The notes below the pieces were generated by a model that was not told the DNA's origin, did no database searches, and saw nothing but the letters and a program-made list of their open reading frames with translations. Positions 1-64,000 of a stretch of DNA of 64,000 nucleotides are shown piece by piece (the stretch's first letter is position 1; every line of letters begins with the position of its first letter). The position numbers were made by a program, and so were the translations under genes. The DNA lies in the IMG/VR virus record IMGVR_UViG_3300043418_000114, positions 186,001 to 250,000 of that record. One strand, given 5' to 3'.

Positions 1-1
1 T

Positions 2-403
2 ACACCAGAACAAGTCTACGATTTCTTCCGCAAGCTAAAACCACTACCAGGTGGACAACTAATTATCAATTGGTTGAAAGAAAACAAAATCCCCTTTACC
101 GTACTGAGTGCTCCTCTACGGGGCCCATACGCCGATGTTAGTAAGCAAGCCAAACGTGATTGGTTAGATGAACATAATCCAGGTACTAGCGAAGATGCTA
201 TCTTTACTAGCGGCAAGCAAAAGTACGCAGTGACAGATGGTGTTGCTAATGTACTAGTTGACGATTTTGGACCCTATATCCAAAAATGGACAGATGCTGG
301 CGGCATACCCGTCAAGCATGAGGATGAATCAGAAGTTGCAAGTGCCGCTGAGGACACTATTGAGAAACTAGAAAAGATTTATTCTCCTTATCTAAAACGA
401 TAA
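2..403 (+). CDS. HAD-family 5'(3')-nucleotidase-like protein (5' truncated by window)
   Basis: Open frame from window start; 'TVLSAP...K..WL...K.KYA...NVLVDD' HAD-like motifs. Confidence 0.6.
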   Translation, partial: TPEQVYDFFRKLKPLPGGQLIINWLKENKIPFTVLSAPLRGPYADVSKQAKRDWLDEHNPGTSEDAIFTSGKQKYAVTDGVANVLVDDFGPYIQKWTDAGGIPVKHEDESEVASAAEDTIEKLEKIYSPYLKR

Positions 404-410
404 GTAGTAG

Positions 411-596
411 ATGACTGCTCCAGGACAAAACCAAACACGTTACGAAGTTATAACACAAGAAGATCCAGAAACTGGTGATCTTCTTATGCCTATTCCACCT
501 GAACTATTGAAAAGTCTGGGATGGAAAGAAGGCGACGAAATAGAATTCGGCATCGACGACTCTGGTAATTATATTCTAAAACGAGTTGATAAATGA
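411..596 (+). CDS. AbrB/MazE-like swapped-hairpin DNA-binding protein
   Basis: 'LLMPIPPELLKSLGWKEGDEIEF' pattern. Confidence 0.65.
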   Translation: MTAPGQNQTRYEVITQEDPETGDLLMPIPPELLKSLGWKEGDEIEFGIDDSGNYILKRVDK

Positions 597-1000
597 GCGA
601 ATACGACATAGATTTATCGGACATGGCTTACACAACACTAACATCACCTAATTCAAGTTTAGTCCGGGGTGCAACTGGAACAACAGCAACAAACAACGTA
701 TACACAGTAGCAGGATCAAACGGGTCAAGTGCCATGTGGTCTGATACTGTTACTATATCTGCGGCACCCCACCCATCACTTGCAGTAAAAGGTGATGCCA
801 CGTTTGAAGGCGATGTTAAAATCAATGGCAAGTCAATCGGTGACTCACTTGAGCGTATTGAAGAACGACTAGCTATCTTACGTCCTAACGAAGAACTAGA
901 AGAAAAGTGGGAAAACTTACGTGGCTTACGTAAGATGTATATGGACCTCGAAGCTGAGATTATTGAGAAAGAAAAGATGTGGGGTATACTCAAAAAGTGA
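593..1000 (+). CDS. Hypothetical phage protein with C-terminal coiled coil
   Basis: ATGA overlap with previous gene; 135 aa. Confidence 0.6.
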   Translation: MSEYDIDLSDMAYTTLTSPNSSLVRGATGTTATNNVYTVAGSNGSSAMWSDTVTISAAPHPSLAVKGDATFEGDVKINGKSIGDSLERIEERLAILRPNEELEEKWENLRGLRKMYMDLEAEIIEKEKMWGILKK

Positions 1001-1061
1001 TACTTGACAATTAACTAAATTCCAATATAATAGCGCATATATCAACTATGTCCAAACAGCC

Positions 1062-1457
1062 ATGACAATGCATCTCGCACATCCCTCCCTTTCCATGGGT
1101 GGCAAGCGCAAAGGCAAAAAGAAATTTCGCAATGCAGACGAAGCACGTAAAGCACGTGAGCTTGATGCTGAGTGGGAACAAAAGCAAAAAGAGTGGGCTA
1201 AACTCAGTCCACTTGCTAACAAAAAAACAACATTCAAGCCTGCACCTTCCCTGAGTCCGCAGATTCCTGCAGGCCGTGATACAACTCGTCACATCAAGAG
1301 TCTAGACACTGGTCACACTGGTGCAATCGCTAGTAAACAAATCCCACAGTACACTGGCACTAAGATCATCGGCATTGGCACCCTGCACAAATCAAATGCT
1401 GTGCCTATTTTCAGTGATGAAGAAGCGGTTGAAATTTCAAGGATGCGCCGTGGCTAA
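1062..1457 (+). CDS. Hypothetical basic phage protein
   Basis: 131 aa ORF downstream of TTGACA-N17-TATAAT (1004-1032). Confidence 0.6.
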   Translation: MTMHLAHPSLSMGGKRKGKKKFRNADEARKARELDAEWEQKQKEWAKLSPLANKKTTFKPAPSLSPQIPAGRDTTRHIKSLDTGHTGAIASKQIPQYTGTKIIGIGTLHKSNAVPIFSDEEAVEISRMRRG

Positions 1458-1701
1458 TTTCTATTTTGAGATTGCTGACTGCATGATAGACAAAGTTGGC
1501 GGCAAGTATTACATGACCAGTAAGTCAATCACTAGTAATCTTGCCGGAAAATCTCAACGACTATTAGAGTATAGCGATAGGGCTTGGTGCGAAAAAGAAG
1601 GCGCAGTCTGGTTTATTAAACACCGCATGGATCCAACTGCCGAAGTTGACTTGAAGGAATTCATGTGGATCAAACTTAGTGCGGAGGATGTACGTGGTTA
1701 A
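1450..1701 (+). CDS. Hypothetical protein (paralog of 1694-1981)
   Basis: Probable GTG start; shared 'DRxW.E...LKEFMWIKL.A' motif. Confidence 0.55.
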   Translation: MANFYFEIADCMIDKVGGKYYMTSKSITSNLAGKSQRLLEYSDRAWCEKEGAVWFIKHRMDPTAEVDLKEFMWIKLSAEDVRG

Positions 1702-1981
1702 TCAAAAAACTCCAGCAATGGTCAATCAATACTATTGTGAGTTAGAGCATGGCTATCAGAGCATTGAAGCTGGCATCTATACTTTCAACAAAGGCCAAGG
1801 CACAAGACACCCTGCTAGTAAATTGCGATATATAGATATTGCTGATAGAGTTTGGAAAGAAAACGAAGTTGGCGTATTTGTAATAAAAAATACTCACAAG
1901 AGCGTAGGTATACCAAACAAACTCGCAGGTGACGAGTTGAAAGAGTTTATGTGGATTAAACTCAAAGCACAAGATATTTAA
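1694..1981 (+). CDS. Hypothetical protein (paralog of 1450-1701)
   Basis: GGAGG SD before GTG; shared C-terminal motif. Confidence 0.55.
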   Translation: MVNQKTPAMVNQYYCELEHGYQSIEAGIYTFNKGQGTRHPASKLRYIDIADRVWKENEVGVFVIKNTHKSVGIPNKLAGDELKEFMWIKLKAQDI

Positions 1982-2002
1982 GGAGCGTAAAGCAAAACAC
2001 AT

Positions 2003-2218
2003 ATGGCAAAAGAAGAAACTATCAATATGGAAGGTAGCGTCATTGAGGTACTACCCAATGCGACATTCCGTGTAACCCTAACATCTGGTCAGACCGTTAT
2101 GGGATTTATCTCAGGCAAGATGCGACAGCATAACATCAAGATTCTACTTGGCGACAGAGTAGAAATTGAGTTCAGTCCATACGACTTGAGTAAAGGACGC
2201 ATTACAAGGCGCAAGTAA
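2003..2218 (+). CDS. infA: Translation initiation factor IF-1
   Basis: [19 protein letters not shown]...ISGKMR...[17 protein letters not shown]. Confidence 0.95.
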
Positions 2219-2838
2219 TGCAATTCTATGACAAGTATATTGGTCATTCTCTCGGCAATGACTTTAACAGTCTTGGACATAGATGTAGAGAAATAGATGA
2301 CATAAATCATCGAAATTATATATTGTTTGTTGGTGACAATATAACGCTTGGGTTAGGTACCTCCATTGAGGAAACGTATCCGTATCTAGTCAGTAAACAA
2401 TTGAACATGGATTACTACAATCTTGCGGTGTTCAATGGTGGATTGGATGCATCCAAGTATAATATGATATCATGGCAAGCGAATCAACCTACGCCTAGAG
2501 CTATCGTAGTTGGACATGAGTTCTTAAATTCATTCCTTACAGCAGATCAGAATTTTCAAAACTGGAAAACATGTGATTTATCCGATGCTAGCGTTCAGGA
2601 TATTTTTGATGCTGGCAATACAAATGGCTTTTTTACCACGAGACAATTCTTAGCTGAAAAGATATTGAAGAATCTAATAAAGGTTCCTATCTATCAGATA
2701 GTGTTCAATGACAAAACACCACTGTTTACTAGTGGGATAGTCAATATAAAATATGATGGTGATCCATACAATCACACCGATATCACGACTGTGGTAGTGA
2801 ATGCAATGCGTACTAATACGAGAAAGATGCTACCATGA
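2218..2838 (+). CDS. SGNH-hydrolase-like hypothetical protein
   Basis: 'ILFVGDNITLG...YYNLAV.NG'; paralog of next ORF. Confidence 0.5.
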   Translation: MQFYDKYIGHSLGNDFNSLGHRCREIDDINHRNYILFVGDNITLGLGTSIEETYPYLVSKQLNMDYYNLAVFNGGLDASKYNMISWQANQPTPRAIVVGHEFLNSFLTADQNFQNWKTCDLSDASVQDIFDAGNTNGFFTTRQFLAEKILKNLIKVPIYQIVFNDKTPLFTSGIVNIKYDGDPYNHTDITTVVVNAMRTNTRKMLP

Positions 2839-3566
2839 AGTTTCATGGCGATTTCATAGGTTTAGACAATCAGAATCAAATAGAACAGTTCACTGGTGGT
2901 GATTCTAAGAATCAGTTCGAGCGTCATTTGATTACTCAGCCAGATGATTGGTATTATAGAAATACAGCTATCACATATCAATTTAACGACAATGGTCATC
3001 GTTGTAAGAACATAGAAGATGTAGACTTAGACAATTACATATTGTTCACTGGTTGCAGTCACACTATGGGAATTGGATTAGAGCTAGAAAAGACATATCC
3101 ATATCTTGTCAGTAAACGTTTAGGATATGATTACTACAATCTTGCAATTCCGGCAACTGGCATAGATGTAGTTGAATACAATTTGTTGACTTGGTGGGCA
3201 ACTATAGAGAAAAAGCCAAAATACGTATTCGTGCAGTTGCCAGATCATAGTAGATTTGTGTCATATTTTGCACAATATGATCACCTGGTAGAGCGGGGCA
3301 CGTGGTCGATTGACGATAGGGATTTACGTTTCATTGTGAATGGCGAAGACTCTGGATTCTTTCATGCCAGAAAGATTCTTCATCTAAATAACATTAAGAA
3401 TACAGTGAATGTGCCATTGTACACATTTAACTTTGGGGCACAAGTTTCATATGGATCAGAAGACTGGTGTATGAAACAGATAGATAAAGCAAGAGACTTA
3501 TCTCACAGTGGGATATTGTCCAATATTGAGTTTTCGAATCAAGTTTGTAATAGGATACCATTATGA
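2835..3566 (+). CDS. SGNH-hydrolase-like hypothetical protein
   Basis: 'GCSHTMG...YNLAIPATG...RDLSHSG' (GxS...DxxH). Confidence 0.55.
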   Translation: MKFHGDFIGLDNQNQIEQFTGGDSKNQFERHLITQPDDWYYRNTAITYQFNDNGHRCKNIEDVDLDNYILFTGCSHTMGIGLELEKTYPYLVSKRLGYDYYNLAIPATGIDVVEYNLLTWWATIEKKPKYVFVQLPDHSRFVSYFAQYDHLVERGTWSIDDRDLRFIVNGEDSGFFHARKILHLNNIKNTVNVPLYTFNFGAQVSYGSEDWCMKQIDKARDLSHSGILSNIEFSNQVCNRIPL

Positions 3567-3883
3567 TAACATTAACAGAATCGGCAATTGCCAAAATAGC
3601 AGAAGTATTAGAGGACGAGAGTCCAAGTTCCAGACTTAGAATGTATGTCCAGGGCGGTGGATGCGCTGGTTTCTCATATGGATTTACCATCGACGATCAA
3701 ACTAACGACGATGACTTTGAAATCCCAGCTGGCGCTACGACAGTTCTAGTTGATAGCATGAGCGCACAGTATTTGACTGGTAGCACAGTAGATTATGAGG
3801 AAAGTCTAATGGGTGCCAGCTTTAAAATCAAGAATCCACAAGCACAATCTACCTGCGGATGCGGAGCCAGTTTTAGCGCATAA
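3563..3883 (+). CDS. erpA: A-type Fe-S cluster carrier (ErpA/IscA)
   Basis: GGGCAGFSYGF and NPQAQSTCGCGASF motifs. Confidence 0.92.
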   Translation: MITLTESAIAKIAEVLEDESPSSRLRMYVQGGGCAGFSYGFTIDDQTNDDDFEIPAGATTVLVDSMSAQYLTGSTVDYEESLMGASFKIKNPQAQSTCGCGASFSA

Positions 3884-3937
3884 TCCAGAGTTGCCCGTTT
3901 CTCCTTTATTGATAAATACAATAATAAGGATGAAAAC

Positions 3938-5167
3938 ATGGCAATTCCAGGCATTCAAGTCATTAATGTTGGCTTACCTAATGAATCAGCAAACAGCGAT
4001 TCAATACGTAACGCATTTAACAAAACCGTAACTAATTTTAACACTCTATTCGATAACGCTAGTCCGTATAATACATACACTGGCAACACTGGCATTTCAG
4101 TAGCGGCAAATGCTACTAGCGGCACAGTAGACATAACGAATACAGGCGTCACTAACATCATAGCTGGTACTAACATTGTTGTTAGTCAAGCGAATGGTAA
4201 CGTAACAATCTCTGCTACTGGCGGAGGTGGTGGATCTGGAGGCACAGTCACCAGCGTTGGCATCGTGCCAGGAAGCACAAGTAGACTGACTGTTTCAAAC
4301 AGCCCAGTAGTGTCTGCTGGCAACATGACAATCGACTTGGCCACTAGTGGTGCGATTGCTGGCTCATATGTATATCCAGCAATCACAGTTGATAGCTATG
4401 GTCGTGTTACTAACATTGCAAATGGCGCTAGCGTTGGCACTGTCACTAGCGTTGGTATTACCCCTGGTGCAGGTATCCAAGTCACTGGAACTAACCCAAT
4501 AACGACTTCTGGCACACTTACAGTGGTGAACACTGGCGTAACTAGTTTGAGCGCTGGTACGGGCATTATGCTAAGTGGAAGTAACGGTAACGTCACTATC
4601 AGTACTAGCACATCAGGTGGTACCGTAACTAGTATTGTACTCAGTAGTTCAACATTAACAGTAACTGGTAGTCCAATTACCAGTGCTGGCACAATCACTG
4701 TAGATTTGCCAAGCACGATAACCTTGTCTGGTAACATCACAGGTGGTAACTTAAAGACTGCTGGTATAGTATCTGCTACTGGCAATATTAGTGGTGGCAA
4801 TCTATTGTCATCAGGCGGAATCCTCTCAAACAACAGTTCTGGCATTGGTTATGCAACAGGCTCAGGTGGCACAGTCACTCAACTAACATCACGCACAACT
4901 GGTGTAACAATCAACAAGATTTCTGGCGCAATCACTCTATTCTCTGCCGCTGGCACATCATCATATACAACGTTTACTGTCACGAACAGCACAGTAGCGG
5001 CAACTGACGTAATTATCGTCAATCAAAAATCTGGTACTGACAAGTATGAAGCATTCGTAACTAACGTTTCATCTGGTAGTTTTGACATTACTTTCTCAGA
5101 TACTTCAGGTACAACTACTGAGCAACCAGTATTCAATTTCGCTGTTATCAAGGCAGTGGCGGCATAA
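3938..5167 (+). CDS. Gly/Thr/Ser-rich virion fibre-like protein
   Basis: Repeated 'GTVTSV' and 'AGTGI' units; ATAAATA upstream. Confidence 0.6.
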   Translation: MAIPGIQVINVGLPNESANSDSIRNAFNKTVTNFNTLFDNASPYNTYTGNTGISVAANATSGTVDITNTGVTNIIAGTNIVVSQANGNVTISATGGGGGSGGTVTSVGIVPGSTSRLTVSNSPVVSAGNMTIDLATSGAIAGSYVYPAITVDSYGRVTNIANGASVGTVTSVGITPGAGIQVTGTNPITTSGTLTVVNTGVTSLSAGTGIMLSGSNGNVTISTSTSGGTVTSIVLSSSTLTVTGSPITSAGTITVDLPSTITLSGNITGGNLKTAGIVSATGNISGGNLLSSGGILSNNSSGIGYATGSGGTVTQLTSRTTGVTINKISGAITLFSAAGTSSYTTFTVTNSTVAATDVIIVNQKSGTDKYEAFVTNVSSGSFDITFSDTSGTTTEQPVFNFAVIKAVAA

Positions 5168-5176
5168 GGATAAGAA

Positions 5177-6856
5177 ATGATAATCGGATCAATAACAATA
5201 ACATCTTTAGACTCAATCGGCAACAATGTTGCTGGCGATACTCTAATACCGGTTGTAAACATGGATGGTGTCCCAACGACACAAAAGATGACAGTGGCCA
5301 ACTTAATGCAAGCTGGCATAGGAGCTAATCTAGGACCTGTTGCTAATGTGACAATCTCAGGTGGCACTAACGGATACGTACTACAAACAGATGGTACTGG
5401 TAATTTAAGTTGGACTGCTCAGACTGGTGGGGGCGGTAACGGATCAGTGGGCGGTGCGAACACACAAGTTCAATTCAATGATGCTGGTAATTTCGGCGGC
5501 GATACTGGATTTACATTTGATAAAACCACCGGTGCATTAGCAGTTACGAAACTAGATACAGCGACGGTGTATCACTTAAATGGTGTAGTTGTAGAAAACG
5601 CTGATTTAACACACGGTGCAACTTCTGCACTAATTATTCCAACAAATGGAAACACAACTAATCCAGCACAGTTAAACAACTTTTATGGAAACGTTATTGT
5701 CACTAGTGGTGTTGATGTTGACCATCTTAAGGTATGGACATTTAATGCTAATGGCGCAATCACTTTTCCTAATCAACCTACTAATCAGCGAACTGGTAGT
5801 GGCGAAGCACTAATGTTTGCCAAAACAGGCACTCAGAAAATAATTGGCACACAAACAGGAACAGCAAATATACCAGTCGTAGAACGATTAGTAGTTGCAG
5901 GTGGTGATGGATTTGATACTGGTGAAGGTGGTGATATCTATCTATGGGCCGGCTCAAGTGGAGCCAACGGTGGCGGCGGCGGTGATATCAAAGTAGATGG
6001 TGGCACTGGCTACAATGGTAGCGAGGGAGGTACTATTAAGATTCGCGGTGGACAGAGTAATGACACTGGTAATGGTGCTGGATATGGCGGTTTTGTTGAA
6101 ATCTATGCCGGTAGTGGCAAGTACGGTGCACCAGTTGACATTCGTTCCGGTCAAGGTGACAGTCAAGCTAATAGTGCTGATATCAGATTGAACACACCGT
6201 ACGGCGGACAGTGGACGTTTGATAATTATGGCAACTTAACACTACCAAGTGGCGGCAAACTAGGCTATGCTGGCATGGGATGGACAGGTCTGCATGGTGC
6301 TAATACTGGGACTCCGTTGGAAGTAACGGCATACACTAATACTGGAAATACTTCTTCACAACTATTCCTTAATAATAATGGAAGTCTAGCACTCTTTACT
6401 TCCGATGAAGCTAACGCAAACTCTTATTCATGGAATTATAACAGCAATGGTAGTTTGACATTACCTAATATTGGTGTAGGTGTCGGATTAGATGAACAAA
6501 CAGTAATTCAAAGTCAACGTAAGATTATACCACCAAATCGTTATAGCGCATTAATTGATGGTAATACACCAACTGTAGTTTATACTGCTAGTCAGGGTTC
6601 ATTATCACTAAAAACAACACTTGTTGTCCAACATGCTGGTTTTGGATTAGAGATGTTTGATGTGTCCGCAGTCAGTGCGGGCGCTAATGTTATCTATAGT
6701 GTAAGCAATAGATTGAATGCTACTGGTCAACCTGATACTACAGCAGTAGTTGATTGGGATAGTACTCAACTAGCAATAACATTGACTGTTAATTCAGGCG
6801 CAACTACAAGTTGGGTAACATACGATTCTACCGAATTCGGTATCGCAGTAGACTAA
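5177..6856 (+). CDS. Gly-rich tail-fibre-like protein
   Basis: 'VLQTDGTGNLSW', 'GANTQVQFND.G.FGG' and 'WTF...G.LTLP' fibre-type motifs. Confidence 0.6.
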   Translation: MIIGSITITSLDSIGNNVAGDTLIPVVNMDGVPTTQKMTVANLMQAGIGANLGPVANVTISGGTNGYVLQTDGTGNLSWTAQTGGGGNGSVGGANTQVQFNDAGNFGGDTGFTFDKTTGALAVTKLDTATVYHLNGVVVENADLTHGATSALIIPTNGNTTNPAQLNNFYGNVIVTSGVDVDHLKVWTFNANGAITFPNQPTNQRTGSGEALMFAKTGTQKIIGTQTGTANIPVVERLVVAGGDGFDTGEGGDIYLWAGSSGANGGGGGDIKVDGGTGYNGSEGGTIKIRGGQSNDTGNGAGYGGFVEIYAGSGKYGAPVDIRSGQGDSQANSADIRLNTPYGGQWTFDNYGNLTLPSGGKLGYAGMGWTGLHGANTGTPLEVTAYTNTGNTSSQLFLNNNGSLALFTSDEANANSYSWNYNSNGSLTLPNIGVGVGLDEQTVIQSQRKIIPPNRYSALIDGNTPTVVYTASQGSLSLKTTLVVQHAGFGLEMFDVSAVSAGANVIYSVSNRLNATGQPDTTAVVDWDSTQLAITLTVNSGATTSWVTYDSTEFGIAVD

Positions 6857-6909
6857 TAACAGTGGTACAACCCAAGTTGTAAATTGGGGCTATACAAAGC
6901 TATAAAATG

Positions 6910-6935
6910 AAAAAGCCCCTCACTTGGGGCTTTTT
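6910..6935. terminator. Bidirectional intrinsic terminator
   Basis: AAAAAGCCCC-tcactt-GGGGCTTTTT at the convergence of + and - gene blocks. Confidence 0.7.
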
Positions 6936-8458
6936 GCTTTCTTTGGGGTCTTCATCTGAGACAACATGTGTTCAGCGTACTTATGCATACACATCACTGG
7001 AATATTGTCCCAGTATTCTTCTAGATAAAATGGACAACTACCGATCCACTGATTTGTGTCAATGTAATGTTTCAGTTCACGTAAATCTTCATCCCGTGTA
7101 GGATCAAAAAGCCGACGATTACTGACCGCATTAAGTAGAGAATATCGCATGGTTAGCTATCCATTTCCATTGAGTTGTATTCTTTAACAACATCAAGTAC
7201 TTCTTCCTCTGTGTTACAGATAATTTTACAGTTCTTCCATTCACTGTCGTCATCGCGGCCGCCAACTTCGACCATCCAACCATTGTCGTAACGATTGATT
7301 GTAATTGATTCGTTTACTTTTGCTAGTTTGCCTAGTTTATTTGCCATTGTTACTTCTCCTTAAAACTTAATGATATCAAATAACTCAGAGTGAGTCAACT
7401 ATTTGTTTACCATTAACCTGGAATAGCACTCTCAGACATAAGAAGACGACCGTACTGTGCTTTTGCCATCTGCACAGCTTGATGGGGATTATCAGCACGA
7501 ATCATCACACGACCAAAGCCTGCACCAGGTTCGTCTTTGTATTTTACCATCACATAATATGTGTTCATTTTACAACTCCAGTTAAAGTGAATTTACCAAG
7601 TGCTTCTTTTGCGTCGAACAAGTTTTCAACATCATCTAAAATCTCGGCAGTCTGTTGAATGAGTTCAGTTCGTGCCATTCTGATCAATTCGATGGCATAC
7701 TGTGCATCATCATCGCTGATTGTAGCATACCAATTCTCAAATTGTTGAGGCGACAGTGACATGATAAACAAATAATTATCGCGGTCATGTTTGTTCATTA
7801 TACGACTCCAGCTTCCTTTGTGTAATCAAGATCGAGTTTGATGTGACCATATCCATTCTTTATCAGATTGGCAGTCACTCGTGAAGATGCCATTCGCTTC
7901 ATCCAAACAGTTGTATGGACACCTCATTTAGTTTCTCGACCAGTTACTCTAGTGCCGTTGATGTAAACAGCACCCAGATTGGTGACTTCTACGTTAACTC
8001 GTTTGGATCGCATTATGCAACCTCGTATGATTTGTTCCACTGGCCGATGTTCACATCAACATACCAGCCCACATCGAAGTAATCTGATTGAATGTCCGAG
8101 TTGTTGTGATTGCCGTTGTTCATAGCAGTCATGACTTCTTGCAAGAACGTCAATGCTTTGCCATCGAAGTGGTCGTGATACCAGTAAGGGTTAACTTGAA
8201 TAGAACCTTCTGCCTTACGGAAGTTTTGTGGCTCAGCCATGTAACGAGGAGTACGGCTTACAGTACTGTTAAAGTTATCGATAAAGTCGATAGAACCAGA
8301 CTTGATGTTCAACACCAGGGTAGAGTGATTACGAACAGCAAGAGTGCCTTTGACGTTGTACTTTTTCAAGATAGCCTTGACGACTGGTGCGATTTCTGCT
8401 TTGTGATCTTGAGACATGTAAGCCATTTTGTTTCTCCGGTTTGTTTGTTGATGAATGA

Positions 8459-8487
8459 ATTATATATCCAAATCCATTCGTCGTCAA
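8459..8487 (-). promoter_or_regulatory. sigma70-type early promoter (repeat family)
   Basis: TTGACG-N17-TATAAT, spacer containing AATGGATTTGG. Confidence 0.75.
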
Positions 8488-9365
8488 GTCAAAGTTAATT
8501 TAACTTCAACAACTTCCAGGTGGGCTGTTTTTTGAGTGTAAGTGTCACGAATGCCGTCAGCCATGTCAGGTCTGGTTGAATTAGCACATTGGTCAATATA
8601 TGCTTGAACATTGGGATGATATCGATCACCGTCAATAGTCCAAGCATTGTATTGCTGTCCGTTTTTCTCACCTTTGAACATGTTCTTGATAGCTTTTTCA
8701 GCATTGGCTCGTGAAACGAATTGTGCCGCACTTTGCATGTCCATGCTAAATGAACGGAAGTTTTGACCTGTACAAAATGCGCCAGTTTCTGTTTCACGAA
8801 TTACAAACATTTTTGTCCTTAGTTAAAAACTTGACCATCAGCACGAATTTGTGTGATGTTCTCAACATCGAACGTGCGAATCACAACTTTGTCAGACAAG
8901 CCACCTTGTTCGCCTTCGCTAGCTTCTTGGAGACCTTGAATGCTAGATGCAGGAACAACATTCCCGTCAAGAGTGAAGTAAGATGCGCCAGCTTTCAGGA
9001 AGATCACTTCAAGATAGTGCTTAGTATCGCCGTTCTTAGTATGTTCAACGATTGGCATGTTCTCAAGACGAGTACCCCATTGACGAGGACCCAGTGTGAA
9101 GTTTGCAGGGTCTTTGCCTTCTGCAATCAAGCGACGATTAACCATATTCTCGTAGCCGTTGGAGTTTTTGTTTTGAAACACCATGACGTTAGCACCAGTC
9201 ATGAACTTCTGAACACGACCTTGATGTGGGTTAGACTTACCGCCAGTAAGTTTAGGAACAGTAACAGTGTCGATAGTTACGAAAGAAGCGCCATTAACGT
9301 TTGCGATGGCGTTGAGAACTTGAGCGTATTTCATTTTTAACTCCGTTTTGTGTGTTGATGGATGA

Positions 9366-9394
9366 ATTATATGCCCAAACCCATTTAATGTCAA
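9366..9394 (-). promoter_or_regulatory. sigma70-type early promoter (repeat family)
   Basis: TTGACA-TTAAATGGGTTTGGGCA-TATAAT. Confidence 0.8.
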
Positions 9395-10478
9395 CCGTTT
9401 TTAGGAATTAATTGTATTAAATGGGTCAGTTTCGTCGTATTGTTGATCGTGAATACTTTCTACTACATCGTAGACAAAGGTAACAGGCACTCCCAATCTG
9501 ACCGCAATCATCTTGGGAGGCACATCCTCGTCCAGCAACATTTCGATTTCAAGTGCTAGTTCGGACATGTGGCTCATTTTGAGGAATTACTAGTAGTGTG
9601 AAACATAATGCCAGTCAGGATGTTCAAACCCCAGGCTTGCAACCAGGTAACTTCTTTGACACCAGTAACAGCGTCAACCAAGCAACCATTCCACAACATG
9701 TACACTGGCCAACTCAGCAAAAAACTGACGAAGACCAAGAGTGCGATGCCAAAAACTACAGTGATAAGTTTTGCTAGAAAATTCATGATGATTCCTTTAA
9801 TTGTATGGATTACTTACTATTGATTTCTTTAATCTTTTGCTCATACTCAAGTCGGTTGAGCGTGATTGCGTAGAACAAATAAATGAACCAAGCGACGAGG
9901 CCGCCCCCAATCGCATTGCCAATGATCTGAGCGGGCACATTTGCAACAATGAATGCAACGGCGAATGAACCTGCAATTACACTAACAATGATGCCTGCTG
10001 TAATAAGCATTGCTTTTTGTTTAAGGGAGAGAGTCATATTTTTCCTTTATAGAGGAGGGTTGAGAAATCTTACATTGTCTTTAACAAATGCATCGTTAGA
10101 TCAGGGCCGCCGATCAATACACATTGTTGTGTGTATTTTAAGTAGCCGGTATCTGAGCGATAACCTGTTAGCATGGGAACTACACGAACTTGTTTGGGCG
10201 TTACCTTAATTACTTTGCCCACATATAACATATTATGATGGCAGAATGCCACCGCGTCATCTTCTTTTACTTCACGACCTAACAGGTCTTTGTGCTGTTC
10301 TTCTGGTTGTTTAATAGTCATCTTTGTATCTATGTTTCGGGCGACGATTGTATTGCCCCTTCTTAGGCTTTTCAACCTTAGGCTGGAAGGGCAATTCATC
10401 ATCAAACAGTGCCTTGTGGACACGGCGTTTCATGGGCTCGATTCGGAAGGTGATAGTTTCTCGTTTCATAGTGAGAGT

Positions 10479-10507
10479 ATTATACTTCCAAATCGAGTTC
10501 TTGTCAA
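10479..10507 (-). promoter_or_regulatory. sigma70-type promoter
   Basis: TTGACA-N17-TATAAT. Confidence 0.7.
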
Positions 10508-11820
10508 ATCTCTTGTTTAATCTGGGTGATTACACTATCCCAGGTGGTATCTGTCTGTCTGAACAATTTTACACAAGAATAGAAGGGACTGTCACTTCTT
10601 TCGGTGAACCAGCGCCAATCGCATCCATATTGACTCAACATTACATACGTTGGTACTCCAAGAGCGCCAGCTAAATGAGCAGTCACGGTGTCAACTGTTA
10701 CGATCAAGTCACATTGAATCATCAACTTTGCAGTTTCATGAAAATTGCCTAGAGTGGGAACCAATACGTTGTATTCCTGCAACAAATGTTTTTCTTCATC
10801 TGTTAGATCGAAGTTCAAACATACAAGTTGAATATCATCACGTGAAATCTCAAGGAGCTTTGCAAGATCCATCTTTCTAAAGCGAGTGATAAATGCAACA
10901 CCATTACTTCCCCACTGAATACCAACACGTTTCTTTGTAGTTGGTTGCAAGAATCTCATGGAGTGTGGAGTTATCGTTGTAGATAGATACTGGTCTGGAT
11001 ATGGGATTGTGTCGATAGTAGTGCCGAAACATTTAGGCAATGAAAGCAAAGGCACATTATAATGATAAGAGGGAACTTCATCTATTTTTGAGGTTACAAT
11101 TACGTTTGGGAAATTTTCTTCGAACAAGCTAACTAGCGGCTGTCTTACAAGTAGCACAACTGTGGCATTAAGATTCGCTAGCATCTTTACATAGCGCACA
11201 AACTGAATACAATCACCAAAGCCTTGTTCTCCGTAAACAAGTACAGTTAAGCCATTGACATTTTGTGTGCCATCCCACTCTGGTCCATGGTACACTGGCT
11301 TAAAGCTAGTTGCACTTTCATAGTACCAACGTGCGTCATAGTTCTTCCAGCCTTCAATTAGATCACCCTTCATTAGGTGACACACACTTTCATTCAAGCG
11401 ATGCACTGGATCATTGCTGTAGGTTTGTGCTATCTTGCAGAAATTCGCACCAATCTCTGGCATGCCAAACTCGCGCAGGCTATTGCCATAGTTGCTGTAC
11501 GCCGATGCGTTCTTTGGATCAAGAATAAATGCTTGACCAAAGTCCATCATTGCTTGTTTGTAGTGTCCTAGAGTTCTGAGGACTGCACCTCTACTGATTA
11601 AACTTTCAGCATAGCCAGCGGCGATCGGTGCTTCGAAATACTTCAATGCCTGATCGAGTTGATTCAACTTTATACAGGTCAATCCACAATTATGTTGAAT
11701 AACGTAATTGTCAATGCCATCATTGAGAATTTTCTCATAGCATTCTTTTGCTAGTTCAAACTCTCCAATCGTGTAATGTGCATTACCTCGATTGAAAAGT
11801 TCAAGTTGTGCTTCATTCAA
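10504..11820 (-). CDS. TPR-repeat protein with C-terminal GT-B (GT9-like) glycosyltransferase domain
   Basis: TPRs; 'EQGFGDCIQF', 'DLIVTVDTVTAHLAGALG', 'DWRW'. Confidence 0.8.
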   Translation of the reverse strand: MNEAQLELFNRGNAHYTIGEFELAKECYEKILNDGIDNYVIQHNCGLTCIKLNQLDQALKYFEAPIAAGYAESLISRGAVLRTLGHYKQAMMDFGQAFILDPKNASAYSNYGNSLREFGMPEIGANFCKIAQTYSNDPVHRLNESVCHLMKGDLIEGWKNYDARWYYESATSFKPVYHGPEWDGTQNVNGLTVLVYGEQGFGDCIQFVRYVKMLANLNATVVLLVRQPLVSLFEENFPNVIVTSKIDEVPSYHYNVPLLSLPKCFGTTIDTIPYPDQYLSTTITPHSMRFLQPTTKKRVGIQWGSNGVAFITRFRKMDLAKLLEISRDDIQLVCLNFDLTDEEKHLLQEYNVLVPTLGNFHETAKLMIQCDLIVTVDTVTAHLAGALGVPTYVMLSQYGCDWRWFTERSDSPFYSCVKLFRQTDTTWDSVITQIKQEI

Positions 11821-12103
11821 TTGATATCTCCACGGACTTTACGCTTTTAACAGTAAAGCTACGCCACTCTTTTTTATCCGTGTCGAATACTCGCATGGAT
11901 TCAGTTGACTCTTTTCGAGGAGTTGCGCCCTCCTTGATTTCAACTTTAGGCAGTTGTGCTGGTTCAAGTGTGCAGTTCATGACACGCTCGGTGCCATCTT
12001 TTTTAGTAAAAGTTACCTTAGCAGGACCAGCTTGTAGCATACCATGAAGCCACTCACGAAACTTATTCCACTCTTGATCTGTAAATTCAGCTTTAATTTC
12101 CAT
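11813..12103 (-). CDS. SH3-fold/WYL_2-like phage protein
   Basis: 'VTFTKKDGTERVM.CTL...VFDTDKKEWRSF'. Confidence 0.65.
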   Translation of the reverse strand: MEIKAEFTDQEWNKFREWLHGMLQAGPAKVTFTKKDGTERVMNCTLEPAQLPKVEIKEGATPRKESTESMRVFDTDKKEWRSFTVKSVKSVEISIE

Positions 12104-12395
12104 CTGTTTCTTTCTCTGTTGGCAAACAACCAAATACGATGATAGGAATAATTGTTACAAACGTAACTAAACTAAACCATGGGTTAATTCCTGCGTCACG
12201 GCAACGTCTAGCTGATGTGGCAAACATCAAATAGAATGATAGTATCAACGATACAAATGCCACGATGCTACCGATTACTCCTAGCAACACCGATAGCAAA
12301 ACAATAAACGGCATTACAGCTAGGTAACAAATAAGCAACACACCCCAGAATTCACTGCGGGTTGATCGACCGCTAAAGCTAAAATATTTTTCCAT
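12093..12395 (-). CDS. DUF805-family membrane protein
   Basis: 'YFSFSGRSTRSEFW...ARRCRDAG'. Confidence 0.8.
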   Translation of the reverse strand: MEKYFSFSGRSTRSEFWGVLLICYLAVMPFIVLLSVLLGVIGSIVAFVSLILSFYLMFATSARRCRDAGINPWFSLVTFVTIIPIIVFGCLPTEKETDGN

Positions 12396-12685
12396 TACAG
12401 TACTGCCATTCTGAATAGTGCTACACTGTCGATAGATACCAGCAACAGGTAATTTGAAAGCATGCCTAGACTCTTACGTGTCCATGCGGCCCATGCAAAG
12501 ATCGCACATTGCGAGATAAAGATGGGATACAGAATAAGAAAAGGTGGTGTTGGCACAGTTAACATCATAGTGATTGAGCATCCAATGCTCATGAACCATG
12601 CCAAGATTTCTAAGAAACATCTAAGAGGATTGCTTTTCCAATCCTCTTTAATCCAGTTGATTACGCCGTAAAATAATTCATTCAT
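12395..12685 (-). CDS. Hypothetical membrane protein
   Basis: Three hydrophobic segments. Confidence 0.55.
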   Translation of the reverse strand: MNELFYGVINWIKEDWKSNPLRCFLEILAWFMSIGCSITMMLTVPTPPFLILYPIFISQCAIFAWAAWTRKSLGMLSNYLLLVSIDSVALFRMAVL

Positions 12686-12978
12686 TGAGTACATGTCCGT
12701 GTGCGAGTTACTGTACCATTGGGTTGCATTGTTTCTACCCAAGGTGTGCAGTTTTCTTTTGATTGATAGATGATTGGTGGTTGTTGCTGTTGCACAATCA
12801 CTGGCTGTTGTTCAACAATCACAGTTCGTGGATGACTGAGTTCGTAACCAATCACACCTCCAATGATTGCTGGACCTACCCAGCCTCCGCGATAACCACC
12901 ATAGTAATGATGATGGTAATGTTGAGCAAATGCTGGCGCTGATGCTAGTAATGCTACTGCTAATAGAACTTTTTTCAT
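12682..12978 (-). CDS. Hypothetical exported protein (glycine-zipper-like)
   Basis: Signal peptide MKKVLLAVALLASAPAFA. Confidence 0.55.
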   Translation of the reverse strand: MKKVLLAVALLASAPAFAQHYHHHYYGGYRGGWVGPAIIGGVIGYELSHPRTVIVEQQPVIVQQQQPPIIYQSKENCTPWVETMQPNGTVTRTRTCTQ

Positions 12979-13005
12979 GATAGTCTCCTATTCGTATTTA
13001 ACGTA

Positions 13006-14331
13006 TTAGGAGGTCACCTCGTTGACCTTAGTTTCATTGTGCTTGTCAATAGCCTCTTGCATGAGAATTTCGACCATCTTGTTTAATGTGATATCACGCT
13101 TGTGAGCTTCTAATGCCAGCTTCAATAACATATCATCTTCGAGTGTCAGTGGAACTTCAATACGCTCGTCGAATCCAGTACCAATAGAGATAGCTTCTGC
13201 TTTGTATAGCCAATCTTCCTCGGTCTCAAGATCGTACCACTTTACATCGTCCCATGCTTGATTAGGATCAACTTTACGTTCTTTGGCTTCTGTAATCATT
13301 GCTTCCTTGAATCGTGGATCTAACCAACGATATGGTTTGATTTCACTTGGAAACCATTCATCTGGTTTAACACTGACCTCTGCCTGATAGACTTCTTGCG
13401 TCTTGGAGTTGAATACGACACTAACGTGACAGTACTCAGTTTCATAATCTAAGTATCGTGCATTTGGCCAGCAATCCCATTGATACTCACTGCCATCAGT
13501 GATTTTATGAGCCATGATTTCATTTACTTGTGCTAGTTTCATTTGTTGTCCTCGAAATACATTTGTGCCAATCGCATCATTAGTGCGGCGTGTTCTTTGC
13601 TTTGTGGAACTTGAACACTACGTCCCTCTTTCAAATCGTTGAATTCTTTCAAGAGTGGTTCAATGTCGTTATTATATATTTGTTCCATCGTTTTGTAAAG
13701 CATAATGGCATCTTGTTCAGTCATGCCTGCTGTCCATGAAGGATCGCCTTGTTCTTTACGTAGACCATAGTCATGACGATAGGTCATGCACATGTTATAG
13801 ATGATTTCTTCTTTTGTCATTTTGGATATCCTTTATCATAATCCCAACCTTTACCACCGAGCTTTTCCCAGTTATCCCATTTCTGAGCTTCATCCTTACA
13901 ACGCTGTGGTTGACCCATGGAACCAATTACTGCATTGCATGTATCACATCTATGGGCGCATCCTGAACCAAAATCATAGTAAGCAGTACCACCACATGGC
14001 ATATAGATTGGATCTAACGCAGGATGCTTGTCATCAAAGTCGGTATAGTAGTTCATTTCATTATCAATTCTTTGAGTTTCTTGGCAGTGATAATTTCATG
14101 GACACCCTTGACTTCTTTGATGACCATCTCCAATTCAACTACTTCCCATTCACTCACACGATTGCGTCCACTGTCACTTCTGCTATCACTATTCATGACA
14201 CCAGTAACAAACGTTCTTAGTTGCCCCAGTGTCTGAAAGATTCTTCCAGATTTATCGTAACTCTGATAGTAAGGTGTACCCCTCACAAATAACTCAGGGT
14301 CATCCTTTTTTCTAATTTTATAGTATATCAT
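13006..14331 (-). other. Four coupled hypothetical genes (13006-13542, 13539-13820, 13817-14056, 14053-14331)
   Basis: ATGA-overlapping ORFs. Confidence 0.6.
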
Positions 14332-16607
14332 ATTATTCCCATCTTAATTTAAACCACATATACTCTTGCTCACACAAAAACTTAAATGTATATCGGCCAG
14401 AGTATATCCTGTTGCCATCGTCATTGTCGTAACCTTCACCCTCGGCACATATAAACTTATACCCACGCTCATCCTGCAACCATTTGTATGCCTGAACGTA
14501 TACCCGATAGTTGGGCACAGTATGTAACAACCAGTCATTACACTCACAATGATTCTCGTGGCGACAAATATCTGTCCACTCTAATTTAACTGTGTCTGTC
14601 ATAGCCATCTCAACACAAACCAGGTGCGTTGCTCCTCTGTTTTGAATCTAATGTAATCACCTGGTGGATTGATTGCGCCAAATTTAGCCAATTCTTGATT
14701 CGCAATTACTCGCAAATGCATTACCCGCCATGGATAAGTCAGCTTCTTTACATGATCGCAGAAGTTGTCCCACAGTGGTGTTACATTCATATCATCTGAA
14801 CATACCTGTAACTCATATGGATATGCCCTAAGTTGTTCCGTATCTTCTGTCATAGCCACCTCAATATAAACCAAGCATAATCTTTTTCATCACGAAATCT
14901 AATACGATCAATATGTATATCATACCAGCGTGTCCACGCATCCGGTCGTCTAGGGCGTGGACCAAAATGTTCAGTACACCATGCTATGACTTCATCATAA
15001 TCGTCATAATGATGGTCTGCATCGTACCATCGGGCACGGCTGAATTGATATTTTGGCTGTTGTTTGTAGCTGGCTTTCATAGTAAAGATTTCACCCACAG
15101 AATCTGTCATAGTTTGTACACCTAGAATAGATTGGGCTAACAGTTGAGGATATACTTGCCTAATCATGGGCATGAGTATCTGCTGGCCTGTGGCGGTCAC
15201 ACTGGCCGCTAGATTGGGATTATAGTGATGCGTCATGACCACCTCAACGTAAACCACTCGGCGTCTTTTTCATCACGAAATTCGAACCATTCGATATCCC
15301 ACGTGCCGTCAATCGTTTCACTGCCCAAGAATCCTGGATGATCTTTGCCATAAGTCCAACGCTTTTTATAATTATTGTGTGCTTCTGGGGGACCAAACAT
15401 ATCAGTCATCCATTTCCATATCTCGGTCATTTCCTGAATAGTGCGTTCAGTATTTCTAGTATAGACTTTCATGACCACCTCAACATAAACCACTCGTAGT
15501 CTTTGCTATCACGAAATCTAAATGTTCTGTTGACATTAAAGTACCAACGTGACCACGCATCAGGATACTTTGGGTCCGGACCAAACTGTTCAATGCACCA
15601 GTTATATGCGCCTGCACCGTCTTTAGGCAATTTAGCTTCATGCCACTTAGCACGGCTGAACTTGTATTTCGATTCACTCATAATAGTTGGAATATAGGGA
15701 GCATAGTATGCTCCATCAATCAATATTGAATCAAGTGTACTTTCTATTGTCTGTGCAGTAAGTAATATTTCCTTGCACAAGTTTGAATTATAAATTTGAG
15801 TTTTATTCATTGGAACTTCAAAATTAACATTGAATAGATTTTTTCAGGTACATCAAAGTATGAATCGAATGTCCATCCAGTGTTAGCCTCAACTGCACAA
15901 TCTTGTTCACGTAACCACTTGCCTGCATCGCTATCTCTGCGGGTTCTAATAGAATACCACTGTTCGCCATCAACAATAGCTTCATCAACTTTTTCAAATT
16001 GAAAATTCTTTGATGTTGGATAGTAGTATGAACTTTTGCCAGTTCGTCTAGCCTGCATAATCAGCATTTCTCCTGCTTTGAAACCACCTGATTCAATGTC
16101 GATAAATGTTTTCATGACCACCTCAATGTTATGTAAGTGTAAAGCGATTCGTGCACCAGATAGGGCATGCAATTCATTTGGCCCCAAGAAGGCGTTCCTT
16201 CACACCACATGTCGTCTGGTTGTTTCTCGATCCAACGTTGTAAGCTGGTAACGAATACATTGATTTCATACCACATCACACCGCTTGAATCAGGACTGGA
16301 CTCAACATACACAAATGGAGTTAAACCCGCTGTATTAACTACATGTGGGTACATTGAGTTTACATCTGAGTCTAAAAAGTTTATAGCCATTTTAATGCAA
16401 AGATGGTTGCATCTTTGTGTACTGCAAATTTAAATACTGCTTCATCCCATTCATCACTACAGACCCATGATCCTTTGCAATTCTTTTTGCACCATCTGGT
16501 AGCGGCACTAACTCGCTGGTCGTGTTCGTACCAGCGCTGATCTTCAATTGCACGTACAGTAATGACATGCGGATGTTCTCTTCGGGATTTCCTACGTTGT
16601 GCTGAGT

Positions 16608-17312
16608 TCATGATACTGAATATAGAATGTCAGAGGTTTGATATTGTGTGCCAGCGTTTTGATTATTTTCTACCCATTCCATGACTTTCTTATATCCGAA
16701 TGGTTCTATTAATTTGAAAGCATCGTGTTCGCAGTGCCCATAAAATTTATTAAGAAAATCATTTGATTCAATGACAATCACTGGTTTGTATTTCTCAATA
16801 GTAGCCAATGCGCCTTGAATGGCCGCTTGTTCATATCCTTCAATATCAAGATGAATTAAATCTGGACGTAGATTCAATGAATCTATCTTCAATTGAGGAA
16901 TATTTCCGCCACCGACTACTCGAATCGCACCAAGATTTTTGTTGCCGCCCCATGTGTCCGGTGGTGGTGAAATAGCTAGACCACCTGGGTCATTTCCCAA
17001 ACAGCATTGAAACTTGAAAATGTTATCAGCATTCGCATTATGAGTAAGACATTGGAACCATTTACTGTCTGGCTCAAACGTATACACATTTTCAAAATGA
17101 TTGGCATACAATTTAGCATATAGTCCAGAATTACCGCCAGCTTGAATAACTGTCGATCTACCATCAACATACTGCATGATCGTTTCTGGAAAAGTTGCGG
17201 CATCATGACGATTAAAGAAATCCCAACACATGGTATCCTGGGCCGGCCATAGCCAACCCGCACCAAATACGTCACTGTCTCTAATTTCTAACTCTTTGTT
17301 CATTCTTTCCAC
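16608..17312 (-). CDS. FkbM-family SAM methyltransferase
   Basis: 'IQAGGNSG...VYTFEP...IHLDIEGYE...GA..TI....PVIVIE'. Confidence 0.85.
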   Translation of the reverse strand: MERMNKELEIRDSDVFGAGWLWPAQDTMCWDFFNRHDAATFPETIMQYVDGRSTVIQAGGNSGLYAKLYANHFENVYTFEPDSKWFQCLTHNANADNIFKFQCCLGNDPGGLAISPPPDTWGGNKNLGAIRVVGGGNIPQLKIDSLNLRPDLIHLDIEGYEQAAIQGALATIEKYKPVIVIESNDFLNKFYGHCEHDAFKLIEPFGYKKVMEWVENNQNAGTQYQTSDILYSVS

Positions 17313-18535
17313 TTTTTCGATTCTACACTATTGCAATGAATGCAGTAGCGCACTTGTTTTGTAAATGACGAATAACTACTTGTAACAGGATCACTCCACT
17401 TAGTCCACGTGTGCCAATTGAATCGGCACCAGAAGCTAGTCACTGCCGGTGGCAAGTCTTGTAGTGAGCGCCATGTGTTGATCTTCTCGTTCATATCTTT
17501 AACAGAAACATCATTTGATCCTGTGTGTTATCAAACTTCAAGTAGTTACGACCTTCTTTCCAATTATACACCTGTTCAGCATTAAATTCTCTCTTTATAA
17601 AGCCCCATAAATCCATTGTATATCCATTAGGATCCATCAACATCATGTTAATGATGCTGTCTTTGTAGTCCGTAATTGGAACTAACTTTTTGCCTAACAG
17701 TTTATATAGAAAGAATTTCATTGCCACCTCAACATGAACCATAATTTATGGGATTCATCAGAGAATTCAAAATGCTCGTCAACATAATCCCAATCGTAAC
17801 CAATCGTATCATCTAACCAAGTTGATAACTGGTACCATTTCCCTTCATTATTATACCAATCACCAGTTCGTGGGAAATAAACACGATAGATATTTTTCTT
17901 CATGCAAACCTCAGTGAAAACATAAACGCATCTTGTTCACGTATGAACACAAAATTAGTGCAATTATTGAATCGTTCATATGTCCAACCACGTTTGTCAT
18001 ACAGACTATATCCATCATTGTCACATTCTACTACATTTAACTTGCACCATGCAAGTGCTTCTGCTACATCCTTTGATGCATATAGTTTTGTCATTACATG
18101 ATAGTCATCTGCCAGACTTCGTTTAATCATGTCCACCTCAAGCTAAACCACTCGGCTTGTTTTTCGTCGTCAAACTGAAAAGTATAATGAGTCTCAAGAT
18201 TGTAATAATCTGGTTTAAACCATCGCCATTCAACAAGATGCTTCCATCCCTGTTGTTGAATCCATTCAAACACATCAGGAAGAACTTCATCCTTTTTCAG
18301 ATTAACATGTATGTTATAACTCATGACATTAGAATTTTAAAAATCTCATGATACGTAGTTTGACATTGTTGCAAAGCCCAGTTCAACTGTTTCGCAGGCA
18401 TGTCATCAACAACGGTGTCAATGTCTTTATCTAAATCCAAATGACTGTACATACGCTTAAACACCATGCGATTCTTGTCCTCAAGCAAGTGCAAAATGCG
18501 TTTAATCTCAGTACGTTTTTGCTTCGGTGTCATGA

Positions 18536-18862
18536 TTAAATCTTGAATGTAGCCCAGAATGCAGTCTTCTCTAAGTCACTTTGAAACTCGGGATAGACTT
18601 CATCGAGTTGGTCTTTGTCAACTTCTTTATAGCCCTTGTTTGTTTTCTTTTCAAACATCAACATAGCGTCATAGCTTGATCCAGAAAACAATTTAGTTTG
18701 CAGTTTAGCACCACGACGGCCCCAAAACGAAACGTACTTGTTTGTGCGGAATGGCCATGCTGATGTATTTACTGGCACATCTTGTGCTAACAGAATGATG
18801 CCCCAAACTTTGTCTGCGTTTGTCTTTTCGTCTTTGCACCAACCGATATGCTCATATTTCAT
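18536..18862 (-). CDS. WGR-domain-like protein
   Basis: 'ADKVW...FWGRRG...K.NKGY'. Confidence 0.55.
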   Translation of the reverse strand: MKYEHIGWCKDEKTNADKVWGIILLAQDVPVNTSAWPFRTNKYVSFWGRRGAKLQTKLFSGSSYDAMLMFEKKTNKGYKEVDKDQLDEVYPEFQSDLEKTAFWATFKI

Positions 18863-19116
18863 ACTTTACTCCATTGACAATTGTTTTCGTTCAAACTGTT
18901 CTAACGTTAACACTTCTGGGAATTGTAGCACAAACCAGGTAGCAATTGCTTCGTTGTAGAAAACAAATTCAACAAAATCTTCTGTATCATCATGCCAATA
19001 CCATGTCCAAGTTGATTTGTCATATGAGCATTTGCCAAAGTTTTTCTCGACCCAGTTCCACTTTACCATCATGTCTTCAAAGTGTTTATGACCGTGTCGT
19101 GGGATAACAAACGTAG

Positions 19117-19506
19117 TCATACATTGAACCCTGCACTACGCAATTCAACGAGAGCCTTGTTTCGATTAGTAGGATCAACTTCGATTTTGATGACTTTGCC
19201 AGATGAAATCAAGTCACTCATGTCCTTGGCTTCTTTCAGCCCAGGGCCACGCCGGTCAACAGTACGAATAGCTTTAATCATCGCAACACGATTAGCATTC
19301 GGAGAATGACTAGCAATGGTGATGATATTGTTATATTCACCAGTCAGCATTGCAAAGAAAATCTGACCCTTAACGTCAGGGTCAAGAGTACTTGCAATAG
19401 TATCCCACAGTTTCATGCCTTCATCAGTACCGTAGGCTTCTGTGATACTACGCATGAAGTTCATGCCACTTTGGATAATGTCTTGTTTGTTTTCAGCAGG
19501 AATCAT
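19117..19506 (-). CDS. Protein with ribosomal L7/L12 C-terminal-like domain
   Basis: 'VAMIKAIRT....GLKEAKD'. Confidence 0.55.
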   Translation of the reverse strand: MIPAENKQDIIQSGMNFMRSITEAYGTDEGMKLWDTIASTLDPDVKGQIFFAMLTGEYNNIITIASHSPNANRVAMIKAIRTVDRRGPGLKEAKDMSDLISSGKVIKIEVDPTNRNKALVELRSAGFNV

Positions 19507-20829
19507 TTTTTAATACCAAGAACTTTCTTTTCTTCGGCAGTCAATTTAGACAATGCCTCTTTGCGAATACGTGCTTCGTGTGCTTTCTTTTCTTTTGCTT
19601 CACGTGCTTTACGGTCAGCTTCTTGGTGAAATTCCCACCACTCACGGACTTCATCATCACGTAGAATCAGGAAATCACCTTTGCCTTGTTCCATTAGTTC
19701 AGTTATTACTTTACAAGCAATACGAGCCAACTTGTCATTATTCGCTTTGAGTTCTTTGTACTGCCAACTTTCTGTTGGCGAACCGGTGCGATCATTGTCT
19801 TCATAACTCATGCATGGCATTTTATTGTCCCATCCTGTCAGGGTTGAGTTCCCAACCCATATCTGAATTTTCTTTTTTAAGTTTTTCAAATTGGTCAACG
19901 CACACTTCTACATCAACAAGGATACGCTTGAGTTCGTCAATGTTGATTTCAAGGAATTCCATTGTTACTGATAACGCTCTTGCTTCTCCTTGAGACAGAG
20001 TGTATTGTTTCTGCAACATTTCGGCCATCATCCGTTCCTTGCCGGCGATTGTGTTACGCAGATTCTCTGCTACGGTTTGGATGTTCATAGTTCAACCCAA
20101 AAATGTTCTGCCAATTTATTGCGAAGGGTAGCATTATACAGATTCCAATTGATTTTGGAGCCAGGTGTTTGAATGCTTTCATCTGCCTTTAGCTCATTAC
20201 AAGTTTCTTTGCTTATTTTATTACATTCTGCAACAATCAACTCGGCGAACTTTTCTTTGAACAATGTAGCCTGGCTTGGGTTATTTGCATTAGCCCAGTT
20301 CCAGGTTTTATCTACGAATTCCCAAGCCTGCTTCTCAAGTTCTTTAATTCGTTCGTTCATTTGACTTCTTTCAAAATTTTGTTGATAGCATCAGGCAGAA
20401 ACTTTTTCATTTCTTCTGCGTCAAGGAAGTCACCAAACGTTCCAGGCGCTTTACTGTATGTTTGTGCATCGAGCCATTTCTTCAATGCCTCAATTTGTGT
20501 CTCAGTCATTTTTCTTCCTCCGCTTTAAGTTCTGCCAGCATTTCAGCAATCAGTTTGTCAGCAAGTGCGTTGCGGCGCACGGATTCTTCACGGGTCCAAC
20601 CACGTGAAACAAAGTTTTTAAATGCACATGACCCATGACGATCCGAACCGTGAGTAGAACCAATTGGCATACATTCAGGAGCATCAAGGCATCCATCCAA
20701 GTCCAACCAGAAGCCAGTAGATGTGATTTCAGTTGTTTCACGATCTACCAAACAGTACAATGGAGTGCGACCGTATGTGTACTGGTAGCTAGGATGAATT
20801 CGGATGCTGTGTTCGTATGTCATGGTTGA

Positions 20830-20858
20830 ATTATACATCCAAATCCATTTAGTGTCAA
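20830..20858 (-). promoter_or_regulatory. sigma70-type early promoter (repeat family)
   Basis: TTGACA-CTAAATGGATTTGGATG-TATAAT; identical to 21634-21662. Confidence 0.85.
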
Positions 20859-21633
20859 CCGATTAACTGTAGAATCTTTTCTTTGCAGTCTTCTCGACTA
20901 CTCTTTGCATTAGGACTGTACTTGAGTCCCGGCTCAGGGTCGCACCTCGATGCACATTCATTGATAAGCAAATTGGCAAATGCCTTGATGAATTCAGCAG
21001 GAATCTCATACGTGATTTCGCCGTTGGAAGTTTGCAACATAAAATCCTGTGAATCGAATCCCATGTTGTATGTGGCTTCTTCTGCTAGTTTACTAATAAT
21101 ATCGTTCACTTCACCAACTCCATAACTTTAGTTGCATCAGCTTCGTCACCACGGATGCGAGTGAAAACATCACTGTTATCCATGCGATCATAATAAGTAC
21201 GATTTGCTTTGGCAGCCTCTACGATGACCAGTGGGTTTTGCAACCAACGACCATTATCACCAGCTGGCTTGAATTCAAAAGTACGATCAAACTCAAAGTC
21301 AAAGCCGCTGTCATCATAGATGTAGTTGCCAATAAAACTATTCATCTTTGAAACCCAACCTGGATTATAGTGATAGCTATTGCCAATGTTACTAAAATCC
21401 ATGCCAGAGATTTGCCAGATCATCTGAATAATCTCGCGGCCAATCTTAGCATCAGAGTCGCCGCCACAATAAGCCATCTGGTCACTGTATGCGAGAATGT
21501 AGCGCATCATTTCAGCAACGCCAGGGTCTCTATTGCATGTAGCTTTGAGTTCGTCAATTTGCAGTTGCAGATAGTCGTGTGATTTTTTAGATACGATATC
21601 AAACATTGTGGTCTTTCGTTAATGAATGACTGA

Positions 21634-21662
21634 ATTATACATCCAAATCCATTTAGTGTCAA
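21634..21662 (-). promoter_or_regulatory. sigma70-type early promoter (repeat family)
   Basis: Identical to 20830-20858. Confidence 0.85.
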
Positions 21663-22538
21663 CGACCTTCTGAATTCTTAATAAACTCGAACAAGTTTGC
21701 TTTATTGTATGCGTTCTTTACGATAGGAAGATTGTTTCGCCACGTTGCAAACTTTAATATTGAATTCTCAACAAAGTCCAATGTTCGTATGCGGAACATA
21801 GGAACAATAGAAATGATGCCAGCGATTATCAACATCAAAACAATAAACGGCACAATTGGCACCGTGATTGCCCAAAATATGATATTGAGCTTTGCGTCAG
21901 GACTGAGTTTCATTTGTATCGCTTCGCTTTCTTGTCGTAGCCGATCTTGTCGTAGAAGTCCCATACTCCCTTGCATACCGGCACAGTGTTGATATCAACT
22001 CCAAGATCATCAAGGTATTCTTTGATGGGGCGACCTGTAACTTGCTCACCACAGTACTTCACAGTGCGAGAATACTCCATCCAGTTCATACCCTTGTATA
22101 GTCCACCAGAGGTATCAGGATACGCACGTTTCAATTCACGGTCACGAAACCATTGAAACGAAATGCACTGAGGATAAAAGTTTGGTTCATTTGGTGTCGG
22201 CACTTCAACAATGAAGAATTTACCATAGTCACCAGAATGACGGTTAGGTTCGTGTAGTTCCATTAGATATTGTCGCATGATTATTTTCCTTCAGGCTTGT
22301 TGCATTCCCAGAACACTTCGTTGATGCCGCATTTAATGCAGTGTCCGCCTTCGTGTTCGTAGCCTTTGAGTGCAGATGCAAAGTCATGGTTACATTCAAA
22401 TCGATATGACTTGAGTTCCGCAATCATTGCATCTTGCTCCGCCAATCGTTTGGCAAGTTCGCGGCGCTGTTTTTCAGCGTGTTCGATTTGATCGAGTAGA
22501 GTCACAGACATTGCAGTTCCTTTTAAATGTATAGGCTT

Positions 22539-22567
22539 AGTATACATCCAAAATGGTTTAATGTCAA
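22539..22567 (-). promoter_or_regulatory. sigma70-type early promoter
   Basis: TTGACA-N17-TATACT. Confidence 0.7.
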
Positions 22568-22570
22568 CAA

Positions 22571-23005
22571 TTATGTGGCTAAAAATGCACGTAGATCTGG
22601 GAGAATTCTACGTTGTCGATTGATAACGTCTTGTTCCCAAGGTAGATTTTGATAGTATTGATAGTCGGCGTTCTTAGGAACAGGGTAGTTGTTACCGTTC
22701 CAGATATATTGGCCGTTTGATGTGTTAGACAGTTTGCCTGTCTTAATTTGACTTAAATGTAACAACTCATGTAAGAGAACTTGTGGTATCTCTCTGACTG
22801 TTAATTTAGAATTGACATTAACCCTATTCTTGAATCTAGGGTTAACAGGGGTGTTTCCGTATTCATGGTCTGCGAGTGCCGCAAATACAATTTCAATATC
22901 AACAGGCAGTTCAACTACTGTTGATAAGTATTCAACCACACGAGTTGCCAGTGCCTCTCGTTCTGCTATTTGCTCACCTGCTTGATAAATGAATCTGATT
23001 GCCAT
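22571..23005 (-). CDS. Putative zincin metallopeptidase-like protein
   Basis: HELLH motif plus downstream 'LPWE'. Confidence 0.6.
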   Translation of the reverse strand: MAIRFIYQAGEQIAEREALATRVVEYLSTVVELPVDIEIVFAALADHEYGNTPVNPRFKNRVNVNSKLTVREIPQVLLHELLHLSQIKTGKLSNTSNGQYIWNGNNYPVPKNADYQYYQNLPWEQDVINRQRRILPDLRAFLAT

Positions 23006-23298
23006 TAGTGGATTGTCTCGCCGAATGAACTATTGATCCAACGCTTTAGTTCTTTCTTTAGGTCTTTCTCGGTATAGCCCATTGCGCCTAAACGCATGAC
23101 CACCTCTGTAAATAGACCTAGTGTAGCTACGCCATATACGTATTCTGGATCTTCATTCTCGTGTTCGAATTCGTCTAGTTGTTCTAGTACGTTCTCGTTC
23201 AAGAATTCGCTTGCTATCTCGGCACTATGTTCAAATTGCCAGTCTTCGTATTCTTCTTCGGTTAATTCCCTTACTTCGATTCCTGACTTTTCGCTCAT
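23005..23298 (-). CDS. Acidic hypothetical protein
   Basis: Glu-rich, 97 aa. Confidence 0.55.
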   Translation of the reverse strand: MSEKSGIEVRELTEEEYEDWQFEHSAEIASEFLNENVLEQLDEFEHENEDPEYVYGVATLGLFTEVVMRLGAMGYTEKDLKKELKRWINSSFGETIH

Positions 23299-23302
23299 AG
23301 TG

Positions 23303-23761
23303 TTACTCCTGAATAGTATCTTTATTTATGACGTATTCGTAGTTGGTTGTCTCTAGATTTTCTCTAAAGATAATAGCACCATTTTTCAAATGAAAACGTC
23401 TTGCCATGTTAGTCTTAGGACTCAGAGTTACAAACCTAGTTACACTTGGGTATTTTTCTTGAATCCCTTTCACCGCCCTAAGCAATAATTCCTTGCCTTT
23501 GCCACTCTTATAAGACCAGATTGTGTAGAAGATTGCAGTCGTAGGGACTTGACTTGTGTTATTCAAGTCAGTTACATCTTCTGGTACAAAATCATGAAAA
23601 CTCACACAAACCATCGCCTCTGGATTCTGTTCCTCGTCTGTCAGGGCGGCAATTAAGCGACCGTTTGATACTCGGAAATCCGCAGGAATCTCAGGACGCA
23701 CTGGATCGTCCTTGATGAATTCCAATAATTTGTGTGTGAGGTCTTGAATGAAGTGAAGCAT
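23303..23761 (-). CDS. GNAT-like hypothetical protein
   Basis: 'FYTIWSY.SGKGKELL...VTLSP...ARRFHLKNGA'. Confidence 0.5.
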   Translation of the reverse strand: MLHFIQDLTHKLLEFIKDDPVRPEIPADFRVSNGRLIAALTDEEQNPEAMVCVSFHDFVPEDVTDLNNTSQVPTTAIFYTIWSYKSGKGKELLLRAVKGIQEKYPSVTRFVTLSPKTNMARRFHLKNGAIIFRENLETTNYEYVINKDTIQE

Positions 23762-25535
23762 AATGTTATTTATACGTATATTATAAAAATCCAAAAAATA
23801 GGGACTTTCGCCCCTAGTACTGGTTACGAGTTCCAGTGCCACTCAATCTTTGTGGTCGGTTACTATTATTTAATCAGATTTGTGTGACAGGCGTGTGACA
23901 ATCTCACGTAATCTTTCGATTTCAGTTGCCGCCTCGTCCAATAAGTTAGCAATTTTGTCCGGTTTGCCTTCTGTTACAGCGAGTCGTCCTGGAATCTGGC
24001 GTCTGATTTCAGCCCGTTTTCTCAGTCTGAATACTAGACTTTGCTCCGCAACTGGTAAATGTGATTCGTCTTTCATCGTTTGAGTTCCTCCCATACTTCC
24101 TGTCGCTCACTGTCGTAAATTCGGTGCAATACAACTAACCAGTTGTATAAGAAAAAGATTACAGGATTAGCAAGTAGGATGTAGAGCCAAAATTGATCCG
24201 GGCGTCCGCCTGATAGTCCAACTATTACTAATGCGCCGACAATAAACTGAGCAATGCCCAGTAAAAACGTGAGGACAATTGCCGCAAACATTTCATCTTC
24301 AATTATATCACGATAACCTTCAATCATGCCATAATTACTGTCGAATAATCGAAATTGAATTCTCTTTAAAATCCATACTATAAAATTCATATCAACTCCT
24401 TAAAATGGGATATCGTCATCCCAGCTAGCTGGATATTCAACTGGCTTAGGCTTAGGCGCTACGTAGTTTTCATCATGGAAGTTATCGAATACTTCTTGGT
24501 AACCACCACTCCAATCACTAACACTACGCAACCTGTCTTGATTATCACACAAGATTTCAACCTTGTCTAAGCTAGAGTAGTCACCGCTAGGGCAGTCATG
24601 AACCGTGACATACCCATCAATGTATGTACCGTTCCAACGACCATTGACCACATGAAAGTCAAAATGGGTGGGACTGTATTCTTGCTCGACATTAACAAGC
24701 AAACTTGGTTTATCTTTTGTACCTAACATTAGTCTCATTCTTCAACTCCGAAATGTTCTTTAATCCTGTGTTCAATCTTTACTGCTACATCGGCATTGAG
24801 TTCTGCCTTGTCCCACATGTCATACGGAACACGGATACATTCCCGAACAATCAACTCGGCGAACTTTTTAGAATTAAACCAAGGTGGACCATATTGTTTC
24901 GGCTCCCAGCATTGCGCTTCAAGTTCTTGAATTCGTTCGTTCATTCGTCATCCTCGTTATAGAAAACTTTGGTATGGTCAGTGATGTTGTAACCACTTAA
25001 ATTTAGTCGGCTTCTTGCAGGAATATCACCACGTACATATTCGTACTTGATAAACTTACCCAACTTGGCATCAATCTCAGCTACAGTACATCCATGCCAT
25101 CCTCTGCCAAGAATGTATTTTACTTTCACCCATTTGACATTGTTTTCAGGTGCACCGGTATAGCAACTTTGAAAACTGTAATAGTCACTATGTCCACCAT
25201 TCATGCTCATAAGAGACAGAGGACGACACCAATCTTCTGGATCAACTGTGTCATTGGCTTCAAGTAATTGCAGTGTTATCATTTAACTACCCTTAATGTT
25301 GTTGGGTCTTCCCTACGCTTGTGCATTTCACACATACCATGACCCTTTTCAAAGAACACGATTGCTGGCATATCTGGCACAGTACAGCCATATCCAATCA
25401 CAGTAGTGATGGATGATTTCGTAGCTAGACTTTTGTTCCAGGGATGACCTACGATGGCACGATGATACTTGCAGTTACAACAGCAACTGCCACTACTGTT
25501 GCCGTCTTCTTCTCGCCATCCCTCGAAGCATAATT

Positions 25536-26051
25536 CTAGCATACTTTACTTTCGTCAATCTTTTCGCACAACGATTCGTACTGTTTAAAACTTACTCCGA
25601 GTGCTTCTAGCCATTTGGTAAAATAACGATCCAGTTCATTGCTTCTGGCATGTTTTCCATAATGATATGTAGCGAAGTCCTTCAGGTTCTGTACCTTATC
25701 AGCAATCAGCATTTCATTGACTTCAAGAATAGGACTCAATTTCAATGGATAATCTGTATCAATCTTGTCGCTTAGATATGCATTGGCAATGTTACGATAT
25801 TCCATCGTTAGGAGCAATACATGTGGCTCAACAAAGGAAGCCATATAGTAGTTCTCTTGCAGGTCTTCATCTGCCTGAAACAATGGATGCAAACAGAATG
25901 CCTTCTTGGTTGTTTCTACTGCACCGATTTCTTTTAGAATAATCAAGCCTTCGTTGATGTGATTAATCAGAGGGACCTGACTGCGCTTGGCAACACGGTC
26001 GCCATAGTGCTTGGCAATCAACTTGTATTCGACAGAATTTTTGATACTCAT
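25536..26051 (-). CDS. HD-domain-like hypothetical protein
   Basis: 'PLINH...AFCLHP...LIADKVQN'. Confidence 0.4.
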   Translation of the reverse strand: MSIKNSVEYKLIAKHYGDRVAKRSQVPLINHINEGLIILKEIGAVETTKKAFCLHPLFQADEDLQENYYMASFVEPHVLLLTMEYRNIANAYLSDKIDTDYPLKLSPILEVNEMLIADKVQNLKDFATYHYGKHARSNELDRYFTKWLEALGVSFKQYESLCEKIDESKVC

Positions 26052-26200
26052 GTTACCACCCTATATCGTGAGTGCGGATACGTTTCAACAAGCCATTCTA
26101 ACAGGTCTTCGCTGTATGGCAATCTGATTGAATCATATTTGTTTGTGATGTACATAAAAGAAAAGGGCGAACAAGTCGCCCTCTCACATGGGAGCAACTG

Positions 26201-26626
26201 TTATGCAGTTTGTGTTTCGGCAGTGTCTGCTTCTTGAGTAGTGGCAGTAGCACGTGCTTTGATTGCGTCAAGAGAGAGTTCAACCTTGACTTCTTTTTGC
26301 TTTGCAGGCTTGGCGGTACGCTCAGAGAGAGCTTCTTGAATAGTTGCCTGATCTGCGGGAGATTGGAAATCTGCATGTTGAGCCAAGAAAGCAAGTGCTT
26401 GCTCTTTAGTCATTGCGTTAGGCAATTCGACCAGGTCAACACGTTTGCTGTCCAGGAAGCCATCACCACGACCACCCAGATCATAAGAGACACCGATCTT
26501 GCGATCAGAGGACAGAGTTTTCACAAGACGGATCATGTCGTTACCATAGCGAACTTTGGTAACAGTGACATTCTCGCGAGAGTGAGTAGTAATACCAGCA
26601 ACAGTAAAAAGTTTAGAAGTAGACAT
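26201..26626 (-). CDS. Hypothetical protein
   Basis: SD before MSTSKLF; promoter at 26707-26735. Confidence 0.6.
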   Translation of the reverse strand: MSTSKLFTVAGITTHSRENVTVTKVRYGNDMIRLVKTLSSDRKIGVSYDLGGRGDGFLDSKRVDLVELPNAMTKEQALAFLAQHADFQSPADQATIQEALSERTAKPAKQKEVKVELSLDAIKARATATTQEADTAETQTA

Positions 26627-26752
26627 ATATTTCTCTTTCAAGATAACACCTGAGATTAAAATATCGTAATTGCTGTCAGGCACCACAATCACGACTTGGA
26701 ATAATTAGTATAAGTGGAACGGTATCAAATGTCAACAGTATCTTACCAGAAA

Positions 26753-27823
26753 TTAAACCATTTTGTATCCAACGGAAAACTTCATTGCATTTTTGTAGCT
26801 TTCCAGCAACACAATGCGTTGATCTTCACTAGGAACTGTGTTAGATTTCAACGGAGACAAGTCAATATTAAAACTTTTGCTTACATCTTCGATATTGCAA
26901 TCTGGATGAATTAATGGCAAGCAATCATTATAGATTGATTCAATGAATCTGTAATTGGAGAAACAATGAGAATCGTAGCTAGGCAACATGAACGTAAACT
27001 TAGAACGTTTCACTTTGTCAAGGTACTCATTCCCTGGAATATGTGAGTTCTCGCCAGTGAATTCATTTTTGCAATACACGTTTGCGACCTTGAATTGACT
27101 AGCAATATTATTGACATATTCTGGATAATGTTCACGACCGCTATCATCTAGAATTGTATATCCAAACGTGAAGTCGTAGCACTTGTCTACTGCTTCCTCG
27201 AATAGTGGATTCTGCTTCGCTTCAAAATAATATTGCAGACTATCTAATCGATTCGCGTTGTACTTAGGAATGTCGTATCCGTGATACAGATAGAAGTTGT
27301 CGCCAACAGCAACGTCCGTATGAAATAAGTCACAACTCATTTCATTTGGATCATATGCCATTTCATGCAGAGGAATTCCATACTCACGATGTGCTTTCAA
27401 CATAGCAAGAATGTTGGTCAAGTGAGTGCCGAGAGATTCAAACTTGATCTGTCCACCATCATGTGGGAAAACACCCTTACGCTTTTGGTGACGACCGATA
27501 TTGCTATTGTGAAAATCTAGTCCACCAATGATATACAAGGCATCGTAGTCCTTCAAGAATGCTGGGTTAATATCGTTGTAGATATCAATCCACTTGTCAA
27601 ACTTTTTTGCCTCGTTATCGTAGTATAGACGATAGCTATCATTCATTTCATTGATGCGAATCATTGAATGCTGTTCGATCAACTTCTTTGATGCGGGTGA
27701 TTTCTTACTAGTGAGTAAATCGATTTGATCGTGGTGATGTTTCAGAATAGTGAAGTGGCGACAGATGTTCGGGCCTTCTCGACCATCAATCGCACGTGTT
27801 GTATAAAATAGACATTTTGACAT
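26753..27823 (-). CDS. Putative GT-B glycosyltransferase
   Basis: C-terminal 'YLDKVKRSKFT.MLPSY...SNYRFIESI...CLP'. Confidence 0.5.
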   Translation of the reverse strand: MSKCLFYTTRAIDGREGPNICRHFTILKHHHDQIDLLTSKKSPASKKLIEQHSMIRINEMNDSYRLYYDNEAKKFDKWIDIYNDINPAFLKDYDALYIIGGLDFHNSNIGRHQKRKGVFPHDGGQIKFESLGTHLTNILAMLKAHREYGIPLHEMAYDPNEMSCDLFHTDVAVGDNFYLYHGYDIPKYNANRLDSLQYYFEAKQNPLFEEAVDKCYDFTFGYTILDDSGREHYPEYVNNIASQFKVANVYCKNEFTGENSHIPGNEYLDKVKRSKFTFMLPSYDSHCFSNYRFIESIYNDCLPLIHPDCNIEDVSKSFNIDLSPLKSNTVPSEDQRIVLLESYKNAMKFSVGYKMV

Positions 27824-28157
27824 ACTGTTACTTATAGTGGTCGAACCACTGAAAACTAATTCTTCGCCAAGGCTGATACCATGTGAAATAGCCGCCAGTC
27901 AAGTGGACCATACGAACCCCAAACTTTCCAATCTGGAGTTCGTATGCAGTAGCGCCTTTAATACAGCCAATGTAAATCATGCCCACCTCAATTGATATAA
28001 GGTATATTGAATATCAGTTAGCCTCAACCCATACTTTCCAGTACTGGGTTGGTGGGTAGATTTATAGTCATCATTCCACACTGCCCTGCACCAAGCGTGT
28101 ATTTCTTGATATGCAGGTACACGAAGGTGTCTCAAATCAACATATGTTAGATGCACT

Positions 28158-29063
28158 TCAATTTCCTTCTACAAAGTTACGAACCCATGCTAAACGAGCT
28201 TGCTCGTCCATAGCAGTGTACTCAACAATGTTGGCACGAATAGCGTCAACAAGTGGATAATACTCCTCGTCTAGGTTTTGCTTGATATCTTTGTTCATAT
28301 CAACCAATTTATCTGTACGAGGATTACGTGCTACCCACTTAGAGGTCAAGTAGTAAGGACTCTTGATCTTGGAGCTAACTCCATCTTGTGTATAGAACAC
28401 ATAGCCTTCATGCTTACATTCCTTGACTAAGTTCTTTAGTTGAGCCAGATTAGTTGTTACACTTTCTGGTACAAAACAGTTGAACATTGCGCCAAGTTCT
28501 TTCAACATGAAAACATCATGACCTACCTTAGAACCCCATGCGTTCTCACGATGACCCAAGATGTACATACCTGGCTTTTCAATCACGATATGTGGATCGT
28601 TAGGATGTACGCACTCAAACATGAAAGTCATGTCACGGCAGTCGTCACCCATGAGTGCCATTTGCCAGTCTGTCCAAGGCATGTGCTTTAGCATCATTTC
28701 TTTTGCCATGGTAACAAAATCACTGTCAGTAGAACCAGTAGTAGATACCAATACATCGCCATTGTGCCAAGTCACTGAAACCATAAAGCCATTGACCTTA
28801 CGGAAAGCAGTCACTTGAGTATCATCGGACAACACAGGTGCTTCTTTTTCGATACCATAATTGTAGATTTTTGTGAATGGATATGCAACTAGGTTGAAAT
28901 CCTTGTCAACAATCGTACCACGGCATTCAGCAATGTAGTCGTTCCACAAGTTATCGTAGAACACTTTCTTCTTGTACTTTAACACATAGATGCCGTCGCC
29001 AGCCTCTTTCATGTTCACAAGGCCAGAAGTCTCTACGTAGTTTTTCAATTCATCTTTAAACAT
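28158..29063 (-). CDS. Rnl1-like RNA ligase
   Basis: 'ECRG.I.D...VAYPF.KIYN', motif I KVNG, 'TFMFE', 'HEGYV', 'KIKSPYY'. Confidence 0.8.
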   Translation of the reverse strand: MFKDELKNYVETSGLVNMKEAGDGIYVLKYKKKVFYDNLWNDYIAECRGTIVDKDFNLVAYPFTKIYNYGIEKEAPVLSDDTQVTAFRKVNGFMVSVTWHNGDVLVSTTGSTDSDFVTMAKEMMLKHMPWTDWQMALMGDDCRDMTFMFECVHPNDPHIVIEKPGMYILGHRENAWGSKVGHDVFMLKELGAMFNCFVPESVTTNLAQLKNLVKECKHEGYVFYTQDGVSSKIKSPYYLTSKWVARNPRTDKLVDMNKDIKQNLDEEYYPLVDAIRANIVEYTAMDEQARLAWVRNFVEGN

Positions 29064-31302
29064 CTTTAGTTCCATTTTGTTGAAGACTAGATACGTATTT
29101 TACATCATACCATCCAATTGAGCAATACTTTCTATCAAGTATTTCTGCTTGCAGACGTTTGCCGTTGTCATATTTGACAGAAAGCAACACATATCCATCT
29201 TCACCTTTTTTGCCATCAAGTAGCACAAATTCGCCAATGTCTTGTAGAGTAATTGCAGTCATTCCTCAACTCCGAAAATGTTCCTCTACACGATACGATA
29301 GTGTTCCAGTATCTTCTCCACGGTTGTTGCGAAGTATAGTCTGAAATTCTTCCACCATCAACTCGGCGAACTTTTCCAAGTACCACGCTGGAATATTCAT
29401 GGTATGAGTGGTTGAACCGTGATGTGTTGCCTGTTCAGCAAGTTGCTTAATTCGTTCGTTCATTTCACAATCTCCACTCGACCTTCGTCGATCATTTTAT
29501 CCCACGCTTGGCAACGATATCCGTTGCAAAAACTTTTGTACACTGTACCGTCTTTTTTGATTTTCTCAAAATTGTAGCTTTGACGGCGAGGGTCTTCTTT
29601 GTCTTTGCCGTAGCAGAATGGGGCCCAGATATGTTTCACACGATACAACCCAGTCTTCCAGTCATCACATTTGTGAATACCTGGAATAGTTTCATTCAGT
29701 TTTACAACATCACCGACTTTGAGTTTGAACATTACTTTGCTCCTAGTTTAGCTATCATACGTTGTTGTGCAATGAACAGTGCCTTGGCTTGGTCTTCGTT
29801 ATTGATTCTTTGTGCCTTGGCGGCATCACGATATTCAATAACTAGATCAGCACAGATTGTAACACATTCCCGAATAAGCAACTCGGCAAACTTCTCAAGA
29901 TGCGGCGCGATGCACAATTCAGTGCCGTATTCCAGATGATACTCTGGAATTTTAGCCTTTTCTGCAAGTTCTTTAAATTGTTTGTTCATTATTCAACTCC
30001 GAAATGTTCTTTGATTCTGTCTTTAACAACTTGGGAAATATTGCCATTTATACCATCTTCACGAGTATACCAAACCTGATCTATACATTCCCGAACAATC
30101 AGCTGGGCGTGTTTACCAGCGGCAATGGCATAGTAAATGTCATTGTATCTGCGTTCAGCAGGCACAACGCTGTCTGCATATTCAATAGCCTGCATGTACA
30201 GTTCTTGAATTCGTTCGCTCATAATATTACCGTTGAGTAAAAAGTCGGTCATCCACAAACAGCGTATACTCATGCTCTGCTATTCCGGGAATAGGATCGG
30301 AGACACTGATCATTACTTTGAGTTTCTTTCCTAGAAAGAAGTCAATCAATGTATGCAGGTCTTCTTCTACAACAGCATTATGCTGATATCCGTATTGCTC
30401 AAGTTTAACTGAGCCTGCCCAAGAGAAAATTAAAACTTTGTTCATTTTACAGTCCAAGTAGTTCACGTTCTTCGTCACTAAGCAGTTCATTTACCTTACG
30501 TTGAGCTTCACGCTTAACTTCTAGTCGGCGTTGTGCTTCTCGTTGTTCTTCTTCAAGTTGATCAAGTTTCCATTCCAGACTATCTAAAGTGTCTTGAGTG
30601 TCAACATTCCAACTATAGCTAAGTTCATATTCGGAGTCATATCGTTCACGACTATTCTTCACCACGAACAATCCATTTCGCACTTTAAGATCCATGTCGT
30701 ATTGATTGTTCAGGCGCTCGAATGCCGCCATCAATCGCGCAGGATACTCACGAGCCTGCTCTGCCAAACGATTTACTTCTGCTTGACGTTCACGCTCTTG
30801 GCGTTCAGCTTTTGTTTCTTTTGCCATATCTTTTGCCCAGTTACGTGCGTCACGTTGTTTTGTAGTTTCACGTACCATTTTAGGCTCCTAGTTACATATA
30901 TTTCAATTCGTCCAGTGCTTCTGCATATGCAGATGCTTCATATTGTTCCATCAGATTGGAAGTAGGACTAGTGCTTTGTGCAGGATAACGTGCTTTGCTC
31001 ATAACACGATCAAGCAATGTTTCACGTGCCTGTTCGATTGTGCAAACTTCTTCGCCTTCGCGTGGAGTAAATGAATACACCAACATGGTAGCTACTTTCA
31101 ATCGTGCCGCATTGTGAAATGCATCGAGGCCCCAGCTAAGTGCGTGTGCAGGATCTTTATCCAAGGCTTCTTTGAATTTGTCGATTTTTGCTTGAGCTTG
31201 CTCGGCGATTGCGGTGAACTTCTTGAGTGCTTTGGCTGACATTTTGGGCTCCAGTGTGTTAAACAATGACTGTATTATATGCCCAAAATGTTTTGTTGTC
31301 AA
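29056..31302 (-). other. Block of small hypothetical genes, including three MNERI/EKFAEL paralogs
   Basis: Tandem ORFs; promoter at 31274-31302. Confidence 0.55.
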
Positions 31303-31307
31303 CCGTT

Positions 31308-31772
31308 TTACTGAGCGTACCAGATTTCTTTGAAGCCTTCGTCTTCGGTAGGAGGATCGTAACTCTCAATCATGTTTTTCATCACATGCTCAGGAATGTT
31401 TTTGCCAACTCGTGAGTTCAATCGACGATCATGTTCTTCCTTCTCAGGAGTCTTAAAGACCACCGCGATAAACTCATAACCAGGCAACATATTGAACTTG
31501 CGTTCACGACTGCGAATGGTAGTAGAAGTCTGGTCCCAGATCACATCCAAGTTGTTTGCATGACAGACTGCCGCCTGATTAGCCATCAACTTAACAGCAA
31601 TAGGCATGTAGTCTTTGAACACTTCATTGTAAGTCTTGCCTTGGCGAACTGCCTCAGCTTCAACGAAATTGTCAGTAGAAACAACAGGCATGTCCTTGGT
31701 CCAATCTTGGTTCTTAATCCAAGTAGACTTGCCTGCGGCAGGCACACCAATCAACATATAACACTTAGGCAT
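31308..31772 (-). CDS. P-loop kinase, polynucleotide-kinase-like (AAA_33)
   Basis: GVPAAGKST, 'VSTD', 'VIWDQT', 'RR..SR...IPE'. Confidence 0.8.
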   Translation of the reverse strand: MPKCYMLIGVPAAGKSTWIKNQDWTKDMPVVSTDNFVEAEAVRQGKTYNEVFKDYMPIAVKLMANQAAVCHANNLDVIWDQTSTTIRSRERKFNMLPGYEFIAVVFKTPEKEEHDRRLNSRVGKNIPEHVMKNMIESYDPPTEDEGFKEIWYAQ

Positions 31773-31781
31773 ATTTTCTCC

Positions 31782-32189
31782 TTACTGAAACACTGTCTTT
31801 GCTACGGTTGATGCCAACTTGCCGTCATACTGACCGGCATATGCTTCTTTCAAATGTTTCATGAATGAAGGCATGCTCTCGTGATGGAGGGCAATTTCAC
31901 GAAGGGCGCCTTCTCCAAGTTGCTGAGGCAAAAACTGTTCCAAAACTTCGCGTTCGACCACGAATTCAACGAATAGTTGATTACGAGCTTGAAGGGCGGC
32001 AATGGTTTCATCGATATTCTTGATGAATTTCTTTACCACAGCAACAACTTCTTGGTCAGTAGTTTCTCGATTGGCATTCTTACCAACCATGCTAGCTTCG
32101 CCCAACAGCGTAGTCAACAGACTCGCTTGTGGATCACCGGACTTACGTGCGGCAACTTGTCTTGTTTTGATTTGTTCCATCAATGTCAT
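31782..32189 (-). CDS. GatB/YqeY-domain protein
   Basis: 'L.EQIK....AARK...DQEVVAVVKK.IK...LE.FLPQQL...YAGQYDGK'. Confidence 0.75.
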   Translation of the reverse strand: MTLMEQIKTRQVAARKSGDPQASLLTTLLGEASMVGKNANRETTDQEVVAVVKKFIKNIDETIAALQARNQLFVEFVVEREVLEQFLPQQLGEGALREIALHHESMPSFMKHLKEAYAGQYDGKLASTVAKTVFQ

Positions 32190-32199
32190 TTTGTTTTCC

Positions 32200-32742
32200 T
32201 TAGTGATGGGCGCGAATTTCGCCCTTTAATGCATCAGCAATCATATCATCTAAATTGCTAACTACTCGACCAGTTGCGTCAAATGCAACATCACGGGCAC
32301 GATATTTCTCCATGCCAGTTTTGTTACCATGAACATGTCCATAGAAATGAACACTGCCACGATGCATTTGGTCCCATTCCCAGATAGGGTAGTGCAACAT
32401 AATCACGATTTGTCCATTGTGATTATAACGCAAATATTGATGAACTTCTTTAAACTGAAGGCGAAACAATTCATCCTGCAACAATTTGCGGTCATGATTG
32501 CCTTCAATCAAAATCTTTTCACCATTTAATCTGCATAAGATATCAACTGCATCTTTTGCAGGCAAGAAAGCAAAGTCACCCAAGATGAATGTTTCATCTT
32601 CTGGAGCTACCTTACTGTTCCACTCTGCAATCATCTTCTCTCGCATATCTTCTACATCCTTAAAGCCTGCCCGAGTTACTGGACAGAACTTCATGATGTT
32701 TGCGTGACCGAAATGCAGGTCACTTGTAATCCATTTTGTCAT
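32200..32742 (-). CDS. Calcineurin-like metallophosphoesterase
   Basis: SDLHFGH, LGDF, GNHD, HYP and GHVH motifs. Confidence 0.9.
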   Translation of the reverse strand: MTKWITSDLHFGHANIMKFCPVTRAGFKDVEDMREKMIAEWNSKVAPEDETFILGDFAFLPAKDAVDILCRLNGEKILIEGNHDRKLLQDELFRLQFKEVHQYLRYNHNGQIVIMLHYPIWEWDQMHRGSVHFYGHVHGNKTGMEKYRARDVAFDATGRVVSNLDDMIADALKGEIRAHH

Positions 32743-33421
32743 TTTGTTGTCTTTCTTAAACTTTTCTCAAACCATTCAGTTAGGTATGAGTTTTGACTAG
32801 TAACATTGTCCTCGTAGAACTCTTGTTCTGCGGCAACACGAATCATAGTGTATAACTCAGTGATGCGTTGTGGATGATCGAATCCTTGACGCACTTGCTT
32901 ACGAAATACGCGAGTCAAGAACCAACGTTCAAATTTTGTCATACGTATTCCTTATTCAAACGTTCACGTGCGGCACTTGCGAATTCGCTGATGTTACCAC
33001 ACTTATCTTCCCAACGCAACAGATTTCGACAAGTGTAACCAATGTCACGCTTATTGTAGCAAACTGCTTCCTGATTTACTTCACCATTAACCAACACACG
33101 GCAGTGATAGTTGCCATTGATATTGCGAACAGTTACTTCATGTTCTACTGCACCAACGAGACAACGCTGGATGCGAATGAGTTGTTTATATCGTTCCATG
33201 TTATTCTCCAATGTACTCACGAACCCATTCAAACTTAGCTTCGCTAGCTTTGACCCATTTGAATTGTTCACGGCGTCTGTTAATCTTGTCAAAGTCGAAA
33301 CATATAAAGATCCAACCTTTGTCCTCTGAGAACATGACGGTATCTTGGACTTTGACAATCTGTACGATTTTGTCTTTCATCTTTGCTACAATCATCATTA
33401 TGTTCTCCGGTTAATGCATGT

Positions 33422-33450
33422 ATTATATAACCAATTCCATTTAATGTCAA
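33422..33450 (-). promoter_or_regulatory. sigma70-type early promoter (repeat family)
   Basis: TTGACA-TTAAATGGAATTGGTTA-TATAAT. Confidence 0.8.
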
Positions 33451-34224
33451 CCGAATCTTGCTTTGTCAGGAAAGAGTCGTCTTGCATCAATTCTAGCCTG
33501 TAGATAAGTTTCTACCACTTGAGTATCCATTTTCTTAAATCCAGATTTAAGCAAAAAGAATAATTCATCCTTCTCAGACTCTACAGTAACTGCGTGTACA
33601 TCACCTTCGCTGATTTTGGCAACTGAGTTGCAAATAAATGTTATCTGCACTCCCAGTTCTCGTGTTAACACATCAGGTCCAGTCATGTCACCTGGGACAT
33701 AATCATACTGATAGGTATTAGGAACGTCAACGTAGAATACGTAGCTCATGTGCGTTCTCGTTGTACTCGGCCTATACGTGCTGACTTGTTCCAGTCATAC
33801 TTTACACCGTCAGGAGTCTTACCGTCTACAACAGAGTCAACTCCAAACATACCCACGATTTCAAAGTCCGGACCTGTGATAGTCACAAACTCGTTCATCT
33901 TCTTTGCGTACTTCATAGCTTCGTCCAACGACAAAACTTCATGTTCTACACTCTTACCTTTTACTTTATACATTAAAGTCATTTAAACTTATCCTTTTCA
34001 ATCCATACTTGTTTGATATTTCTATGTGATCGGCAATTGCCTCTTTCTTTGTTTTATATCGTCCTAACACCGCACTCTCACCATTACCATAAAAGATACA
34101 ACTTTCATATGGGGCATACTTATACAAGTCGCCATCTAATTCAACTGTGCTTAGTGAGATATCAGCTGGGAACATCCAAACATGATCATCGCTTACAATT
34201 TGCCAACGCTTGCTATGCATACTA

Positions 34225-34731
34225 TTAAGTGTCACCAAGTTGTTGCGGACTACGCTTAGGGATGATAAGTCCGGATTCAAGTTCGATTCCATTAATTGTA
34301 TGAGGCTCGTTTTCGTCATAAGTCCATCCCAATGCTTTCATCATCTTGTGCTTTACTAGCAAGTTAGGACTGCGAAACACTTCTGTGTCTTGAAATCCCA
34401 TCATTACGCCAATCTCACAAACTGCGCCACTACGACACACACCGGCATGACAATGAACAATCACGTTCATGTGATTTTCTTGTGCATGTTGTAGCAATCG
34501 AACTAGTTCATCGGCTTGCTCTTGACTGCATCTCCATGCTTCGTCAAGTGAGTAATCATTTGCTTCAATATCAAGAAACTCAAACTGATGAACTTCTTTG
34601 AATTTGTACAAGGGAGTAGGAAATTCATAAGCAGGATCAACAATTTGAATCAGCATTGCATTGTCGCCAGGGTTGATATGAAACCCTTTCTTGATATCAC
34701 TGAGTGATACGTTTTGAATCCACATTGTCAA
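34225..34731 (-). CDS. Cys-based (PTP/DSP-type) phosphatase
   Basis: VHCHAGVCRS (CX5R). Confidence 0.85.
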   Translation of the reverse strand: MTMWIQNVSLSDIKKGFHINPGDNAMLIQIVDPAYEFPTPLYKFKEVHQFEFLDIEANDYSLDEAWRCSQEQADELVRLLQHAQENHMNVIVHCHAGVCRSGAVCEIGVMMGFQDTEVFRSPNLLVKHKMMKALGWTYDENEPHTINGIELESGLIIPKRSPQQLGDT

Positions 34732-35135
34732 TCCTCTCGAAACATTTTAATCATGGGTCCGTCAAGATAATCTCGACCTGGATCCATGTCACTGTAAACA
34801 GTCTTACTACCAAACTTCTTTTTCAATCGTTCATATTCAGCTAGTTCTTTGGCTTCTTTCGCCGCCTTGTCGGCTTTGTTTTTTGCTTTAGTTTTAGCTT
34901 CAACTGCGAGTCGTGCGTTATATTCTTTGTCAGTTTCTTCACGGCGTTCACGCAACTTTAATTCTTTGCCACCATCATAGCCGTAGTGTTCGATATCGAA
35001 ATACACATCACGATTGCCCATTTCTTCTCGGAGTGCCTTCATGCGTTCGATGATTTCCTCAGGAGTTCTACCGTCAAACTCACAGAAGTCAACATACTCA
35101 TTTGCTTCAACATCTAAAATTTTACGTTTGCTCAT
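34728..35135 (-). CDS. Hypothetical protein
   Basis: SD GGAG before MSKRK. Confidence 0.55.
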   Translation of the reverse strand: MSKRKILDVEANEYVDFCEFDGRTPEEIIERMKALREEMGNRDVYFDIEHYGYDGGKELKLRERREETDKEYNARLAVEAKTKAKNKADKAAKEAKELAEYERLKKKFGSKTVYSDMDPGRDYLDGPMIKMFRED

Positions 35136-35136
35136 A

Positions 35137-35808
35137 TTATCTCCAAAGTAAATCAAAGTTGCCAGCTAGTACTTTAGTAGCATTAGCAACTTTACCTGTT
35201 AAGTGATCTTGAACTTTATCATCTTGGAAACGATATGTGCGAATCTTGTCACCGCGCATGCCAGAACCAACCTGAGTCTTTCTATCACTAGCTATTTCGT
35301 TATTGTACATCATTTGGTTATTGCTGTCAACACGTTCTTGTATTGCACTCAATGCTTCGTTATAGCTATTCTCACGGCTACGACATTGAGCCGTTGCAAC
35401 TACGCCGCTTGGGATGTGCGTGATTCTGCAACTGTTTTGATGCTTGTTACGATGTTGACCACCTGCACCAGTGCCACTATACCATTCGATTCGTAAATCT
35501 TTTTGTTGTATAGTTGTTGTGATTTTAGCAGGATCGATAACGGCAACTGTCACTGTGCTTGTATGCACTCGACCTTTGCGTTCTGTTGGCGGTACACGTT
35601 GTATTCTGTGTCCACCTGGCTCGTTGTATAAGCCGGATAAATCAGTACCCTCTATCTCTAGATGGATCTCGCCTTGATGCTCATTTATCAGGCGGGTAGT
35701 TCAGCCGAGCTTGGAAGCCATGCGAATATAAGACTTCGCTAAATCTTTTACAAACAACTTACTGTCATCGCCACCTTCTGCGGCTCTAATCTCAATTACA
35801 CGTTTCAT
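35137..35808 (-). CDS. Class I release factor, RF1-type, lacking domain 1, with an in-frame UGA at codon 36
   Basis: AAGGAG SD; 'IEIRAAEGG', 'GGHRIQRVPPTE.KGRVHTST', GAGGQ and 'IRTY' all in one frame across TGA at 35701-35703. Confidence 0.85.
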
Positions 35809-36273
35809 GATATTCTCCTTTAATTGTGTTGAGTATTTATTATACACTATAAATCCGTATCTGGAAATAAGAATGGCCGGACACTTCCACCACAGAAGCC
35901 CCGGCCTTAGTTGTTTACACTGTCTCACGTTATAGTTTCTGGAAACTACTATTCGTCAACCTAGGGCTTTGTCCGTATCCTGAAATTGGATCGTGTAGTA
36001 GTCCCTATGCACTAAACTACGTTGTGGTTGTAGTCAATACCTCACACATCATAACGACTGTGTGACGCCGGGTTTTAGGTTTGATATGTCACTAAATGCT
36101 CAATCCTGAGAAAGATTTTACGGCATGCCAGCATTTTTTACTGTGAACAGAAGGTGTCTCGGATACTATTTTAAACTTCTTCATATCAAATTAGGGGTTG
36201 AATGATTAGGCTGACTCCTGGGCGTCCCCTGGCTTTATTTAAAGTGACTCACACTCACCTAATCAATCAGTAG

Positions 36274-37695
36274 TTACGACAAGTCGTAACGTGTCTTCAT
36301 CACTGTCTTCAACATGACGGCTTCTGGTGTGAAGTCTTCCAAGTCGTTAGACAATACAGAAGTTGCTAGTGCTGGGCTAAAGCCTGACACTAGTGCAGTA
36401 CCACTCTTATCGAATGACACTGGTGTGTTACCGTAACTTGCGTTCAAGTTCCAGAAGACAACTTTTGGAAGTGCGTAGCCTGCGGCTTCGTACTTACGTG
36501 CGATCATTTGCATCGCGGTGTCGTCATGCTTAACACATTGGTTAAATTGCATGTCTGAGAAGATAACAAGAGTTTCAGGCATTTCTGCTTGTGGAACACT
36601 GTTTTCTGTCGCAGTCTTCAGGATCTTTTCAAACGCCTTGTGAAGGTCTGTACTCATATCCCAGTTAGACTTGACCATTTGGTCAATCTTTTGGTTGATG
36701 TTACCCTTTAGGTGCATCAATTCTGGCTTGCTTGAGAAGGTCAAGAAGGTATCTTTGAACTTACCCTTGTTCTTATCAGCAAAGTACAAACCTAGGCTAA
36801 CAGCAACTTCCATGCAAGACAGGTTGCTCTTAGAGCCATGACCACCTGCTGGACAAGACATTGAACCAGAAACGTCAACCAGAGGAAGAACGTTTGCATC
36901 GCCAACGTAGTTAGGCATTGCTTCCCATTGCTTTTGGATCAAGTCAGTTTCAGTCTTGTTAAACTGCATCCAACCACCAATACGACCCTTCAGTACGTCA
37001 TATGGGAACACTGCGCCTGCGTTAACCTTAACACCAGCTTCGCCCTTAACGAGCTTAGTTACATATTCAGCGTATGTAGTACCATGACGGCCAAACGCTT
37101 TCTTGTAACGTGCATGTGCCACTGAAGGAACATGTGAGTAGTTGATGTTATCCCAATTTTGGGCACACATTTGTGTTTCAACAACATTAGTAAGGCCGAC
37201 TAGGCTCTTACGATATTGTTTAGGGGTCATTCCGAAGAATTGACGGATTTCACGTGCTACTTCACCTTTACGTGGAGTCCACTTAGCCGCAAGACCGTTA
37301 CCTGCACGTAGTGCATCGCCGAGCATAGTGTATGCCTTGGCCTTCACAGGCTGAGTCTTAAACACTAGCAAGTCGTCGTAACGACCCAATTCTGGAATCT
37401 TAGCCATCAAACGCATTGCGTCTTCTGGGTTAGTCTTTTCCAAGTGAACGAGGATGTCTCGGAAGACTTGACGTTCACCTGAACCACCACGTGCATCACG
37501 TGCCCATTGAGCGATACGCAATGCAAGATCAGAGTTCTCTACATAAGCCGCTGTGAAAGCCGGCACGATGTTTTTACCACGGCTTGCACCGATGTTGTAA
37601 AACAAATCAACACATGCGTTAGCACTTGATTTGCGAGCCTTCATACCATTGGTGGTACGAGTTGATTGATTCTTAACTGCTTCTGCGAATTGCAT
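36274..37695 (-). CDS. DUF2828-like TROVE/Ro-related protein with C-terminal vWA (MIDAS) domain
   Basis: 'ARD.RGG.GER', 'G.YDDL', 'AAKW.PR', DVSGS MIDAS, 'SDMQF', 'VFWNL', 'VSGFS'. Confidence 0.8.
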   Translation of the reverse strand: MQFAEAVKNQSTRTTNGMKARKSSANACVDLFYNIGASRGKNIVPAFTAAYVENSDLALRIAQWARDARGGSGERQVFRDILVHLEKTNPEDAMRLMAKIPELGRYDDLLVFKTQPVKAKAYTMLGDALRAGNGLAAKWTPRKGEVAREIRQFFGMTPKQYRKSLVGLTNVVETQMCAQNWDNINYSHVPSVAHARYKKAFGRHGTTYAEYVTKLVKGEAGVKVNAGAVFPYDVLKGRIGGWMQFNKTETDLIQKQWEAMPNYVGDANVLPLVDVSGSMSCPAGGHGSKSNLSCMEVAVSLGLYFADKNKGKFKDTFLTFSSKPELMHLKGNINQKIDQMVKSNWDMSTDLHKAFEKILKTATENSVPQAEMPETLVIFSDMQFNQCVKHDDTAMQMIARKYEAAGYALPKVVFWNLNASYGNTPVSFDKSGTALVSGFSPALATSVLSNDLEDFTPEAVMLKTVMKTRYDLS

Positions 37696-37722
37696 AGTAA
37701 CTCCTTTCTATGTGTGTTATGC

Positions 37723-37786
37723 AACAGGATGCGCTTTTAGTTTCATCTATGAATTGAAATTTTAAAGTTTGCTGAATGCATCCTAA
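37723..37786 (-). ncRNA. CAGCA-scaffold RNA copy 1
   Basis: TAGGATGC-ATT-CAGCA...hairpin...GCATCCTG; promoter at 37793-37821. Confidence 0.8.
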
Positions 37787-37792
37787 AACTTG

Positions 37793-37821
37793 ATTGTACT
37801 ACAGTAGTCATTGTATGTCAA
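37793..37821 (-). promoter_or_regulatory. sigma70 promoter for scaffold copy 1 and the TROVE-like gene
   Basis: TTGACA-N17-TACAAT. Confidence 0.7.
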
Positions 37822-37838
37822 CTGTAGTTCGAAAAATA

Positions 37839-37992
37839 AAACAGGATCGTTGTTGACTGCTTTTTGAATAGGGCCATCACTCCTATTGCGATAGATGCAT
37901 TTCAATAACTACCTTCAAAGTCCGTAGACTCCAGTAGTTACCATGCGATCCATCAGTTCCAATAAAGTAAATTATTGCTGTACCGATCCTAA
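37839..37992 (-). ncRNA. CAGCA-scaffold RNA copy 2 (multi-stem insert)
   Basis: TAGGATCG-GTA-CAGCA...CGATCCTG. Confidence 0.75.
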
Positions 37993-37997
37993 AAATA

Positions 37998-38250
37998 AAC
38001 GGGATGTTTGAACGTAGTTTATTTTATTGTCTGGTTGAGTCTAACTCACCTTTGCAGGACTTACGTTCCTCAACCATATCAACAATTCATGTTGACTATC
38101 TAGTAATTGAGTCTGCTACTAGCAACATAGAATGTCTTTCCATTCTGTCGTCTATTCCCTGAATGCTTAGTTGCCTAAGAGTATTGCTACTGTCTCCCGA
38201 CCACCTTCTATAGCTGATAGTTTGATTTTTAAATGCTGAACACATCCCAG
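37998..38250 (-). ncRNA. CAGCA-scaffold RNA copy 3 (about 250 nt)
   Basis: TGGGATGT-GTT-CAGCA...ACATCCCG. Confidence 0.7.
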
Positions 38251-38307
38251 TCATTCAATACAAGTATTGTATCATCAATACATGTGATTTTAAACTGTTT
38301 TGGGTAA

Positions 38308-39441
38308 CTATCGTAAATTAATTTTTACGTTAGGGTCTAATGTGATGCTAGACCAATTCTTGTTGAAATTGCCCCATATATCTTTCTCATTCTTGTAATC
38401 AGAAAGCAATGATAGCAATTGTGGATTGAATCGCTCAACTATCTTACGTTGAATAAGACCTGTTGTGGAATTCAGGGTGATATCCTCTACTGACATTCTA
38501 TGAATCGTTTGAGGGATTCGTATGTCTGCGAAAGGACTAAAAGTCATGTTGTTGTCAATGTGCCAATACTGATGATCATAAAAAATTGTTGAGTATAAAA
38601 ACTTCATCAACTGTTCTTGGTCGTAGTATTCTTCCATTGAATCTTTGTACTTGGCTACAACATTGGGACGCTTCAAAAACCAATAAAGATAATCAGTTTC
38701 TTTAGCTAGTTCGTCAATGTGTTTGCCTTGATAGTTTGCCAATGCGTTGATTGCTTCGCCGTCACGGTACTGATATGTCTCTGCATAGAAGCCAGTTGCA
38801 TACCAATTTAATTCCGTAAATGCACTTGATACATCATATCCCCAGTGTTTACTGGATACAAAGTCTACCAAGTCACTATCGTACTCTCTAACTCTGCCCA
38901 AAAACTTATGTAACGTATCGTCACCTTGTTTAGGCACATATGCTGTTAGAGTATAGTCTTTTGTGTAGCTGTCTAGTACAGCCCATGTTGTTAGGGTATC
39001 CAGTCCTGCTGAATACAACACATTCATGCGTTCAATATTATTGTACTTGTAGAAGTTTCGTGTGTTTTCTAACAATATATCGCCGATGATAATCGACGAC
39101 TCTTCCAATGACAGTAGGGTATCATTGGGAATTTTAGGTTCATTGTATGTAACAATGCCGTAGCCTTCAGTGGCTAGGTTTGTTTGTTCACCATTGCGTT
39201 CATATAATGGAAAACCTCTGAGAACTGGGTGATACACTTTTTCGTCATGTATCACGCACCATTTCCCAGCTGGCTGATAGCCATCAAGTATTTCTAGTAG
39301 CGTATCTGCTAGAGTACAATCTACGCTATAACCCTTATACCAGATGTTATCTTTTTGTTTCCAGCCGCCATCTAAAAACAGGCGATCTGAAACTTTGTTC
39401 ATCGCCTGTATTGGACAATTGGATCCGATGTAGAAAAACAT
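38308..39441 (-). CDS. Asparagine-synthase-like (PP-loop) protein
   Basis: 'VLYSAGLD' PP-loop-like motif and 'SPF.D'. Confidence 0.5.
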   Translation of the reverse strand: MFFYIGSNCPIQAMNKVSDRLFLDGGWKQKDNIWYKGYSVDCTLADTLLEILDGYQPAGKWCVIHDEKVYHPVLRGFPLYERNGEQTNLATEGYGIVTYNEPKIPNDTLLSLEESSIIIGDILLENTRNFYKYNNIERMNVLYSAGLDTLTTWAVLDSYTKDYTLTAYVPKQGDDTLHKFLGRVREYDSDLVDFVSSKHWGYDVSSAFTELNWYATGFYAETYQYRDGEAINALANYQGKHIDELAKETDYLYWFLKRPNVVAKYKDSMEEYYDQEQLMKFLYSTIFYDHQYWHIDNNMTFSPFADIRIPQTIHRMSVEDITLNSTTGLIQRKIVERFNPQLLSLLSDYKNEKDIWGNFNKNWSSITLDPNVKINLR

Positions 39442-39665
39442 TATCGCTTGTTGCCGATGCGCTTTAGATAATCACGGCCGACTAGGCCCTTTTCGATTTC
39501 TTGCAATGCAGTAACAAGATGGCCTGCTTTTGTTGCTAGTTTTGGTCGATGACCACGGGATAATTCACGAGTACGTTGACTTGCGATTAGAATCAAATCA
39601 TATCGATTGCCAACTGCATTAACTGCATCTTCGCTAGTATAGCGAACTCTACTTTCTGTCGTCAT
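39441..39665 (-). CDS. rpoZ: RNA polymerase omega subunit
   Basis: 'T.EDAV..VGNRYDLILIASQR.REL..G..P.......VTALQEI..G'. Confidence 0.88.
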   Translation of the reverse strand: MTTESRVRYTSEDAVNAVGNRYDLILIASQRTRELSRGHRPKLATKAGHLVTALQEIEKGLVGRDYLKRIGNKR

Positions 39666-39694
39666 TTTTTACCTTTTAAGGTTGTTAATAAACA

Positions 39695-39770
39695 TGGAGC
39701 GGGAAAAGGGGCTCGAACCCTCGACCTATACCTTGGCAAGGTATCGCTCTACCAACTGAGCTATTCCCGC
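39695..39770 (-). tRNA. tRNA-Gly(GCC)
   Basis: Cloverleaf; loop TTGCCAA; CCA. Confidence 0.92.
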
Positions 39771-39776
39771 ATGTTC

Positions 39777-39851
39777 TGGTACATCGACACGGTTTCGAAC
39801 CGCGGACCCTCTCCGTGTAAAGGAGACGCTCTACCCCTGAGCTATCGATGC
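39777..39851 (-). tRNA. tRNA-Val(TAC)
   Basis: Loop TTTACAC; CCA. Confidence 0.9.
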
Positions 39852-39862
39852 ATATATTCTAT

Positions 39863-40218
39863 TTAGCCACCCTGTTGGCTATCTTTAATTTCTGTTCCCC
39901 AGTCAATTTCCTTCTTGTCATCAGACATATCAGGTAATGGAGGTGGAACGTAACGTTCACGCTTTGGCTTTTCACCAAAGATTTTGTCCATGTTCTCACC
40001 GAATTCTGTAGGACTAATACTAAATGGACGAGGACGAGAACCCTTGCTCATTACTTAGATTCCTTACGTGAACCCTTCTGACGGGCATCGCTCTCTGCGA
40101 TTTGTGTAAAGCTACGCAAGAATGCGCCACGCTTGTGTGAATCTAGAATTGTTGCAGATGCTATCTTAACTAGCTTGCCTAGCTTCACTGCTTTTGGATC
40201 ATAACCTCTACATGTCAT
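39863..40218 (-). other. Two small hypothetical CDS (39863-40051; 40051-40218)
   Basis: SD sites; TAATG coupling. Confidence 0.55.
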
Positions 40219-40241
40219 ACTATTTTCCTTTTATGTTAAAT

Positions 40242-40319
40242 TGGTCTCGGTAGTAGGATTCGAACCTACGACCCTCTGCTCCCAAAGCAGATGCGCTAAC
40301 CAGACTGCGCTACACCGAG
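40242..40319 (-). tRNA. tRNA-Pro(TGG)
   Basis: Loop TTTGGGA; CCA. Confidence 0.92.
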
Positions 40320-40325
40320 ATTGTT

Positions 40326-40398
40326 TGGATGCGGGTGACAGATTCGAACTGCCGATGCTCCGAGCTTATGAGACTGGAGTGGTGACCACCCTACCCGC
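40326..40398 (-). tRNA. Atypical initiator-like tRNA-Met(CAT)
   Basis: C1:A72 mismatch; loop CTCATAA; shrunken D arm; CCA. Confidence 0.7.
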
Positions 40399-40410
40399 GT
40401 AAATCGTTTT

Positions 40411-40485
40411 TGGTGCGTGATAGAGGGATCGAACCTCTGACCTTCTCAATGTCACTGAGATATTCTACCGCTGAAATAATCACGC
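40411..40485 (-). tRNA. tRNA-Val(GAC)
   Basis: Loop GTGACAT; CCA. Confidence 0.85.
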
Positions 40486-40490
40486 ATTTT

Positions 40491-40610
40491 AACAGGTTCT
40501 CTTTTTTCGTGCTACCACTACACCAACGCGAAGACCAACTCGCGCCTGGGATTCGAACCCAGCCCCTCTTTTTTACAGAAAGATTATTAAGATTGCTGAA
40601 AAGAACCTAA
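40491..40610 (-). ncRNA. CAGCA-scaffold RNA copy 4, enclosing a circularly permuted tRNA-Tyr(GTA)-like domain
   Basis: TAGGTTCT-TTT-CAGCA, anticodon arm TCTTT-CTGTAAA-AAAGA, T arm, closed acceptor, D arm, AGAACCTG. Confidence 0.85.
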
Positions 40611-40620
40611 TGGTCAAACT

Positions 40621-40696
40621 TGGTGGAGGTGACAGGACTCGAACCCGCTACCTATTGCTTGCAAAGCAACCGCTCTCCCAGGTGAGCTACACCCCC
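40621..40696 (-). tRNA. tRNA-Ala(TGC)
   Basis: G3:U70; loop TTTGCAA; CCA. Confidence 0.92.
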
Positions 40697-40771
40697 GAAA
40701 TTTGTTACACACTACTTATCTCATTATACGCCATGTGTAAGGGCGAGGCTTCTAACTCTTTCGAGTTTTGT

Positions 40772-40848
40772 TGGTGCGGATGGTGGGACTCGAACCCACA
40801 AAATTTGGCTTCTAAGACCAACACGTATACCAATTCCATCACATCCGC
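40772..40848 (-). tRNA. tRNA-Leu(TAG), short variable loop
   Basis: Loop CTTAGAA; CCA. Confidence 0.88.
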
Positions 40849-40859
40849 GTAATTCTATT

Positions 40860-40937
40860 TATACTGAAACACACTAACCAAGTCTCCTAACCTGTATCAA
40901 CTGCCCCACTTGTGCAGTTATCAATGCGTTTTAGTAT
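40860..40937 (-). repeat. Long-stem element (family 2)
   Basis: TATACTAAAACGCATTG...TAGTGTGTTTCAGTATA. Confidence 0.65.
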
Positions 40938-41118
40938 AAAGGCTATCAGAGGCTTGCCATCGCCCTTAGGTTATACTGATATTACTCGTTGAAATATACC
41001 GAAGTATAGAGTTGGATTCAACAAGACCCTACTACTCACCTAAACTCATGTAGTCTGTAACGCATCATCATGAAGGGTCCAGCGACCTCTATCGTTACAG
41101 CATCTGGTTACATTCTTT

Positions 41119-41200
41119 CTATACTGAAACACACTGACTCTCCAGTATTTCTACTTTCGCCGAGTTTGACCGCGTAGTCGTGCAATGTGTTTTAGTATAG
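41119..41200 (-). repeat. Long-stem element (family 2)
   Basis: CTATACTAAAACACATTG...CAGTGTGTTTCAGTATAG. Confidence 0.65.
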
Positions 41201-42079
41201 TGGAGCACTGAGAATACATGCTTACCGAGTAACACCTCAGACATTATTACAATCCTTGCGAGACTGCTTTCTTCTGACTTCCACTGCAACCTCTTGCGAG
41301 TATCACAGTCTGTTACCAACATCGCCGTTTTAAGTCAGGCATTAGACTTGACGCTGTATGCTATTCTACGCTTTCTATCCCGTTGACCTTTAGAGCCATT
41401 CACTACCGCTAAGTAGTTACGAAACTTCCTGCATAAACAGATTTCACCTTGCGAGTTACGTCTGACTGGATTATCTTGCGACTCCAGTATTAGATGCTTT
41501 TCACATACAACCGAGACAGACTTTGCTTTTTTAATCGATAGAAGGGATCGAACCTTCAGCCGACTGCTTGAAAATGCAGTTGATCTACCATTGATCTATA
41601 TCAACCTACTGTGATGTGCTGTCTCAGTTGCTTCATAATCTTTTGGACTACAAAATACAACACGCCACGTACCTTTTGTCTCGCGGACTACTCAGTCGTC
41701 TTTCACGATTAATGTCGGGTCTCGGCTTTCGCGTACCTCCATCAACCATTCAAACTGCATTACAACTCTTAGATGCGACTCCTCGAATCATAACACTACC
41801 CTTTCTCATACCAATTAACTGGACTGGTTTTGTCGTGAGGTCAGCACCACCTGTTACTCTCTAATGACTTGCGTTACCCTCGATATTATCTCAGGCGCTT
41901 AAGCCACTAATTCTTTCCACAACTTCCAGCGTCATTGTTATCACCACCGGTCTTATCAGTGATGAAACCCTCGCGGGTTTGAGCAGGCTTGCTTAGATGA
42001 ACTATTTCTAGCGCGGGTCTGTAGGAGACTACCGCTTTGGGCCGATCACTCGGCTTATTCTAATGAGGCTAAGCCCCCA
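41201..42079 (-). ncRNA. GOLLD-like giant structured RNA with an embedded tRNA-Glu-like domain
   Basis: About 880 nt without a credible ORF; many GCAA/GNRA-capped stems; ends GCATGTATTCTCAGTGCTCCA; tRNA-cluster context; cloverleaf at 41533-41605. Confidence 0.65.
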
Positions 42080-42083
42080 TAAA

Positions 42084-42200
42084 TTCTTATACTCGCATAC
42101 ACTTGCAATATTGAAATTGCCTACCGGAAGGATATCTCACATCCAGCTGTGTCCGCTCACATCCGTATGGCCTATACGTTTATGTATGCGAGTATAAGAA
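42084..42200 (-). repeat. Long-stem element (family 2-like)
   Basis: 17-bp perfect stem TTCTTATACTCGCATAC / GTATGCGAGTATAAGAA. Confidence 0.6.
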
Positions 42201-42204
42201 CTAC

Positions 42205-42309
42205 TTTCTTAACATTGTTGAACATACTAGTGCATTTCCAAATTATGCTACTCCTCATCAGGGATGGAATCGAACCAACATCCCTAATACATTCAACAAT
42301 GCTAAGAAA
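42205..42309 (-). ncRNA. YrlA-topology tRNA-mimic RNA
   Basis: About 25-bp stem enclosing T loop TTCGATT, a short closed acceptor hairpin, then D arm TAGCATAATTTGGAAATGC. Confidence 0.6.
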
Positions 42310-42326
42310 ATTCTTAGCAATAATTT

Positions 42327-42394
42327 TTTAAAGAACATCACTGATTTCTCAGTGTCAATACAAGTATTGTATAAGGTTTTTAATTCACTGTCAA
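42327..42394 (-). promoter_or_regulatory. sigma70 promoter with boxB-like hairpin and boxA-like element
   Basis: TTGACA-N17-TACAAT; CACTGA-GAAA-TCAGTG; TGTTCTTTAAAA. Confidence 0.7.
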
Positions 42395-42424
42395 CAACTT
42401 TTTTAAGATTGTTAACCATTTTAT

Positions 42425-42500
42425 TGGAGCGGGAGGCGGGAGTCGAACCCGTCTATTTCAGTTTGGAAGACTAACGTGTAACCACAAACACTTCACCCGC
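42425..42500 (-). tRNA. tRNA-Gly(TCC)
   Basis: Loop CTTCCAA; U73; CCA. Confidence 0.88.
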
Positions 42501-42512
42501 ATAAATAACTTT

Positions 42513-42865
42513 ATGCATATCTATGACGCTATCACAAACTCTGGATTACACATCCACTTGTCCATGAGCGCCGATAATACATTTTACATTCTAGTATACG
42601 ACATTGATAACTTCATGTTAACTATGAAATTTTTCAACAATGTAGATACTGCAATGCAATTTATCCATTCACTATGAGTAGCCCAACAGATTACGAAATC
42701 TTATATAGATTAAACACTAGTCCATATGCAGAGACTAAGAGTTGGGTACTGCCTAATACATTCAAAGCAATGTTCTCAAATGAGAACTTACCTGAATTTG
42801 TTATTGATGAACTATTAAAGAAACAGACGTTTAAATTAGACGATCAGTTTCCTCAATACAAATAA
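42513..42865 (+). other. Two small coupled CDS (42513-42677, 42674-42865) antisense to the tRNA array
   Basis: ATAAATA upstream; ATGA overlap. Confidence 0.5.
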
Positions 42866-42867
42866 TC

Positions 42868-42943
42868 TGGCATCCCGGGAGGGATTTGAACCCCCAACTT
42901 ACGGTTTTGGAGACCGTTGCTCTGCCAATTGAACTACCGAGAT
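42868..42943 (-). tRNA. tRNA-Trp(CCA)
   Basis: Loop CTCCAAA; G73; CCA. Confidence 0.9.
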
Positions 42944-42949
42944 ATATAA

Positions 42950-43010
42950 AACAGGATGCTTATTTTTCAATTAAAAGTTGAATTATAAGATGTTGCTGGA
43001 CGCATCCTAA
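42950..43010 (-). ncRNA. CAGCA-scaffold RNA copy 5, with a bare Lys(TTT) anticodon stem-loop
   Basis: TAGGATGC-GTC-CAGCA...TTCAA-CTTTTAA-TTGAA...GCATCCTG. Confidence 0.85.
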
Positions 43011-43014
43011 AACT

Positions 43015-43104
43015 TGGCGGAAACGGTGAGATTCGAACTCACGGACCCTTTGAAAGATCGCCGGTTTTCAAGACCGGAGCCATAGACCACTCGACCACGT
43101 TTCC
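43015..43104 (-). tRNA. tRNA-Ser(TGA)
   Basis: Loop CTTGAAA; long V arm; G73; CCA. Confidence 0.92.
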
Positions 43105-43117
43105 ATTAAAATATTTA

Positions 43118-43202
43118 TACCATATGTAAACACACTAGCGTTTTTCACTAAACTACAACTTGACTGGACTTGACCAGTGACTCTATTGTGCTTGCATATG
43201 GT
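43118..43202 (-). repeat. Long-stem element (family 2)
   Basis: ACCATATGCAAGCACAATAG...CTAGTGTGTTTACATATGGT. Confidence 0.65.
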
Positions 43203-43315
43203 GACAGTTTAGTCCGATAACTGCCAAGAGTTGTGGTGATCCGGCACACCTTTTATGTATAAGTTGACTACAAGAGGCTTATACACTAGGGCCTTCACGT
43301 TGCCCTATTTTTTAA

Positions 43316-43442
43316 TACCATATAGAAACACACTGTCGTTTCTCTTTCCAGTCTAGACAACCTCGCTTACGAAGCACGATTATATCACAGGATTACGCAT
43401 CCTGCTCGTCACTGTACTCAAGCAATGTGTTTTTATATGGTA
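43316..43442 (-). repeat. Long-stem element (family 2)
   Basis: TACCATATAAAAACACATTG...CAGTGTGTTTCTATATGGTA; overlaps the CCA of tRNA-Lys. Confidence 0.65.
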
Positions 43443-43512
43443 GGGGCACAGGGAATCGAACCCTGATAGACCGGTTAAAAGCCGGATATTCTAGCCGTTG
43501 AATTATACCCCC
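43438..43512 (-). tRNA. tRNA-Lys(TTT)
   Basis: Loop CTTTTAA; CCA. Confidence 0.9.
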
Positions 43513-43515
43513 ATA

Positions 43516-43590
43516 TGGTCCCAGTGCTGAGATTCGAACTCAGTTCTCTCGGCTTAAGAGGCCGGACTTCACCTTCAAAGTTTCTCTGGG
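43516..43590 (-). tRNA. tRNA-Lys(CTT)
   Basis: Loop CTCTTAA; CCA; imperfect acceptor stem. Confidence 0.75.
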
Positions 43591-43689
43591 ATGGATCGTA
43601 AGAAATTTTCTTTTACGTGCCATCTGAGACCATACGGGGGTCAAAGATGACACTATCGTTTACCTGAACGTTTCATGTCATTTACCTTT

Positions 43690-44046
43690 TTAAGATTTAA
43701 GTGCTTTTAAAATATTATCCCAAGATTCAGTTGGATTATGACCTTGATCTAGCAAGGCAACATAAGTCTTAACTGCATCTTCTGGAATCTTGAAATAGAT
43801 GTTTGCGTAGGTGCAGTCGAATGAATCATCTTCATCACGAACGTACCATGGATGACTTGACATTTCATCAAATACATCTTCATAGTCTTCACGATTGCCA
43901 CCACCATTACGTGTGTGAACAACAATGTGACCATCTTCTACATAAACATCACGAAAGCGACCGAAGTCACCTTTTGTTTTATCTAACAGACTCAGGAGTT
44001 GATCCGAGTTAGGGTTAGTGCCAAACATCATGTTATACAAACTCAT
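43690..44046 (-). CDS. Hypothetical phage protein
   Basis: AAGGAG SD; 'GRFRD...HTRNGGGNREDY...DD.FDCTYA'. Confidence 0.65.
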   Translation of the reverse strand: MSLYNMMFGTNPNSDQLLSLLDKTKGDFGRFRDVYVEDGHIVVHTRNGGGNREDYEDVFDEMSSHPWYVRDEDDSFDCTYANIYFKIPEDAVKTYVALLDQGHNPTESWDNILKALKS

Positions 44047-44144
44047 TTCATTCTCCTTTGTTAATTTGTGGAAGTTCCGATAGCACCCATCGTCACTTAC
44101 AACCGTTGAGTAGCCTTGCATCAAAACAGTGCTACTATTTGCTC

Positions 44145-44219
44145 TGGAGGACAGGATAGGAATCAAACCTACCTAGAACGGATTTGCAATCCGCCACATA
44201 ATCGCTCTGTCACCTGTCC
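44145..44219 (-). tRNA. tRNA-Cys(GCA)
   Basis: Loop TTGCAAA; U73; CCA. Confidence 0.82.
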
Positions 44220-44228
44220 ATATTTTGT

Positions 44229-44316
44229 TGGCGGAGCATGTAGGAATCGAACCTACTCACCTCTTTCGAAATGATGGATTAGCAATCCATTGCCTTAACC
44301 GGTCGGCCAATGCTCC
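44229..44316 (-). tRNA. tRNA-Ser(GCT)
   Basis: Loop TTGCTAA; long V arm; CCA. Confidence 0.9.
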
Positions 44317-44331
44317 GTAAAATATCTGATT

Positions 44332-44500
44332 AAAAATCATAAAATAGTGTATTCAGCTGGCAGACTGCAACAAGATACTATCCTCTAATATATTAGTATC
44401 ACAGTGATATTAAGTTCCGGACCCTAATATCACCAAAGTCTGGCAAATAAGATATATAAATTCAAAGTTTATTAAATGAATACACTAATTTATGATTTTT
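44332..44500 (-). repeat. Long inverted-repeat-bounded element
   Basis: AAAAATCATAAATTAGTGTATTCA...TGAATACACTATTTTATGATTTTT. Confidence 0.6.
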
Positions 44501-44576
44501 GGTGGGCCCAACAGGACTCGAACCTGTGGCCAAGGAATTATGAGTTCCCTGCTCTAACCAACTGAGCTATAGGCCC
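44500..44576 (-). tRNA. tRNA(CAT), Ile2-like or Met
   Basis: GGGCCTA acceptor; loop CTCATAA; CCA. Confidence 0.85.
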
Positions 44577-44586
44577 ATAATCTAAA

Positions 44587-44766
44587 ACCATATTATAATA
44601 CACTCCCAATGCATGTCAAGCACTGTAACTTCATGGTACATCTTGAACCACAGTTTCGAACCTGTGAAATGTAGCACTATCTAGTATCAACTCTTTCGAA
44701 TTCAAAACATACTAGACCCGGCAAGCTGGGGCCTCTATATATGACAAGAGTATACTATAATATGGT
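44587..44766 (-). repeat. Long-stem element (family 2)
   Basis: ACCATATTATAGTATACTC...GAGTGTATTATAATATGGT; overlaps the CCA of tRNA-Leu. Confidence 0.6.
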
Positions 44767-44849
44767 GCGGGTGGCCGGAATCGAACCGGCACGGTGTCTC
44801 CACCGACGGATTTTAAGTCCGTTACGTCTACCTATTTCATCACACCCGC
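44763..44849 (-). tRNA. tRNA-Leu(TAA)
   Basis: Loop CTTAAAA; long V arm; CCA. Confidence 0.92.
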
Positions 44850-44856
44850 ATATTAC

Positions 44857-44933
44857 TGGCGCCTCGTAGGGGACTCGAACCCCTGGCCTCTTGCGTGACA
44901 GGCAAGCGATCTAACCAACTGAGCTAACGAAGC
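44857..44933 (-). tRNA. tRNA-Asp(GTC)
   Basis: Loop CTGTCAC; G73; CCA. Confidence 0.9.
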
Positions 44934-44938
44934 GTAAA

Positions 44939-45090
44939 TGGTGGGCTATCGCGGATTCAAACCACGCAACAACTCTATGTTGTAGAGTTAGGATTTCCAA
45001 TCACTCTAAAGCCTATAAATTCATCACCGTTGACGTTTTACCATTGAAAGACACGGTGCCATCTGTCTCAGTCGCATTACCTATCACCCC
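44939..45090 (-). ncRNA. About 150-nt RNA with a tRNA-like 3' end
   Basis: T-like arm CGTGG-TTTGAAT-CCGCG, then ATAGCCC-A-CCA; probable 5' partner GGGTGAT. Confidence 0.45.
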
Positions 45091-45139
45091 ATGCTCGGAT
45101 TCATAGATAGGCATTCTACTGATAATTCAATGTTTATCT

Positions 45140-45226
45140 TGGTGGATGCGGCTGGAGTTGAACCAGCAGTGCCTTTCGGGCGGCGGGTTTACAGCCCGCT
45201 GGGGTTACCAATTTTCCTACACATCC
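45140..45226 (-). tRNA. tRNA-Tyr(GTA)
   Basis: Loop CTGTAAA; V arm; CCA. Confidence 0.9.
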
Positions 45227-45227
45227 A

Positions 45228-45656
45228 TTATTTGTTTTTGCCACACCAAGTGTCAGTCTGTGAATGACAATTGGGACAGAGTAATCTTAAGTTTTTAAAC
45301 TTGTGATTGTGATTATCGCCGTCTATGTGATCTAAATGTAGAGAAATTTCTTTTCCCATCCATTCTTCTAATCCACACGACGAGCATTTGTTATCTAATA
45401 TTTTTTCTTTTAACAAACGCTTTTTCAGTTTTAGTGTTTGATATGTAGGATGCAATCCTTCTAGAATTTCATTCAACTCTATCTTCTTTGCACCACCACC
45501 TATCTTAAAATCTAAACCTAATCTTTTTGCTCTACGCCAAACTGTAACATCTGGCACATTAAAATAATGTGCTAACTTGCTCAAGACTGGCGTAATGTTA
45601 TACTGTTCTATCAATTCAGTATCTGTAAACTTTTCTGTACTATGTTTTTGTTTCAT
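45228..45656 (-). CDS. HNH endonuclease
   Basis: CxxC...LHLDHIDGD..N....NLRLLCPNCH. Confidence 0.88.
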   Translation of the reverse strand: MKQKHSTEKFTDTELIEQYNITPVLSKLAHYFNVPDVTVWRRAKRLGLDFKIGGGAKKIELNEILEGLHPTYQTLKLKKRLLKEKILDNKCSSCGLEEWMGKEISLHLDHIDGDNHNHKFKNLRLLCPNCHSQTDTWCGKNK

Positions 45657-45699
45657 ACAGTATTTATGAAAAGTTAGATATGAAATCTAAAAATAAACT

Positions 45700-45776
45700 T
45701 GGTGCCCCCAGCGGGACTCGAACCCGCAGAATCTTGATTTTGAGTCAAGCACGTATACCAATTCCATCACAAGGGC
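45700..45776 (-). tRNA. tRNA-Leu(CAA), short variable loop
   Basis: Loop CTCAAAA; CCA. Confidence 0.85.
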
Positions 45777-45904
45777 AAAAAGAAACATACTAGCGATCTA
45801 CTGTTGTTGTGATTGAACACAGGACTTAGTATAAGTCGTCCCAACTCCGCATCTTTTTAACACAAGTCCTGCGGTTGCTTGTGAGCTAATATATTTCAAA
45901 AACT

Positions 45905-45980
45905 TGGTACTCCGTATGGGAATCGAACCCATCTTACCAACGTGAAAGGCTGGTGTCCTAAACCGATAGACGAACGGAGC
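45905..45980 (-). tRNA. tRNA-Glu(TTC)
   Basis: Loop CTTTCAC; CCA. Confidence 0.9.
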
Positions 45981-45988
45981 ATAGTTAT

Positions 45989-46091
45989 TCACTATATGTA
46001 AACACAAAAGCAATACTAACCGGGCGGTCGATATCGGCGTTAGCCAAGTCACTTACCCAGACTTTCAAACTAATGTGCTTACATATAGTGA
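45989..46091 (-). repeat. Long-stem element (family 2)
   Basis: TCACTATATGTAAGCACA...TGTGTTTACATATAGTGA. Confidence 0.65.
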
Positions 46092-46123
46092 CTGCTTCAC
46101 AGCAGTGTATATGTTGGTTGTTT

Positions 46124-46192
46124 TTTTAAAGAACAGTGCTGATTTCTCAGCGTCAATACATGTATTGTATAACATGTTTGAATCATTGTCAA
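46124..46192 (-). promoter_or_regulatory. sigma70 promoter with boxB-like and boxA-like element
   Basis: TTGACA-N17-TACAAT; GCTGA-GAAA-TCAGC; TGTTCTTTAAAA. Confidence 0.7.
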
Positions 46193-46331
46193 ACTATTTT
46201 TAAGTATTTTAGATGGATTCGAACCATCGTTTCACTGGCGATTCCCACCATACAGTTACTATGACTTCACTGTGTGGGCCCTTGCGTCCTAAGCCCCTAG
46301 ACGATAAGACACTTAGAAATAGTCTGACAAA
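46185..46331 (-). ncRNA. tRNA-like RNA with extended acceptor stem and expanded anticodon domain
   Basis: About 25-bp terminal stem, D arm, T arm GATGG-TTCGAAT-CCATC; no CCA. Confidence 0.55.
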
Positions 46332-46400
46332 TTGTTAAAGAACAGTGATTGATTTCTCAATCGATACACGTATTGTATGCGAGTTTTTATTTAGTGTCAA
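46332..46400 (-). promoter_or_regulatory. sigma70 promoter with boxB-like and boxA-like element
   Basis: TTGACA-N17-TACAAT; GATTGA-GAAA-TCAATC; TGTTCTTTAACAA. Confidence 0.72.
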
Positions 46401-46445
46401 GCGTTTCCTAAAATATTTTGATAAATAGTTAAAAGGAACCCCAAA

Positions 46446-46943
46446 ATGAAAAAGTACGCAACATTAAGCATTGATAGCTCAACTCTAGCAACTGAAATCA
46501 TGACATATTTGAAATCTTCAATCGATGTTGAGGATAACGATCATCATATCCATGCATTTCACGTGTTAAATTTGACTGATCTTGCCAACACTACACTCAA
46601 CACTACGTTTACCGGATTAACCGCAAAATTCGTGGGGCATTTGACAATCAATGGCAGTCAAATGTTTAATCATTGCTATGATTCTGCATTTATGCTTATT
46701 CCATTGGAAGATTGTGAATCAACAGTGGTTAAGATTTTTGACGTTGCTCCTGGCGCAGTATTTAATCCAACTGACTCTTGCTACATGGACCAAGACTGCA
46801 CACTAGCAAATGCATTGCCACTTACATCACCTATTGTGATTAGTGCGAATACAACTCACACCATTGAAACAACCAACTTCACAAAACTAGCAGATGTGTT
46901 AATGATCATCTTCAATGAAGATGTATCAACGTTACTAGCTTAA
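46446..46943 (+). CDS. Hypothetical (possibly cupin-fold) protein
   Basis: ATAAATA and AAGGA upstream. Confidence 0.6.
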   Translation: MKKYATLSIDSSTLATEIMTYLKSSIDVEDNDHHIHAFHVLNLTDLANTTLNTTFTGLTAKFVGHLTINGSQMFNHCYDSAFMLIPLEDCESTVVKIFDVAPGAVFNPTDSCYMDQDCTLANALPLTSPIVISANTTHTIETTNFTKLADVLMIIFNEDVSTLLA

Positions 46944-46944
46944 G

Positions 46945-47019
46945 TGGTCCGGCGTAGTGGAATCGAACCACTATAATCACTTTAGAAGAATGATGTCCTA
47001 TCCGTTGAACGAACGCCAG
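46945..47019 (-). tRNA. tRNA-Arg(TCT)
   Basis: Loop CTTCTAA; CCA. Confidence 0.88.
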
Positions 47020-47086
47020 ATAACTGATAGCATATCACAATAAAAAGAAAAAGTCAAGAGATTTTTAGTTTCTTGACTTTTTTGTT

Positions 47087-47162
47087 TGGCTCCCCTACGT
47101 GGGCTCGAACCACGGACATTTTGATTAACAGTCAAACGCTCTACCAACTGAGCTATAGGAGA
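47087..47162 (-). tRNA. tRNA-Asn(GTT)
   Basis: Loop CTGTTAA; G73; CCA. Confidence 0.92.
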
Positions 47163-47169
47163 ATAAATG

Positions 47170-47244
47170 TGGTGCCCTCGAGGTGAATCGAACACCTGAT
47201 CCTCCGCTTACAAGGCGGATGCATTACCACTCTGCTACAAGGGC
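47170..47244 (-). tRNA. tRNA-Thr(TGT)
   Basis: Loop CTTGTAA; CCA. Confidence 0.9.
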
Positions 47245-47310
47245 ATAATTTTATTTATAGTGAGTATATCACAGCAAAACTTTTTTGTCAAGTCTTGCCA
47301 TGATATCTTC

Positions 47311-47871
47311 CTACGAAAGCAAGATTCTAGAATGCTTTGGCACACCTGCCATCAAGTATTCCATTTGGTCTGCAAGAATTGTTCGTTGTTGCAGAATCAT
47401 GTTTTCATAGTGGTTAGGTTCATAAGGAACATAAAGTAGTTCCATACGTGCTTCTTTCAAAGACTTATGACCCTTCTTAGAGTTACATTCCTTACATGCA
47501 GTAACTACGTTCATCCAAGTGTTGTCGCCGCCATGGTACCGAGGTACAATGTGGTCACGGCTTAGATTGTGATAGTTAGGGAAATGTCCACCACAGTATG
47601 CACAAACATACCGGTCACGACCAAACAATGTCTTGTTAGTCAATGCAACATGTGCGTGACGATGTGGGTTATAACCATGACCCTTGATAGCAATAATAGA
47701 AGGAGATTCTAGGTAGCTTAGTGATCCGTCACGTTGTACGCCACCACGATACTTCGCAACAATTTCACCCATAGACCATGCTACGGAGTCAGTTGCGTGA
47801 TATGCAATTGCGTCATCGTTTGAGATCCATTGCCGGGGAACTCCTGAAATATCTAGTGCTAGAACAGCCAT
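47311..47871 (-). CDS. HNH endonuclease (McrA-like)
   Basis: RD..VCAYCG...DHIVP...GG..TW.NVVTACKECN. Confidence 0.88.
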   Translation of the reverse strand: MAVLALDISGVPRQWISNDDAIAYHATDSVAWSMGEIVAKYRGGVQRDGSLSYLESPSIIAIKGHGYNPHRHAHVALTNKTLFGRDRYVCAYCGGHFPNYHNLSRDHIVPRYHGGDNTWMNVVTACKECNSKKGHKSLKEARMELLYVPYEPNHYENMILQQRTILADQMEYLMAGVPKHSRILLS

Positions 47872-47916
47872 GCTTTTCTCCTTTGTGTTACTGTCTACAT
47901 TTATTTAATGTTCCTT

Positions 47917-47991
47917 TGGAGGGTCGTACAAGATTCGAACTTGTGACTGCTGGTTTCGAAGACCAGAACTCTTCCACTGAGCTAACGACCC
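47917..47991 (-). tRNA. tRNA-Arg(TCG)
   Basis: Loop CTTCGAA; CCA. Confidence 0.88.
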
Positions 47992-48032
47992 ATGTTAATG
48001 ATTATATGACAAACACCATTATTTGTCAAACT

Positions 48033-48108
48033 TGGTGGCCTCGGGCGGGATCGAACCACCGACACATGGATTTTCAATCCACTGCTCTACCATCTGAGCT
48101 ACGAGGCC
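48033..48108 (-). tRNA. tRNA-Phe(GAA)
   Basis: Loop TTGAAAA; CCA. Confidence 0.92.
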
Positions 48109-48109
48109 A

Positions 48110-48283
48110 TTATTTTTGTTCTGGTATCTTACGCAAGCTATCTAGCTTCACTAGACAATCACGTTGAGTACCCATTCTGAATACGCGCAGATAATCTACG
48201 CCATCAATCTTTTGAATGTCCTTCATGTTTTTACAGAAGAACTTTTCCTTGTTTCTGACATTTTCGAAATAAGTTGTTTTCAT
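48110..48283 (-). CDS. Small hypothetical protein
   Basis: AAGGAG SD; 57 aa. Confidence 0.55.
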   Translation of the reverse strand: MKTTYFENVRNKEKFFCKNMKDIQKIDGVDYLRVFRMGTQRDCLVKLDSLRKIPEQK

Positions 48284-48297
48284 ATCATTCTCCTTCT

Positions 48298-48374
48298 TGG
48301 TACCCCAGATGGGACTCGAACCCACAGATACAACGACCTCAACGTTGCGTGTCTACCAATTCCACCACCGGGGC
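48298..48374 (-). tRNA. tRNA-Leu(GAG), short variable loop
   Basis: Loop TTGAGGT; CCA. Confidence 0.85.
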
Positions 48375-48482
48375 ATATATTAGTGCCAGGTTGTCCTTGT
48401 CCCTAGCGTTGCGGCAAGTTGTTTTAGGTTTTGCTTTTACTATGGATCCGCTTTACCTTAAACCACAAAAGGATTTAAACAC

Positions 48483-48572
48483 TGGCAGAGAGTAAGGGAT
48501 TCGAACCCTTGTGCCGCGCTAGCGACCATCACCTTTCCAAGATGCGCCCTTAAGCCTCTCGGGCAACTCTCT
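48483..48572 (-). tRNA. tRNA-Ser(GGA)
   Basis: Loop TTGGAAA; long V arm; CCA. Confidence 0.85.
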
Positions 48573-48577
48573 ATATT

Positions 48578-48676
48578 TGGTGCCTCTGGCAGGACTCGAA
48601 CCTGCACACTGTGGCTTATCTAGCCACTGCTTTGGGGAGGTATAAGCTCCCTTCTTTACCATTAAGCTACAGAGGC
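48578..48676 (-). tRNA. tRNA with TAT anticodon (Ile AUA) and about 29-nt variable region
   Basis: GGGAG-CTTATAC-CTCCC; V hairpin GTGGCT-AGATA-AGCCAC; A73; CCA. Confidence 0.75.
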
Positions 48677-48683
48677 ATTATCT

Positions 48684-48775
48684 TGGCGGAAAGCAGAGGA
48701 GTCGAACCCCATCCCCGTTAGGAGAACCCAGTTTTCAAGGCTGGTCGGCACACCAACGCGCCTGCATTACTTTCC
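48684..48775 (-). tRNA. 8/4-type tRNA-Ser(TGA)
   Basis: 8-bp acceptor GGAAAGTA/TGCTTTCC; 4-bp T stem; long V arm; G73; CCA. Confidence 0.7.
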
Positions 48776-48776
48776 T

Positions 48777-49781
48777 TTATTTTTTGACGCCACGGGATGG
48801 ATTGAGCAATTCATGTAGATGCTCAATATATCGGTGGACTTCTTGATACACTAATTTTAGGTATCGTCTACGAACCTGCACTTCTTGTGGGTTGCGCGGT
48901 TCGGCGAATCTATTGCTGATTCTATTGTTTATGTAAGAAATGATATCTTCACTTTCAATGCGAGGAATATCTTGTAGTCTTTCAACTTTATCTAAGCCAT
49001 TTGCTTTAATAACGTCTAATGCCATTTGATGTGCAAATGCGGCAATTTCTTGTGGACTAGCATAATACAAGTCGTAGTAACGATCTTTGTTCTTAGACTT
49101 TACAGCCTTTTGTGCGGCGCTGTAGAACTCACCCTTAGTTTTATCTAAGTAGCTACGATATTCAGTCTTGCCTAGTGGTCTATGTGCCTGTTGCTTGTGT
49201 TGAACTAAGTGTACTGCCTCGTGAACTACAATTGATACAATCTTGTCGATTGCACTGTCCATGTCTTTCAAAAGTACATTAAGAATTTCTCTGTCATTAG
49301 ATTTCAACATCTTGAACAAGAAACTCATGCCCTTTGTTCTATCGCCTGCCTCATAATTGTCATACAAATAAATGCTAAAACGATTCATGATTGTACGAGC
49401 AATTGCTGGCAAGTAAGCACGATTAATAACCATGTTAGAACCCTGTGCGTAACCGCCCATGCCCTTCATGGTACCAAATCTGAACTTAGATATTGCGTCT
49501 TTACCAAGGATCTTTTCCAAGGTAAGTTTCATTTGTTTGGTAATACCTTTTTCAATCTTTTCATTACCTTCACGTTGCATGAACTCACGTACATAACGAT
49601 CACTTAGGTTATCGTCGTTTAAGATTTCTTGCAAGTTTGGATTGTTCATGAATGACTTTTCCAATGCAGACACGCCATTAATAATGCCGTCTTTAACAGC
49701 CCTTGACAAGTCTTCTTCATACTTGGTCATACTTATGGCTTCATCGACCACTTCTTCATTAACAAATTCAAATATACGCAT
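48777..49781 (-). CDS. Hypothetical protein with HExxH motif
   Basis: HEAVH..Q...Y.ASPQEIAAFA; ATAAATA upstream. Confidence 0.65.
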   Translation of the reverse strand: MRIFEFVNEEVVDEAISMTKYEEDLSRAVKDGIINGVSALEKSFMNNPNLQEILNDDNLSDRYVREFMQREGNEKIEKGITKQMKLTLEKILGKDAISKFRFGTMKGMGGYAQGSNMVINRAYLPAIARTIMNRFSIYLYDNYEAGDRTKGMSFLFKMLKSNDREILNVLLKDMDSAIDKIVSIVVHEAVHLVQHKQQAHRPLGKTEYRSYLDKTKGEFYSAAQKAVKSKNKDRYYDLYYASPQEIAAFAHQMALDVIKANGLDKVERLQDIPRIESEDIISYINNRISNRFAEPRNPQEVQVRRRYLKLVYQEVHRYIEHLHELLNPSRGVKK

Positions 49782-49802
49782 AGTACATATATTTATCTTA
49801 TT

Positions 49803-49880
49803 TGGTGTGTCCTGTTGGAATCGAACCAACTTCTCCGATTTTTCAGACCGGCGCTGAATGACCACACTAGCTCAGGACAC
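49803..49880 (-). tRNA. tRNA-Phe(GAA), second copy
   Basis: Loop CTGAAAA; CCA. Confidence 0.85.
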
Positions 49881-49881
49881 A

Positions 49882-50244
49882 TTAAATTGTTTTATATCTT
49901 TTATCTTTTTGCTTGTGTTCTACGTCCCACTTGATTGCGGCGCCAGAACAAAACTTTTCATCTTTCCAGAATCTTGCTCCATTCAATATGAATGGCTTCA
50001 ATACTCTATCACCGTTCCACCAACCACGTTGGCATTTAATGAAGCCTTTTGCTTCTAATTCGTTTCGTAGTTCTTTGAACTCTGGATGATCATCATGTGA
50101 CAATGACTTACATCGATCCTCGCCCTTGATAATCTTAATCAATTGATCTGGTGTTAGTTCGTTTACTGGAATGTGATCATACATTCCCCACTCTTTTTCA
50201 ATCTTAACATCACATAATGAATTCATGTCGATTTCAAACTTCAT
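49882..50244 (-). CDS. Hypothetical protein
   Basis: GGAGG SD before MKFEID. Confidence 0.6.
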   Translation of the reverse strand: MKFEIDMNSLCDVKIEKEWGMYDHIPVNELTPDQLIKIIKGEDRCKSLSHDDHPEFKELRNELEAKGFIKCQRGWWNGDRVLKPFILNGARFWKDEKFCSGAAIKWDVEHKQKDKRYKTI

Positions 50245-50410
50245 GCTTCCTCCATTGTAGGTTTTTGAGCGCCCAACTATCTTTCTCAAGGACTCACTGG
50301 ATTGTCTCGTATGAAGGAGTTTAGCAACCTTGTACTGCTACTGGCGTGTCAGTCACAAGAATAGGGACCTAGCGCACAAGGGACTCTACTTCTACGTCTA
50401 TCTCAAAAAT

Positions 50411-50464
50411 TGGTGGTAGGCTTTCCTGGCACATGTAACCAGTAAGGCCCGGGCGCCGCCTACC
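50411..50464 (-). ncRNA. 54-nt T-armless mini-tRNA-like RNA
   Basis: GGTAGGC/GCCTACC-A-CCA acceptor; two small hairpins. Confidence 0.55.
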
Positions 50465-50474
50465 ATAACTCGAA

Positions 50475-50557
50475 TGTGTGTTGTAGGATTCGAACCTACA
50501 TCAGGAGGTTTTTAGGCCTCTTGTAATGATGCCCTAAACATTTATACGAAACACACA
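50475..50557 (-). pseudogene. Degenerate tRNA-like element
   Basis: T arm GTAGG-TTCGAAT-CCTAC; 8-nt loop CCTAAAAA; no CCA. Confidence 0.5.
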
Positions 50558-50561
50558 AAAC

Positions 50562-50819
50562 TGGCTTCGTTAGCAAGACTCGAACTTGCGATAGTGGCTT
50601 CAAATCGCGTATGCTGGGTGCCACCGTGTTTCCCAAAGTTACCCTCGTATCCCCTCTGCTAGTTTATCTCACTTTTCTCACATTTCGACCTGTTCCGCAC
50701 TTCCCGGACTCACAGTGTTTGGTTTTAAAGCCTACGCGATTGTTATCTACTTTGTTTTACTAGTTGCCTTATTAATAGCATACTCAATACTACTCTACCT
50801 TCCTCTACACTATAACGAA
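50562..50819 (-). ncRNA. About 258-nt RNA with tRNA acceptor, T arm and a large internal domain
   Basis: TTCGTTA/TAACGAA-G-CCA; T arm GCAAG-TTCGAGT-CTTGC; internal AATCGCGTA/TACGCGATT. Confidence 0.6.
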
Positions 50820-50826
50820 ATAAAAT

Positions 50827-50902
50827 TGGCACCGTAGACGGGAATCGAACCCGCCGCGTCTTCATAGACAGTGAAGTATCACCCCTAGGTGAACTCTACG
50901 GT
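50827..50902 (-). tRNA. tRNA-Asp(GTC), unusual U37
   Basis: Loop CTGTCTA; G73; CCA. Confidence 0.8.
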
Positions 50903-50907
50903 ATAAA

Positions 50908-51447
50908 TCATTTTACAACATCTTGCCAACGAATGACTAGTGATTTGTCGTAATTTTGAGTTTTGTTCTTTCTGCGATTTTCCAATGCAGGAAGATACTG
51001 AAAGTTATCAGGATGATGTAGACCTCCGCATGCCAATGGCACAATATGGTCGACTTCGTATCCAGTTGGACAACTCTCGTAAATTTTTCGAATTAACTGA
51101 CTATCAACGTAATCAGGTGTTGCGTTGTACTTTCTCGCTCTATAGTTTTGTACATTCAACACATTTAATTTTGCAGATTCGTCTTTCGTTTTTCTTCCAA
51201 CTTTATCCCAATAAGCTATTCTAGCCTCTGATATTTTGGCAGAATGTTCTGCTGTTCTCGGCTTAAGTTTCTTTCCTTTGGTACTGGTTTGCTTAATTGA
51301 ACCAGAAGCAATTCCTTCTTTAACCGAGTTGGCTATTTTTCGTTTCGTTTCATCGGATCTAACTCTAGAGTTAGCACACGGTCTACAACAATACTTTCCT
51401 GATCCATATGATCCATCATGTTCACTATTACATTTGAGGCAAAACAT
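50908..51447 (-). CDS. HNH homing-endonuclease-like protein
   Basis: N-terminal Cys motifs; NUMOD-like basic helices; 'EVDHIVPL..GGLH...N.QYL...ENRRK'. Confidence 0.82.
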   Translation of the reverse strand: MFCLKCNSEHDGSYGSGKYCCRPCANSRVRSDETKRKIANSVKEGIASGSIKQTSTKGKKLKPRTAEHSAKISEARIAYWDKVGRKTKDESAKLNVLNVQNYRARKYNATPDYVDSQLIRKIYESCPTGYEVDHIVPLACGGLHHPDNFQYLPALENRRKNKTQNYDKSLVIRWQDVVK

Positions 51448-51496
51448 ATTAAATTCCTTTAATATATTTATCGAACCTCGCTCATTCTTTAGTTTT

Positions 51497-51572
51497 TGGC
51501 TCCCCAGGATGGGATCGAACCACCGACATCCTGATTAACAGTCAGGCGCAACTACCGCTGTGCTACTGGGGA
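51497..51572 (-). tRNA. tRNA-Asn(GTT), second copy
   Basis: Loop CTGTTAA; CCA. Confidence 0.92.
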
Positions 51573-51580
51573 ATAATTCT

Positions 51581-51655
51581 TGGTGCCTCCACCTGGGCTC
51601 GAACCAGGGACTCCCACCTTATCAAGATGATACTCTACCACTGAGTTATAGAGGC
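51581..51655 (-). tRNA. tRNA-Ile(GAT)
   Basis: Loop TTGATAA; CCA. Confidence 0.88.
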
Positions 51656-51665
51656 AATTAATTGT

Positions 51666-51739
51666 TGGTACCCAGTGCAAGAATTGAACTTGCGTCTATC
51701 GATTATCAGTCGATTGCTCTTCCGTTGAGCTAACCGGGC
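51666..51739 (-). tRNA. tRNA-Ile(GAT), second copy
   Basis: Loop CTGATAA; CCA. Confidence 0.88.
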
Positions 51740-51745
51740 ATTGTT

Positions 51746-51821
51746 TGGTAGATGTGAGTGGATTCGAACCACCGACCTGCTCCGTATGAAGGAGATGCAC
51801 TAGCCGCTGTGCTACACATCC
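51746..51821 (-). tRNA. tRNA-Met(CAT)
   Basis: Loop TTCATAC; CCA. Confidence 0.85.
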
Positions 51822-51827
51822 ATTGTA

Positions 51828-51902
51828 TGGTGCTCCTTGACAGAATCGAACTGCCACCCCTAGATTACAAAACTAGTCCACTACCATTATGATTAAAAGA
51901 GC
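51828..51902 (-). tRNA. tRNA-Thr(TGT), second copy
   Basis: Loop TTTGTAA; CCA. Confidence 0.85.
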
Positions 51903-51908
51903 AAATAA

Positions 51909-52022
51909 AACAGGATACATTCTTGACGAATGCTCTACCAATTGAGCTAATCTCGCATGAAGCGAAATGTTGGAATCGAACCAACGACACATCGTTTGAT
52001 GTAGTTTGCTGTATGTATCCTA
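51909..52022 (-). ncRNA. CAGCA-scaffold RNA copy 6, with a permuted T-acceptor-D tRNA mimic
   Basis: TAGGATAC-ATA-CAGCA, tetraloop hairpin, GTTGG-TTCGATT-CCAAC, closed acceptor, TAGCTCAATTGGTAGAGC, GTATCCTG. Confidence 0.85.
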
Positions 52023-52026
52023 AAAT

Positions 52027-52146
52027 TGGCGCCGCCGGAGGGATTCGAACCCCCATCTCTTCCTTGACATGGAATTTTTATATGCTGAACGTACTCTGTA
52101 CAGAGTCACTTTTTATAAGTGTCCTGATCCATTAGACGACAGCGGC
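52027..52146 (-). tRNA. tRNA-Asp(GTC)-like gene with a permuted CAGCA scaffold inserted between the D and anticodon arms
   Basis: GCCGCTG/CGGCGGC-G-CCA; insert ...ACTCTGT-AC-AGAGTAC-GTT-CAGCA-TATAAAAA; TTCC-ATGTCAA-GGAA. Confidence 0.75.
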
Positions 52147-52153
52147 GATAAAT

Positions 52154-52227
52154 TGGTGCGGGGTAAGGGAGTTGAACCCTTGACTAAACGTTGGCAACGT
52201 TTGATTTTACCGTTAAACTAACCACGC
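52154..52227 (-). tRNA. tRNA-Gly(GCC), second copy (A73)
   Basis: Loop TTGCCAA; CCA. Confidence 0.82.
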
Positions 52228-52235
52228 ATAAAAAC

Positions 52236-52312
52236 TGGAATACGGAGTGAGATTTGAACTCACGAATAACTGGTTTGCAATCAGTCCCCTTAGGCCGCTC
52301 GGGCATCCGTAC
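52236..52312 (-). tRNA. tRNA-Cys(GCA), second copy
   Basis: Loop TTGCAAA; U73; CCA. Confidence 0.85.
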
Positions 52313-52322
52313 ATAAATTGAT

Positions 52323-52398
<76 letters not shown>

Positions 52399-52409
52399 AA
52401 ATTCACTTA

Positions 52410-52486
52410 GGGGTGACCGGTGGGACTTGAACCCACAAAAACCTGAGTCACAGTCAGGGTCGTCTACCAATTCCGACACGGCCACA
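52410..52486 (-). tRNA. tRNA-His(GTG), no encoded CCA, extended flanking stem
   Basis: Loop CTGTGAC; C73; flanks TTTACTTAGG/CCTAAGTGAA pair. Confidence 0.8.
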
Positions 52487-52510
52487 CCTAAGTAAACTTA
52501 GGAGAAATAA

Positions 52511-52571
52511 AACAGGATGCGTTTTTGCTTTTTACCAATAAAAGTTTTTTTAATTGCTGAATGCATCCTAA
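52511..52571 (-). ncRNA. CAGCA-scaffold RNA copy 7
   Basis: TAGGATGC-ATT-CAGCA...CTTTT-ATTGGTA-AAAAG...GCATCCTG. Confidence 0.8.
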
Positions 52572-52575
52572 AAAC

Positions 52576-52601
52576 AAAAAACCCTGAGAGGATCAGGGTT
52601 T
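52576..52601 (-). terminator. Intrinsic terminator
   Basis: AAACCCTGA-TCCTC-TCAGGGTTT followed by T-run. Confidence 0.7.
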
Positions 52602-52621
52602 GTAATGTGTTGCAAGTATGT

Positions 52622-53275
52622 TTACTTTTTAGGATAAACATACAGTTTTTGCAAGTCTGGTCTTTCAGGTTCTAACCACTCGCCTTTCTTGCACATAGCA
52701 ATGATGCTTTTTGGGCATCCTGCTAACTCTAATTGTGTATAAGAACTAAGTCCTCTACCTTGAATTTTAGGTTGCATATGACATGGCTGAGGAACTTCTC
52801 TCCAATAACCGGTGCCATTGTCTACACCTGATGCAATGTAGTTAGTGTATTCTGCTTTGATACCAGGACGAAAATAAATTGTCAAGCCACGATCAGGTGT
52901 TTCATACACTCTAGGACCATCAACAAATATTTCTGCCATGTCTAAGCATGTCATTACAGCAGTAGGTCGCTGTAGATGATCTAACCTTGTGCCATCAGGG
53001 CATGCACCGTTGTCTAACTCAGTTTTATCGCCGTTAGGCAACTCCATGAACTCGCCATGCTGAGTTTTGAATTCACCGAACAAGTCTTGGTAATTCTCAC
53101 TGATCCAGTATTTCTCGCGTGTCCAATCTTCATCCCTATCGATGGTAGTAGTCACACCTTTAAACACTTTAATATAGCCACTATCGCCGCCATCAAGTGC
53201 TTCATAAGATAATTCTTTATTGACTGTTAATGTCAATTTCTTTGTATTGTAATCATAAATCCATGGTAAAATCAT
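52622..53275 (-). CDS. Hypothetical protein
   Basis: 217 aa; ATAAATA and GGAG upstream. Confidence 0.65.
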   Translation of the reverse strand: MILPWIYDYNTKKLTLTVNKELSYEALDGGDSGYIKVFKGVTTTIDRDEDWTREKYWISENYQDLFGEFKTQHGEFMELPNGDKTELDNGACPDGTRLDHLQRPTAVMTCLDMAEIFVDGPRVYETPDRGLTIYFRPGIKAEYTNYIASGVDNGTGYWREVPQPCHMQPKIQGRGLSSYTQLELAGCPKSIIAMCKKGEWLEPERPDLQKLYVYPKK

Positions 53276-53315
53276 AGTTCGTCTCCGATACTAGTATTTA
53301 TAGATTAATGAATAA

Positions 53316-53392
53316 TGGCGCCACCGAAGAGATTCGAACTCCTGACTCCTTCGTTCGTAGCGAAGTACTCTAATCCACTGAGTTACGGCGGC
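53316..53392 (-). tRNA. tRNA-Arg(ACG)
   Basis: Loop CTACGAA; CCA. Confidence 0.9.
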
Positions 53393-53399
53393 ATAATAT

Positions 53400-53501
53400 A
53401 ACAGGATAGTTGTTTTGCAGGGGGAATTGAACCCCCAAGGTTTGATTAGAAGTCAAATTGTGAACCGTTCACATGCGTATTGTTTGCTGTAACTATCCTA
53501 A
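53400..53501 (-). ncRNA. CAGCA-scaffold RNA copy 8, enclosing D-like, Arg(TCT) anticodon and T arms
   Basis: TAGGATAG-TTA-CAGCA...TTTGA-CTTCTAA-TCAAA, GGGGG-TTCAATT-CCCCC...CTATCCTG. Confidence 0.85.
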
Positions 53502-53504
53502 AAC

Positions 53505-53579
53505 TGGCATCCTGTACGGGAATCGAACCCGTCTTTATGACTTGAAAGGCCATCGTTCTTACCGATAAACTAACAGGAT
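53505..53579 (-). tRNA. tRNA-Glu(TTC), second copy
   Basis: Loop CTTTCAA; G73; CCA. Confidence 0.88.
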
Positions 53580-53689
53580 ATTAATTCGTTCCCGTGCTAC
53601 GACTTTTACGCAACGACCGTAGTGCCCGATCTCGCAAGTTGCTCCGGACGGGAGTAGAGCAACGTTGTCTTCTTTCTGGCCAGAAATAC

Positions 53690-53765
53690 TGGCACCCCGT
53701 GATGGACTCGAACCACCGCATGTCGGAATCAAAATCCGATGCCTTACCAACTTGGCGAACAGGGT
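53690..53765 (-). tRNA. tRNA-Gln(TTG)
   Basis: Loop TTTTGAT; CCA. Confidence 0.9.
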
Positions 53766-53771
53766 ATAATT

Positions 53772-53846
53772 TGGTGGAAGCCGAGGGAGTTGAACCCTTC
53801 TAGACAGCGATCTTGCAAGGATCACCCGTAGCCCGCTACTGCCCCC
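53772..53846 (-). tRNA. Atypical tRNA-Ala(TGC)
   Basis: G3:U70; loop CTTGCAA; short D arm; CCA. Confidence 0.7.
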
Positions 53847-53853
53847 AATTGTA

Positions 53854-53931
53854 TGGCGTCCACCGTCGGTATCACACCGCACTCCAAGTCAGCTGGTAAG
53901 TGCTGACCTACGTATCTCACGTTGAGTGGAC
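53854..53931 (-). ncRNA. Aberrant cloverleaf RNA ending in CCA
   Basis: GTCCACT/GGTGGAC-G-CCA; 8-bp central arm with 8-nt loop; non-canonical T loop. Confidence 0.5.
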
Positions 53932-54050
53932 TGTCTTATACTTCCATCGTTGCCACCACAGCATTGACTACTCATATAAGCACTAACTTGAATAGACGCT
54001 ACCGGGCATTAATATCCGCCCGTATCACAGTTAGTTGGTCTACATAAACT

Positions 54051-54137
54051 TGGTGGAACCCTAAGGAATCGAACCTCTTGCCACCACCCACCTTATTATG
54101 GCTACGATTTTACAGACCGCAAGCGGGAAAGGGCTCC
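54051..54137 (-). tRNA. D-armless tRNA-Tyr(GTA)-like RNA
   Basis: GGAGCCC/GGGTTCC-A-CCA; loop CTGTAAA; T arm; D arm replaced by TTTCCCGCTT. Confidence 0.65.
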
Positions 54138-54148
54138 ATTAAATTGTT

Positions 54149-54222
54149 TGGTCTGGGTGGCAAGAATCGAACTTGCTCCTCGAGTATCCAAGACTCGCCG
54201 ACTTCCATTATCCTACACCCAG
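54149..54222 (-). tRNA. tRNA-Pro(TGG), second copy (A37)
   Basis: Loop CTTGGAT; CCA. Confidence 0.82.
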
Positions 54223-54238
54223 ATTGATAAATACTATT

Positions 54239-54802
54239 ATGAATACACAAAAACTACGCCAACTAATGAATCTATGCGAGGGTCGTAACCCTGATCTAGA
54301 ATATCAAGACGCAGAAGATAAAGTCATTGCTAGACTTCAAAGTTATAAGAGTCAATCTTATACTAAACTTGCTCAAAAAGTCAACCGCATCAAAGAATTA
54401 AAAGATGAGGTCAAGGCCTTAGAGGAAGAAGTCAAACAAGAAACTCGTGAAAACATCAATGATTTGTTTGATGCCGAAGATGCTGTAAAAACACGCATCG
54501 TTGAAACTATGAGTTTTATTCTTACTCTAAGCAAGAATCCAAAAGCTACAGAAACTCCTAAGTACAAGGACATTCTGAATGAACTTACTAATCACTTGAC
54601 TCCAGAGTTGATTAACGTCCTAGAAGGTCTTAAGAAACAAATGGTTACTGTTACTCAGAAAGAACCATCATTGAAAATTGAACCACTTAAGGAAGGTTTC
54701 TTAGGCTCATACTTTGCACGTTTGAAAAACGCTGTTATGAGTTGGGGTCAACGTTATGACCAGAAACTCGATAACTTAAAGCGTTTAGCTTACTCAAAAT
54801 AA
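54239..54802 (+). CDS. Hypothetical coiled-coil protein
   Basis: ATAAATA immediately upstream; 187 aa. Confidence 0.65.
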   Translation: MNTQKLRQLMNLCEGRNPDLEYQDAEDKVIARLQSYKSQSYTKLAQKVNRIKELKDEVKALEEEVKQETRENINDLFDAEDAVKTRIVETMSFILTLSKNPKATETPKYKDILNELTNHLTPELINVLEGLKKQMVTVTQKEPSLKIEPLKEGFLGSYFARLKNAVMSWGQRYDQKLDNLKRLAYSK

Positions 54803-54804
54803 GT

Positions 54805-54882
54805 TGGCAGAGGTAACTGGATTCGAACCAGTGTTCACGATTTCAAAGACCGTAGCTTTAGGCCAGACTAAGCTATACCCCA
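54805..54882 (-). tRNA. tRNA-Gln(TTG), second copy
   Basis: U1; loop CTTTGAA; G73; CCA. Confidence 0.85.
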
Positions 54883-55342
54883 ACAAAAAACGCTATTCAT
54901 TAGTATACAGGACATAAGGCCGTCAGGAGGCGAAATGCAGTGTTCATCCTATGATACTAGTGAATAGCATCTTGCGATGCTATGCTAGAGTCAATGCTCT
55001 AGCCAGTTATTTGTACTCCCGGGTTCTCGCCCACGGTTTCATCCAACTGTCCGCCCGTTCAAAGTTTATTATAGTGTTCTTTCAGGACCTCGTTTCCTGG
55101 GCTTACGCTCTTATTCAACACTGTTAATCAGCATAGTTTACTAGCTTTTTCAAACTAGCTAACTTTTCCTGATCCTTTTTCGCTCTCTCATACTTGTTTC
55201 GCATGAGAATTCTAACTTGTTCTTTTGACAGAGTATGGTTCTTTAACCAGTTATCTTTGTCAGAAGAACTTAATCTTATTTCATCCTTCAATTTTTATCA
55301 ATCTTTCTTTTTGTTCTGTTGTATTTTTGCTACATTCAAAAC

Positions 55343-55378
55343 AAAAAACCTCTGGGTTTTTAATCCAGAGGTTTCATA
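55343..55378 (-). terminator. Intrinsic terminator of the putative attenuator
   Basis: AAACCTCTGG-ATTAAAAAC-CCAGAGGTTT followed by TTTG. Confidence 0.8.
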
Positions 55379-55397
55379 ATCTTTTTGGAGTGTTACT

Positions 55398-55571
55398 TTA
55401 AGCGTAACCGTCTCCTTCTATGAAACTCTCTGGTGTTCTCGCATCATAATTGCTCTCTGATCCGCGAATACTAGATAAGCCTGATGTACCAAACGTAGCC
55501 CATACCGGCTGTTGCAATGCGAAAGCATTTAGCCCTGTATGTTTAGCGGTTTGACACATTATGTTTTTCAT
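55398..55571 (-). CDS. Putative 57-aa leader peptide containing an antiterminator strand
   Basis: MKNIMCQTAKHTGLNAFALQQPVWATFGTSGLSSIRGSESNYDARTPESFIEGDGYA; CCAGAGAGTTTCATA (55419-55433) complements the terminator 5' arm. Confidence 0.6.
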   Translation of the reverse strand: MKNIMCQTAKHTGLNAFALQQPVWATFGTSGLSSIRGSESNYDARTPESFIEGDGYA

Positions 55572-55648
55572 AGTAAGTTTATTTATCTCTGATTAAAAAT
55601 TTAGTCATTTAAGACTGGTTTTTTGTTGTTTTTGCAACGTATGAGTGA

Positions 55649-55775
55649 AGTATAACTTGTTTTCGATTAGTTGTCAACAACTTTTTTCGTTAACTTGTCC
55701 AAAACTTCAAAATTCTTTTTTGCTCGATTTCTCAAGCAATGTGTGTAGTATATATCTGTTTTGAGTTGTTGTCAA
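55649..55775 (-). promoter_or_regulatory. Tandem sigma70 promoters heading the tRNA array
   Basis: TTGACA-N17-TATACT at 55747-55775 and 55649-55677. Confidence 0.7.
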
Positions 55776-55791
55776 ACTTTTTTGGACATCT

Positions 55792-56820
55792 TCACAACAA
55801 CCATCGTTGATTCTTCATTGTCCACTCTACAACATCACGAAGTTTATCTTGAAATGTGTACTTTGGTTTCCAACCCAACGATGCCAGATACTCTCCTGAC
55901 AAACTGTAGCGAAAATCATGACCAGGTCGTTGACTATCATTTCCAGTGATTTGATATTGTAGCGTCTTGTTCATCACTGTAGCAATCATTTTGGCAACTG
56001 CTAGATTACTAAATTCCTCATTTGCTGTGATGTTGAATTTAGGACAGGTGATGCCTTCTGTGTTGGATGGCAATGAAAACTGCTTGTGTGGCAGATTCAT
56101 AATGAACAATGTGGCTAGAGCCACGTCTTCTACATAGATCCAATGACGTAGTCCACTCACTGTGCCAGTACTATCGCCATGAATTGTAACAACTTCATCG
56201 TTCGATAACTTATTCATCACTAAACCAATGAACTTTTCTGGATTCTGTCTCTCGCCGAACGTGTTCATAACGTGTAGGCAGTATATTGGCATGCCATACG
56301 TATTCTCATATGCTACGCACAGTTCTTCTGCCGCGGCCTTACTTGCACTATATGGACTACGACTGTTATATCTGTCGTATTCGTTGAAATTTACACCAGC
56401 TGGAGCACTTCCAAAAATCTCATCCGTCCCAAAATAGATGAACTTTTCTAGATTAGGAAGATGATGCCTTGCATATTCCAATAGGTTACATGTGCCTACC
56501 ACGTTGTCTTGAATGAATTGAACTGGATTTTGTATGCTTCTGTCAACGTGACTACCCGCGGCTAGGTGAATAATATAGTCAACGTTGCCTAGTTGTTTGG
56601 CTAGCTGAGGATTAATTTCTGCACGAAGATCATGGTAGATTACTCTAAGATTATGATTTACTGGATCTAACTCATCGCGTATTTCGACTAATCTATTCAG
56701 ATTGCCAGAAAAATCCAGTCTATCCAGACTAGTCACCTGGTAGCCTCTCGACAATAGTTGTTTTATTAGATGATGACCAATGAATCCTGCTCCACCTGTC
56801 ACTAGTACATTTTTACCCAT
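55792..56820 (-). CDS. NDP-sugar 4,6-dehydratase (RmlB/RfbB-like)
   Basis: GGAGFIG, HLAAGSHVDRSI, TDE, YSASK, RPGHD.RY. Confidence 0.9.
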   Translation of the reverse strand: MGKNVLVTGGAGFIGHHLIKQLLSRGYQVTSLDRLDFSGNLNRLVEIRDELDPVNHNLRVIYHDLRAEINPQLAKQLGNVDYIIHLAAGSHVDRSIQNPVQFIQDNVVGTCNLLEYARHHLPNLEKFIYFGTDEIFGSAPAGVNFNEYDRYNSRSPYSASKAAAEELCVAYENTYGMPIYCLHVMNTFGERQNPEKFIGLVMNKLSNDEVVTIHGDSTGTVSGLRHWIYVEDVALATLFIMNLPHKQFSLPSNTEGITCPKFNITANEEFSNLAVAKMIATVMNKTLQYQITGNDSQRPGHDFRYSLSGEYLASLGWKPKYTFQDKLRDVVEWTMKNQRWLL

Positions 56821-56861
56821 CCAGTATTTATAGACAAGGTTCCTTCAGAATAAATATCAAC

Positions 56862-57764
56862 ATGGACATACTGACTATTACATGCGACCGCGACTTCGAT
56901 ATCATGGAGTCTCACGCCAAAAGCATTCAACGTTTTTTGGCACCATGTAAGCATTGGGTTTTCGTAAATCAGTCAAAACGCTCACGCCAAGACTGGATGG
57001 AAATGCTAGAGCCATATTACACAAGGCATGAACTAGAAATTGTCTTCACCGATGACATAGAATCATTTGGTGACTTGAATGGTTGGATCGTTCAACAGAT
57101 ATGGAAGATACGTGCAGTAGATTGGATCAAAAAGGATTACGTTGTTTTTGATTCTAAAAACATATTTGTGCGTGACACTGACGTTGGCACATGGACTCAT
57201 GAAGGACCTGGTGTGTTTGGATACTTACCCGACACTGAGCAGAAGCCAGATGATCCTGACTTTGATTTAACTATCAACTACATTCTGTCTGCCAGAGATT
57301 GCTATGTAAAGTACTATAATTTACCAGCAATTAAAAAGACTATGAACATTATCACGCCATTCGTAGTGCGTGAAAAAGTAATGTCTGAGTTGTCAGCTAT
57401 GATCAAAAAGAATAACGTGTTTGTAGACGTACCAATCGACGACAAGGTTATATGGCATGGTGACTTTTTGCTATACAGTATGGTAGCAGAAAAATATGGA
57501 CTACTAGACACTGAACCTGACTTCCATCTTCCAGGCGATGTTACTAGTAAATCTGTATTCTATCATCATTCAGAATGGGAACAAGATGCATACAAGAGTG
57601 GGTTTGATAGATTACGCAACAATGAAAACTATGCGTGTTTGAGTCTACATCATACCTGGTTAGCGAATGCTTCAATGAATGAGCGTGTGGAAATGGCAGA
57701 GTTCTTAGAGCAATTGGATGTGCTACCAGAACGATTAAAAAAACAAATATTGAGAATAAAATGA
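56862..57764 (+). CDS. Glycosyltransferase-like protein (DUF6492-like)
   Basis: 'GW..QQ.WK...Y.V.DSKN.F'. Confidence 0.55.
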   Translation: MDILTITCDRDFDIMESHAKSIQRFLAPCKHWVFVNQSKRSRQDWMEMLEPYYTRHELEIVFTDDIESFGDLNGWIVQQIWKIRAVDWIKKDYVVFDSKNIFVRDTDVGTWTHEGPGVFGYLPDTEQKPDDPDFDLTINYILSARDCYVKYYNLPAIKKTMNIITPFVVREKVMSELSAMIKKNNVFVDVPIDDKVIWHGDFLLYSMVAEKYGLLDTEPDFHLPGDVTSKSVFYHHSEWEQDAYKSGFDRLRNNENYACLSLHHTWLANASMNERVEMAEFLEQLDVLPERLKKQILRIK

Positions 57765-58537
57765 GACATGAACAAACTAAATTAGACAATCATATTCTTT
57801 TTGCAATTCAGTTACTGAGTTATGCCTCCATTCCATTGATGTTCATGTATGCTACTATTGGACAATGGATTATTGCCAGTATCATGTGTTTCTTGTTATA
57901 TCACGTTGGTGTTGCAGTTACATTCCATCGTTTGTTAACTCATAATTCGTTCAGCACAGGTCCAATCACTAAAGTGGTGATGACAATCTTAGGCACATTA
58001 GCTACTAATGGCAGTTCATTGTACTGGGTTGCACTGCACACAACACATCACAAGTATTCAGATAGTGATAAAGACGTTCACAGTCCACGCTTTGGCTTCT
58101 GGAAGACTTGGTTCATGCCTATGTATCCACATAGCCCAGTTGACTCTACTAAGCTAGCTATCCGTTTAGCTAAAGAGCCATTGCAATTGTTCTTACACAA
58201 GTACTATTGGTTCGTTATTGCCGCATATGTTCTAATGTTGTATGTCATTAGTCCATTCGCTATCGTATATGCTTACTTGTTCCCTGTAATGTTCTCATGG
58301 GCAATGTCAGCAGGCATCGTCAACACACTATGCCATGTTCGTGGATATCGCAATCACGAGACTAAAGACAATTCAACAAACATTCGTTGGTTCTCTTGGA
58401 TCACAAACGGTGAAAGCTATCATAACAATCATCACGCTAGACCAAGCAGTGCTAATTTTGGTAGCGATACCGAGTACGACCCAGGCTACTCGTTTATCAA
58501 GTTGTTAGCAAAGTTGAAACTGGCAACCTTAAAATGA
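57761..58537 (+). CDS. Delta-9-type membrane fatty acid desaturase
   Basis: His boxes HRLLTH, HTTHH and HNNHH; TM segments. Confidence 0.92.
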   Translation: MRHEQTKLDNHILFAIQLLSYASIPLMFMYATIGQWIIASIMCFLLYHVGVAVTFHRLLTHNSFSTGPITKVVMTILGTLATNGSSLYWVALHTTHHKYSDSDKDVHSPRFGFWKTWFMPMYPHSPVDSTKLAIRLAKEPLQLFLHKYYWFVIAAYVLMLYVISPFAIVYAYLFPVMFSWAMSAGIVNTLCHVRGYRNHETKDNSTNIRWFSWITNGESYHNNHHARPSSANFGSDTEYDPGYSFIKLLAKLKLATLK

Positions 58538-58851
58538 TAATTGGCAAACCTAAAGGCAAAGACCACTATACTTGTTCCTTGAGTGATAAGTATTATGAGA
58601 ATCAATGTAAGAATCCACCAGATTATTACAGTTTGTTTGACTTCCATCAAGTGCCAGATAGCTATACCTTCGTTCCTGACATAAAGAACTATGATAAATT
58701 AGAGAAAGTATGTTATCTATTTCATCACAGGCTAGTTCAGTATTATATTGATCACAATTTAGATCCTGATACCCCGTGGTGGTGGTATGATGACAAAGAG
58801 TTACATGCATTAGCAGATAGGCTAGCACAAAGAATAAAGGACACACTATGA
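58534..58851 (+). CDS. Hypothetical protein
   Basis: Coupled ORF in operon. Confidence 0.55.
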   Translation: MIIGKPKGKDHYTCSLSDKYYENQCKNPPDYYSLFDFHQVPDSYTFVPDIKNYDKLEKVCYLFHHRLVQYYIDHNLDPDTPWWWYDDKELHALADRLAQRIKDTL

Positions 58852-59672
58852 GTACTAAACGAATTTCACACAAAAACACGCCAATGGTCATGCGTATTCC
58901 ATTGCCAGCATCACTAGCACAATTGCAAAAAGAAACACTAGATTTGATTGCTAAACCAAAAGAAGAACGCCGTAGAGTTGACAATGATTCAACATTCGCC
59001 GCACTTGACGCAGGCGAAGAAGGCAAGTACTCAGTCTATTCGAATGATGGCATCGATATGCAAGGCACGACTGGTGAAAAGTTTGAGTACAACGTTGCAT
59101 CGTTCTTTGAAATGAATGACAAAGCCAAGCAATGGGTAGCTGACAATGGCGGCCATCGTCGTGTTATCAGTCCACTAAATCGCTATCGTGGCTACATGAA
59201 TCCTTGGGTCAGTGAGTACTGGGATCCAGGACTAGACGAGCGTGTGTTTGACAAGCCAACTGAGTTGAACGTTGGTATCTTTAAAGAACTAAACGATTGG
59301 TTCAGTAACAAAGGCTATAGTGTTCGTCGTAGTGCTTTAGTCAGAGTTATGCCGCACCAATTCTTGAGTCCCCACGTTGACACTGGTCCTGATTTTATCG
59401 TTCGATTCCAAATCCCAGTTATTCACAATGACAAAGCGGTAATGGGTTTCAGAAAGTCTAAGACTGATCCATGGACAGTATTCAACTTCGAACCAGGTTA
59501 CATCTATGCTGTTAACTCAGGACTAGAACATTTTGCACGTAACGATGGCGACGATGACCGAGTTCAATTCCGTATCTGTGTTGAAGAATACAATGTATTA
59601 GAAGAACTAGGTTTCGAAGAATGGAATCAAGCCATGACTTGGGAAGATTGGGAAACACCCAAGTATGACTGA
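58848..59672 (+). CDS. 2OG-Fe(II) oxygenase (Asp/Asn beta-hydroxylase-like)
   Basis: 'PHVD...RFQIP...N.GLEH.A.N.G..DR'. Confidence 0.7.
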   Translation: MSTKRISHKNTPMVMRIPLPASLAQLQKETLDLIAKPKEERRRVDNDSTFAALDAGEEGKYSVYSNDGIDMQGTTGEKFEYNVASFFEMNDKAKQWVADNGGHRRVISPLNRYRGYMNPWVSEYWDPGLDERVFDKPTELNVGIFKELNDWFSNKGYSVRRSALVRVMPHQFLSPHVDTGPDFIVRFQIPVIHNDKAVMGFRKSKTDPWTVFNFEPGYIYAVNSGLEHFARNDGDDDRVQFRICVEEYNVLEELGFEEWNQAMTWEDWETPKYD

Positions 59673-60303
59673 TTGCTATCAAAGTCATGGTAGCGTTGAC
59701 GAACAAATTGTACTTGAGTTGCACAAATATCTAGACAGTATTTTTCCTCAAGAGATTCGTAATAGTTATCCATTGTCTGAGAATGTGTATTACACATTCC
59801 ACATGAAATACTTGTTTGACAAAAGCGTACCATTGGACATGGACGCATTGTCGTGGTATGGCGATGGTGAACGCACAGTTGACTTGATATATGATATGCA
59901 TCCCTTGAAGATTTACAAGGTCATTGAATCAGTTAGACGAGGGGTAATTGATATCATCGCTGTGGTAGATGATGCGCCTGGTAATGAGACCTTCAAAGAA
60001 TTCATCGGGGCCATGGAAGAAAAAATGGGTCGCAAAGTCCTGAAGGTTGCATTCAGTGTGTGTGGCGAAGGCCATAGAATTAAAATACACAAAGACTTTT
60101 CTGTTAAATACGACAACAAACTTCACTTAGTTATTAAGAACGGTGGAGTTAGTTCGCTTGTATGGTACGACGACAATTTCAAAGAACTTGCTAGATGTAA
60201 TGGGCAAAGTGGTGAATTGTTCTATTTTGAGGGTGACAAATACTTTCACCGTTTTGATAGACCAAAGAGCGAACGCATACATCTAATTATGTGCTTTGAA
60301 TGA
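59665..60303 (+). CDS. Putative 2OG-Fe(II) oxygenase
   Basis: 'IHKD...LHL...FH...RIHLI'. Confidence 0.55.
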   Translation: MTDCYQSHGSVDEQIVLELHKYLDSIFPQEIRNSYPLSENVYYTFHMKYLFDKSVPLDMDALSWYGDGERTVDLIYDMHPLKIYKVIESVRRGVIDIIAVVDDAPGNETFKEFIGAMEEKMGRKVLKVAFSVCGEGHRIKIHKDFSVKYDNKLHLVIKNGGVSSLVWYDDNFKELARCNGQSGELFYFEGDKYFHRFDRPKSERIHLIMCFE

Positions 60304-61718
60304 AACAGGTTGACTTTCTAATAATTGGCGCAGGCCTTGCTGGAATTGGTGCGGCAGTTCACTTCCAAAAACAATACCCAAACAAAACTTTTGCTATCGT
60401 AGAGAAACGTGGTAGTATTGGTGGCACATGGGATGTGTTCAAGTACCCAGGTGTTCGTTCAGATAGCGACATGTTTACACTGGGTTACAGTTTCAAACCG
60501 TGGACTGGTAGTTACTATGCCACAGGACAAGAGATTAACAACTACATCAAAGAAACTGCCCAAGAATACAACATTACACAACACATCCATTTCAACACTA
60601 CAGCTAGTGGCTTAGAATGGCAAGACAATCAATGGACTCTATATACTAACAACGATATGTTCGTTGCCAAATTCGTATTGTTTGCTACCGGTTACATCAA
60701 CCACGAACGTTCACACTTCCCATTCATCAAGAACCACAATAGTTTTAAAGGCAAAATCATTCATACTCAGTACTGGGATAGTGACATAGACTATACAGAC
60801 AAGAAAATAGTCGTGATTGGCAGTGGGGCTACTGCATACACATTAGTGCCAGAACTTGCAAAGACAGCAAAACACGTGACTATGATACAGCGTAGTCCTA
60901 GCTATGTACGCAGTGAAGAACGTAACCCTGAATGGTTAAAAGACATTCGTAAAGAACTATCAGACCCACAAGAGATTCATGACAAGGTTAGATTGTACAG
61001 CACTCATATACAGCACAATCAATTTCACAATAGCAGACAAAGACCTGAAGTAATGAAACGGTTGCTTATTAACGATGTTAAGAAACAACTGGATCCAACT
61101 GTTGATATTAAACACTTCACTCCAAACTACATGCCATGGGACCAGCGTATCTGCAAGATTATTGACAATGATTTCATTCAGACTGTCAATAGTGGCACAG
61201 TTTCAATCGAGACTGACACGATTGAATCGTTTACGGTGAACACCGTTGTATTATCATCTGGCAAAGAAGTTGAAGCTGACATTATTGTTATGGCAACTGG
61301 ATTCAAGACTCGCATGATGGGAGATATCTCTATCAAAGTCGATGACGTTGACAAAGATTATACCAAACTAAAAGCATACAAAGGAACAATGATTGAAGAC
61401 TTGCCTAACTTAGGCTATATATTTGGGTATGCCAGCATGTCATGGACGTTGAAGTTAGAACTAGCACTGTCATTCTATTCACGTGTATTTGATTACATGG
61501 ATAAAAACAACTATTCAGTGTTTGTACCATTTGATGAAAACACAGTTGAGTCTGGCACAGGCTTTATTGATTTGAGTGCAAACTTCTATACACGCAGTGA
61601 AGATAAATTCCCTAGACAAGGTGTTGAGTTACCTTGGCAAAACACAAACAATATCGTAGTCGATAAGACTATGTTATTAGAAGACCCAATAGATGATGGA
61701 GTATTGAAATTCAAATGA
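60300..61718 (+). CDS. Flavin monooxygenase (Baeyer-Villiger/EthA-like)
   Basis: GAGLAG, GGTWD.FKYPG.RSD, FKGKIIHTQYW, GSGATA, ATG. Confidence 0.92.
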   Translation: MKQVDFLIIGAGLAGIGAAVHFQKQYPNKTFAIVEKRGSIGGTWDVFKYPGVRSDSDMFTLGYSFKPWTGSYYATGQEINNYIKETAQEYNITQHIHFNTTASGLEWQDNQWTLYTNNDMFVAKFVLFATGYINHERSHFPFIKNHNSFKGKIIHTQYWDSDIDYTDKKIVVIGSGATAYTLVPELAKTAKHVTMIQRSPSYVRSEERNPEWLKDIRKELSDPQEIHDKVRLYSTHIQHNQFHNSRQRPEVMKRLLINDVKKQLDPTVDIKHFTPNYMPWDQRICKIIDNDFIQTVNSGTVSIETDTIESFTVNTVVLSSGKEVEADIIVMATGFKTRMMGDISIKVDDVDKDYTKLKAYKGTMIEDLPNLGYIFGYASMSWTLKLELALSFYSRVFDYMDKNNYSVFVPFDENTVESGTGFIDLSANFYTRSEDKFPRQGVELPWQNTNNIVVDKTMLLEDPIDDGVLKFK

Positions 61719-62362
61719 GAGCTTGGACTAAATTCGAACACGGTAATGAAGTACACGAACACATGCTAGATGAGTTTTTAAAGACTCCTGGCATGCCTGA
61801 ACACATGTCAAGTAGAGAAGGCATTAAGATTGCAAAGTTCCAAGAGCATCCTGCTAGTGAGTTCTATATGCTAGTTGTTAGTGGCAAGATGGTAGGATGC
61901 TGTGGCTTCTATGTGTTGCATGATGACAATGGCATATTGTACTGCAAGAGCCCATATCGTTTATACATTTTACCTGAAGGCAATGGTGCATACACTGCTA
62001 ATCGTACCAGTTGGGAAAACATCAGTAGAGATTGGCTAAGTCGTTGGCCTGATATTCCATTCTTGGCAACAGTAAATGTAGGCAATGAAAAGATATTGTA
62101 TTATGAGATTCTTGGCATGCAACGATATACTGACAGATTGCCACTAGATGATCCATTCAGACAAAATCAAAAGTCATTCTACTTGCATCCCAAATTAGTC
62201 AAAGAAATGTACACGTGGCAATATGCATGGTATACCACTAACTATGTTGGATTTCAACGTGAAGAAATGGACATGGATGTTGAAGTCAAGAAACAAATTG
62301 AAGACTACTGGGCTAAAGGATATTGGCTTGGCAAGGGCAACACTGACAGGACAACAGTATGA
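61715..62362 (+). CDS. Hypothetical protein (possibly GNAT-like)
   Basis: Coupled ORF; 'G.MVGC.G...RLYILPE'. Confidence 0.45.
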   Translation: MRAWTKFEHGNEVHEHMLDEFLKTPGMPEHMSSREGIKIAKFQEHPASEFYMLVVSGKMVGCCGFYVLHDDNGILYCKSPYRLYILPEGNGAYTANRTSWENISRDWLSRWPDIPFLATVNVGNEKILYYEILGMQRYTDRLPLDDPFRQNQKSFYLHPKLVKEMYTWQYAWYTTNYVGFQREEMDMDVEVKKQIEDYWAKGYWLGKGNTDRTTV

Positions 62363-63561
62363 CAGACATAGCCATTATTGGAGTAGGTATTGTTGACAGT
62401 TTAGGTTTCAACAAAGACGAATGCTGGAACAACATGCTCAACGGTGTTGTTGGACTAAGCCCTAATGTTCTATTCAATAGAGAACAATATCCTATATCAA
62501 AAATCAATAGTGTTCATAGCGTAGACTTGAACAAGATAACACTTGCCGAGTTCACTGACAAAGAAAGACAGAATATGGATCGCATCTTTTTGCTTTCCAT
62601 GCATTCAATATTAGACTGTATCAAAGACAGTAATGTTACATCCACTGATGTTTCAATGATTGTAGGCATGACTAGTTCTATGAAGAATTTAGAACTAGAA
62701 TCTTGGAACAGATTACTCAATAATAAACGCACTGCGCCTAGACAAATGTACTTTGCAATGCGTGATACTATCACATCGACAATCACTCGAATGTTTGGGT
62801 ATACGGGTGCAACAAGTACCATGAGTAACATGTGTACTACATCTATAAGTTCGTTAGATTATGCTGTGCGTTTGTTAAACGACAACGACTGTGCATATTC
62901 ATTAGTCACTGGAGTAGATTCGTTCGTACACCCTCTTGACATGTATGTTATGCAATCAATGGGTGCAACATGCATTGACGAAAATCCATTAACCAAACCA
63001 TTTGACGAGAATCGTAATGGTATCACATTAGGTGAAGGCAGTTGTTCATTCATGCTAACCACCTTAGCTAATGCTAAAAATAACAATCATAAAATCTATG
63101 GCATTATTAAGGGAATAGGTCACGGTACTGAATCTGTGCATGAAACTGACATGAGTACAGATGGTATTGGTTCACGCAATGCTATCAACATGGCACTAAG
63201 AAAAGCAAACTTGTCCAGTGCCGATATTGGATACGTTAATTGTCATGCAACAGGAACACCTCAAGGAGATACTGTCGAATATGATATTGTCAGTAGCATG
63301 TTCCCAAACGTAACAGTAGGTGCAAACAAATCAAATATCGGACACACCATGGGTGCGTGTGGTATGCTTGAGTTGTTCTACACGATCATGGCGTTGAATC
63401 GTCAGGTAGCACCACCTATCGCTAATTTAATTACCCCTATAGGTCATTCAATAAATATCCCAATGACCATGCAAACAATTGACACTATGTATGCCCTAAA
63501 GAATTCTTTTGGCTTTGGTGGCAAAAGTAGTTGCGTTGTCATTGAACGGGGAACATTATGA
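62359..63561 (+). CDS. Beta-ketoacyl-ACP synthase (FabF/FabB-like)
   Basis: Active-site Cys 'NMCTT', KPFDE.R.G..LGEG, HATGT..GD, KSNIGHT.GA, NSFGFGG. Confidence 0.9.
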   Translation: MTDIAIIGVGIVDSLGFNKDECWNNMLNGVVGLSPNVLFNREQYPISKINSVHSVDLNKITLAEFTDKERQNMDRIFLLSMHSILDCIKDSNVTSTDVSMIVGMTSSMKNLELESWNRLLNNKRTAPRQMYFAMRDTITSTITRMFGYTGATSTMSNMCTTSISSLDYAVRLLNDNDCAYSLVTGVDSFVHPLDMYVMQSMGATCIDENPLTKPFDENRNGITLGEGSCSFMLTTLANAKNNNHKIYGIIKGIGHGTESVHETDMSTDGIGSRNAINMALRKANLSSADIGYVNCHATGTPQGDTVEYDIVSSMFPNVTVGANKSNIGHTMGACGMLELFYTIMALNRQVAPPIANLITPIGHSINIPMTMQTIDTMYALKNSFGFGGKSSCVVIERGTL

Positions 63562-64000
63562 AGTTAGCAATGGTTTCAGCACATACAGTTGACTTTTACC
63601 ATTTTTTCAAAATTCAATATGCAATGATGCAGATGTATGACCCATTGGTTAAAATCACTGTAGCAAAGAGTGATACATTCGAGCAGTTCAATGAGAAGGT
63701 TGATTGGGTAGATTTAGGATATCCTGATTTCTTGCATCCAATGCATCGTAACTATACAACCAAATTCAACTTTGCACGTGCTCCGTTGGCACAATCAGTA
63801 GATGCAGACCGAGTAGCATGGGTAGATGCAGATATATTGCCTCTAGTTCCAACCGCTATTAGCAACTTCATGACTGTAAGTGACAAGCCCACAGTAGCAC
63901 ACAATGTATACATGAGCGATGAACAATATGATGGGTGGAATAGTCTTACTGAATGGTATGGAGTTGGTAAGTTACCATGTTATAATTGCGGATTGGTTGC
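63558..64000 (+). CDS. GT-A glycosyltransferase-like protein (3' truncated by window)
   Basis: 'K......VAWVDAD' DxD motif and 'YNCG'. Confidence 0.55.
   Translation, partial: MKLAMVSAHTVDFYHFFKIQYAMMQMYDPLVKITVAKSDTFEQFNEKVDWVDLGYPDFLHPMHRNYTTKFNFARAPLAQSVDADRVAWVDADILPLVPTAISNFMTVSDKPTVAHNVYMSDEQYDGWNSLTEWYGVGKLPCYNCGLV

What the first reader, a model, noticed from the sequence alone, without database searches (positions are those of the whole stretch)
42327..46400. rrn-like boxB-boxA antitermination leaders on three internal promoters of the RNA array
Promoters at 42366-42394, 46164-46192 and 46372-46400 are each followed by a GAAA-capped hairpin with covarying stems, then TGTTCTTTAA(A/C)A. 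This is 1-2 mismatches from the rrn boxA TGCTCTTTAACA and in the rrn order. A similar hairpin follows the 55747 promoter. One of these leaders lies upstream of the GOLLD-like RNA. Inference: the phage borrows host NusB/NusE/SuhB antitermination to transcribe long untranslated RNA despite Rho.
Basis: partly seen in the sequence, partly recalled or inferred. Interest (0 to 1): 0.7.

Follow-up and report, generated by a model that had tools for sequence, protein, structure and literature searches.

The report
rRNA-style leaders heading phage tRNA arrays
Three promoters inside a giant freshwater phage's tRNA/GOLLD RNA cluster are each followed by a small hairpin and a "boxA" sequence matching the signal that bacterial ribosomal-RNA operons use to make RNA polymerase fast and termination-resistant, and the same module heads tRNA arrays in more than a hundred other uncultured phage contigs.

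Summary
On the minus strand there are three copies of one module: TTGACA-N17-TACAAT, a GAAA-capped hairpin, then TGTTCTTTAA(A/C)A. A covariance model finds exactly these three copies in the 364-kb jumbo-phage genome.

- **BoxA match.** The core GTTCTTTAA[AC]A fits the published functional consensus GYTCTTTAANA perfectly. It equals the rrn-leader boxA of Pasteurella, and of Burkholderia and Ralstonia over the 11-nt core.
- **Leader similarity.** Module 3 is 26/29 identical to the enterobacterial rrn leader, from 3 nt before boxA into the spacer towards boxC. The hairpin shares CTGAGAA(A) with Salmonella and Burkholderia boxB.
- **Spread.** The module occurs in more than 100 IMG/VR contigs, nearly always after a sigma70 promoter and 8-22 nt before a tRNA. 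The hairpin stem covaries. The hairpin is optional, whereas boxA or a close variant is always present.
- **Bacteria.** No bacterial species genome carries the exact hairpin plus boxA combination.
- **Phage genes.** The phage encodes no NusB, NusG or S10, but it does encode an RNA polymerase omega homologue at the end of the array.

NusB/NusE recruitment and Rho resistance remain inferred. No binding, start-site or read-through data exist, and the array spacers are C-poor, so they are not classic Rho targets. I rate this a new member of a known kind. No prior description turned up in my literature searches.

The parts
42366..42394 (-). Module 1 sigma70-type promoter (TTGACA-N17-TACAAT)
42339..42354 (-). 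Module 1 boxB-like hairpin CACUGA-GAAA-UCAGUG
   Evidence: -7.6 kcal/mol; stem covariation in the family
42326..42337 (-). Module 1 boxA TGTTCTTTAAAA (core GTTCTTTAAAA fits GYTCTTTAANA)
   Evidence: same 11-nt core as the Burkholderia rrn leader
46164..46192 (-). Module 2 promoter
46138..46151 (-). Module 2 boxB-like hairpin GCUGA-GAAA-UCAGC; with the preceding C it shares CGCTGAGAAA with Salmonella rrn boxB
46124..46135 (-). Module 2 boxA TGTTCTTTAAAA
46372..46400 (-). Module 3 promoter
46347..46362 (-). Module 3 boxB-like hairpin GAUUGA-GAAA-UCAAUC (the commonest form in IMG/VR)
46333..46344 (-). Module 3 boxA TGTTCTTTAACA, 12/12 identical to Pasteurella rrn boxA
46308..46332 (-). Module 3 post-boxA spacer and GU-rich boxC-like stretch (ATTTGTCAGAC...AAGTGT), alignable with enterobacterial and Burkholderia rrn leaders
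55720..55739 (-). Fourth GAAA-capped hairpin after the promoter at 55747-55775; no boxA follows, and it leads to a second promoter and a small ORF
41205..41668 (-). GOLLD RNA (conserved 3' domain); cargo of the module 1 unit
   Evidence: 203.5 bits; RNA abundance over 41200-42000
45905..45980 (-). tRNA-Glu, first tRNA of the module 2 unit
   Evidence: tRNA-Glu is the commonest first cargo in IMG/VR modules
39441..39665 (-). RNA polymerase omega (RpoZ) homologue, first ORF after the last tRNA of the module 1 unit

Best explanation
Each module is a compact copy of the promoter-proximal leader of a proteobacterial rRNA operon. It sits in front of stretches of phage stable-RNA genes: tRNAs, GOLLD and other structured RNAs.

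Proposed mechanism, with the status of each step:
1. Host sigma70 RNA polymerase starts at TTGACA-N17-TACAAT. This is inferred from consensus only.
2. The first ~35 nt of the transcript carry a GNRA hairpin (boxB-like, dispensable) and a largely single-stranded boxA, GUUCUUUAA(A/C)A. This is shown by sequence and fold.
3. BoxA is bound by host NusB-NusE(S10). Together with NusA, NusG and SuhB this converts the polymerase into the rrn-type processive complex: fast, pause-resistant, Rho-resistant and chaperoning RNA folding. This is inferred from homology to experimentally defined boxA elements.
4. That complex transcribes several kilobases of largely untranslated RNA. Inferred.

The element is a phage-lineage module and not a recent copy of one host's leader. 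It is widespread in uncultured, apparently freshwater, phages. The likely hosts are Proteobacteria whose rrn boxA reads GTTCTTTAA, which is the Burkholderiales or Pasteurellales type and not the Acinetobacter or Enterobacterales type.
For: - Perfect fit of all three copies to GYTCTTTAANA, the consensus derived from functional E. coli boxA elements (PMC5725501).
- Identity to real rrn-leader boxA: Pasteurella TGTTCTTTAACA, Burkholderia CGTTCTTTAAAA, Ralstonia AGTTCTTTAACA.
- BLAST of module 3 against two collections lands on enterobacterial rrn leaders, 26/29 from 3 nt before boxA into the boxA-boxC spacer.
- The hairpin shares CTGAGAA(A) with Salmonella and Burkholderia boxB and sits in the same order and at a similar distance from the promoter.
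- 107 IMG/VR loci carry hairpin plus boxA. Of 99 with enough flank, 87 have a consensus promoter and 66 have a tRNA starting 8-22 nt downstream.
- The stem covaries: 97.7% of cells paired, 28 cells changed on both sides, 0/500 shuffles reach this.
- Sampling anchored on the hairpin alone gave 34 hits that passed the promoter test. Two of these are chance. Of the 32 real modules, 25 have an exact boxA and 7 a close variant. Of 70 hits without a promoter, none has boxA.
- Sampling anchored on boxA alone: 10 of 33 modules have no hairpin at all and 5 have a different one. From textbook knowledge, boxA suffices in E. coli rrn and boxB is dispensable, which matches.
- BoxA is predicted largely unpaired.
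- The one hairpin in this genome that lacks boxA leads to a translated ORF.
- No phage NusB, NusG or S10 gene was found.
Against: - There are no functional data. NusB/NusE binding could not be modelled (one search gave no verdict).
- Transcription start sites are unmapped, because the metatranscriptome data were assembled contigs only.
- The array spacers are C-poor with G>C, so a strong need for anti-Rho protection is not evident.
- Other strong promoters in the same array (44592-44619, 48001-48029) run straight into tRNAs without boxA. BoxA is therefore not required for every unit.
- In most phage modules the tRNA begins 8-22 nt after boxA, so RNase P cleavage would soon sever boxA from the nascent RNA. 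Whether the complex persists is unknown.
- Five cultured jumbo relatives show no promoter-linked boxA.
- The host is unidentified, so a match to its own rrn leader is untested.
Confidence: 0.65

Rival explanations
1. The module is a 5' leader for RNA stability and processing. The 5'-terminal hairpin would protect the primary transcript from 5'-end-dependent decay. The A/U-rich single strand after it would serve as an RNase E or RNase P leader for the first tRNA. On this view the resemblance to boxA is incidental.
For: The hairpin begins only about 4-6 nt after the predicted start site. The tRNA starts 8-22 nt after the motif. The leader is A/U-rich. A hairpin without boxA exists at 55720-55739.
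Against: An incidental resemblance does not explain an exact fit to an 11-nt functional consensus, held across modules that have lost the hairpin. It also does not explain the extended match of module 3 to rrn leaders beyond boxA. Ten modules have no hairpin, so 5' protection is not the constant feature.
Confidence: 0.12
2. The module is a Nus-factor decoy or regulator. Abundant short boxA leaders, cut off by RNase P, would titrate NusB/NusE away from host rrn operons or would tune phage transcription. They would not serve antitermination in cis.
For: The sequence evidence is the same as for boxA. The leader is released early because the tRNA follows within 8-22 nt. The promoters are strong, with three copies in this genome.
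Against: There are no data. The module always sits at the head of long stable-RNA units and is never free-standing. A cis role is the established one for rrn elements and, from my own knowledge, for CRISPR-array boxA elements.
Confidence: 0.07
3. The module is a DNA-level regulatory site. The conserved sequence around +1 to +35, including the 14-bp palindrome CAATACATGTATTG over the -10 hexamer and start site in this phage's modules, would be an operator for a phage or host protein that times expression of the array.
For: The palindrome overlaps the -10 hexamer and +1 in the window's modules and in L025, L037, L082 and L086. A second conserved inverted repeat, TGTTGTA-N4-TACAACA, lies upstream of -35 in many modules.
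Against: The palindromes differ between phage groups while boxA stays fixed. The hairpin stem covaries as an RNA helix would. Operators may well coexist with boxA, but they do not explain boxA itself.
Confidence: 0.08
4. The module is a promoter-proximal attenuator. The hairpin followed by TGTTCTTT would act as a weak intrinsic terminator that limits transcription until some factor overrides it.
For: The consensus terminator scan flags two of the hairpins.
Against: The stems have only 5-6 bp and -6 to -7.6 kcal/mol. The T run is interrupted and 2 nt away from the stem. Many modules lack the hairpin.
Confidence: 0.03

Closest known systems
E. coli/Salmonella rrn P2 leader (boxB-boxA-boxC), the loading site of the rrn antitermination complex (NusA, NusB, NusE, NusG, SuhB, S4)
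   Same: A sigma70 promoter is followed by a hairpin carrying CUGAGAAA and then a single-stranded boxA. Module 3 also has the spacer and a GU-rich stretch. The order and distances are similar. BoxA differs by 1-2 nt, within the functional consensus.
   Different: The hairpin is a short GNRA tetraloop hairpin, whereas the rrn leader has a longer stem-loop. BoxC is absent from modules 1 and 2. The cargo is tRNAs, GOLLD and other phage RNAs, not rRNA. No second boxA re-loading site occurs inside the unit. The element is phage-borne, and the exact combination is absent from 185,579 bacterial species genomes.
BoxA elements upstream of CRISPR arrays (Stringer et al., eLife 2020; cited from my own knowledge, since the paper is not held in the library and is seen only as a reference in 13 held papers)
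   Same: A boxA is placed at the head of a long, untranslated, repetitive RNA array so that Nus factors prevent premature Rho termination. The logic is the same as proposed here.
   Different: Those are chromosomal and experimentally shown. Here the array is a phage tRNA/ncRNA array, nothing is tested, and the spacers are not C-rich.
Lambda nutL/nutR sites (N-dependent antitermination)
   Same: A phage uses boxA plus a GNRA-type hairpin and host Nus factors.
   Different: The order is reversed: lambda has boxA then boxB. Lambda boxA is degenerate and needs N bound to boxB. Here boxA is of full rrn strength, the hairpin is optional, and no N-like factor has been identified.
suhB and other mRNA boxA elements (Baniulyte et al. 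2017, PMC5725501)
   Same: They share the consensus GYTCTTTAANA outside rrn operons.
   Different: Those lie in 5' UTRs of protein genes and repress translation or serve autoregulation. Here the motif precedes untranslated RNA.

Membership tests
rrn-type boxA (NusB/NusE-dependent) antitermination leader | BoxA sequence matching the functional consensus (GYTCTTTAANA; E. coli TGCTCTTTAACA) | tested here: met
   All three copies fit exactly. They are identical to the Pasteurella rrn boxA over 12 nt and to the Burkholderia and Ralstonia rrn boxA over the 11-nt core.
rrn-type boxA (NusB/NusE-dependent) antitermination leader | BoxA lies in the transcribed leader just downstream of a promoter and is single-stranded in the RNA | tested here: met
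   A consensus promoter ends 28-29 nt upstream of boxA. Folds leave boxA unpaired in modules 1 and 2; in module 3 the minimum-energy fold adds a weak 3-4-bp helix touching boxA. This is in silico only; the start site is unmapped.
rrn-type boxA (NusB/NusE-dependent) antitermination leader | Order boxB hairpin, then boxA, then boxC | tested here: inconclusive
   The boxB-then-boxA order is met in all three, and the stem covaries. A boxC-like GU-rich stretch is alignable only for module 3 and for many IMG/VR modules (AAGTGT). Modules 1 and 2 have none.
rrn-type boxA (NusB/NusE-dependent) antitermination leader | NusB-NusE heterodimer binds the RNA | not testable with these tools
   The complex-prediction job was not folded and gave no verdict.
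rrn-type boxA (NusB/NusE-dependent) antitermination leader | BoxA-dependent and Nus-dependent read-through of Rho-dependent terminators, or faster elongation | not testable with these tools
   This needs reporter or infection experiments. The metatranscriptome contigs give no 5' or 3' ends.
rrn-type boxA (NusB/NusE-dependent) antitermination leader | Heads a long untranslated, structured RNA operon | tested here: met
   Downstream lie tRNAs, GOLLD and structured spacers. In IMG/VR, 66 of 99 modules are followed by a tRNA within 22 nt.
Lambda-type nut site | BoxA upstream of boxB, and a phage N-like protein that binds the boxB loop | tested here: not met
   The order is boxB then boxA. The hairpin is absent in 10 of 33 boxA-anchored modules. 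An N-like protein was not searched for, because such proteins are too short and divergent.
Intrinsic terminator or attenuator | G+C-rich stem followed immediately by an uninterrupted U run | tested here: not met
   The stems have 5-6 bp and -6 to -7.6 kcal/mol, and the U run is interrupted and offset.

The most novel reading that the evidence does not exclude
A large, mostly uncultured group of phages drives its tRNA/GOLLD/ncRNA arrays as 'mini rRNA operons'. They would use rrn-like promoters plus boxA to load the host's rrn antitermination and chaperone complex. In the jumbo-phage subgroup a phage-encoded RNA polymerase omega subunit is co-transcribed with the array. That subunit might re-tune the polymerase, for example its ppGpp sensitivity, so that stable-RNA synthesis continues while the host shuts its own rRNA synthesis down. 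The invariant UGAGAAAUCA hairpin could in addition be the handle for an as yet unknown phage factor.
Probability: 0.3. Interest if true: 0.8.

Novelty: new member of a known kind. Interest (0 to 1): 0.6.

Why it matters
- It would extend rrn-type (N-independent) Nus antitermination to phage genomes, and to tRNA arrays and giant ornate RNAs such as GOLLD. It would explain how phages obtain high, uninterrupted output from kilobases of untranslated DNA.
- It gives a simple, searchable signature (sigma70 promoter, optional UGAGAAAUCA hairpin, GTTCTTTAA[AC]A) that marks the starts and orientation of transcription units in phage RNA arrays.
- BoxA variants might serve as a host-clade indicator. Variants seen include GTTCTTTAA, GCTCTTTAA, GCTCATTAA and GTTCATTAA.
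- It supplies a natural promoter-leader context for expressing GOLLD and neighbouring RNAs in vivo.
- It links these leaders to a phage-encoded omega subunit, which suggests a coordinated take-over of the host's stable-RNA transcription programme.

Tried and rejected
- **Host identification failed.**
  - 'of' needs a genome handle.
  - The handles obtained from the chance bacterial hits were not Proteobacteria.
  - The dTDP-glucose dehydratase homologues are again phage or metagenome contigs.
  - The one NCBI MAG among them is not held.
- **Workaround for rrn leaders.** I took rrn leaders from rrn-bearing records in the plasmid and phage collections. This gives only a coarse taxon sample.
- **Complex prediction.** NusB, S10 and the boxA RNA were submitted to complex prediction. 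The job was not folded and gave no verdict. It counts neither for nor against binding.
- **Cultured phages.** BLAST of two modules found nothing but promoter-level similarity. A Proteus phage hit precedes protein genes.
- **Cultured relatives.** GYTCTTTAANA in five cultured jumbo relatives (PA5oct, GAP32, CBB, fHe-Yen9-04, Vibrio 2.275.O) is at chance level, and none of the loci returned (30 of 39 sites) has a promoter upstream.
- **False leads.**
  - The Pseudoalteromonas plasmid hit is not an rrn leader.
  - TGTTCTTTGAAA at 25347-25358 has no promoter or hairpin upstream, scores only E about 5 with the model, and is unrelated.
- **Literature.** A search for the motif string gave only unrelated papers.
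- **Metatranscriptomes.** The contigs could not resolve start sites.

Full report
**Setting.** The window is bases 186001-250000 of a 364,247-bp IMG/VR virus record with direct terminal repeats and 41% G+C. Its large terminase is about 50% identical to those of the T4-superfamily jumbo phages PA5oct, Phosso and Atu_ph07, and 43-44% identical to GAP32 and CBB, all of which infect Proteobacteria. Between about 39.7 and 54.9 kb the minus strand carries 45 tRNA genes and a GOLLD RNA at 41205-41668 (203.5 bits). Only 23% of that 15-kb stretch is tRNA. The rest is spacers, a few small ORFs and two HNH endonuclease genes. Public runs that hold this DNA are freshwater, lake and wetland metagenomes.

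**The observation.** Read on the minus strand, the three sites are copies of one module. Each has TTGACA-N17-TACAAT, about 11-13 nt, a 5-6-bp stem capped by GAAA whose inner part reads TGA-GAAA-TCA, 2 nt, and then TGTTCTTTAA(A/C)A. The outer stem pairs differ in a compensatory way: CAC/GTG, GC/GC and GAT/ATC.

- The promoter pattern occurs 5 times in the window against 0.07 expected.
- The exact 12-mer occurs only at these three places.
- A covariance model built from the family finds exactly three full copies in the whole genome, at E 7e-11 to 3e-8, with the next hit at E>1.
- In RNA folds the hairpins form (-6.1 to -7.6 kcal/mol) and boxA stays largely single-stranded.

The fourth hairpin (55720-55739) is real, but no boxA follows it. 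A second promoter follows, then a 57-codon ORF (my reading of the sequence) and a strong terminator. So the one hairpin without boxA heads a translated unit.

**Is it rrn-like?** Baniulyte et al. derived GYTCTTTAANA as the functional boxA consensus for gamma-proteobacteria, from the E. coli rrn and suhB elements and from mutational data (PMC5725501). All three phage copies fit it perfectly. BLAST of module 3 against the phage and plasmid collections lands on the rrn leaders of Salmonella, E. coli, Klebsiella and others. The match is 26/29, from 3 nt before boxA into the spacer that leads to boxC.

I read real leaders from records that carry rrn operons:

| Organism | Leader around boxA |
|---|---|
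| Salmonella | cgCTGAGAAAaagcg…gcacTGCTCTTTAACAatttatcagacaatctgtgtggg |
| Pasteurella | TGTTCTTTAACAatctaacagacaatctgtgtggg (boxA identical to module 3) |
| Burkholderia | CTGAGAAgg…CGTTCTTTAAAAattaacagccgatAAGTGTggg (core identical to modules 1 and 2) |
| Ralstonia | AGTTCTTTAACA |
| Acinetobacter | GATCATTAAGA (different) |

The phage hairpin therefore shares CTGAGAA(A) with the boxB region of two distant proteobacterial leaders. BoxA is of the Burkholderiales or Pasteurellales type. Module 3 also retains the ATTTGTCAGAC spacer and an AAGTGT stretch at the place of boxC. The promoter-hairpin-boxA order and spacing resemble rrn P2.

**Spread.** A scan of IMG/VR for TGAGAAATCA-N3-8-TGTTCTTTAA returned 107 loci. 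My rough estimate of the chance expectation is about one. Of 99 matches with enough flank, 87 have a consensus promoter just upstream. In 66 a tRNA starts 8-22 nt after the motif. Among the 64 of those that also have a promoter, the tRNA is Glu in 44, Gln in 15, Leu in 4 and Asp in 1.

Eighteen of these loci were scanned with Rfam. All are tRNA arrays, and two contain GOLLD. In L037 a variant module lies about 510 nt upstream of GOLLD, as in the window.

The same pattern in one genome for each of 185,579 bacterial and archaeal species gave 13 hits. None has a promoter or a stem around it, so these are chance. The module is therefore a phage element and not a recent copy of any sequenced host leader.

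On 55 distinct modules the three outer stem pairs covary. The helix is paired in 97.7% of cells, 28 cells are changed on both sides, and no shuffle of 500 reaches this. Slid controls collapse. The inner three pairs were fixed by the search pattern and say nothing.

**Which part is constant?** Two scans with different anchors remove the ascertainment bias.

- *Anchored on boxA plus AAGTGT.* Of 33 distinct modules, 18 have the UGAGAAAUCA hairpin, 5 have another hairpin, and 10 have none. In those 10, boxA starts about 8-11 nt after the -10 hexamer.
- *Anchored on the commonest hairpin string alone.* Of 104 distinct hits, 34 passed the promoter test, and 2 of those are chance. Of the 32 real modules, 25 carry an exact GYTCTTTAANA within 25 nt and 7 carry near variants (TGTTCTTTTAAAA, TGCTCTTTAAC, CGCTCATTAACA, TTGCTCCTTAACAA, TTGTTCATTAAAA, or boxA after a second hairpin). 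Of 70 hits without a promoter, none has boxA.

Diverged copies found by the model keep GTTCTTTAA but vary the two bases before it: CG, AG or TG. These are the same positions at which the rrn leaders differ. So boxA is the selected core and the hairpin is an accessory. This matches E. coli rrn, where boxA suffices and boxB is dispensable (textbook knowledge).

**Mechanism.** The best-supported reading has four steps.
1. Host sigma70 polymerase starts at these promoters.
2. The nascent boxA recruits host NusB-NusE.
3. With NusA, NusG and SuhB, the rrn-type processive complex forms.
4. That complex then transcribes kilobases of mostly untranslated RNA.

The transcription units look like this:

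- *Module 1.* It runs through a sub-threshold Y-RNA-like element, GOLLD and seven tRNAs into an omega-like ORF. That is about 2.7 kb before the first start codon.
- *Modules 3 and 2.* They are tandem, 208 nt apart. They lead through a very stable 115-nt hairpin RNA, tRNA-Glu, tRNA-Leu, an HNH gene and more tRNAs.

The phage has no NusB, NusG or S10 gene, so the factors would be the host's. Only the sequence and context are shown. Binding, start sites and read-through are inferred.

**Points against the mechanism, or unresolved.**
- The spacers are C-poor (13-24% C, G≥C in all but one) and so are not classic rut sites.
- Two other strong promoters in the array lack boxA.
- RNase P would cut most leaders off within about 20 nt of boxA.
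- Cultured relatives lack promoter-linked boxA.

Faster, pause-free elongation, or chaperoning of tRNA and GOLLD folding, may matter as much as Rho resistance.

**RNA evidence.** Four freshwater metatranscriptomes hold parts of this stretch. X3 holds 80% of the sampled words and X16, X17 and X19 hold about 10% each. In X3 the depth is 1,458-4,047 over 41201-42000, against about 30-100 in the flanking 42001-42800. GOLLD is therefore a very abundant stable RNA of about 800-900 nt. Its 5' part extends beyond the Rfam match, consistent with a variable 5' domain (PMC12286853). The module 1 leader itself does not accumulate. The data are assembled contigs without strand or ends and may include DNA, so they neither confirm nor refute the promoters.

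**Comparison and novelty.** The closest known systems are:
- the rrn P2 leader;
- boxA elements that protect CRISPR arrays from Rho (Stringer et al. 2020, from my own knowledge; the paper is not held);
- lambda nut sites, which have the reverse order and depend on N;
- mRNA boxA elements such as suhB.

Literature searches combining boxA with phage tRNA genes, tRNA arrays or clusters, jumbo phages or GOLLD found no description of this arrangement. I file it as a new member of a known kind: an rrn-type boxA leader in a new, phage-borne context, with function still to be shown.

**Host.** The host is unresolved. The sigma70 consensus promoters, the E. coli-like omega homologue, the proteobacterial jumbo-phage relatives and the GTTCTTTAA-type boxA point to a freshwater proteobacterium. 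I suspect Burkholderiales. The boxA does not match Acinetobacter (GATCATTAAGA) or Enterobacterales (GCTCTTTAA).

Noticed in passing
window 39441-39665 (-): A 74-aa homologue of RNA polymerase omega (RpoZ). Support: Pfam RNA_pol_Rpb6 at E 2e-10, TIGR00690 at 41 bits (cut-off 23.6), and PDB omega chains at E 4e-10. It starts 30 nt after the last tRNA of the array with no promoter in between, so it is probably co-transcribed with the module 1 unit. It has a 7-residue N-terminal extension before the conserved R-x-T motif. In E. coli, from my own knowledge, the omega N-terminus forms part of ppGpp site 1. Homologues (62-77% identity) sit in 8 related IMG/VR tRNA-array loci; in L037 the gene directly follows a tRNA. 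A literature search found no paper on phage-encoded omega.
   Followed up: partly
window 42202-42309 (-): A sub-threshold match to the Y RNA-like family YrlA (33.5 bits against a gathering score of 69; E 7e-6 in a 251-nt search). It has tRNA-like T and D arms inside an outer stem and begins about 17 nt after the module 1 boxA. No TROVE/Ro60 gene was found in the phage.
   Followed up: partly
window 41200-42000 (-): GOLLD is very abundant in four freshwater metatranscriptomes. In X3 the depth is 1,458-4,047 over 41201-42000 against about 30-100 in the flanking 42001-42800. The abundant region extends about 330 nt upstream of the Rfam match, which is probably the variable 5' domain. A tRNA-like element (41532-41606, odd 'tttc' anticodon call) is embedded in it.
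   Followed up: partly
window 45990-46105 (-): Between the module 2 boxA and tRNA-Glu lies a very stable structured RNA with a long irregular hairpin closed by a 17-bp stem. The 143-nt fold has -53.2 kcal/mol and z = -6.5. The 46001-46200 bin has higher depth in the X3 metatranscriptome than its neighbours (249 against about 30-55).
   Followed up: partly
window 46200-46300 (-): By eye, the segment between modules 3 and 2 begins like the tRNA-Glu genes that follow this module in other phages (TCGTCTAGGGGCTTAGGAC) and ends with a T-arm (GGTTCGAATCC). It has extra sequence in the middle. ARAGORN and Rfam do not call it. It may be a disrupted or intron-bearing tRNA.
   Followed up: no
window 46164-46180, 42366-42382, 46372-46388 (-), and L025, L037, L082, L086: A 14-bp palindrome (CAATACATGTATTG, perfect in module 2) spans the -10 hexamer and the predicted start site in this phage's subgroup of modules. 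Other subgroups have different short inverted repeats at the same place. It may be an operator.
   Followed up: no
IMG/VR loci, e.g. L007, L023, L064, L075 (about -45 to -65 of the module promoter): A conserved inverted repeat, TGTTGTA-N4-TACAACA, lies just upstream of the -35 hexamer in many modules. It is absent from the window's copies, which have an A-tract instead.
   Followed up: no
window 55649-55775 (-) and 55346-55374: Tandem consensus promoters about 100 nt apart (second hexamers end at 55747 and 55649). The first is followed by the boxA-less GAAA hairpin. Then come a 57-codon ORF and a strong bidirectional-looking terminator.
   Followed up: no
window 45228-45656 (-) and 47311-47871 (-): Two HNH endonuclease ORFs lie inside the tRNA array. 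The second is a clear match (HNH_5 at E 4e-16). The first is borderline (HNH at 20.8 bits against a cut-off of 21.4).
   Followed up: no
window 55792-63561: A sugar-modification gene cluster lies next to the array. It includes a dTDP-glucose 4,6-dehydratase and a flavin-monooxygenase-like (FMO-like) protein. The dehydratase's closest homologues (65-79% identity) are again on phage-like metagenome contigs, next to methyltransferase and putative glycosyltransferase genes.
   Followed up: partly

What the first reader, a model, noticed from the sequence alone, without database searches (positions are those of the whole stretch)
42950..43010. Minimal 60-nt RNA displaying only a tRNA-Lys(UUU) anticodon stem-loop
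The cargo is a perfect 5-bp stem with the canonical Lys loop CUUUUAA. tRNA-Lys(UUU) is the established target of PrrC and of PARIS AriB. Similar minimal copies carry a UUCAUAG loop (37723) and an AUUGGUA loop (52511; anticodon identity ambiguous). A decoy or sensor role is inference.
Basis: partly seen in the sequence, partly recalled or inferred. Interest (0 to 1): 0.75.

Follow-up and report, generated by a model that had tools for sequence, protein, structure and literature searches.

The report
Phage Y-like RNA showing an anticodon arm
The 56-base element is a real small RNA gene of a jumbo phage: it belongs to a widespread phage family of Y-RNA-like molecules, partners of a Ro60-like protein, and the only tRNA part it displays is a lysine-type anticodon hairpin, which may let it compete with real tRNAs for enzymes that read or cut anticodon loops.

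Summary
On the minus strand at window 43008..42953, between tRNA-Ser and tRNA-Trp, lies a 56-nt element. It has a 7-bp terminal stem (AGGAUGC/GCAUCCU), a single-stranded CAGCAA motif, a 5-bp hairpin with loop CUUUUAA, and a 3' GUU tail.

It is one of seven copies of one scaffold in this 364-kb freshwater phage. All copies are on the tRNA strand, and three sit just 5' of a 473-aa DUF2828 protein whose predicted fold is Ro60 (TROVE plus vWA).

The scaffold recurs in over 100 viral contigs, always on the strand of that gene. It also occurs in cultured phages: E. coli phage SUSP2, Synechococcus phage BUCT-ZZ01 and a mycobacteriophage.

- One sibling copy scores as Rfam YrlA (below threshold).
- Another encloses an acceptor-less tRNA.
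- The minimal copies align to that tRNA-like copy minus its D and T arms, so the hairpin is an anticodon-arm homologue.

Among 80 distinct minimal homologues, 32 carry a 5-bp stem with a CUNNNAA loop (0.11 expected from shuffles). The triplets are mostly UUU, UCU and UGU.

So this is a Y-RNA-like tRNA mimic reduced to an anticodon arm: a new variant of a known kind. Its role as a decoy or competitor for anticodon-directed enzymes is plausible but untested.

The parts
42953..43008 (-). The 56-nt Y-RNA-like small RNA of the finding: terminal stem, CAGCAA motif, anticodon-arm-like hairpin.
   Evidence: Sequence; fold; scaffold shared with five exact-pattern copies in the genome and with over 140 closed copies in viral contigs.
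43002..43008 (-). 5' strand of the terminal stem (AGGAUGC). AGGAU is invariant in the family as sampled; positions 6-7 covary with the 3' strand.
   Evidence: pair 6: GC 11, AU 9, CG 5; all 25 paired.
42993..42998 (-). Single-stranded CAGCAA motif directly 3' of the stem. It is the presumed recognition site for the Ro60-like protein, an analogue of the GNCGAA / GGUCCGA motif of known Y RNAs.
   Evidence: Present in copies from SUSP2, BUCT-ZZ01 and mycobacteriophage Clautastrophe, which were found without imposing AGGAU. Unpaired in the MFE structure. Binding itself is inferred.
42966..42982 (-). Anticodon-arm mimic: 5-bp stem UUCAA/UUGAA and 7-nt loop CUUUUAA (C32 U33 U34 U35 U36 A37 A38). The UUU triplet is at 42975-42973.
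   Evidence: Compensatory changes in the stem among 25 homologues. The loop is identical to that of the commonest real tRNA-Lys(UUU) genes in these phages. It aligns with the anticodon arm of the tRNA-like copies.
42953..42959 (-). 3' strand of the terminal stem (GCAUCCU).
42950..42952 (-). Conserved 3' tail GUU (the RNA ends ...CCUGUU).
   Evidence: G at +1 in 143/143, U 93% and U 89% at +2 and +3 of closed copies, none of them imposed by the search.
43009..43014 (-). Spacer A-G-UUUU between the encoded CCA end of tRNA-Ser and the element. The family consensus upstream is CCA-R-UUUU.
   Evidence: positions -3..-1 were imposed by the search pattern; -4 to -8 were not.
43015..43104 (-). tRNA-Ser(UGA), immediately 5' of the element in the same transcription direction.
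42868..42943 (-). tRNA-Trp(CCA), 9 nt 3' of the element.
53403..53499 (-). Sibling copy, 97 nt. The scaffold encloses an acceptor-less tRNA (D-like arm, anticodon arm UUUGA-CUUCUAA-UCAAA, T arm).
   Evidence: The inner 53476..53416 scores 35.8 bits on Rfam tRNA (threshold 29).
52514..52569 (-). Sibling copy, 56 nt, 'UGG-loop' subfamily (CUUUU-AUUGGUA-AAAAG).
   Evidence: Best Rfam hit is Dicty_Class_I_RNA at 34.5 bits.
51912..52021 (-). Sibling copy, 110 nt, YrlA type: V hairpin, T arm, closed acceptor-like hairpin, D arm.
   Evidence: Rfam YrlA 31.3 bits, E 3.6e-5, below the threshold of 69.
37843..37990 (-). Sibling copy, 148 nt, with a large structured cargo of unknown kind.
   Evidence: z = -4.7. 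No Rfam family.
37726..37784 (-). Sibling copy, 59 nt, 'CAUA-loop' subfamily. It ends 30 nt before the start codon of the Ro60-like gene.
   Evidence: The same arrangement occurs in L025, L030 and L114.
38001..38248 (-). Seventh, divergent copy (~248 nt): GGGAUGU...UUCAGCAU...ACAUCCC-GUUUAU. It is the first of three tandem copies 5' of the Ro60-like gene.
36274..37695 (-). Ro60-like protein (473 aa; Pfam DUF2828 + DUF7788; TROVE-like HEAT ring plus a vWA domain with a conserved DxSGS MIDAS motif). It is the presumed protein partner of all copies.
   Evidence: Pfam. AF2 model, pLDDT 76. The top 13 PDB hits are all Ro60/TROVE proteins. The top six Swiss-Prot hits are telomerase p80 and Ro60. Synteny.
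43438..43512 (-). The phage's genuine tRNA-Lys(UUU), for comparison: same loop CUUUUAA, but a G+C-rich CCGG/CCGG anticodon stem.

Best explanation
The element is a small non-coding RNA gene of a phage-specific Y-RNA-like family.

1. It is transcribed with the tRNA array and is probably released by the cuts that mature the flanking tRNAs (inferred).
2. Its terminal stem (5' AG...CUGUU 3') and the adjacent single-stranded CAGCAA form a constant module. This module most likely docks on the phage's Ro60-like DUF2828 protein, as Y RNAs dock on Ro60 (inferred from synteny and fold, not shown).
3. The variable module of this copy is a tRNA reduced to its anticodon arm: a 5-bp stem and the loop C32-U33-UUU-A37-A38 of ANN-decoding tRNAs, here of Lys(UUU) type (shown by comparison with homologues).
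4. The RNP would therefore present a tRNA anticodon arm that cannot be charged or used in translation.
5. The most likely use is to compete with real tRNAs for a factor that reads the anticodon loop: a host anticodon nuclease such as a PrrC- or AriB-like enzyme, or an anticodon-loop-modifying enzyme. It would act as a stable, protein-protected competitor (inferred).

My confidence by step: real conserved RNA of this family about 0.9; Y-RNA-like partner of the Ro60-like protein about 0.75; genuine anticodon-arm mimicry about 0.7; decoy or competitor for anticodon-directed enzymes about 0.3.
For: Scaffold:
- There are seven copies in the genome, all on the tRNA strand.
- 144 of 188 pattern hits close in viral contigs, against 1 of 120 in cellular genomes.
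- The stem covaries and a G follows the 3' strand in 143 of 143 cases.

Link to Ro60:
- The adjacent ORF is DUF2828/DUF7788.
- Its model's best PDB and Swiss-Prot matches are Ro60/TROVE proteins over the full length.
- In 32 loci holding the full gene, 60 elements lie on its strand and none on the other. In 25 of the 32, an element lies within 400 nt upstream.
- The same scaffold sits next to the gene in SUSP2, BUCT-ZZ01 and a mycobacteriophage where the gene is annotated 'Ro-like'.
- Sibling copies score as Rfam YrlA at 31-49 bits, below the threshold.

Anticodon-arm mimicry:
- 32 of 80 distinct minimal copies have a 5-bp stem with a CUNNNAA loop. The shuffle mean is 0.11 (maximum 2) and the genome background is 0.9-1.0%.
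- The stem shows compensatory changes: 45 double-sided cells against 12.5 in shuffles, with 0 of 500 shuffles reaching the observed value. The 26-44 pair is never Watson-Crick.
- The hairpin aligns with the anticodon arm of 97-nt copies that pass the Rfam tRNA threshold.
- The loops equal those of real phage tRNAs with the same triplet.

Expression:
- All four freshwater metatranscriptomes have a depth peak over 42888-43061 while the adjacent coding bins are near zero.
- Contigs from RNA runs cover the element or a variant of it.

Precedent:
- PrrC reads cues in the anticodon stem-loop (PMC1484252).
- AriB cuts Lys(UUU), Thr(UGU) and Asn(GUU) (PMC12409363).
- Competitive inhibition of an anticodon nuclease has been suggested for YrlA (PMC7790460).
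- A Ro60-like protein of coliphage Bas63, encoded next to its tRNA genes, counters a defence system (PMC11482910).
Against: - No binding, processing or function has been measured.
- The protein-RNA complex job was not folded and gives no evidence.
- The motif is CAGCAA, not the GNCGAA or GGUCCGA motif of established Y RNAs. The 56-nt copy does not hit Rfam YrlA at all.
- Other minimal subfamilies carry loops that are not anticodon-like (UGG, CAUA and others). The scaffold therefore does not require an anticodon arm.
- The triplet varies mainly at position 35, which could be an unconstrained position rather than an 'identity'.
- This copy has UAAUUG where AriB targets have UAAUCA.
- The phage has no recognisable RtcB, Rnl1 or Rnl2, so there is no classical RNA-repair context.
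- The host and its defences are unknown.
- RNA-run evidence comes from assembled contigs, and the bin overlaps two tRNAs, which can attract other organisms' reads.
- The 25 aligned homologues were selected for having the hairpin, so their 100% pairing is partly by construction.
Confidence: 0.6

Rival explanations
1. Adaptor rather than decoy. The anticodon arm tethers the Ro60-like RNP to a tRNA-handling protein (a modification enzyme for t6A37 or U34, a processing nuclease, or PNPase). The RNP would then act on tRNAs or other structured RNAs, for example as quality control of the phage's ~45 tRNAs and its GOLLD RNA. This follows the way Y RNA tethers Rsr to PNPase.
For: - Known Y RNAs work as tethers and gates (PMC4201824, section 10; PMC12135203).
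- The invariant loop positions C32, U33, U36, A37 and A38 are, from my own knowledge of the t6A literature, the determinants of t6A37 formation.
- One genome carries several copies showing different tRNA parts (ASL, T/D/acceptor, near-whole tRNA).
- The system lies inside a huge tRNA array.
Against: No partner enzyme has been identified, and no PNPase or modification gene was examined here. This reading is hard to tell apart from the decoy model by sequence alone.
Confidence: 0.2
2. Evolutionary relic. The hairpin descends from a tRNA anticodon arm, but today it only serves as a stable spacer or as a second contact for the Ro60-like protein. Its anticodon-like loop has no anticodon-specific role.
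For: - Minimal copies are deletion derivatives of tRNA-like copies.
- Other subfamilies have unrelated loops on the same scaffold.
- Only one loop position varies.
Against: - Five of the seven loop positions are kept across nine or more different stem sequences and divergent scaffolds.
- Copies with different triplets coexist in one genome: UUU and UCU in the window and in L002, UCU and UGU in L030. A plain spacer would be expected to drift.
Confidence: 0.12
3. Sensor. Cleavage of the displayed anticodon loop by an activated host nuclease changes the RNP (for example, releases the Ro60-like protein or yields a signalling fragment) and switches on a phage response.
For: This is only an analogy to tRNA halves activating RtcR (PMC7790460).
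Against: No effector or regulator is linked to the locus. No RtcB or RtcR homologue was found. The terminal stem would hold the halves together after a cut.
Confidence: 0.05
4. Not a functional RNA: a decayed tRNA gene, an inter-tRNA processing spacer, a terminator, or the inverted-repeat ends of a small mobile element with a GTTTT target duplication.
For: - It lies between two tRNAs.
- It has inverted-repeat ends flanked by U-rich runs.
- A collapsed AGGAUGCGUAAUCCU palindrome occurs nearby at 43389-43403.
Against: - The scaffold is conserved in hundreds of phages with covarying stems, a strict strand bias and linkage to one gene.
- No terminator- or promoter-like site lies at the element.
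- The variable parts of the 'inverted repeat' differ between copies and covary within each copy. That fits an RNA helix, not a transposase site.
- The pattern closes in 1 of 120 hits in cellular genomes.
Confidence: 0.03

Closest known systems
Bacterial and phage YrlA-type Y RNAs (Chen et al. 2014, PMC4201824; Rfam RF02553)
   Same: - The 5' and 3' ends form a stem.
- A conserved short motif follows the 5' strand.
- They are encoded next to, and on the strand of, a Ro60-type gene.
- A second module mimics tRNA.
- Several Y RNAs occur per locus.
- Mycobacteriophage genes annotated 'Ro-like' are homologues (33-35% identity) of the window's protein. One of them (Clautastrophe) is followed by a YrlA-like RNA (39.3 bits, below the threshold of 69) that carries the same CAGCAA motif.
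   Different: - The motif is (U/A)CAGCAA with 5' AG and 3' CUG(U), not GNCGAA(N)G.
- The protein falls in Pfam DUF2828/DUF7788 and is not detected by the TROVE model.
- The tRNA-like module of this copy is the anticodon arm alone. That is the one arm YrlA lacks.
- Scores are below Rfam's threshold, or there is no hit at all.
Thermus phage phiLo Ro60 with Yrl1/Yrl2 (PMC12135203; PDB 9KOP, 9L5Y)
   Same: - A phage-encoded Ro60-fold protein has Y-like RNAs encoded just upstream.
- It is the best structural match of the window's protein (E 1e-9, TM 0.52-0.54).
- It has been proposed as part of an anti-defence strategy.
   Different: - phiLo's RNAs have the CGAA bulge motif and no described anticodon arm.
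- Sequence identity to the window's protein is only ~16% over the structural alignment.
Dictyostelium Class I RNAs (Rfam RF01414; Kjellin et al. 2021, PMC7919456)
   Same: - Length is 42-65 nt.
- The 5' end is (A)AG and the 3' end is CUGU, with that G and C paired.
- A short covarying terminal stem.
- A conserved motif ...UUACAGCAA directly after the 5' strand.
- An A/U-rich variable middle.
- All three minimal copies of the window have RF01414 as their best Rfam match: 19.2, 26.1 and 34.5 bits.
   Different: - All scores are below the threshold of 41.5.
- The Class I genes are eukaryotic, with a DUSE promoter.
- Their known partner is the RRM protein Rnp1A.
- No Ro60-like partner is known, and I could not check whether Dictyostelia have a DUF2828 gene.
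- The resemblance may be convergence or a compositional bias.
Phage tRNAs that bypass tRNA-cleaving defences (T5 tRNA-Lys/Thr/Asn against PARIS AriB, PMC12409363; T4 repair of PrrC-cut tRNA-Lys, PMC1484252)
   Same: - They concern the same tRNA species (Lys UUU, Thr UGU) and the same region (the anticodon stem-loop).
- They are phage-encoded and sit in tRNA clusters.
   Different: - Those are complete, chargeable tRNAs that replace the cut ones. This RNA has no acceptor end, D arm or T arm and could act only by binding.
- This copy lacks the UAAUC|A context that AriB cuts.
Bas63 gp130, a Ro60-like protein next to the tRNA genes that counters the 'ppl' defence (bioRxiv, PMC11482910)
   Same: - A Ro60-fold protein in a Felix O1-like coliphage is encoded beside the tRNA block.
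- Its authors guessed that some 'tRNA genes' there are Y RNAs.
- I found four scaffold copies next to the homologous gene of the related phage SUSP2.
   Different: - I did not examine Bas63 itself.
- ppl is described there as an ATPase-PHP system acting on DNA, not as a tRNA nuclease.
- No RNA partner has been shown.

Membership tests
Y RNA / YrlA-like RNA (Rfam RF02553) | The 5' and 3' ends pair to form a terminal stem. | tested here: met
   7-bp stem in the MFE and centroid structures. Covarying pairs 6 and 7 in 25 homologues.
Y RNA / YrlA-like RNA (Rfam RF02553) | Encoded close to, and on the same strand as, a Ro60 orthologue (Chen et al. used 4 kb and same strand). | tested here: inconclusive
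   This copy lies about 5.3 kb from the gene, on the same strand. Three sibling copies lie within 560 nt. Across 32 loci, 60 elements are on the gene's strand and none on the other, and 25 of 32 loci have one within 400 nt upstream. The gene has the Ro60 fold, but it belongs to Pfam DUF2828 and is not detected by the TROVE model.
Y RNA / YrlA-like RNA (Rfam RF02553) | Conserved Ro60-binding motif near the 5' end: GNCGAA(N)G in bacteria, GGUCCGA in animals. | tested here: not met
   The motif here is GUC-CAGCAA; the family consensus is U(A/U)CAGCAA. It holds the same position as the known motif, but the sequence differs.
Y RNA / YrlA-like RNA (Rfam RF02553) | tRNA-like domain with T arm, D arm and a closed acceptor-like stem. 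| tested here: not met
   This copy has only an anticodon-arm-like hairpin. The sibling 52021..51912 has all three arms.
Y RNA / YrlA-like RNA (Rfam RF02553) | Score at or above Rfam's gathering threshold (69 bits). | tested here: not met
   No YrlA hit for this copy even at E <= 10. Siblings and relatives score 31.3, 39.3 and 48.9 bits.
Y RNA / YrlA-like RNA (Rfam RF02553) | Physical association with the Ro60 protein. | not testable with these tools
   The complex-prediction job was not folded and gives no evidence. This needs RIP or EMSA.
tRNA (Rfam RF00005) | Cloverleaf with acceptor stem, D arm, anticodon arm and T arm. | tested here: not met
   Neither ARAGORN nor Rfam calls a tRNA at 42953-43008. 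[quoted passage not shown]
tRNA (Rfam RF00005) | Anticodon arm: 5-bp stem, 7-nt loop, U33, purine 37, non-Watson-Crick 26-44. | tested here: met
   UUCAA-CUUUUAA-UUGAA. A-A at the 26-44 position; this position is never Watson-Crick in the 25 homologues. The loop is identical to the loops of the commonest real tRNA-Lys(UUU) anticodon arms listed in related phage loci.
Dictyostelium Class I RNA (Rfam RF01414) | 42-65 nt, a short terminal stem, 5' (A)AG and 3' CUGU. | tested here: met
   56 nt; 5' AG; 3' ...CCU-GUU. The features are as described in PMC7919456.
Dictyostelium Class I RNA (Rfam RF01414) | The 11-nt motif CCUUACAGCAA next to the 5' strand, and a score of at least 41.5 bits. | tested here: not met
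   This copy has GUCCAGCAA, which shares only part of the motif, and scores 19.2 bits. Siblings score 26.1 and 34.5 bits.
Dictyostelium Class I RNA (Rfam RF01414) | Dictyostelid nuclear gene with the DUSE promoter about 60 nt upstream. | tested here: not met
   The gene lies in a phage tRNA array, 6 nt after a tRNA.
Substrate or competitor of the PARIS AriB nuclease | The sequence U36-A-A-U-C|A41 around the cleavage site (PMC12409363). | tested here: not met
   This copy reads UAAUUG. 9 of 25 homologues (stem UUUGA/UCAAA) read UAAUCA.
Substrate or competitor of the PrrC anticodon nuclease | Lys anticodon UUU in a canonical anticodon stem-loop. Base modifications also contribute (PMC1484252). 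| tested here: inconclusive
   The sequence cues are present. The modification state and any interaction cannot be tested here.

The most novel reading that the evidence does not exclude
Phages from mycobacteriophages to Felix O1-like coliphages and freshwater jumbo phages use one Ro60-like protein as a platform. On it they display interchangeable pieces of tRNA: anticodon arms of Lys, Arg and Thr type, a UGG loop that could pair with the CCA end, T/D/acceptor modules, and near-whole tRNAs. These would act as protected RNA decoys that blunt tRNA-targeting bacterial immunity. The same AG-stem-ACAGCAA...CUGU scaffold in Dictyostelium Class I RNAs would mean that those long-enigmatic RNAs are Y RNAs of a Ro60-like protein.
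Probability: 0.2. Interest if true: 0.9.

Novelty: new variant of a known kind. Interest (0 to 1): 0.68.

Why it matters
Y RNAs that mimic tRNA have been known since 2014, but the purpose of the mimicry is still open. This family offers a natural dissection of the question. The same protein-binding scaffold carries either a whole acceptor-less tRNA, the T/D/acceptor half, or the anticodon arm alone. The anticodon-like triplets match tRNAs that known defence nucleases cut (Lys UUU, Thr UGU).

The protein family occurs in 709 cultured phage records. I found the scaffold next to it in an E. coli phage (SUSP2), a Synechococcus phage and a mycobacteriophage. The competitor hypothesis can therefore be tested directly in laboratory strains.

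It would also add an RNA-protein decoy to the list of phage counter-defences. It explains many unannotated gaps in phage tRNA arrays. And it gives a first lead on the partner of the Dictyostelium Class I RNAs.

Tried and rejected
- Rfam at gathering thresholds found no family for the element. At permissive thresholds only a weak Dicty_Class_I_RNA match appeared.
- A sequence search of the Ro60-like protein against the PDB found nothing. The link came only from the predicted fold.
- Complex prediction with the protein and the 56-nt RNA was not folded. It gives no evidence either way.
- DNA similarity to cultured phages over 41000-45000 gave only tRNA matches.
- RtcB, Rnl2, Rnl1 and the canonical TROVE model found nothing in the 364-kb genome. 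The Rnl1 search also found nothing in the control genomes, so it says nothing.
- The genome-contig scan gave 119 loci, but only 1 of 120 pattern hits closes. These are chance matches and give no host clue.
- Literature searches for 'DUF2828' with 'Y RNA', and for Y RNA / anticodon / phage / mimic, found no description of this scaffold or of anticodon-arm-only Y RNAs.
- Avesson 2011 and Aspegren 2004 on the Class I RNA proteins are not held. The AlphaFold DB cluster search returned no organism names, and no Dictyostelium protein appeared among the Swiss-Prot matches. I therefore could not check for a Dictyostelium DUF2828 gene.
- The terminator or promoter reading is rejected: no such site lies at the element.
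- The tRNA pseudogene and mobile-element readings are rejected on conservation, covariation and strand bias.
- In this copy the hairpin occupies positions 27-43, exactly as in tRNA numbering. Homologues place the hairpin one or two positions away (by my count of the sequences), so I treat this as coincidence.
Full report
**Setting.** The window is bases 186001-250000 of a single 364,247-bp virus record with direct terminal repeats, rated complete. It was assembled from a freshwater metagenome. Between about 39.7 and 54.9 kb it carries 45 or more tRNA genes, all on the minus strand, and a GOLLD RNA. The finding lies in the 71-nt gap between tRNA-Ser(UGA) (43015-43104) and tRNA-Trp(CCA) (42868-42943).

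**The observation.**
- Read on the minus strand, 43008..42953 is a 56-nt unit.
- Its parts are AGGAUGC, GUC, CAGCAA, a 4-bp helix, an A-A/A-A internal loop, the hairpin UUCAA-CUUUUAA-UUGAA, and GCAUCCU.
- UUUU precedes it and GUUUUAU follows it.
- RNAfold returns this structure as both MFE and centroid. The energy is only modestly better than shuffles (z = -2.3). The case therefore rests on comparison, not on folding energy.

**A repeated scaffold.**
- AGGAT-N5-CAGCAA occurs six times in the whole genome. All six are on the minus strand and in the tRNA region. Each is closed 49-141 nt downstream by the reverse complement of its own first seven bases, followed by GUU.
- The closing helices differ between copies (GC, AGUU, ACAU, CG extensions). 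That is the signature of an RNA stem.
- A seventh, divergent copy (GGGAUGU...ACAUCCC-GUUUAU, 38248..38001) heads a tandem of three copies just upstream of ORF 36274-37695.
- The cargo varies between copies:
  - three ~56-59-nt copies carry one hairpin;
  - a 97-nt copy has an interior that passes the Rfam tRNA threshold (35.8 bits), with the acceptor stem cut to 3 bp;
  - a 110-nt copy matches Rfam YrlA, below threshold (31.3 bits, E 3.6e-5), with a T arm, a closed acceptor-like hairpin and a D arm;
  - two larger copies have cargo of unknown kind.

**The protein partner.**
- The ORF that follows the tandem copies (473 aa) matches Pfam DUF2828 and DUF7788, and weakly the Ro60 vWA domain.
- It has no sequence match in the PDB.
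- An AlphaFold model built from 12 homologues (pLDDT 76) has Ro60/TROVE proteins as its 13 best PDB matches, over the full length. They are Thermus phage phiLo Ro60, D. radiodurans Rsr, and Xenopus and human Ro60.
- In Swiss-Prot its best matches are telomerase p80 and five Ro60 proteins.
- A DxSGS MIDAS motif is invariant.
- Homologues are very numerous: 6,996 hits among the 8,000 candidates scored. They occur in 709 cultured phage records, among them mycobacteriophages where the gene is annotated 'Ro-like RNA binding protein'.

**Distribution and linkage.**
Many of them hold 2-5 copies.
- Of 188 pattern hits, 144 close properly. Together with the window's six copies these give 146 distinct sequences.
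- The same pattern in bacterial and archaeal genomes gave 120 hits, of which one closes. That is the chance level.
- The base after the 3' strand is G in 143 of 143 cases, followed by U (93%) and U (89%). Upstream the consensus is CCA-R-UUUU, so the elements typically start a few bases after an encoded tRNA CCA end.
- The Ro60-like gene is present in 35 of the 119 partly fetched loci.
- In the 32 loci with a full gene, all 60 elements lie on its strand. In 25 of them an element lies within 400 nt upstream.
- Without imposing AGGAU, I found the same architecture (5' AG, stem, NN(N)CAGCA(A/U), cargo, stem, CUG) next to the gene in three cultured phages:
  - Synechococcus phage BUCT-ZZ01 has three tandem copies, one with the loop CUUUUAC.
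  - E. coli phage SUSP2 has four copies, one of YrlA type.
  - Mycobacteriophage Clautastrophe has GGACCCC-CA-CAGCAA...GGGGUCC, which scores 39.3 bits on Rfam YrlA.
- The scaffold is therefore the RNA partner class of this Ro60-like clade. Part of it, the mycobacteriophage YrlA RNAs, was already described (PMC4201824).

**Is the hairpin an anticodon arm?** Three lines say yes.

1. *Statistics.*
   - Among the 80 distinct copies of 75 nt or less, 56 have a hairpin with a 5-bp stem and a 7-nt loop (shuffle mean 7.8). Of these, 32 have the loop CUNNNAA (shuffle mean 0.11, maximum 2 in 500).
   - In the phage's own genome 0.9% of such hairpins have that loop, real tRNAs included, and 1.0% of those with AT-rich stems.
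   - U at loop position 2 occurs in 82% against 32%. A purine at position 6 occurs in 83% against 51%.
2. *Covariation.*
   - In 25 aligned copies every stem cell is paired, with up to five pair types per position.
   - 45 cells are changed on both sides, against 12.5 in shuffles (0 of 500 reach it). The covariation score is 0.418 against 0.105. Slid controls score at most 0.081.
   - The position flanking the stem (26-44) is never Watson-Crick, as in tRNA.
   - These 25 were chosen for having the hairpin, so the 100% pairing is partly by construction. The compensatory changes are not.
3. *Homology.*
   - The minimal copies align to the ~97-nt tRNA-like copies as the same molecule lacking the D and T arms, sometimes with an identical scaffold (L001 against L008).
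   - The hairpin falls column for column on the anticodon arm.

The loops equal those of the genuine tRNAs of these phages (CUUUUAA for UUU, CUUCUAA for UCU, CUUGUAA for UGU). The stems, however, are A+U-rich, unlike the G+C-rich stems of the phages' real Lys, Arg and Thr tRNAs.

**What 'Lys' means.**
- The triplets in the minimal copies are UUU (14), UCU (5) and UGU (5), plus single cases. The tRNA-like copies are mostly UCU.
- Positions 32, 33, 36, 37 and 38 are fixed, position 34 is nearly always U, and position 35 varies.
- Nearly all triplets are thus NNU, the class that reads ANN codons.
- Close relatives of the window's copy, with the same stem, carry UGU (L041, L028) or UUU (L064).
- One genome can hold two types: UUU plus UCU in the window, UCU plus UGU in L030.
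- This fits either diversification of specificity or one unconstrained position. I cannot decide between the two.

**Expression.**
- In four freshwater metatranscriptomes, assembled contigs give a depth peak over 42888-43061 (445, 126, 244 and 145). Neighbouring coding bins are at or near zero in three of the runs.
- A 153-nt RNA-run contig spans 42959-43110. Contigs with variant linker sequences show the homologous element of related phages in RNA runs at depths of 29-108.
- This supports transcription with the tRNA array. It does not define the ends, and the bin overlaps two tRNAs.

**Mechanism.**
- Shown: a conserved, structured, strand-specific RNA family linked to a gene with the Ro60 fold, and a cargo that is an anticodon-arm homologue with canonical loop features.
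- Inferred: release by tRNA processing, docking of the AG-stem-CAGCAA-CUGUU module on the Ro60-like protein, and presentation of the anticodon arm to a factor that recognises it.
- The literature makes a competitor role reasonable:
  - PrrC reads the anticodon stem-loop of tRNA-Lys (PMC1484252).
  - AriB cuts Lys(UUU), Thr(UGU) and Asn(GUU) in the anticodon stem (PMC12409363).
  - Hughes et al. suggested that YrlA may competitively inhibit an anticodon nuclease (PMC7790460).
  - A Ro60-like protein of coliphage Bas63, beside its tRNA genes, counters a defence system (PMC11482910).
- Against over-reading:
  - This copy lacks the AriB site context.
  - Other subfamilies display quite different loops.
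  - No RNA-repair ligase is present.
  - Nothing has been measured.
- I put the decoy or competitor role at about 0.3, a tether or adaptor role at about 0.2, and a relic hairpin at about 0.12.

**Comparison and novelty.**
- It works like a Y RNA and is best filed as a Y-RNA-like RNA of a divergent Ro60 clade.
- It does not meet the sequence-defined criteria of Rfam YrlA (motif, tRNA-like T/D/acceptor domain, score), and it is not a tRNA.
- New here are the scaffold definition, its breadth across phages, its modular cargo, and the reduction of that cargo to an anticodon arm. Literature searches found no description of any of these.
- Hence: a new variant of a known kind.

**An unexpected resemblance.**
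- All three minimal copies have the Dictyostelium Class I RNA model as their best Rfam match (19.2, 26.1 and 34.5 bits; threshold 41.5).
- The shared features are exactly those that define Class I RNAs: about 56 nt, 5' (A)AG, a short covarying stem, ...UUACAGCAA after the 5' strand, a variable A/U-rich middle, and 3' CUGU (PMC7919456).
- DUF2828 proteins also occur in eukaryotes.
- Whether this is homology, convergence on a similar protein, or composition is open.

Noticed in passing
window 52514-52569, 37726-37784, 42953-43008 (minus strand): All three minimal copies have Rfam Dicty_Class_I_RNA (RF01414) as their best match (34.5, 26.1 and 19.2 bits; threshold 41.5). They share its defining features: 5' AG, a short stem, UUACAGCAA-like motif, 3' CUGU, about 56 nt. 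Class I RNAs were reported as unique to Dictyostelia. They might be Y-like RNAs of a Ro60-like protein.
   Followed up: partly
window 52514-52569 (minus) and many viral loci (e.g. L043:2169-2224, L068, L094, L098): A second minimal subfamily has loops containing UGG (AUUGGUA, UAUGGAA, AUUGGUG, AUUGGCG...). UGGN could pair with the NCCA 3' end of tRNAs, as the T-box and RNase P do. This is speculation only.
   Followed up: no
window 37726-37784 (minus); L025:3256-3308, L030:3426-3482, L114: A third minimal subfamily has (C/U)AUA-containing loops. It holds a fixed place 28-34 nt upstream of the start codon of the Ro60-like gene. It could also act in cis on that gene's expression.
   Followed up: no
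window 38001-38248 (minus): A divergent seventh scaffold copy (GGGAUGU...UUCAGCAU...ACAUCCC), about 248 nt. Its interior resembles the ~226-nt class of L007 and related loci. Its cargo is unidentified.
   Followed up: partly
window 43389-43403: A 15-nt palindrome, AGGAUGCGUAAUCCU followed by GU on the minus strand. It equals the two ends of the scaffold with motif and cargo missing. It may be the scar of a deleted copy, inside a 333-nt ORF-free gap between tRNA-Ser and tRNA-Lys.
   Followed up: no
window 41205-41668 (minus): GOLLD RNA (203.5 bits) with an embedded tRNA-like unit that ARAGORN reads with a 4-base anticodon (41532-41606). Its region reaches contig depths of thousands in four freshwater metatranscriptomes, far above everything around it.
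   Followed up: partly
L240 (Escherichia phage SUSP2, NC_028935.2) 7717-7775, 7876-7932, 8332-8402, 8422-8543: Four unannotated scaffold copies (AGACC...CAGCAA...GGUCU-GG) lie in the tRNA block just after the Ro60-like gene of a Felix O1-like coliphage. One is of YrlA type. This is a tractable model. The related Bas63 gp130 is reported to counter the ppl defence.
   Followed up: partly
L242 (Mycobacterium phage Clautastrophe) 4005-4130 and 4137 onward: The YrlA-like RNA after the 'Ro-like' gene carries the same CAGCAA motif right after its 5' stem strand (GGACCCC-CA-CAGCAA). A second GGACGG-UA-ACAGCAA start follows at once. The motif thus unites G+C-rich and A+T-rich phages.
   Followed up: partly
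L239 (Synechococcus phage BUCT-ZZ01) 1728-2128: This cyanophage encodes a permuted tmRNA (Rfam tmRNA_permuted, 111.9 bits) about 4 kb upstream of its Ro60-like gene and three Y-like RNAs. The stretch carries no RNA-gene annotation in the record.
   Followed up: no
window 45228-45656, 47311-47871, 48483-48676, 50475-50556: HNH endonuclease ORFs are interspersed in the tRNA array. Two tRNA genes are unusually long (90 and 99 nt: Pro-UGG and Glu-CUC). One tRNA is found only by Rfam. These may be intron-containing or otherwise atypical tRNAs.
   Followed up: no
window 39441-39665 (minus): A 74-aa ORF matches RNA polymerase Rpb6/omega (E 2e-10) at the edge of the tRNA array. It is followed by a 377-aa ORF of unknown family, just upstream of the three tandem Y-like RNAs.
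   Followed up: no

What the first reader, a model, noticed from the sequence alone, without database searches (positions are those of the whole stretch)
52027..52146. tRNA-Asp with the CAGCA scaffold inserted, in permuted form, at the same D/anticodon junction
This is a normal-order tRNA with G73, CCA and a GUC loop. It carries a ~45-nt insert reading A-rich linker, ACTCTGT-AC-AGAGTAC-GTT-CAGCA, A-rich linker. That is the scaffold's 3' strand followed by its 5' strand, closed as a hairpin. It is the circular permutation of copy 40491-40610, which argues that scaffold-plus-tRNA is a selected 3D architecture. This copy may be chargeable while bound to protein (inference).
Basis: seen in the sequence. 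Interest (0 to 1): 0.8.

Follow-up and report, generated by a model that had tools for sequence, protein, structure and literature searches.

The report
tRNA carrying a Ro60-protein docking arm
A jumbo phage encodes a complete tRNA with a conserved fifth arm that looks like the docking site for the phage's own Ro60-like protein, so a whole tRNA seems to be used as the working end of a Y-RNA-type particle, probably in the fight over tRNA cleavage and repair.

Summary
Window 52027-52146 (minus strand) is a 120-nt RNA. Removing 45 nt between tRNA positions 26 and 27 leaves a textbook 75-nt tRNA-Asp(GUC) with G73 and CCA.

The insert is the closed, strand-swapped form of a module (5' AGGAU..U.CAGCAA ... 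A-rich ..AUCCUGUU 3'). That module frames 7 other small RNAs in the window and 264 distinct ones in related phages.

Sixty-one viral stretches (52 distinct), plus cultured Cronobacter, Citrobacter and Aeromonas phages, carry the same five-armed tRNA. Base-pair covariation supports every helix.

The module sits within 650 nt upstream of a DUF2828 gene in 45 of 46 loci. That protein's predicted fold matches Ro60 proteins, so the RNA is best read as a Y-RNA-class partner whose tethered module is an entire tRNA.

The anticodon triplet is among the fastest-changing positions. The discriminator does not track it, 8 of 41 loops have 8-9 nt, and this phage has two ordinary tRNA-Asp genes. Conserved Asp decoding is therefore unlikely.

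Sister RNAs display bare anticodon-stem-loop mimics, and the neighbouring genes suggest RNA repair. I infer a bait, decoy or repair-platform role. Binding, charging and insert retention remain untested.

The parts
52027..52146 (-). Five-armed tRNA (120 nt): a complete class-I tRNA body plus the docking arm
   Evidence: Hand parse. Covariance model R1 scores it 119 bits against 40 or less for all ordinary tRNAs in the window. ARAGORN calls tRNA-Asp(gtc) after deletion of the insert.
52140..52146 (-). Acceptor stem, 5' strand (GCCGCUG)
   Evidence: It pairs with 52031-52037. All 7 pairs show double compensatory changes in 41 homologs.
52121..52137 (-). D arm (GUCU-AAUGGAUCA-GGAC), followed by A26 at 52120
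   Evidence: 4-bp stem, 99.4% of cells paired, 3 of 4 pairs with double changes. U8, A14 and the GG of the loop are conserved.
52075..52119 (-). 45-nt insert, the fifth arm: a permuted (closed) copy of the CAGCAA/CUGUU module
   Evidence: Same site in all homologs. Its consensus matches the canonical module strand for strand.
52110..52114 (-). A-rich tract (AAAAA) 5' of the arm's distal helix. It corresponds to the A-rich tract that precedes the 3' strand in canonical copies.
   Evidence: A fraction 0.62 (permuted) and 0.58 (canonical) against 0.31 background.
52091..52109 (-). Distal hairpin GU(G)ACUCU-GUAC-AGAGUAC: a 7-bp helix with one bulged base and a 4-nt loop
   Evidence: Predicted independently by RNAalifold and 100% paired. 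The two positions left free by the search pattern covary: AUCCU/AGGAU, ACUCU/AGAGU, AUUCU/AGAAU, and in cultured phages AAACU/AGUUU and UAUACU/AGUAU.
52083..52087 (-). CAGCA motif, the signature of the module's 5' strand
   Evidence: Same register (10 nt after the AG that opens the helix) as in the 7 canonical copies.
52060..52074 (-). Anticodon arm UUCC-AUGUCAA-GGAA, with anticodon GUC at 52066-52068
   Evidence: The triplet columns rank 2nd-4th of 130 for evolutionary change, while U33 and A37/A38 are conserved. It is topologically equivalent to the hairpin after CAGCAA in YrlA-type copies.
52038..52054 (-). T arm GGGGG-UUCGAAU-CCCUC
   Evidence: 100% paired, 4 of 5 pairs with double changes. 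GUUCRA is invariant.
52027..52037 (-). Acceptor 3' strand (52031-52037), discriminator G73 (52030) and encoded CCA (52027-52029)
   Evidence: CCA is encoded in 33 of 41 homologs. N73 is A in 23 and G in 16.
51909..52021 (-). Canonical-module YrlA-type RNA starting 5 nt after the candidate's CCA: module 5' strand, hairpin, T arm, closed acceptor-like hairpin, D arm, module 3' strand
   Evidence: Rfam YrlA 31.3 bits (below the gathering score of 69). Fold z = -4.7. The same tandem order occurs in Cronobacter phage S13 and about 10 of 53 loci.
52511..52569 (-). Short canonical module RNA (59 nt) just after a terminator-like hairpin
53400..53499 (-). Canonical module RNA with an anticodon-stem-loop mimic (UUUGA-CUUCUAA-UCAAA) and a T arm
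42950..43008 (-). Short canonical module RNA displaying a Lys-like anticodon-stem-loop mimic (UUCAA-CUUUUAA-UUGAA)
40491..40608 (-).
   Evidence: Fold z = -3.1, with a 7-bp/7-nt-loop hairpin, T arm, closed hairpin and D arm. Homologs in L002, L004, L005 and L008.
37839..37990 (-). 152-nt canonical module RNA with a large module of unknown structure, upstream of the Ro60-like gene
37723..37784 (-). 62-nt canonical module RNA forming the 5' leader of the Ro60-like mRNA. A TTGACA-17-TACAAT promoter-like site lies just upstream, and the start codon is 27 nt downstream.
   Evidence: Conserved in relatives.
36274..37695 (-). DUF2828/DUF7788 protein (473 aa): a divergent Ro60-like protein with a helical TROVE-like half and a vWA half carrying an invariant MIDAS motif
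   Evidence: Pfam. PHROG 850 'RNA-binding protein'. AF2 model pTM 0.76. The top four PDB fold hits are Ro60 proteins, best E 8e-9 and TM 0.51. DxSxS, T349 and D381 are invariant.

Best explanation
The locus encodes a Y-RNA-class partner of the phage's Ro60-like (DUF2828) protein, and the module tethered to the protein is a whole, open-ended tRNA.

Shown:
- The RNA is a complete tRNA cloverleaf with a conserved fifth arm between positions 26 and 27.
- The arm is the closed, circularly permuted form of the CAGCAA/A-tract/CUGUU stem module shared by hundreds of small RNAs in this phage group.
- That module is encoded next to the Ro60-like gene, including in its 5' leader, almost without exception.
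- The protein has a Ro60 fold.
- The anticodon triplet is hypervariable inside a conserved loop frame.
- Sister RNAs on the same module display bare anticodon-stem-loop mimics.

Inferred:
- The Ro60-like ring docks on the arm (stem plus the CAGCAA/A-rich internal loop). The tRNA body is cut out of the array transcript by RNase P and 3' processing like its neighbours, and keeps an L-shape with a free CCA end.
- The particle presents a tRNA, and especially its anticodon loop, to anticodon-directed factors. It would act as a bait or decoy for host anticodon nucleases, or as a platform that holds a tRNA for the adjacent healing and sealing enzymes.
- It is not primarily a decoder of Asp codons.

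Confidence by layer: about 0.97 for the conserved five-armed architecture, about 0.7 for the arm being the docking site of the Ro60-like protein, and about 0.35 for the bait/decoy/repair role. The single figure given is for the statement as a whole.
For: Architecture and conservation:
- 61 viral stretches (52 distinct), all in a tRNA frame.
- RNAalifold recovers the cloverleaf plus the extra hairpin.
- 97.9% of cells are paired against 41-52% in slid controls, and 19 of 27 pairs show double changes.
- Model R1 separates members (78-137 bits) from ordinary tRNAs (40 or less).

Module identity:
- Canonical and permuted consensus sequences match on both strands.
- 7 copies in the window against 0.05 expected.

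Link to the protein:
- A complete module lies within 650 nt upstream of the gene in 45 of 46 loci, against 4.5% of control segments.
- One copy is the mRNA leader.
- The link persists at 43-44% protein identity in Cronobacter phage S13 and Aeromonas phage APT65, where 2-3 five-armed tRNAs and canonical modules flank the gene.

Ro60 fold.

Precedent: Y RNAs are encoded beside Ro60 genes, with tRNA-like modules in either order (PMC4201824). Phage phiLo Ro60 binds two Y-like RNAs encoded upstream of its gene (PMC12135203).

Against a decoding role:
- The anticodon columns show 13-14 parsimony changes against a mean of 3.8.
- L060, L097 and L100 are near-identical but carry GUC, UCU and GUU.
- N73 does not track the anticodon, and 8-9-nt loops occur in 8 of 41.
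- The window has two ordinary tRNA-Asp(GUC) genes.

Anticodon display: 81 of 264 canonical modules carry an anticodon-stem-loop mimic against about 7 expected. One series has an identical stem with six different triplets.

Context: RF-1/GGQ protein, PTP-SAK phosphatase, YqeY, P-loop kinase and RnlA-like ligase lie within 9 kb. TROVE proteins in jumbo phages have been placed in RNA repair (PMC7824862).
Against: - No binding data exist. The docking of the protein on the arm rests on gene adjacency and analogy.
- The module's motif (CAGCAA) is not the Ro60-binding motif known from bacteria and phiLo (GNCGAA / CGAA). The protein has no sequence-level hit to TROVE or to any solved Ro60.
- The bait/repair function is inference only, and no anticodon nuclease is identified.
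- The tRNA body, acceptor stem and CCA are under strong constraint, which would also fit a real, charged tRNA. The window's copy has GUC plus G73.
- Hypervariability of the triplet is also what relaxed constraint would give.
- The RNA-run evidence for retention of the insert is weak. One unspliced contig lies in a metatranscriptome that may contain DNA.
- A basal helix that would make the insert an autonomous arm is present only in some clades.
Confidence: 0.6

Rival explanations
1. It is a working tRNA-Asp that decodes GAY codons. The fifth arm is a handle through which the Ro60-like protein protects, stores or regulates it.
For: - The tRNA body is perfect once the insert is removed.
- GUC with G73 and G10 is in place.
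- CCA is encoded in 33 of 41 homologs, and the acceptor stem is strictly maintained by compensatory change.
- U33 and A37/A38 are conserved.
Against: - The triplet changes between close relatives without matching changes in N73 or the rest of the loop.
- 20% of homologs have 8-9-nt loops.
- Position 38 is A, whereas the phage's and typical bacterial tRNA-Asp have C or other anticodon-matched residues.
- Two conventional tRNA-Asp genes are already present.
- Whether an arm plus a ~53-kDa protein at the D/anticodon hinge fits synthetase, EF-Tu and ribosome is unknown.
Confidence: 0.15
2. The 45 nt are an intervening sequence that is removed (an intron or processing cassette). This would yield an ordinary tRNA and perhaps a free small hairpin RNA that binds the protein.
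For: Precise removal restores a canonical 75-nt tRNA with correct 26/27 spacing. Archaeal tRNAs can carry introns at non-canonical sites (PMC4090602, title and abstract only).
Against: - No bulge-helix-bulge can form in general. A helix joining the two insert ends exists only in some clades, and where present it is 5-6 bp without 3-nt bulges.
- 45 nt is too short for a group I core.
- No joint skipping the insert appears in any of four runs, and one RNA-library contig crosses it intact.
- The same module works as a terminal stem in hundreds of stand-alone RNAs, where nothing is excised.
Confidence: 0.07
3. The CAGCAA/CUGUU module is not a protein-docking site. Instead it is an RNA-level signal, such as a processing or stability element of phage small-RNA and tRNA arrays, or a contact for another RNA such as the GOLLD RNA in the same array.
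For: Modules start right after the CCA of the preceding tRNA and end in a conserved CUGUU tail, as a processing punctuation might. GOLLD lies in the same array. There is no direct evidence of protein binding.
Against: - The near-obligate position next to and inside the leader of the Ro60-like gene, kept across 43% protein identity, is what is seen for Y RNAs and Ro60 (PMC4201824, PMC12135203).
- In the permuted form the module has no free ends to be processed, yet it keeps its sequence.
- GOLLD was not seen in the S13 or APT65 loci examined (only the annotated stretches were inspected).
Confidence: 0.1
4. It is a decaying pseudo-tRNA disrupted by a small repetitive insertion, as some GenBank annotations imply ('tRNA-Pseudo', 'tRNA-OTHER').
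For: Standard finders fail on it or mis-call it. Citrobacter phage Ci1 and Cronobacter phage S13 records label it pseudo or other.
Against: Dozens of lineages keep every helix by compensatory substitution and keep the insert at one site with an invariant core. That is incompatible with decay.
Confidence: 0.01

Closest known systems
YrlA, the bacterial Y RNA with a tRNA-like domain (Rfam RF02553; Chen et al. 2014, PMC4201824)
   Same: - A small RNA encoded beside a Ro60-type gene.
- Modular, with a protein-binding stem plus a tRNA-like part that has authentic T and D arms.
- The window's canonical copies (51909-52021, 40491-40608) have exactly the YrlA order: T arm, closed acceptor-like hairpin, D arm.
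   Different: - The candidate is the circular permutation: the acceptor is open with CCA, and the protein-binding stem is closed by a loop.
- It also has a 7-nt anticodon-type loop.
- The module's motif is CAGCAA with a CUGUU tail, not GNCGAAN0-1G.
- The Rfam model scores the neighbours at 31-32 bits (gathering score 69) and does not hit the candidate at all.
Deinococcus radiodurans Yrn1 and cleaved M. smegmatis YrlA (PMC4201824)
   Same: Yrn1 has its tRNA-like parts in normal D-to-T order, showing that both permutations exist among Y RNAs. M. smegmatis YrlA is cut by RNase P and receives CCA, giving a Y RNA with an open acceptor end.
   Different: In Yrn1 the Ro60 stem replaces the acceptor stem. 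In cleaved M. smegmatis YrlA the molecule is in two pieces. Neither is a single continuous tRNA carrying the protein-binding stem as an extra arm at 26/27.
Thermus phage phiLo Ro60 with Yrl1/Yrl2 (PMC12135203; PDB 9KOP, 9L5Y)
   Same: - A phage-encoded Ro60-fold protein with its partner RNAs encoded directly upstream of the gene.
- It is the best structural match to the window's protein.
- It was proposed to hijack host RNA machinery as counter-defence.
   Different: - 15-16% sequence identity.
- phiLo Yrls are classical stem / internal loop / stem Y RNAs with a CGAA motif.
- They are not in a tRNA array and have no tRNA host.
Class II tRNAs (long variable arm) and tmRNA
   Same: These are tRNA bodies that tolerate a large extra element while keeping the acceptor/T-arm half intact. 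tmRNA works with a dedicated protein partner.
   Different: The extra element here leaves from the opposite strand of the D/anticodon junction (26/27, not 44-48). It is a copy of a module used by stand-alone RNAs. I know of no described tRNA with an arm at this site (from memory and the literature searches).
Archaeal non-canonical tRNA introns (PMC4090602)
   Same: An insertion in a tRNA gene away from position 37/38 whose removal restores a normal tRNA.
   Different: There is no bulge-helix-bulge motif, no splicing endonuclease was seen in the ORFs I scanned, the setting is a phage of bacteria, and the insert is a conserved functional module elsewhere.

Membership tests
tRNA | Cloverleaf with a 7-bp acceptor stem and D, anticodon and T arms | tested here: met
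   Hand parse. RNAalifold and pair counts on 41 homologs.
tRNA | Conserved tertiary-core residues (U8, A14, G18G19, T54-Psi55-C56, A58) | tested here: met
   Invariant or nearly invariant columns in alignment A2.
tRNA | Continuous D-stem to anticodon-stem junction (one residue, 26) and a length of 70-95 nt | tested here: not met
   45 nt lie between 26 and 27 and the total is 120 nt. ARAGORN and Rfam tRNA do not call it intact.
tRNA | Anticodon conserved among orthologs and coherent with other identity elements | tested here: not met
   About 18 of 41 have GUC, with at least 10 other triplets. N73 does not track the anticodon. Eight of 41 have 8-9-nt loops.
tRNA | Aminoacylation and use on the ribosome | not testable with these tools
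   No biochemical data.
Y RNA / YrlA | Encoded adjacent to a Ro60-type gene | tested here: met
   For the module: 45 of 46 loci within 650 nt. For five-armed tRNAs: within ~1 kb of the gene in S13 and APT65. The window's copy lies 14 kb away in the tRNA array.
Y RNA / YrlA | Protein-binding stem formed by the RNA's own 5' and 3' ends | tested here: not met
   In the candidate the ends form the acceptor stem and the module is closed by a loop. The feature is met in the 7 canonical copies.
Y RNA / YrlA | Known Ro60-binding motif (GNCGAAN0-1G / CGAA) and an Rfam RF02553 score at or above the gathering score | tested here: not met
   The motif is CAGCAA. YrlA scores are 31-32 bits against a gathering score of 69 for the neighbours, with no hit for the candidate.
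Y RNA / YrlA | Physical binding to the Ro60 protein | not testable with these tools
   Needs EMSA, RIP or cryo-EM.
Ro60 / TROVE proteins (for ORF 36274-37695) | Helical-repeat TROVE half plus a C-terminal vWA domain with MIDAS, in a Ro60-like overall fold | tested here: met
   AF2 pTM 0.76. The top four Foldseek PDB hits are full-length Ro60s: 9kop E 8e-9, 9l5y, 2nvo, 9nen. DxSxS, T and D are invariant.
Ro60 / TROVE proteins (for ORF 36274-37695) | Sequence-level membership (Pfam TROVE PF05731, or similarity to solved Ro60) | tested here: not met
   Pfam gives DUF2828 and DUF7788, with only a faint vWA_Ro60 hit at E 0.009. There is no PDB sequence hit.
tRNA intron (archaeal BHB type or group I) | Bulge-helix-bulge at the exon-intron junctions, or a group I catalytic core | tested here: not met
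   The helix joining the insert ends is absent in most clades (median 3 bp, mean shuffle p 0.66). The insert is only 45 nt.

The most novel reading that the evidence does not exclude
Large phages use a Ro60-like ring loaded with interchangeable RNAs that display anticodon loops in three formats: a bare stem-loop, a closed tRNA mimic, or a complete CCA-ended tRNA with a docking arm. The displayed triplets evolve rapidly because they are baits matched to the anticodon-specific nucleases of each host. The particle would capture or absorb the nuclease, or hand the cut RNA to the neighbouring kinase, phosphatase and ligase. This would be a new RNA-protein counter-defence principle. It would also be the first natural tRNA with a dedicated protein-docking fifth arm, and it would give a function to the long-unexplained tRNA-like domain of bacterial Y RNAs.
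Probability: 0.25. Interest if true: 0.92.

Novelty: new variant of a known kind. Interest (0 to 1): 0.8.

Why it matters
The purpose of the tRNA-like domain of bacterial Y RNAs has been open since 2014. Here the same protein-binding module is attached to a graded series of structures: an anticodon stem-loop, a closed tRNA mimic and a full tRNA. The displayed triplet changes fast, and the setting is an RNA-repair gene neighbourhood. That points to the anticodon loop as the business end and makes the question testable.

The system exists in cultured phages: Cronobacter phages S13 and LPCS28, Citrobacter phage Ci1 and Aeromonas phage APT65.

It also has practical consequences:
- It defines an RNA partner for DUF2828, a very large protein family (about 7,000 relatives scored in one search, 709 phage genome records) that is currently annotated only as 'hypothetical' or 'RNA-binding'.
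- It explains a recurrent mis-annotation ('tRNA-OTHER', 'tRNA-Pseudo', 121-nt 'tRNA-Ser').
- It shows that a tRNA can carry a large functional arm at the 26/27 hinge, which is of interest for tRNA engineering.

Tried and rejected
1. Anchoring on the ORFs next to the candidate (52622-53275, 50908-51447) to fetch syntenic loci gave almost only the source contig or mobile HNH-type genes.
2. An exact gapped pattern from the candidate's D arm and anticodon arm found only the source contig. The degenerate module pattern was what worked.
3. I expected a basal helix closing the insert into an autonomous arm. It is real in some clades (GUAUAU/AUAUAC, GUAUUA/UAAUAC, GUAAA/UUUAC, GUAGA/UCUAC, and UUAUA/UAUAA in the window copy) but not general (median 3 bp, mean shuffle p 0.66). 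I rejected it as a defining feature.
4. I expected the tandem 'five-armed tRNA followed by a YrlA-type RNA' to be a rule. It recurs in about 10 of 53 loci, including S13, but is not universal.
5. Cellular genomes gave 15 pattern matches but no true member.
6. A sequence search of the protein against solved structures found nothing. Only the fold comparison revealed Ro60.
7. Rfam has no family for the module or the candidate.
8. Public RNA runs were stored as contigs, and the best run covers coding DNA evenly. They cannot settle whether the insert is retained in RNA.
9. A rigorous per-column rate test on the gene-proximal short modules was abandoned because their central hairpins are too heterogeneous to align reliably. 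Only the qualitative contrast (invariant module, rewritten hairpin) is reported.
10. Literature searches for DUF2828, YrlA, phage Ro60 and unusual phage tRNAs found no description of this RNA.
Full report
**Setting.** The window is part of a 364-kb freshwater jumbo-phage contig, IMGVR_UViG_3300043418_000114. Deposited phages share only scattered tRNA-level DNA similarity with the stretch around the candidate. On the minus strand, between about 39.6 and 54.9 kb, lies an array of 45 ARAGORN-called tRNAs. The array also holds a GOLLD RNA at 41205-41668 (203 bits). Just downstream, in minus-strand sense, is ORF 36274-37695, a DUF2828/DUF7788 protein.

**The observation.** Read on the minus strand, 52146-52027 is a 120-nt RNA. 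Its layout is:
- a 7-bp acceptor stem;
- U8;
- a D arm, followed by A26;
- a 45-nt insert;
- a 4-5-bp anticodon stem with the loop AUGUCAA (GUC);
- a short variable loop;
- a T arm with GUUCGAAUC;
- G73 and CCA.

Neither ARAGORN nor Rfam calls it. Rfam tRNA aligns only the 3' two-thirds, at 18.5 bits. Deleting the 45 nt makes ARAGORN call a standard 75-nt tRNA-Asp(gtc). In intron mode the intact sequence is mis-called as a 'tRNA-Leu with intron'.

The insert reads as follows: a short AU stretch, AAAAA, GU(G)ACUCU-GUAC-AGAGUAC, GUU, CAGCA, then an AU-rich stretch.

**What the insert is.** Seven other elements in the window, all on the minus strand, begin AGG(A/U)U-NNN-U-N-CAGCAA, where 0.05 would be expected by chance. 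They end ..AUCCUGUU, which pairs with their start. Most begin a few nucleotides after the CCA of the preceding tRNA.

Across the fetched loci there are 264 distinct complete elements of 50-231 nt.
- Canonical consensus: UUAGGAU...U.CAGCAA on the 5' side and AAAAA..AUCCUGUU on the 3' side.
- Consensus of the candidate's family: AAAAAGGU.AUCCUGU, a loop, then (A)GGAUAC..UCAGCAA.

So the insert is the module's 3' strand (with its A tract), a 4-nt loop that retains the G of the CUGUU tail, and the module's 5' strand (with CAGCAA). This is the module in closed, strand-swapped form. In the window's copy the helix has drifted from AUCCU/AGGAU to ACUCU/AGAGU by two compensatory double changes.

**Conservation.** A degenerate pattern for the permuted module found 61 stretches in the viral collection, 52 of them distinct. 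The pattern leaves two helix positions on each strand free. Forty-three were delimited automatically as tRNA-shaped. The rest are visibly so, and they score 78-113 bits with the model.

On a 41-sequence alignment, RNAalifold independently predicts the cloverleaf plus the extra hairpin. The pair counts are:
- 97.9% of cells are standard pairs, against 41-52% when partners are slid.
- 19 of 27 pairs have double compensatory changes.
- All 7 acceptor pairs, 3 of 4 D-stem pairs and 4 of 5 T-stem pairs covary.

The invariant arm positions were fixed by my pattern and say nothing. The free positions, however, pair in 100% of sequences.

A covariance model built from the alignment (R1) scores the candidate at 119 bits and every ordinary tRNA in the window at 40 or less. 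It also finds members the pattern could not see, such as a CUGCAA variant in L015 and L017.

The same pattern in 596 Gb of cellular genomes gave 15 matches. None is in a tRNA frame, none scores with R1, and most are non-complementary at the free positions. This serves as an empirical negative control, and it indicates that the class is phage-borne.

**Cultured phages.** The family is present in Cronobacter phages S13 and LPCS28, Citrobacter phage Ci1 (all Straboviridae) and Aeromonas phage APT65. Depositors labelled the elements 'tRNA-OTHER', a 121-nt 'tRNA-Ser' or 'tRNA-Pseudo'.

In S13 a sigma-70-like promoter is followed in tandem by two five-armed tRNAs and a canonical-module YrlA-type RNA. 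All of them lie just downstream of a DUF2828 homolog with 44% identity.

In APT65 four short canonical modules precede the start codon of the homolog (43% identity), and three five-armed tRNAs flank the gene. Their arm helices carry further complementary variants (AAACU/AGUUU, UAUACU/AGUAU, AACUCU/AGAGUU).

**Link to the protein, and what the protein is.** In 45 of 46 DUF2828 loci with enough upstream sequence, at least one complete canonical module lies within 650 nt upstream of the gene. Usually there are two or three. Control segments show this in 4.5% of cases.

In the window, one module (37723-37784) follows a TTGACA-17-TACAAT site and ends 27 nt before the start codon, so it is the leader of the protein's own mRNA.

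The protein belongs to PHROG 850, 'RNA-binding protein'. About 7,000 relatives were scored in one search, and it matches 709 phage genome records. It has no sequence-level match to TROVE or to any solved structure.

An AlphaFold2 model (pTM 0.76) has a helical N-terminal half and an alpha/beta C-terminal half. Its four best PDB matches are all full-length Ro60 proteins: Thermus phage phiLo Ro60 (E 8e-9, TM 0.51), its dimer, D. radiodurans Rsr and human Ro60. The MIDAS residues of the vWA half are invariant.

Y RNAs are characteristically encoded beside Ro60 genes, and bacterial ones carry tRNA-like domains (PMC4201824). PhiLo Ro60 binds two Y-like RNAs encoded upstream of its gene (PMC12135203). 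By this analogy the module is the protein's docking site. This step is inferred, not shown.

**Topology.** YrlA-type copies in the window (51909-52021, 40491-40608) run in this order: module 5' strand with CAGCAA, a hairpin, T arm, closed acceptor-like hairpin, D arm, A tract, module 3' strand.

The candidate runs: acceptor 5' strand, D arm, A tract, module 3' strand, loop, module 5' strand with CAGCAA, GUC hairpin, T arm, acceptor 3' strand.

These are exact circular permutations of each other. In one form the acceptor is open and the module closed, and in the other the reverse. The hairpin after CAGCAA is present in 35 of 52 T-arm-bearing canonical elements and has a 7-nt loop in 12 of them. 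The candidate's anticodon arm therefore has a counterpart in the canonical form.

Two 3D readings remain open. Either the GUC arm stacks under the D stem as in tRNA and the module protrudes, or the module takes the anticodon-stem position (as the Ro60-binding stem does in YrlA) and the GUC arm sits like a long variable arm.

**Is it a tRNA-Asp?** The evidence is against this as a conserved property.
- Only about 18 of 41 homologs have GUC. Others have UCU, GUU, GAU, GCC, UCC, UCG, UAU, GAC or UGU.
- Eight have 8-9-nt loops.
- L060, L097 and L100 are near-identical but carry GUC, UCU and GUU.
- On a tree built without the loop columns, the three triplet columns show 13-14 parsimony changes, ranking 2nd to 4th of 130 columns. 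The mean for other unpaired columns is 3.8, and the flanking loop positions show 0-6.
- In pairs at most 10% divergent elsewhere, the triplet differs three times as often per site (0.175 against 0.057).
- The discriminator follows the acceptor lineage, not the triplet.
- The window already has two ordinary tRNA-Asp(GUC) genes, with different loop frames.

The window's own copy, with GUC and G73, may still be chargeable. That cannot be decided here.

**A clue to function.** The canonical modules often carry nothing but an anticodon-stem-loop look-alike, meaning a 5-bp stem with a 7-nt loop of form YU-NNN-RN. This is seen in 95 of 264 elements, or 81 once 14 T loops are excluded, against about 7 in shuffled modules.

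Many closely resemble real anticodon arms, for example UUUGA-CUUUUAA-UCAAA, and 42950-43008 in the window carries UUCAA-CUUUUAA-UUGAA. One series has the identical stem UUUCA/UGAAA with GUA, GAA, GGA, GUC, GCA or GUU in different phages.

Among close relatives the module halves are identical while the central hairpin is rewritten. The five-armed tRNA thus looks like the most complete member of a graded series of anticodon-loop displays on one docking module.

Within 9 kb downstream of the Ro60-like gene lie an RF-1/GGQ-domain protein, a PTP-SAK-type phosphatase, a YqeY-like protein, a P-loop kinase and a weak RnlA-like ligase. TROVE proteins of jumbo phages have been grouped with tRNA repair systems that answer host attacks on tRNA anticodon loops (PMC7824862).

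From this I infer that the particle presents tRNA anticodon loops to anticodon-directed factors, as bait, decoy or repair platform. This is the least secure step.

**Expression.** One freshwater metatranscriptome holds the region. A 726-nt contig (51653-52378) crosses the candidate with the insert intact, and no run shows a joint that skips the insert. However, that library covers coding regions about as evenly as the DNA run does, so carry-over of DNA is not excluded. The data are stored as contigs, which hide minor forms.

**Verdict.** The 'chargeable tRNA-Asp' idea is unproven and unlikely to be the conserved role.

Phage Ro60 homologs with Y-like, tRNA-mimicking partner RNAs are known. What is new:
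- the RNA module of the DUF2828 branch;
- a continuous, CCA-ended tRNA that carries the module as a fifth arm at 26/27, as an exact permutation of the YrlA layout;
- the hypervariable displayed anticodons.

I found no description of these in the searchable literature or in Rfam.

Noticed in passing
window 41205-41668 (-), with 41532-41606: A GOLLD RNA (Rfam 203 bits) sits in the middle of the tRNA array. It encloses a tRNA-like element that ARAGORN reports with a four-base 'tttc' anticodon.
   Followed up: no
window 48578-48676 (-); L004:5193-5292, L008:4459-4558, L011:631-729, L030:7776-7874, L021:1958-2051, L096:596-689, L098:313-404: A second conserved family of oversized tRNAs (92-99 nt), unrelated to the docking module. 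It has an anticodon-type loop near UUAUAC plus a long variable arm whose 7-nt loop is itself conserved (CAGAUAA/CAGAUUA). ARAGORN calls the window copy 'tRNA-Glu(ctc)'.
   Followed up: partly
window about 50563-50822 (-): An RNA candidate of ~260 nt whose ends form a perfect 7-bp acceptor-like stem (UUCGUUA/UAACGAA). It has a T arm and GCCA at the 3' end, which makes it tmRNA-like or a tRNA with a very large insertion. Neither ARAGORN nor Rfam calls it. Short contigs at 50687-50755 reach depth 1,000-5,000 in the metatranscriptome against ~70 in the flanks, and 303 against 112 in the DNA run.
   Followed up: partly
window 37723-37784 (-): A copy of the docking module is the 5' leader of the Ro60-like protein's own mRNA, with a promoter-like TTGACA-17-TACAAT upstream and the AUG 27 nt downstream. 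This suggests autoregulation.
   Followed up: partly
window 28158-35568 (-): Gene cluster downstream of the Ro60-like gene: RF-1/GGQ domain protein (35137-35568), PTP-SAK-type phosphatase (34225-34731), marginal PdeM-like phosphoesterase (32200-32742), YqeY-like (31782-32189), AAA_33 P-loop kinase (31308-31772) and weak T4 RnlA-like ligase (28158-29075). The set suggests RNA healing, sealing and ribosome rescue.
   Followed up: partly
window 42206-42305 (-): A weak YrlA hit (32 bits) with a very long, perfect terminal stem (fold z = -6.4), a T arm and a D-like arm, but without the CAGCAA module. It is possibly a different class of tRNA-mimic RNA.
   Followed up: no
L104:8092-8213 (-); L128:8864-8987 (+): Variants in which the permuted module lies inside the anticodon stem, replacing or sharing the loop, rather than at 26/27. 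The module has therefore been grafted at more than one site in tRNA bodies, and onto different tRNA bodies (D arms of GCUC..GAGC type).
   Followed up: partly
L079:8597-8818 (-); L122:662-899 (+): Tandem pairs of five-armed tRNAs with different anticodon loops, 5-6 nt apart.
   Followed up: no
L082, L083, L090, L103, L109, L121 (first 60 nt downstream of the five-armed tRNA): A recurrent motif GAUAGACG-N(8-10)-GAGUCCC follows the five-armed tRNA in at least six loci. It may be another small structured RNA.
   Followed up: no
window 45228-45656, 47311-47871, 50908-51447 (-): HNH / endonuclease VII-type ORFs are interspersed among the tRNA genes. They are probably mobile and make poor synteny anchors.
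   Followed up: partly
L132, L135, L137, L143 (Streptomyces genomes): The search pattern hit by chance a ~100-nt region conserved in four Streptomyces genomes. The region contains CUGAUGAG followed by GAAA-like elements. It is unrelated to the phage RNA and its nature is unknown.
   Followed up: no
window 55792-63561: Next to the tRNA array the phage carries sugar- and lipid-metabolism genes: a GDP-mannose 4,6-dehydratase-type epimerase, a fatty-acid desaturase, a flavin monooxygenase and a beta-ketoacyl synthase. This set is unusual for a phage.
   Followed up: no
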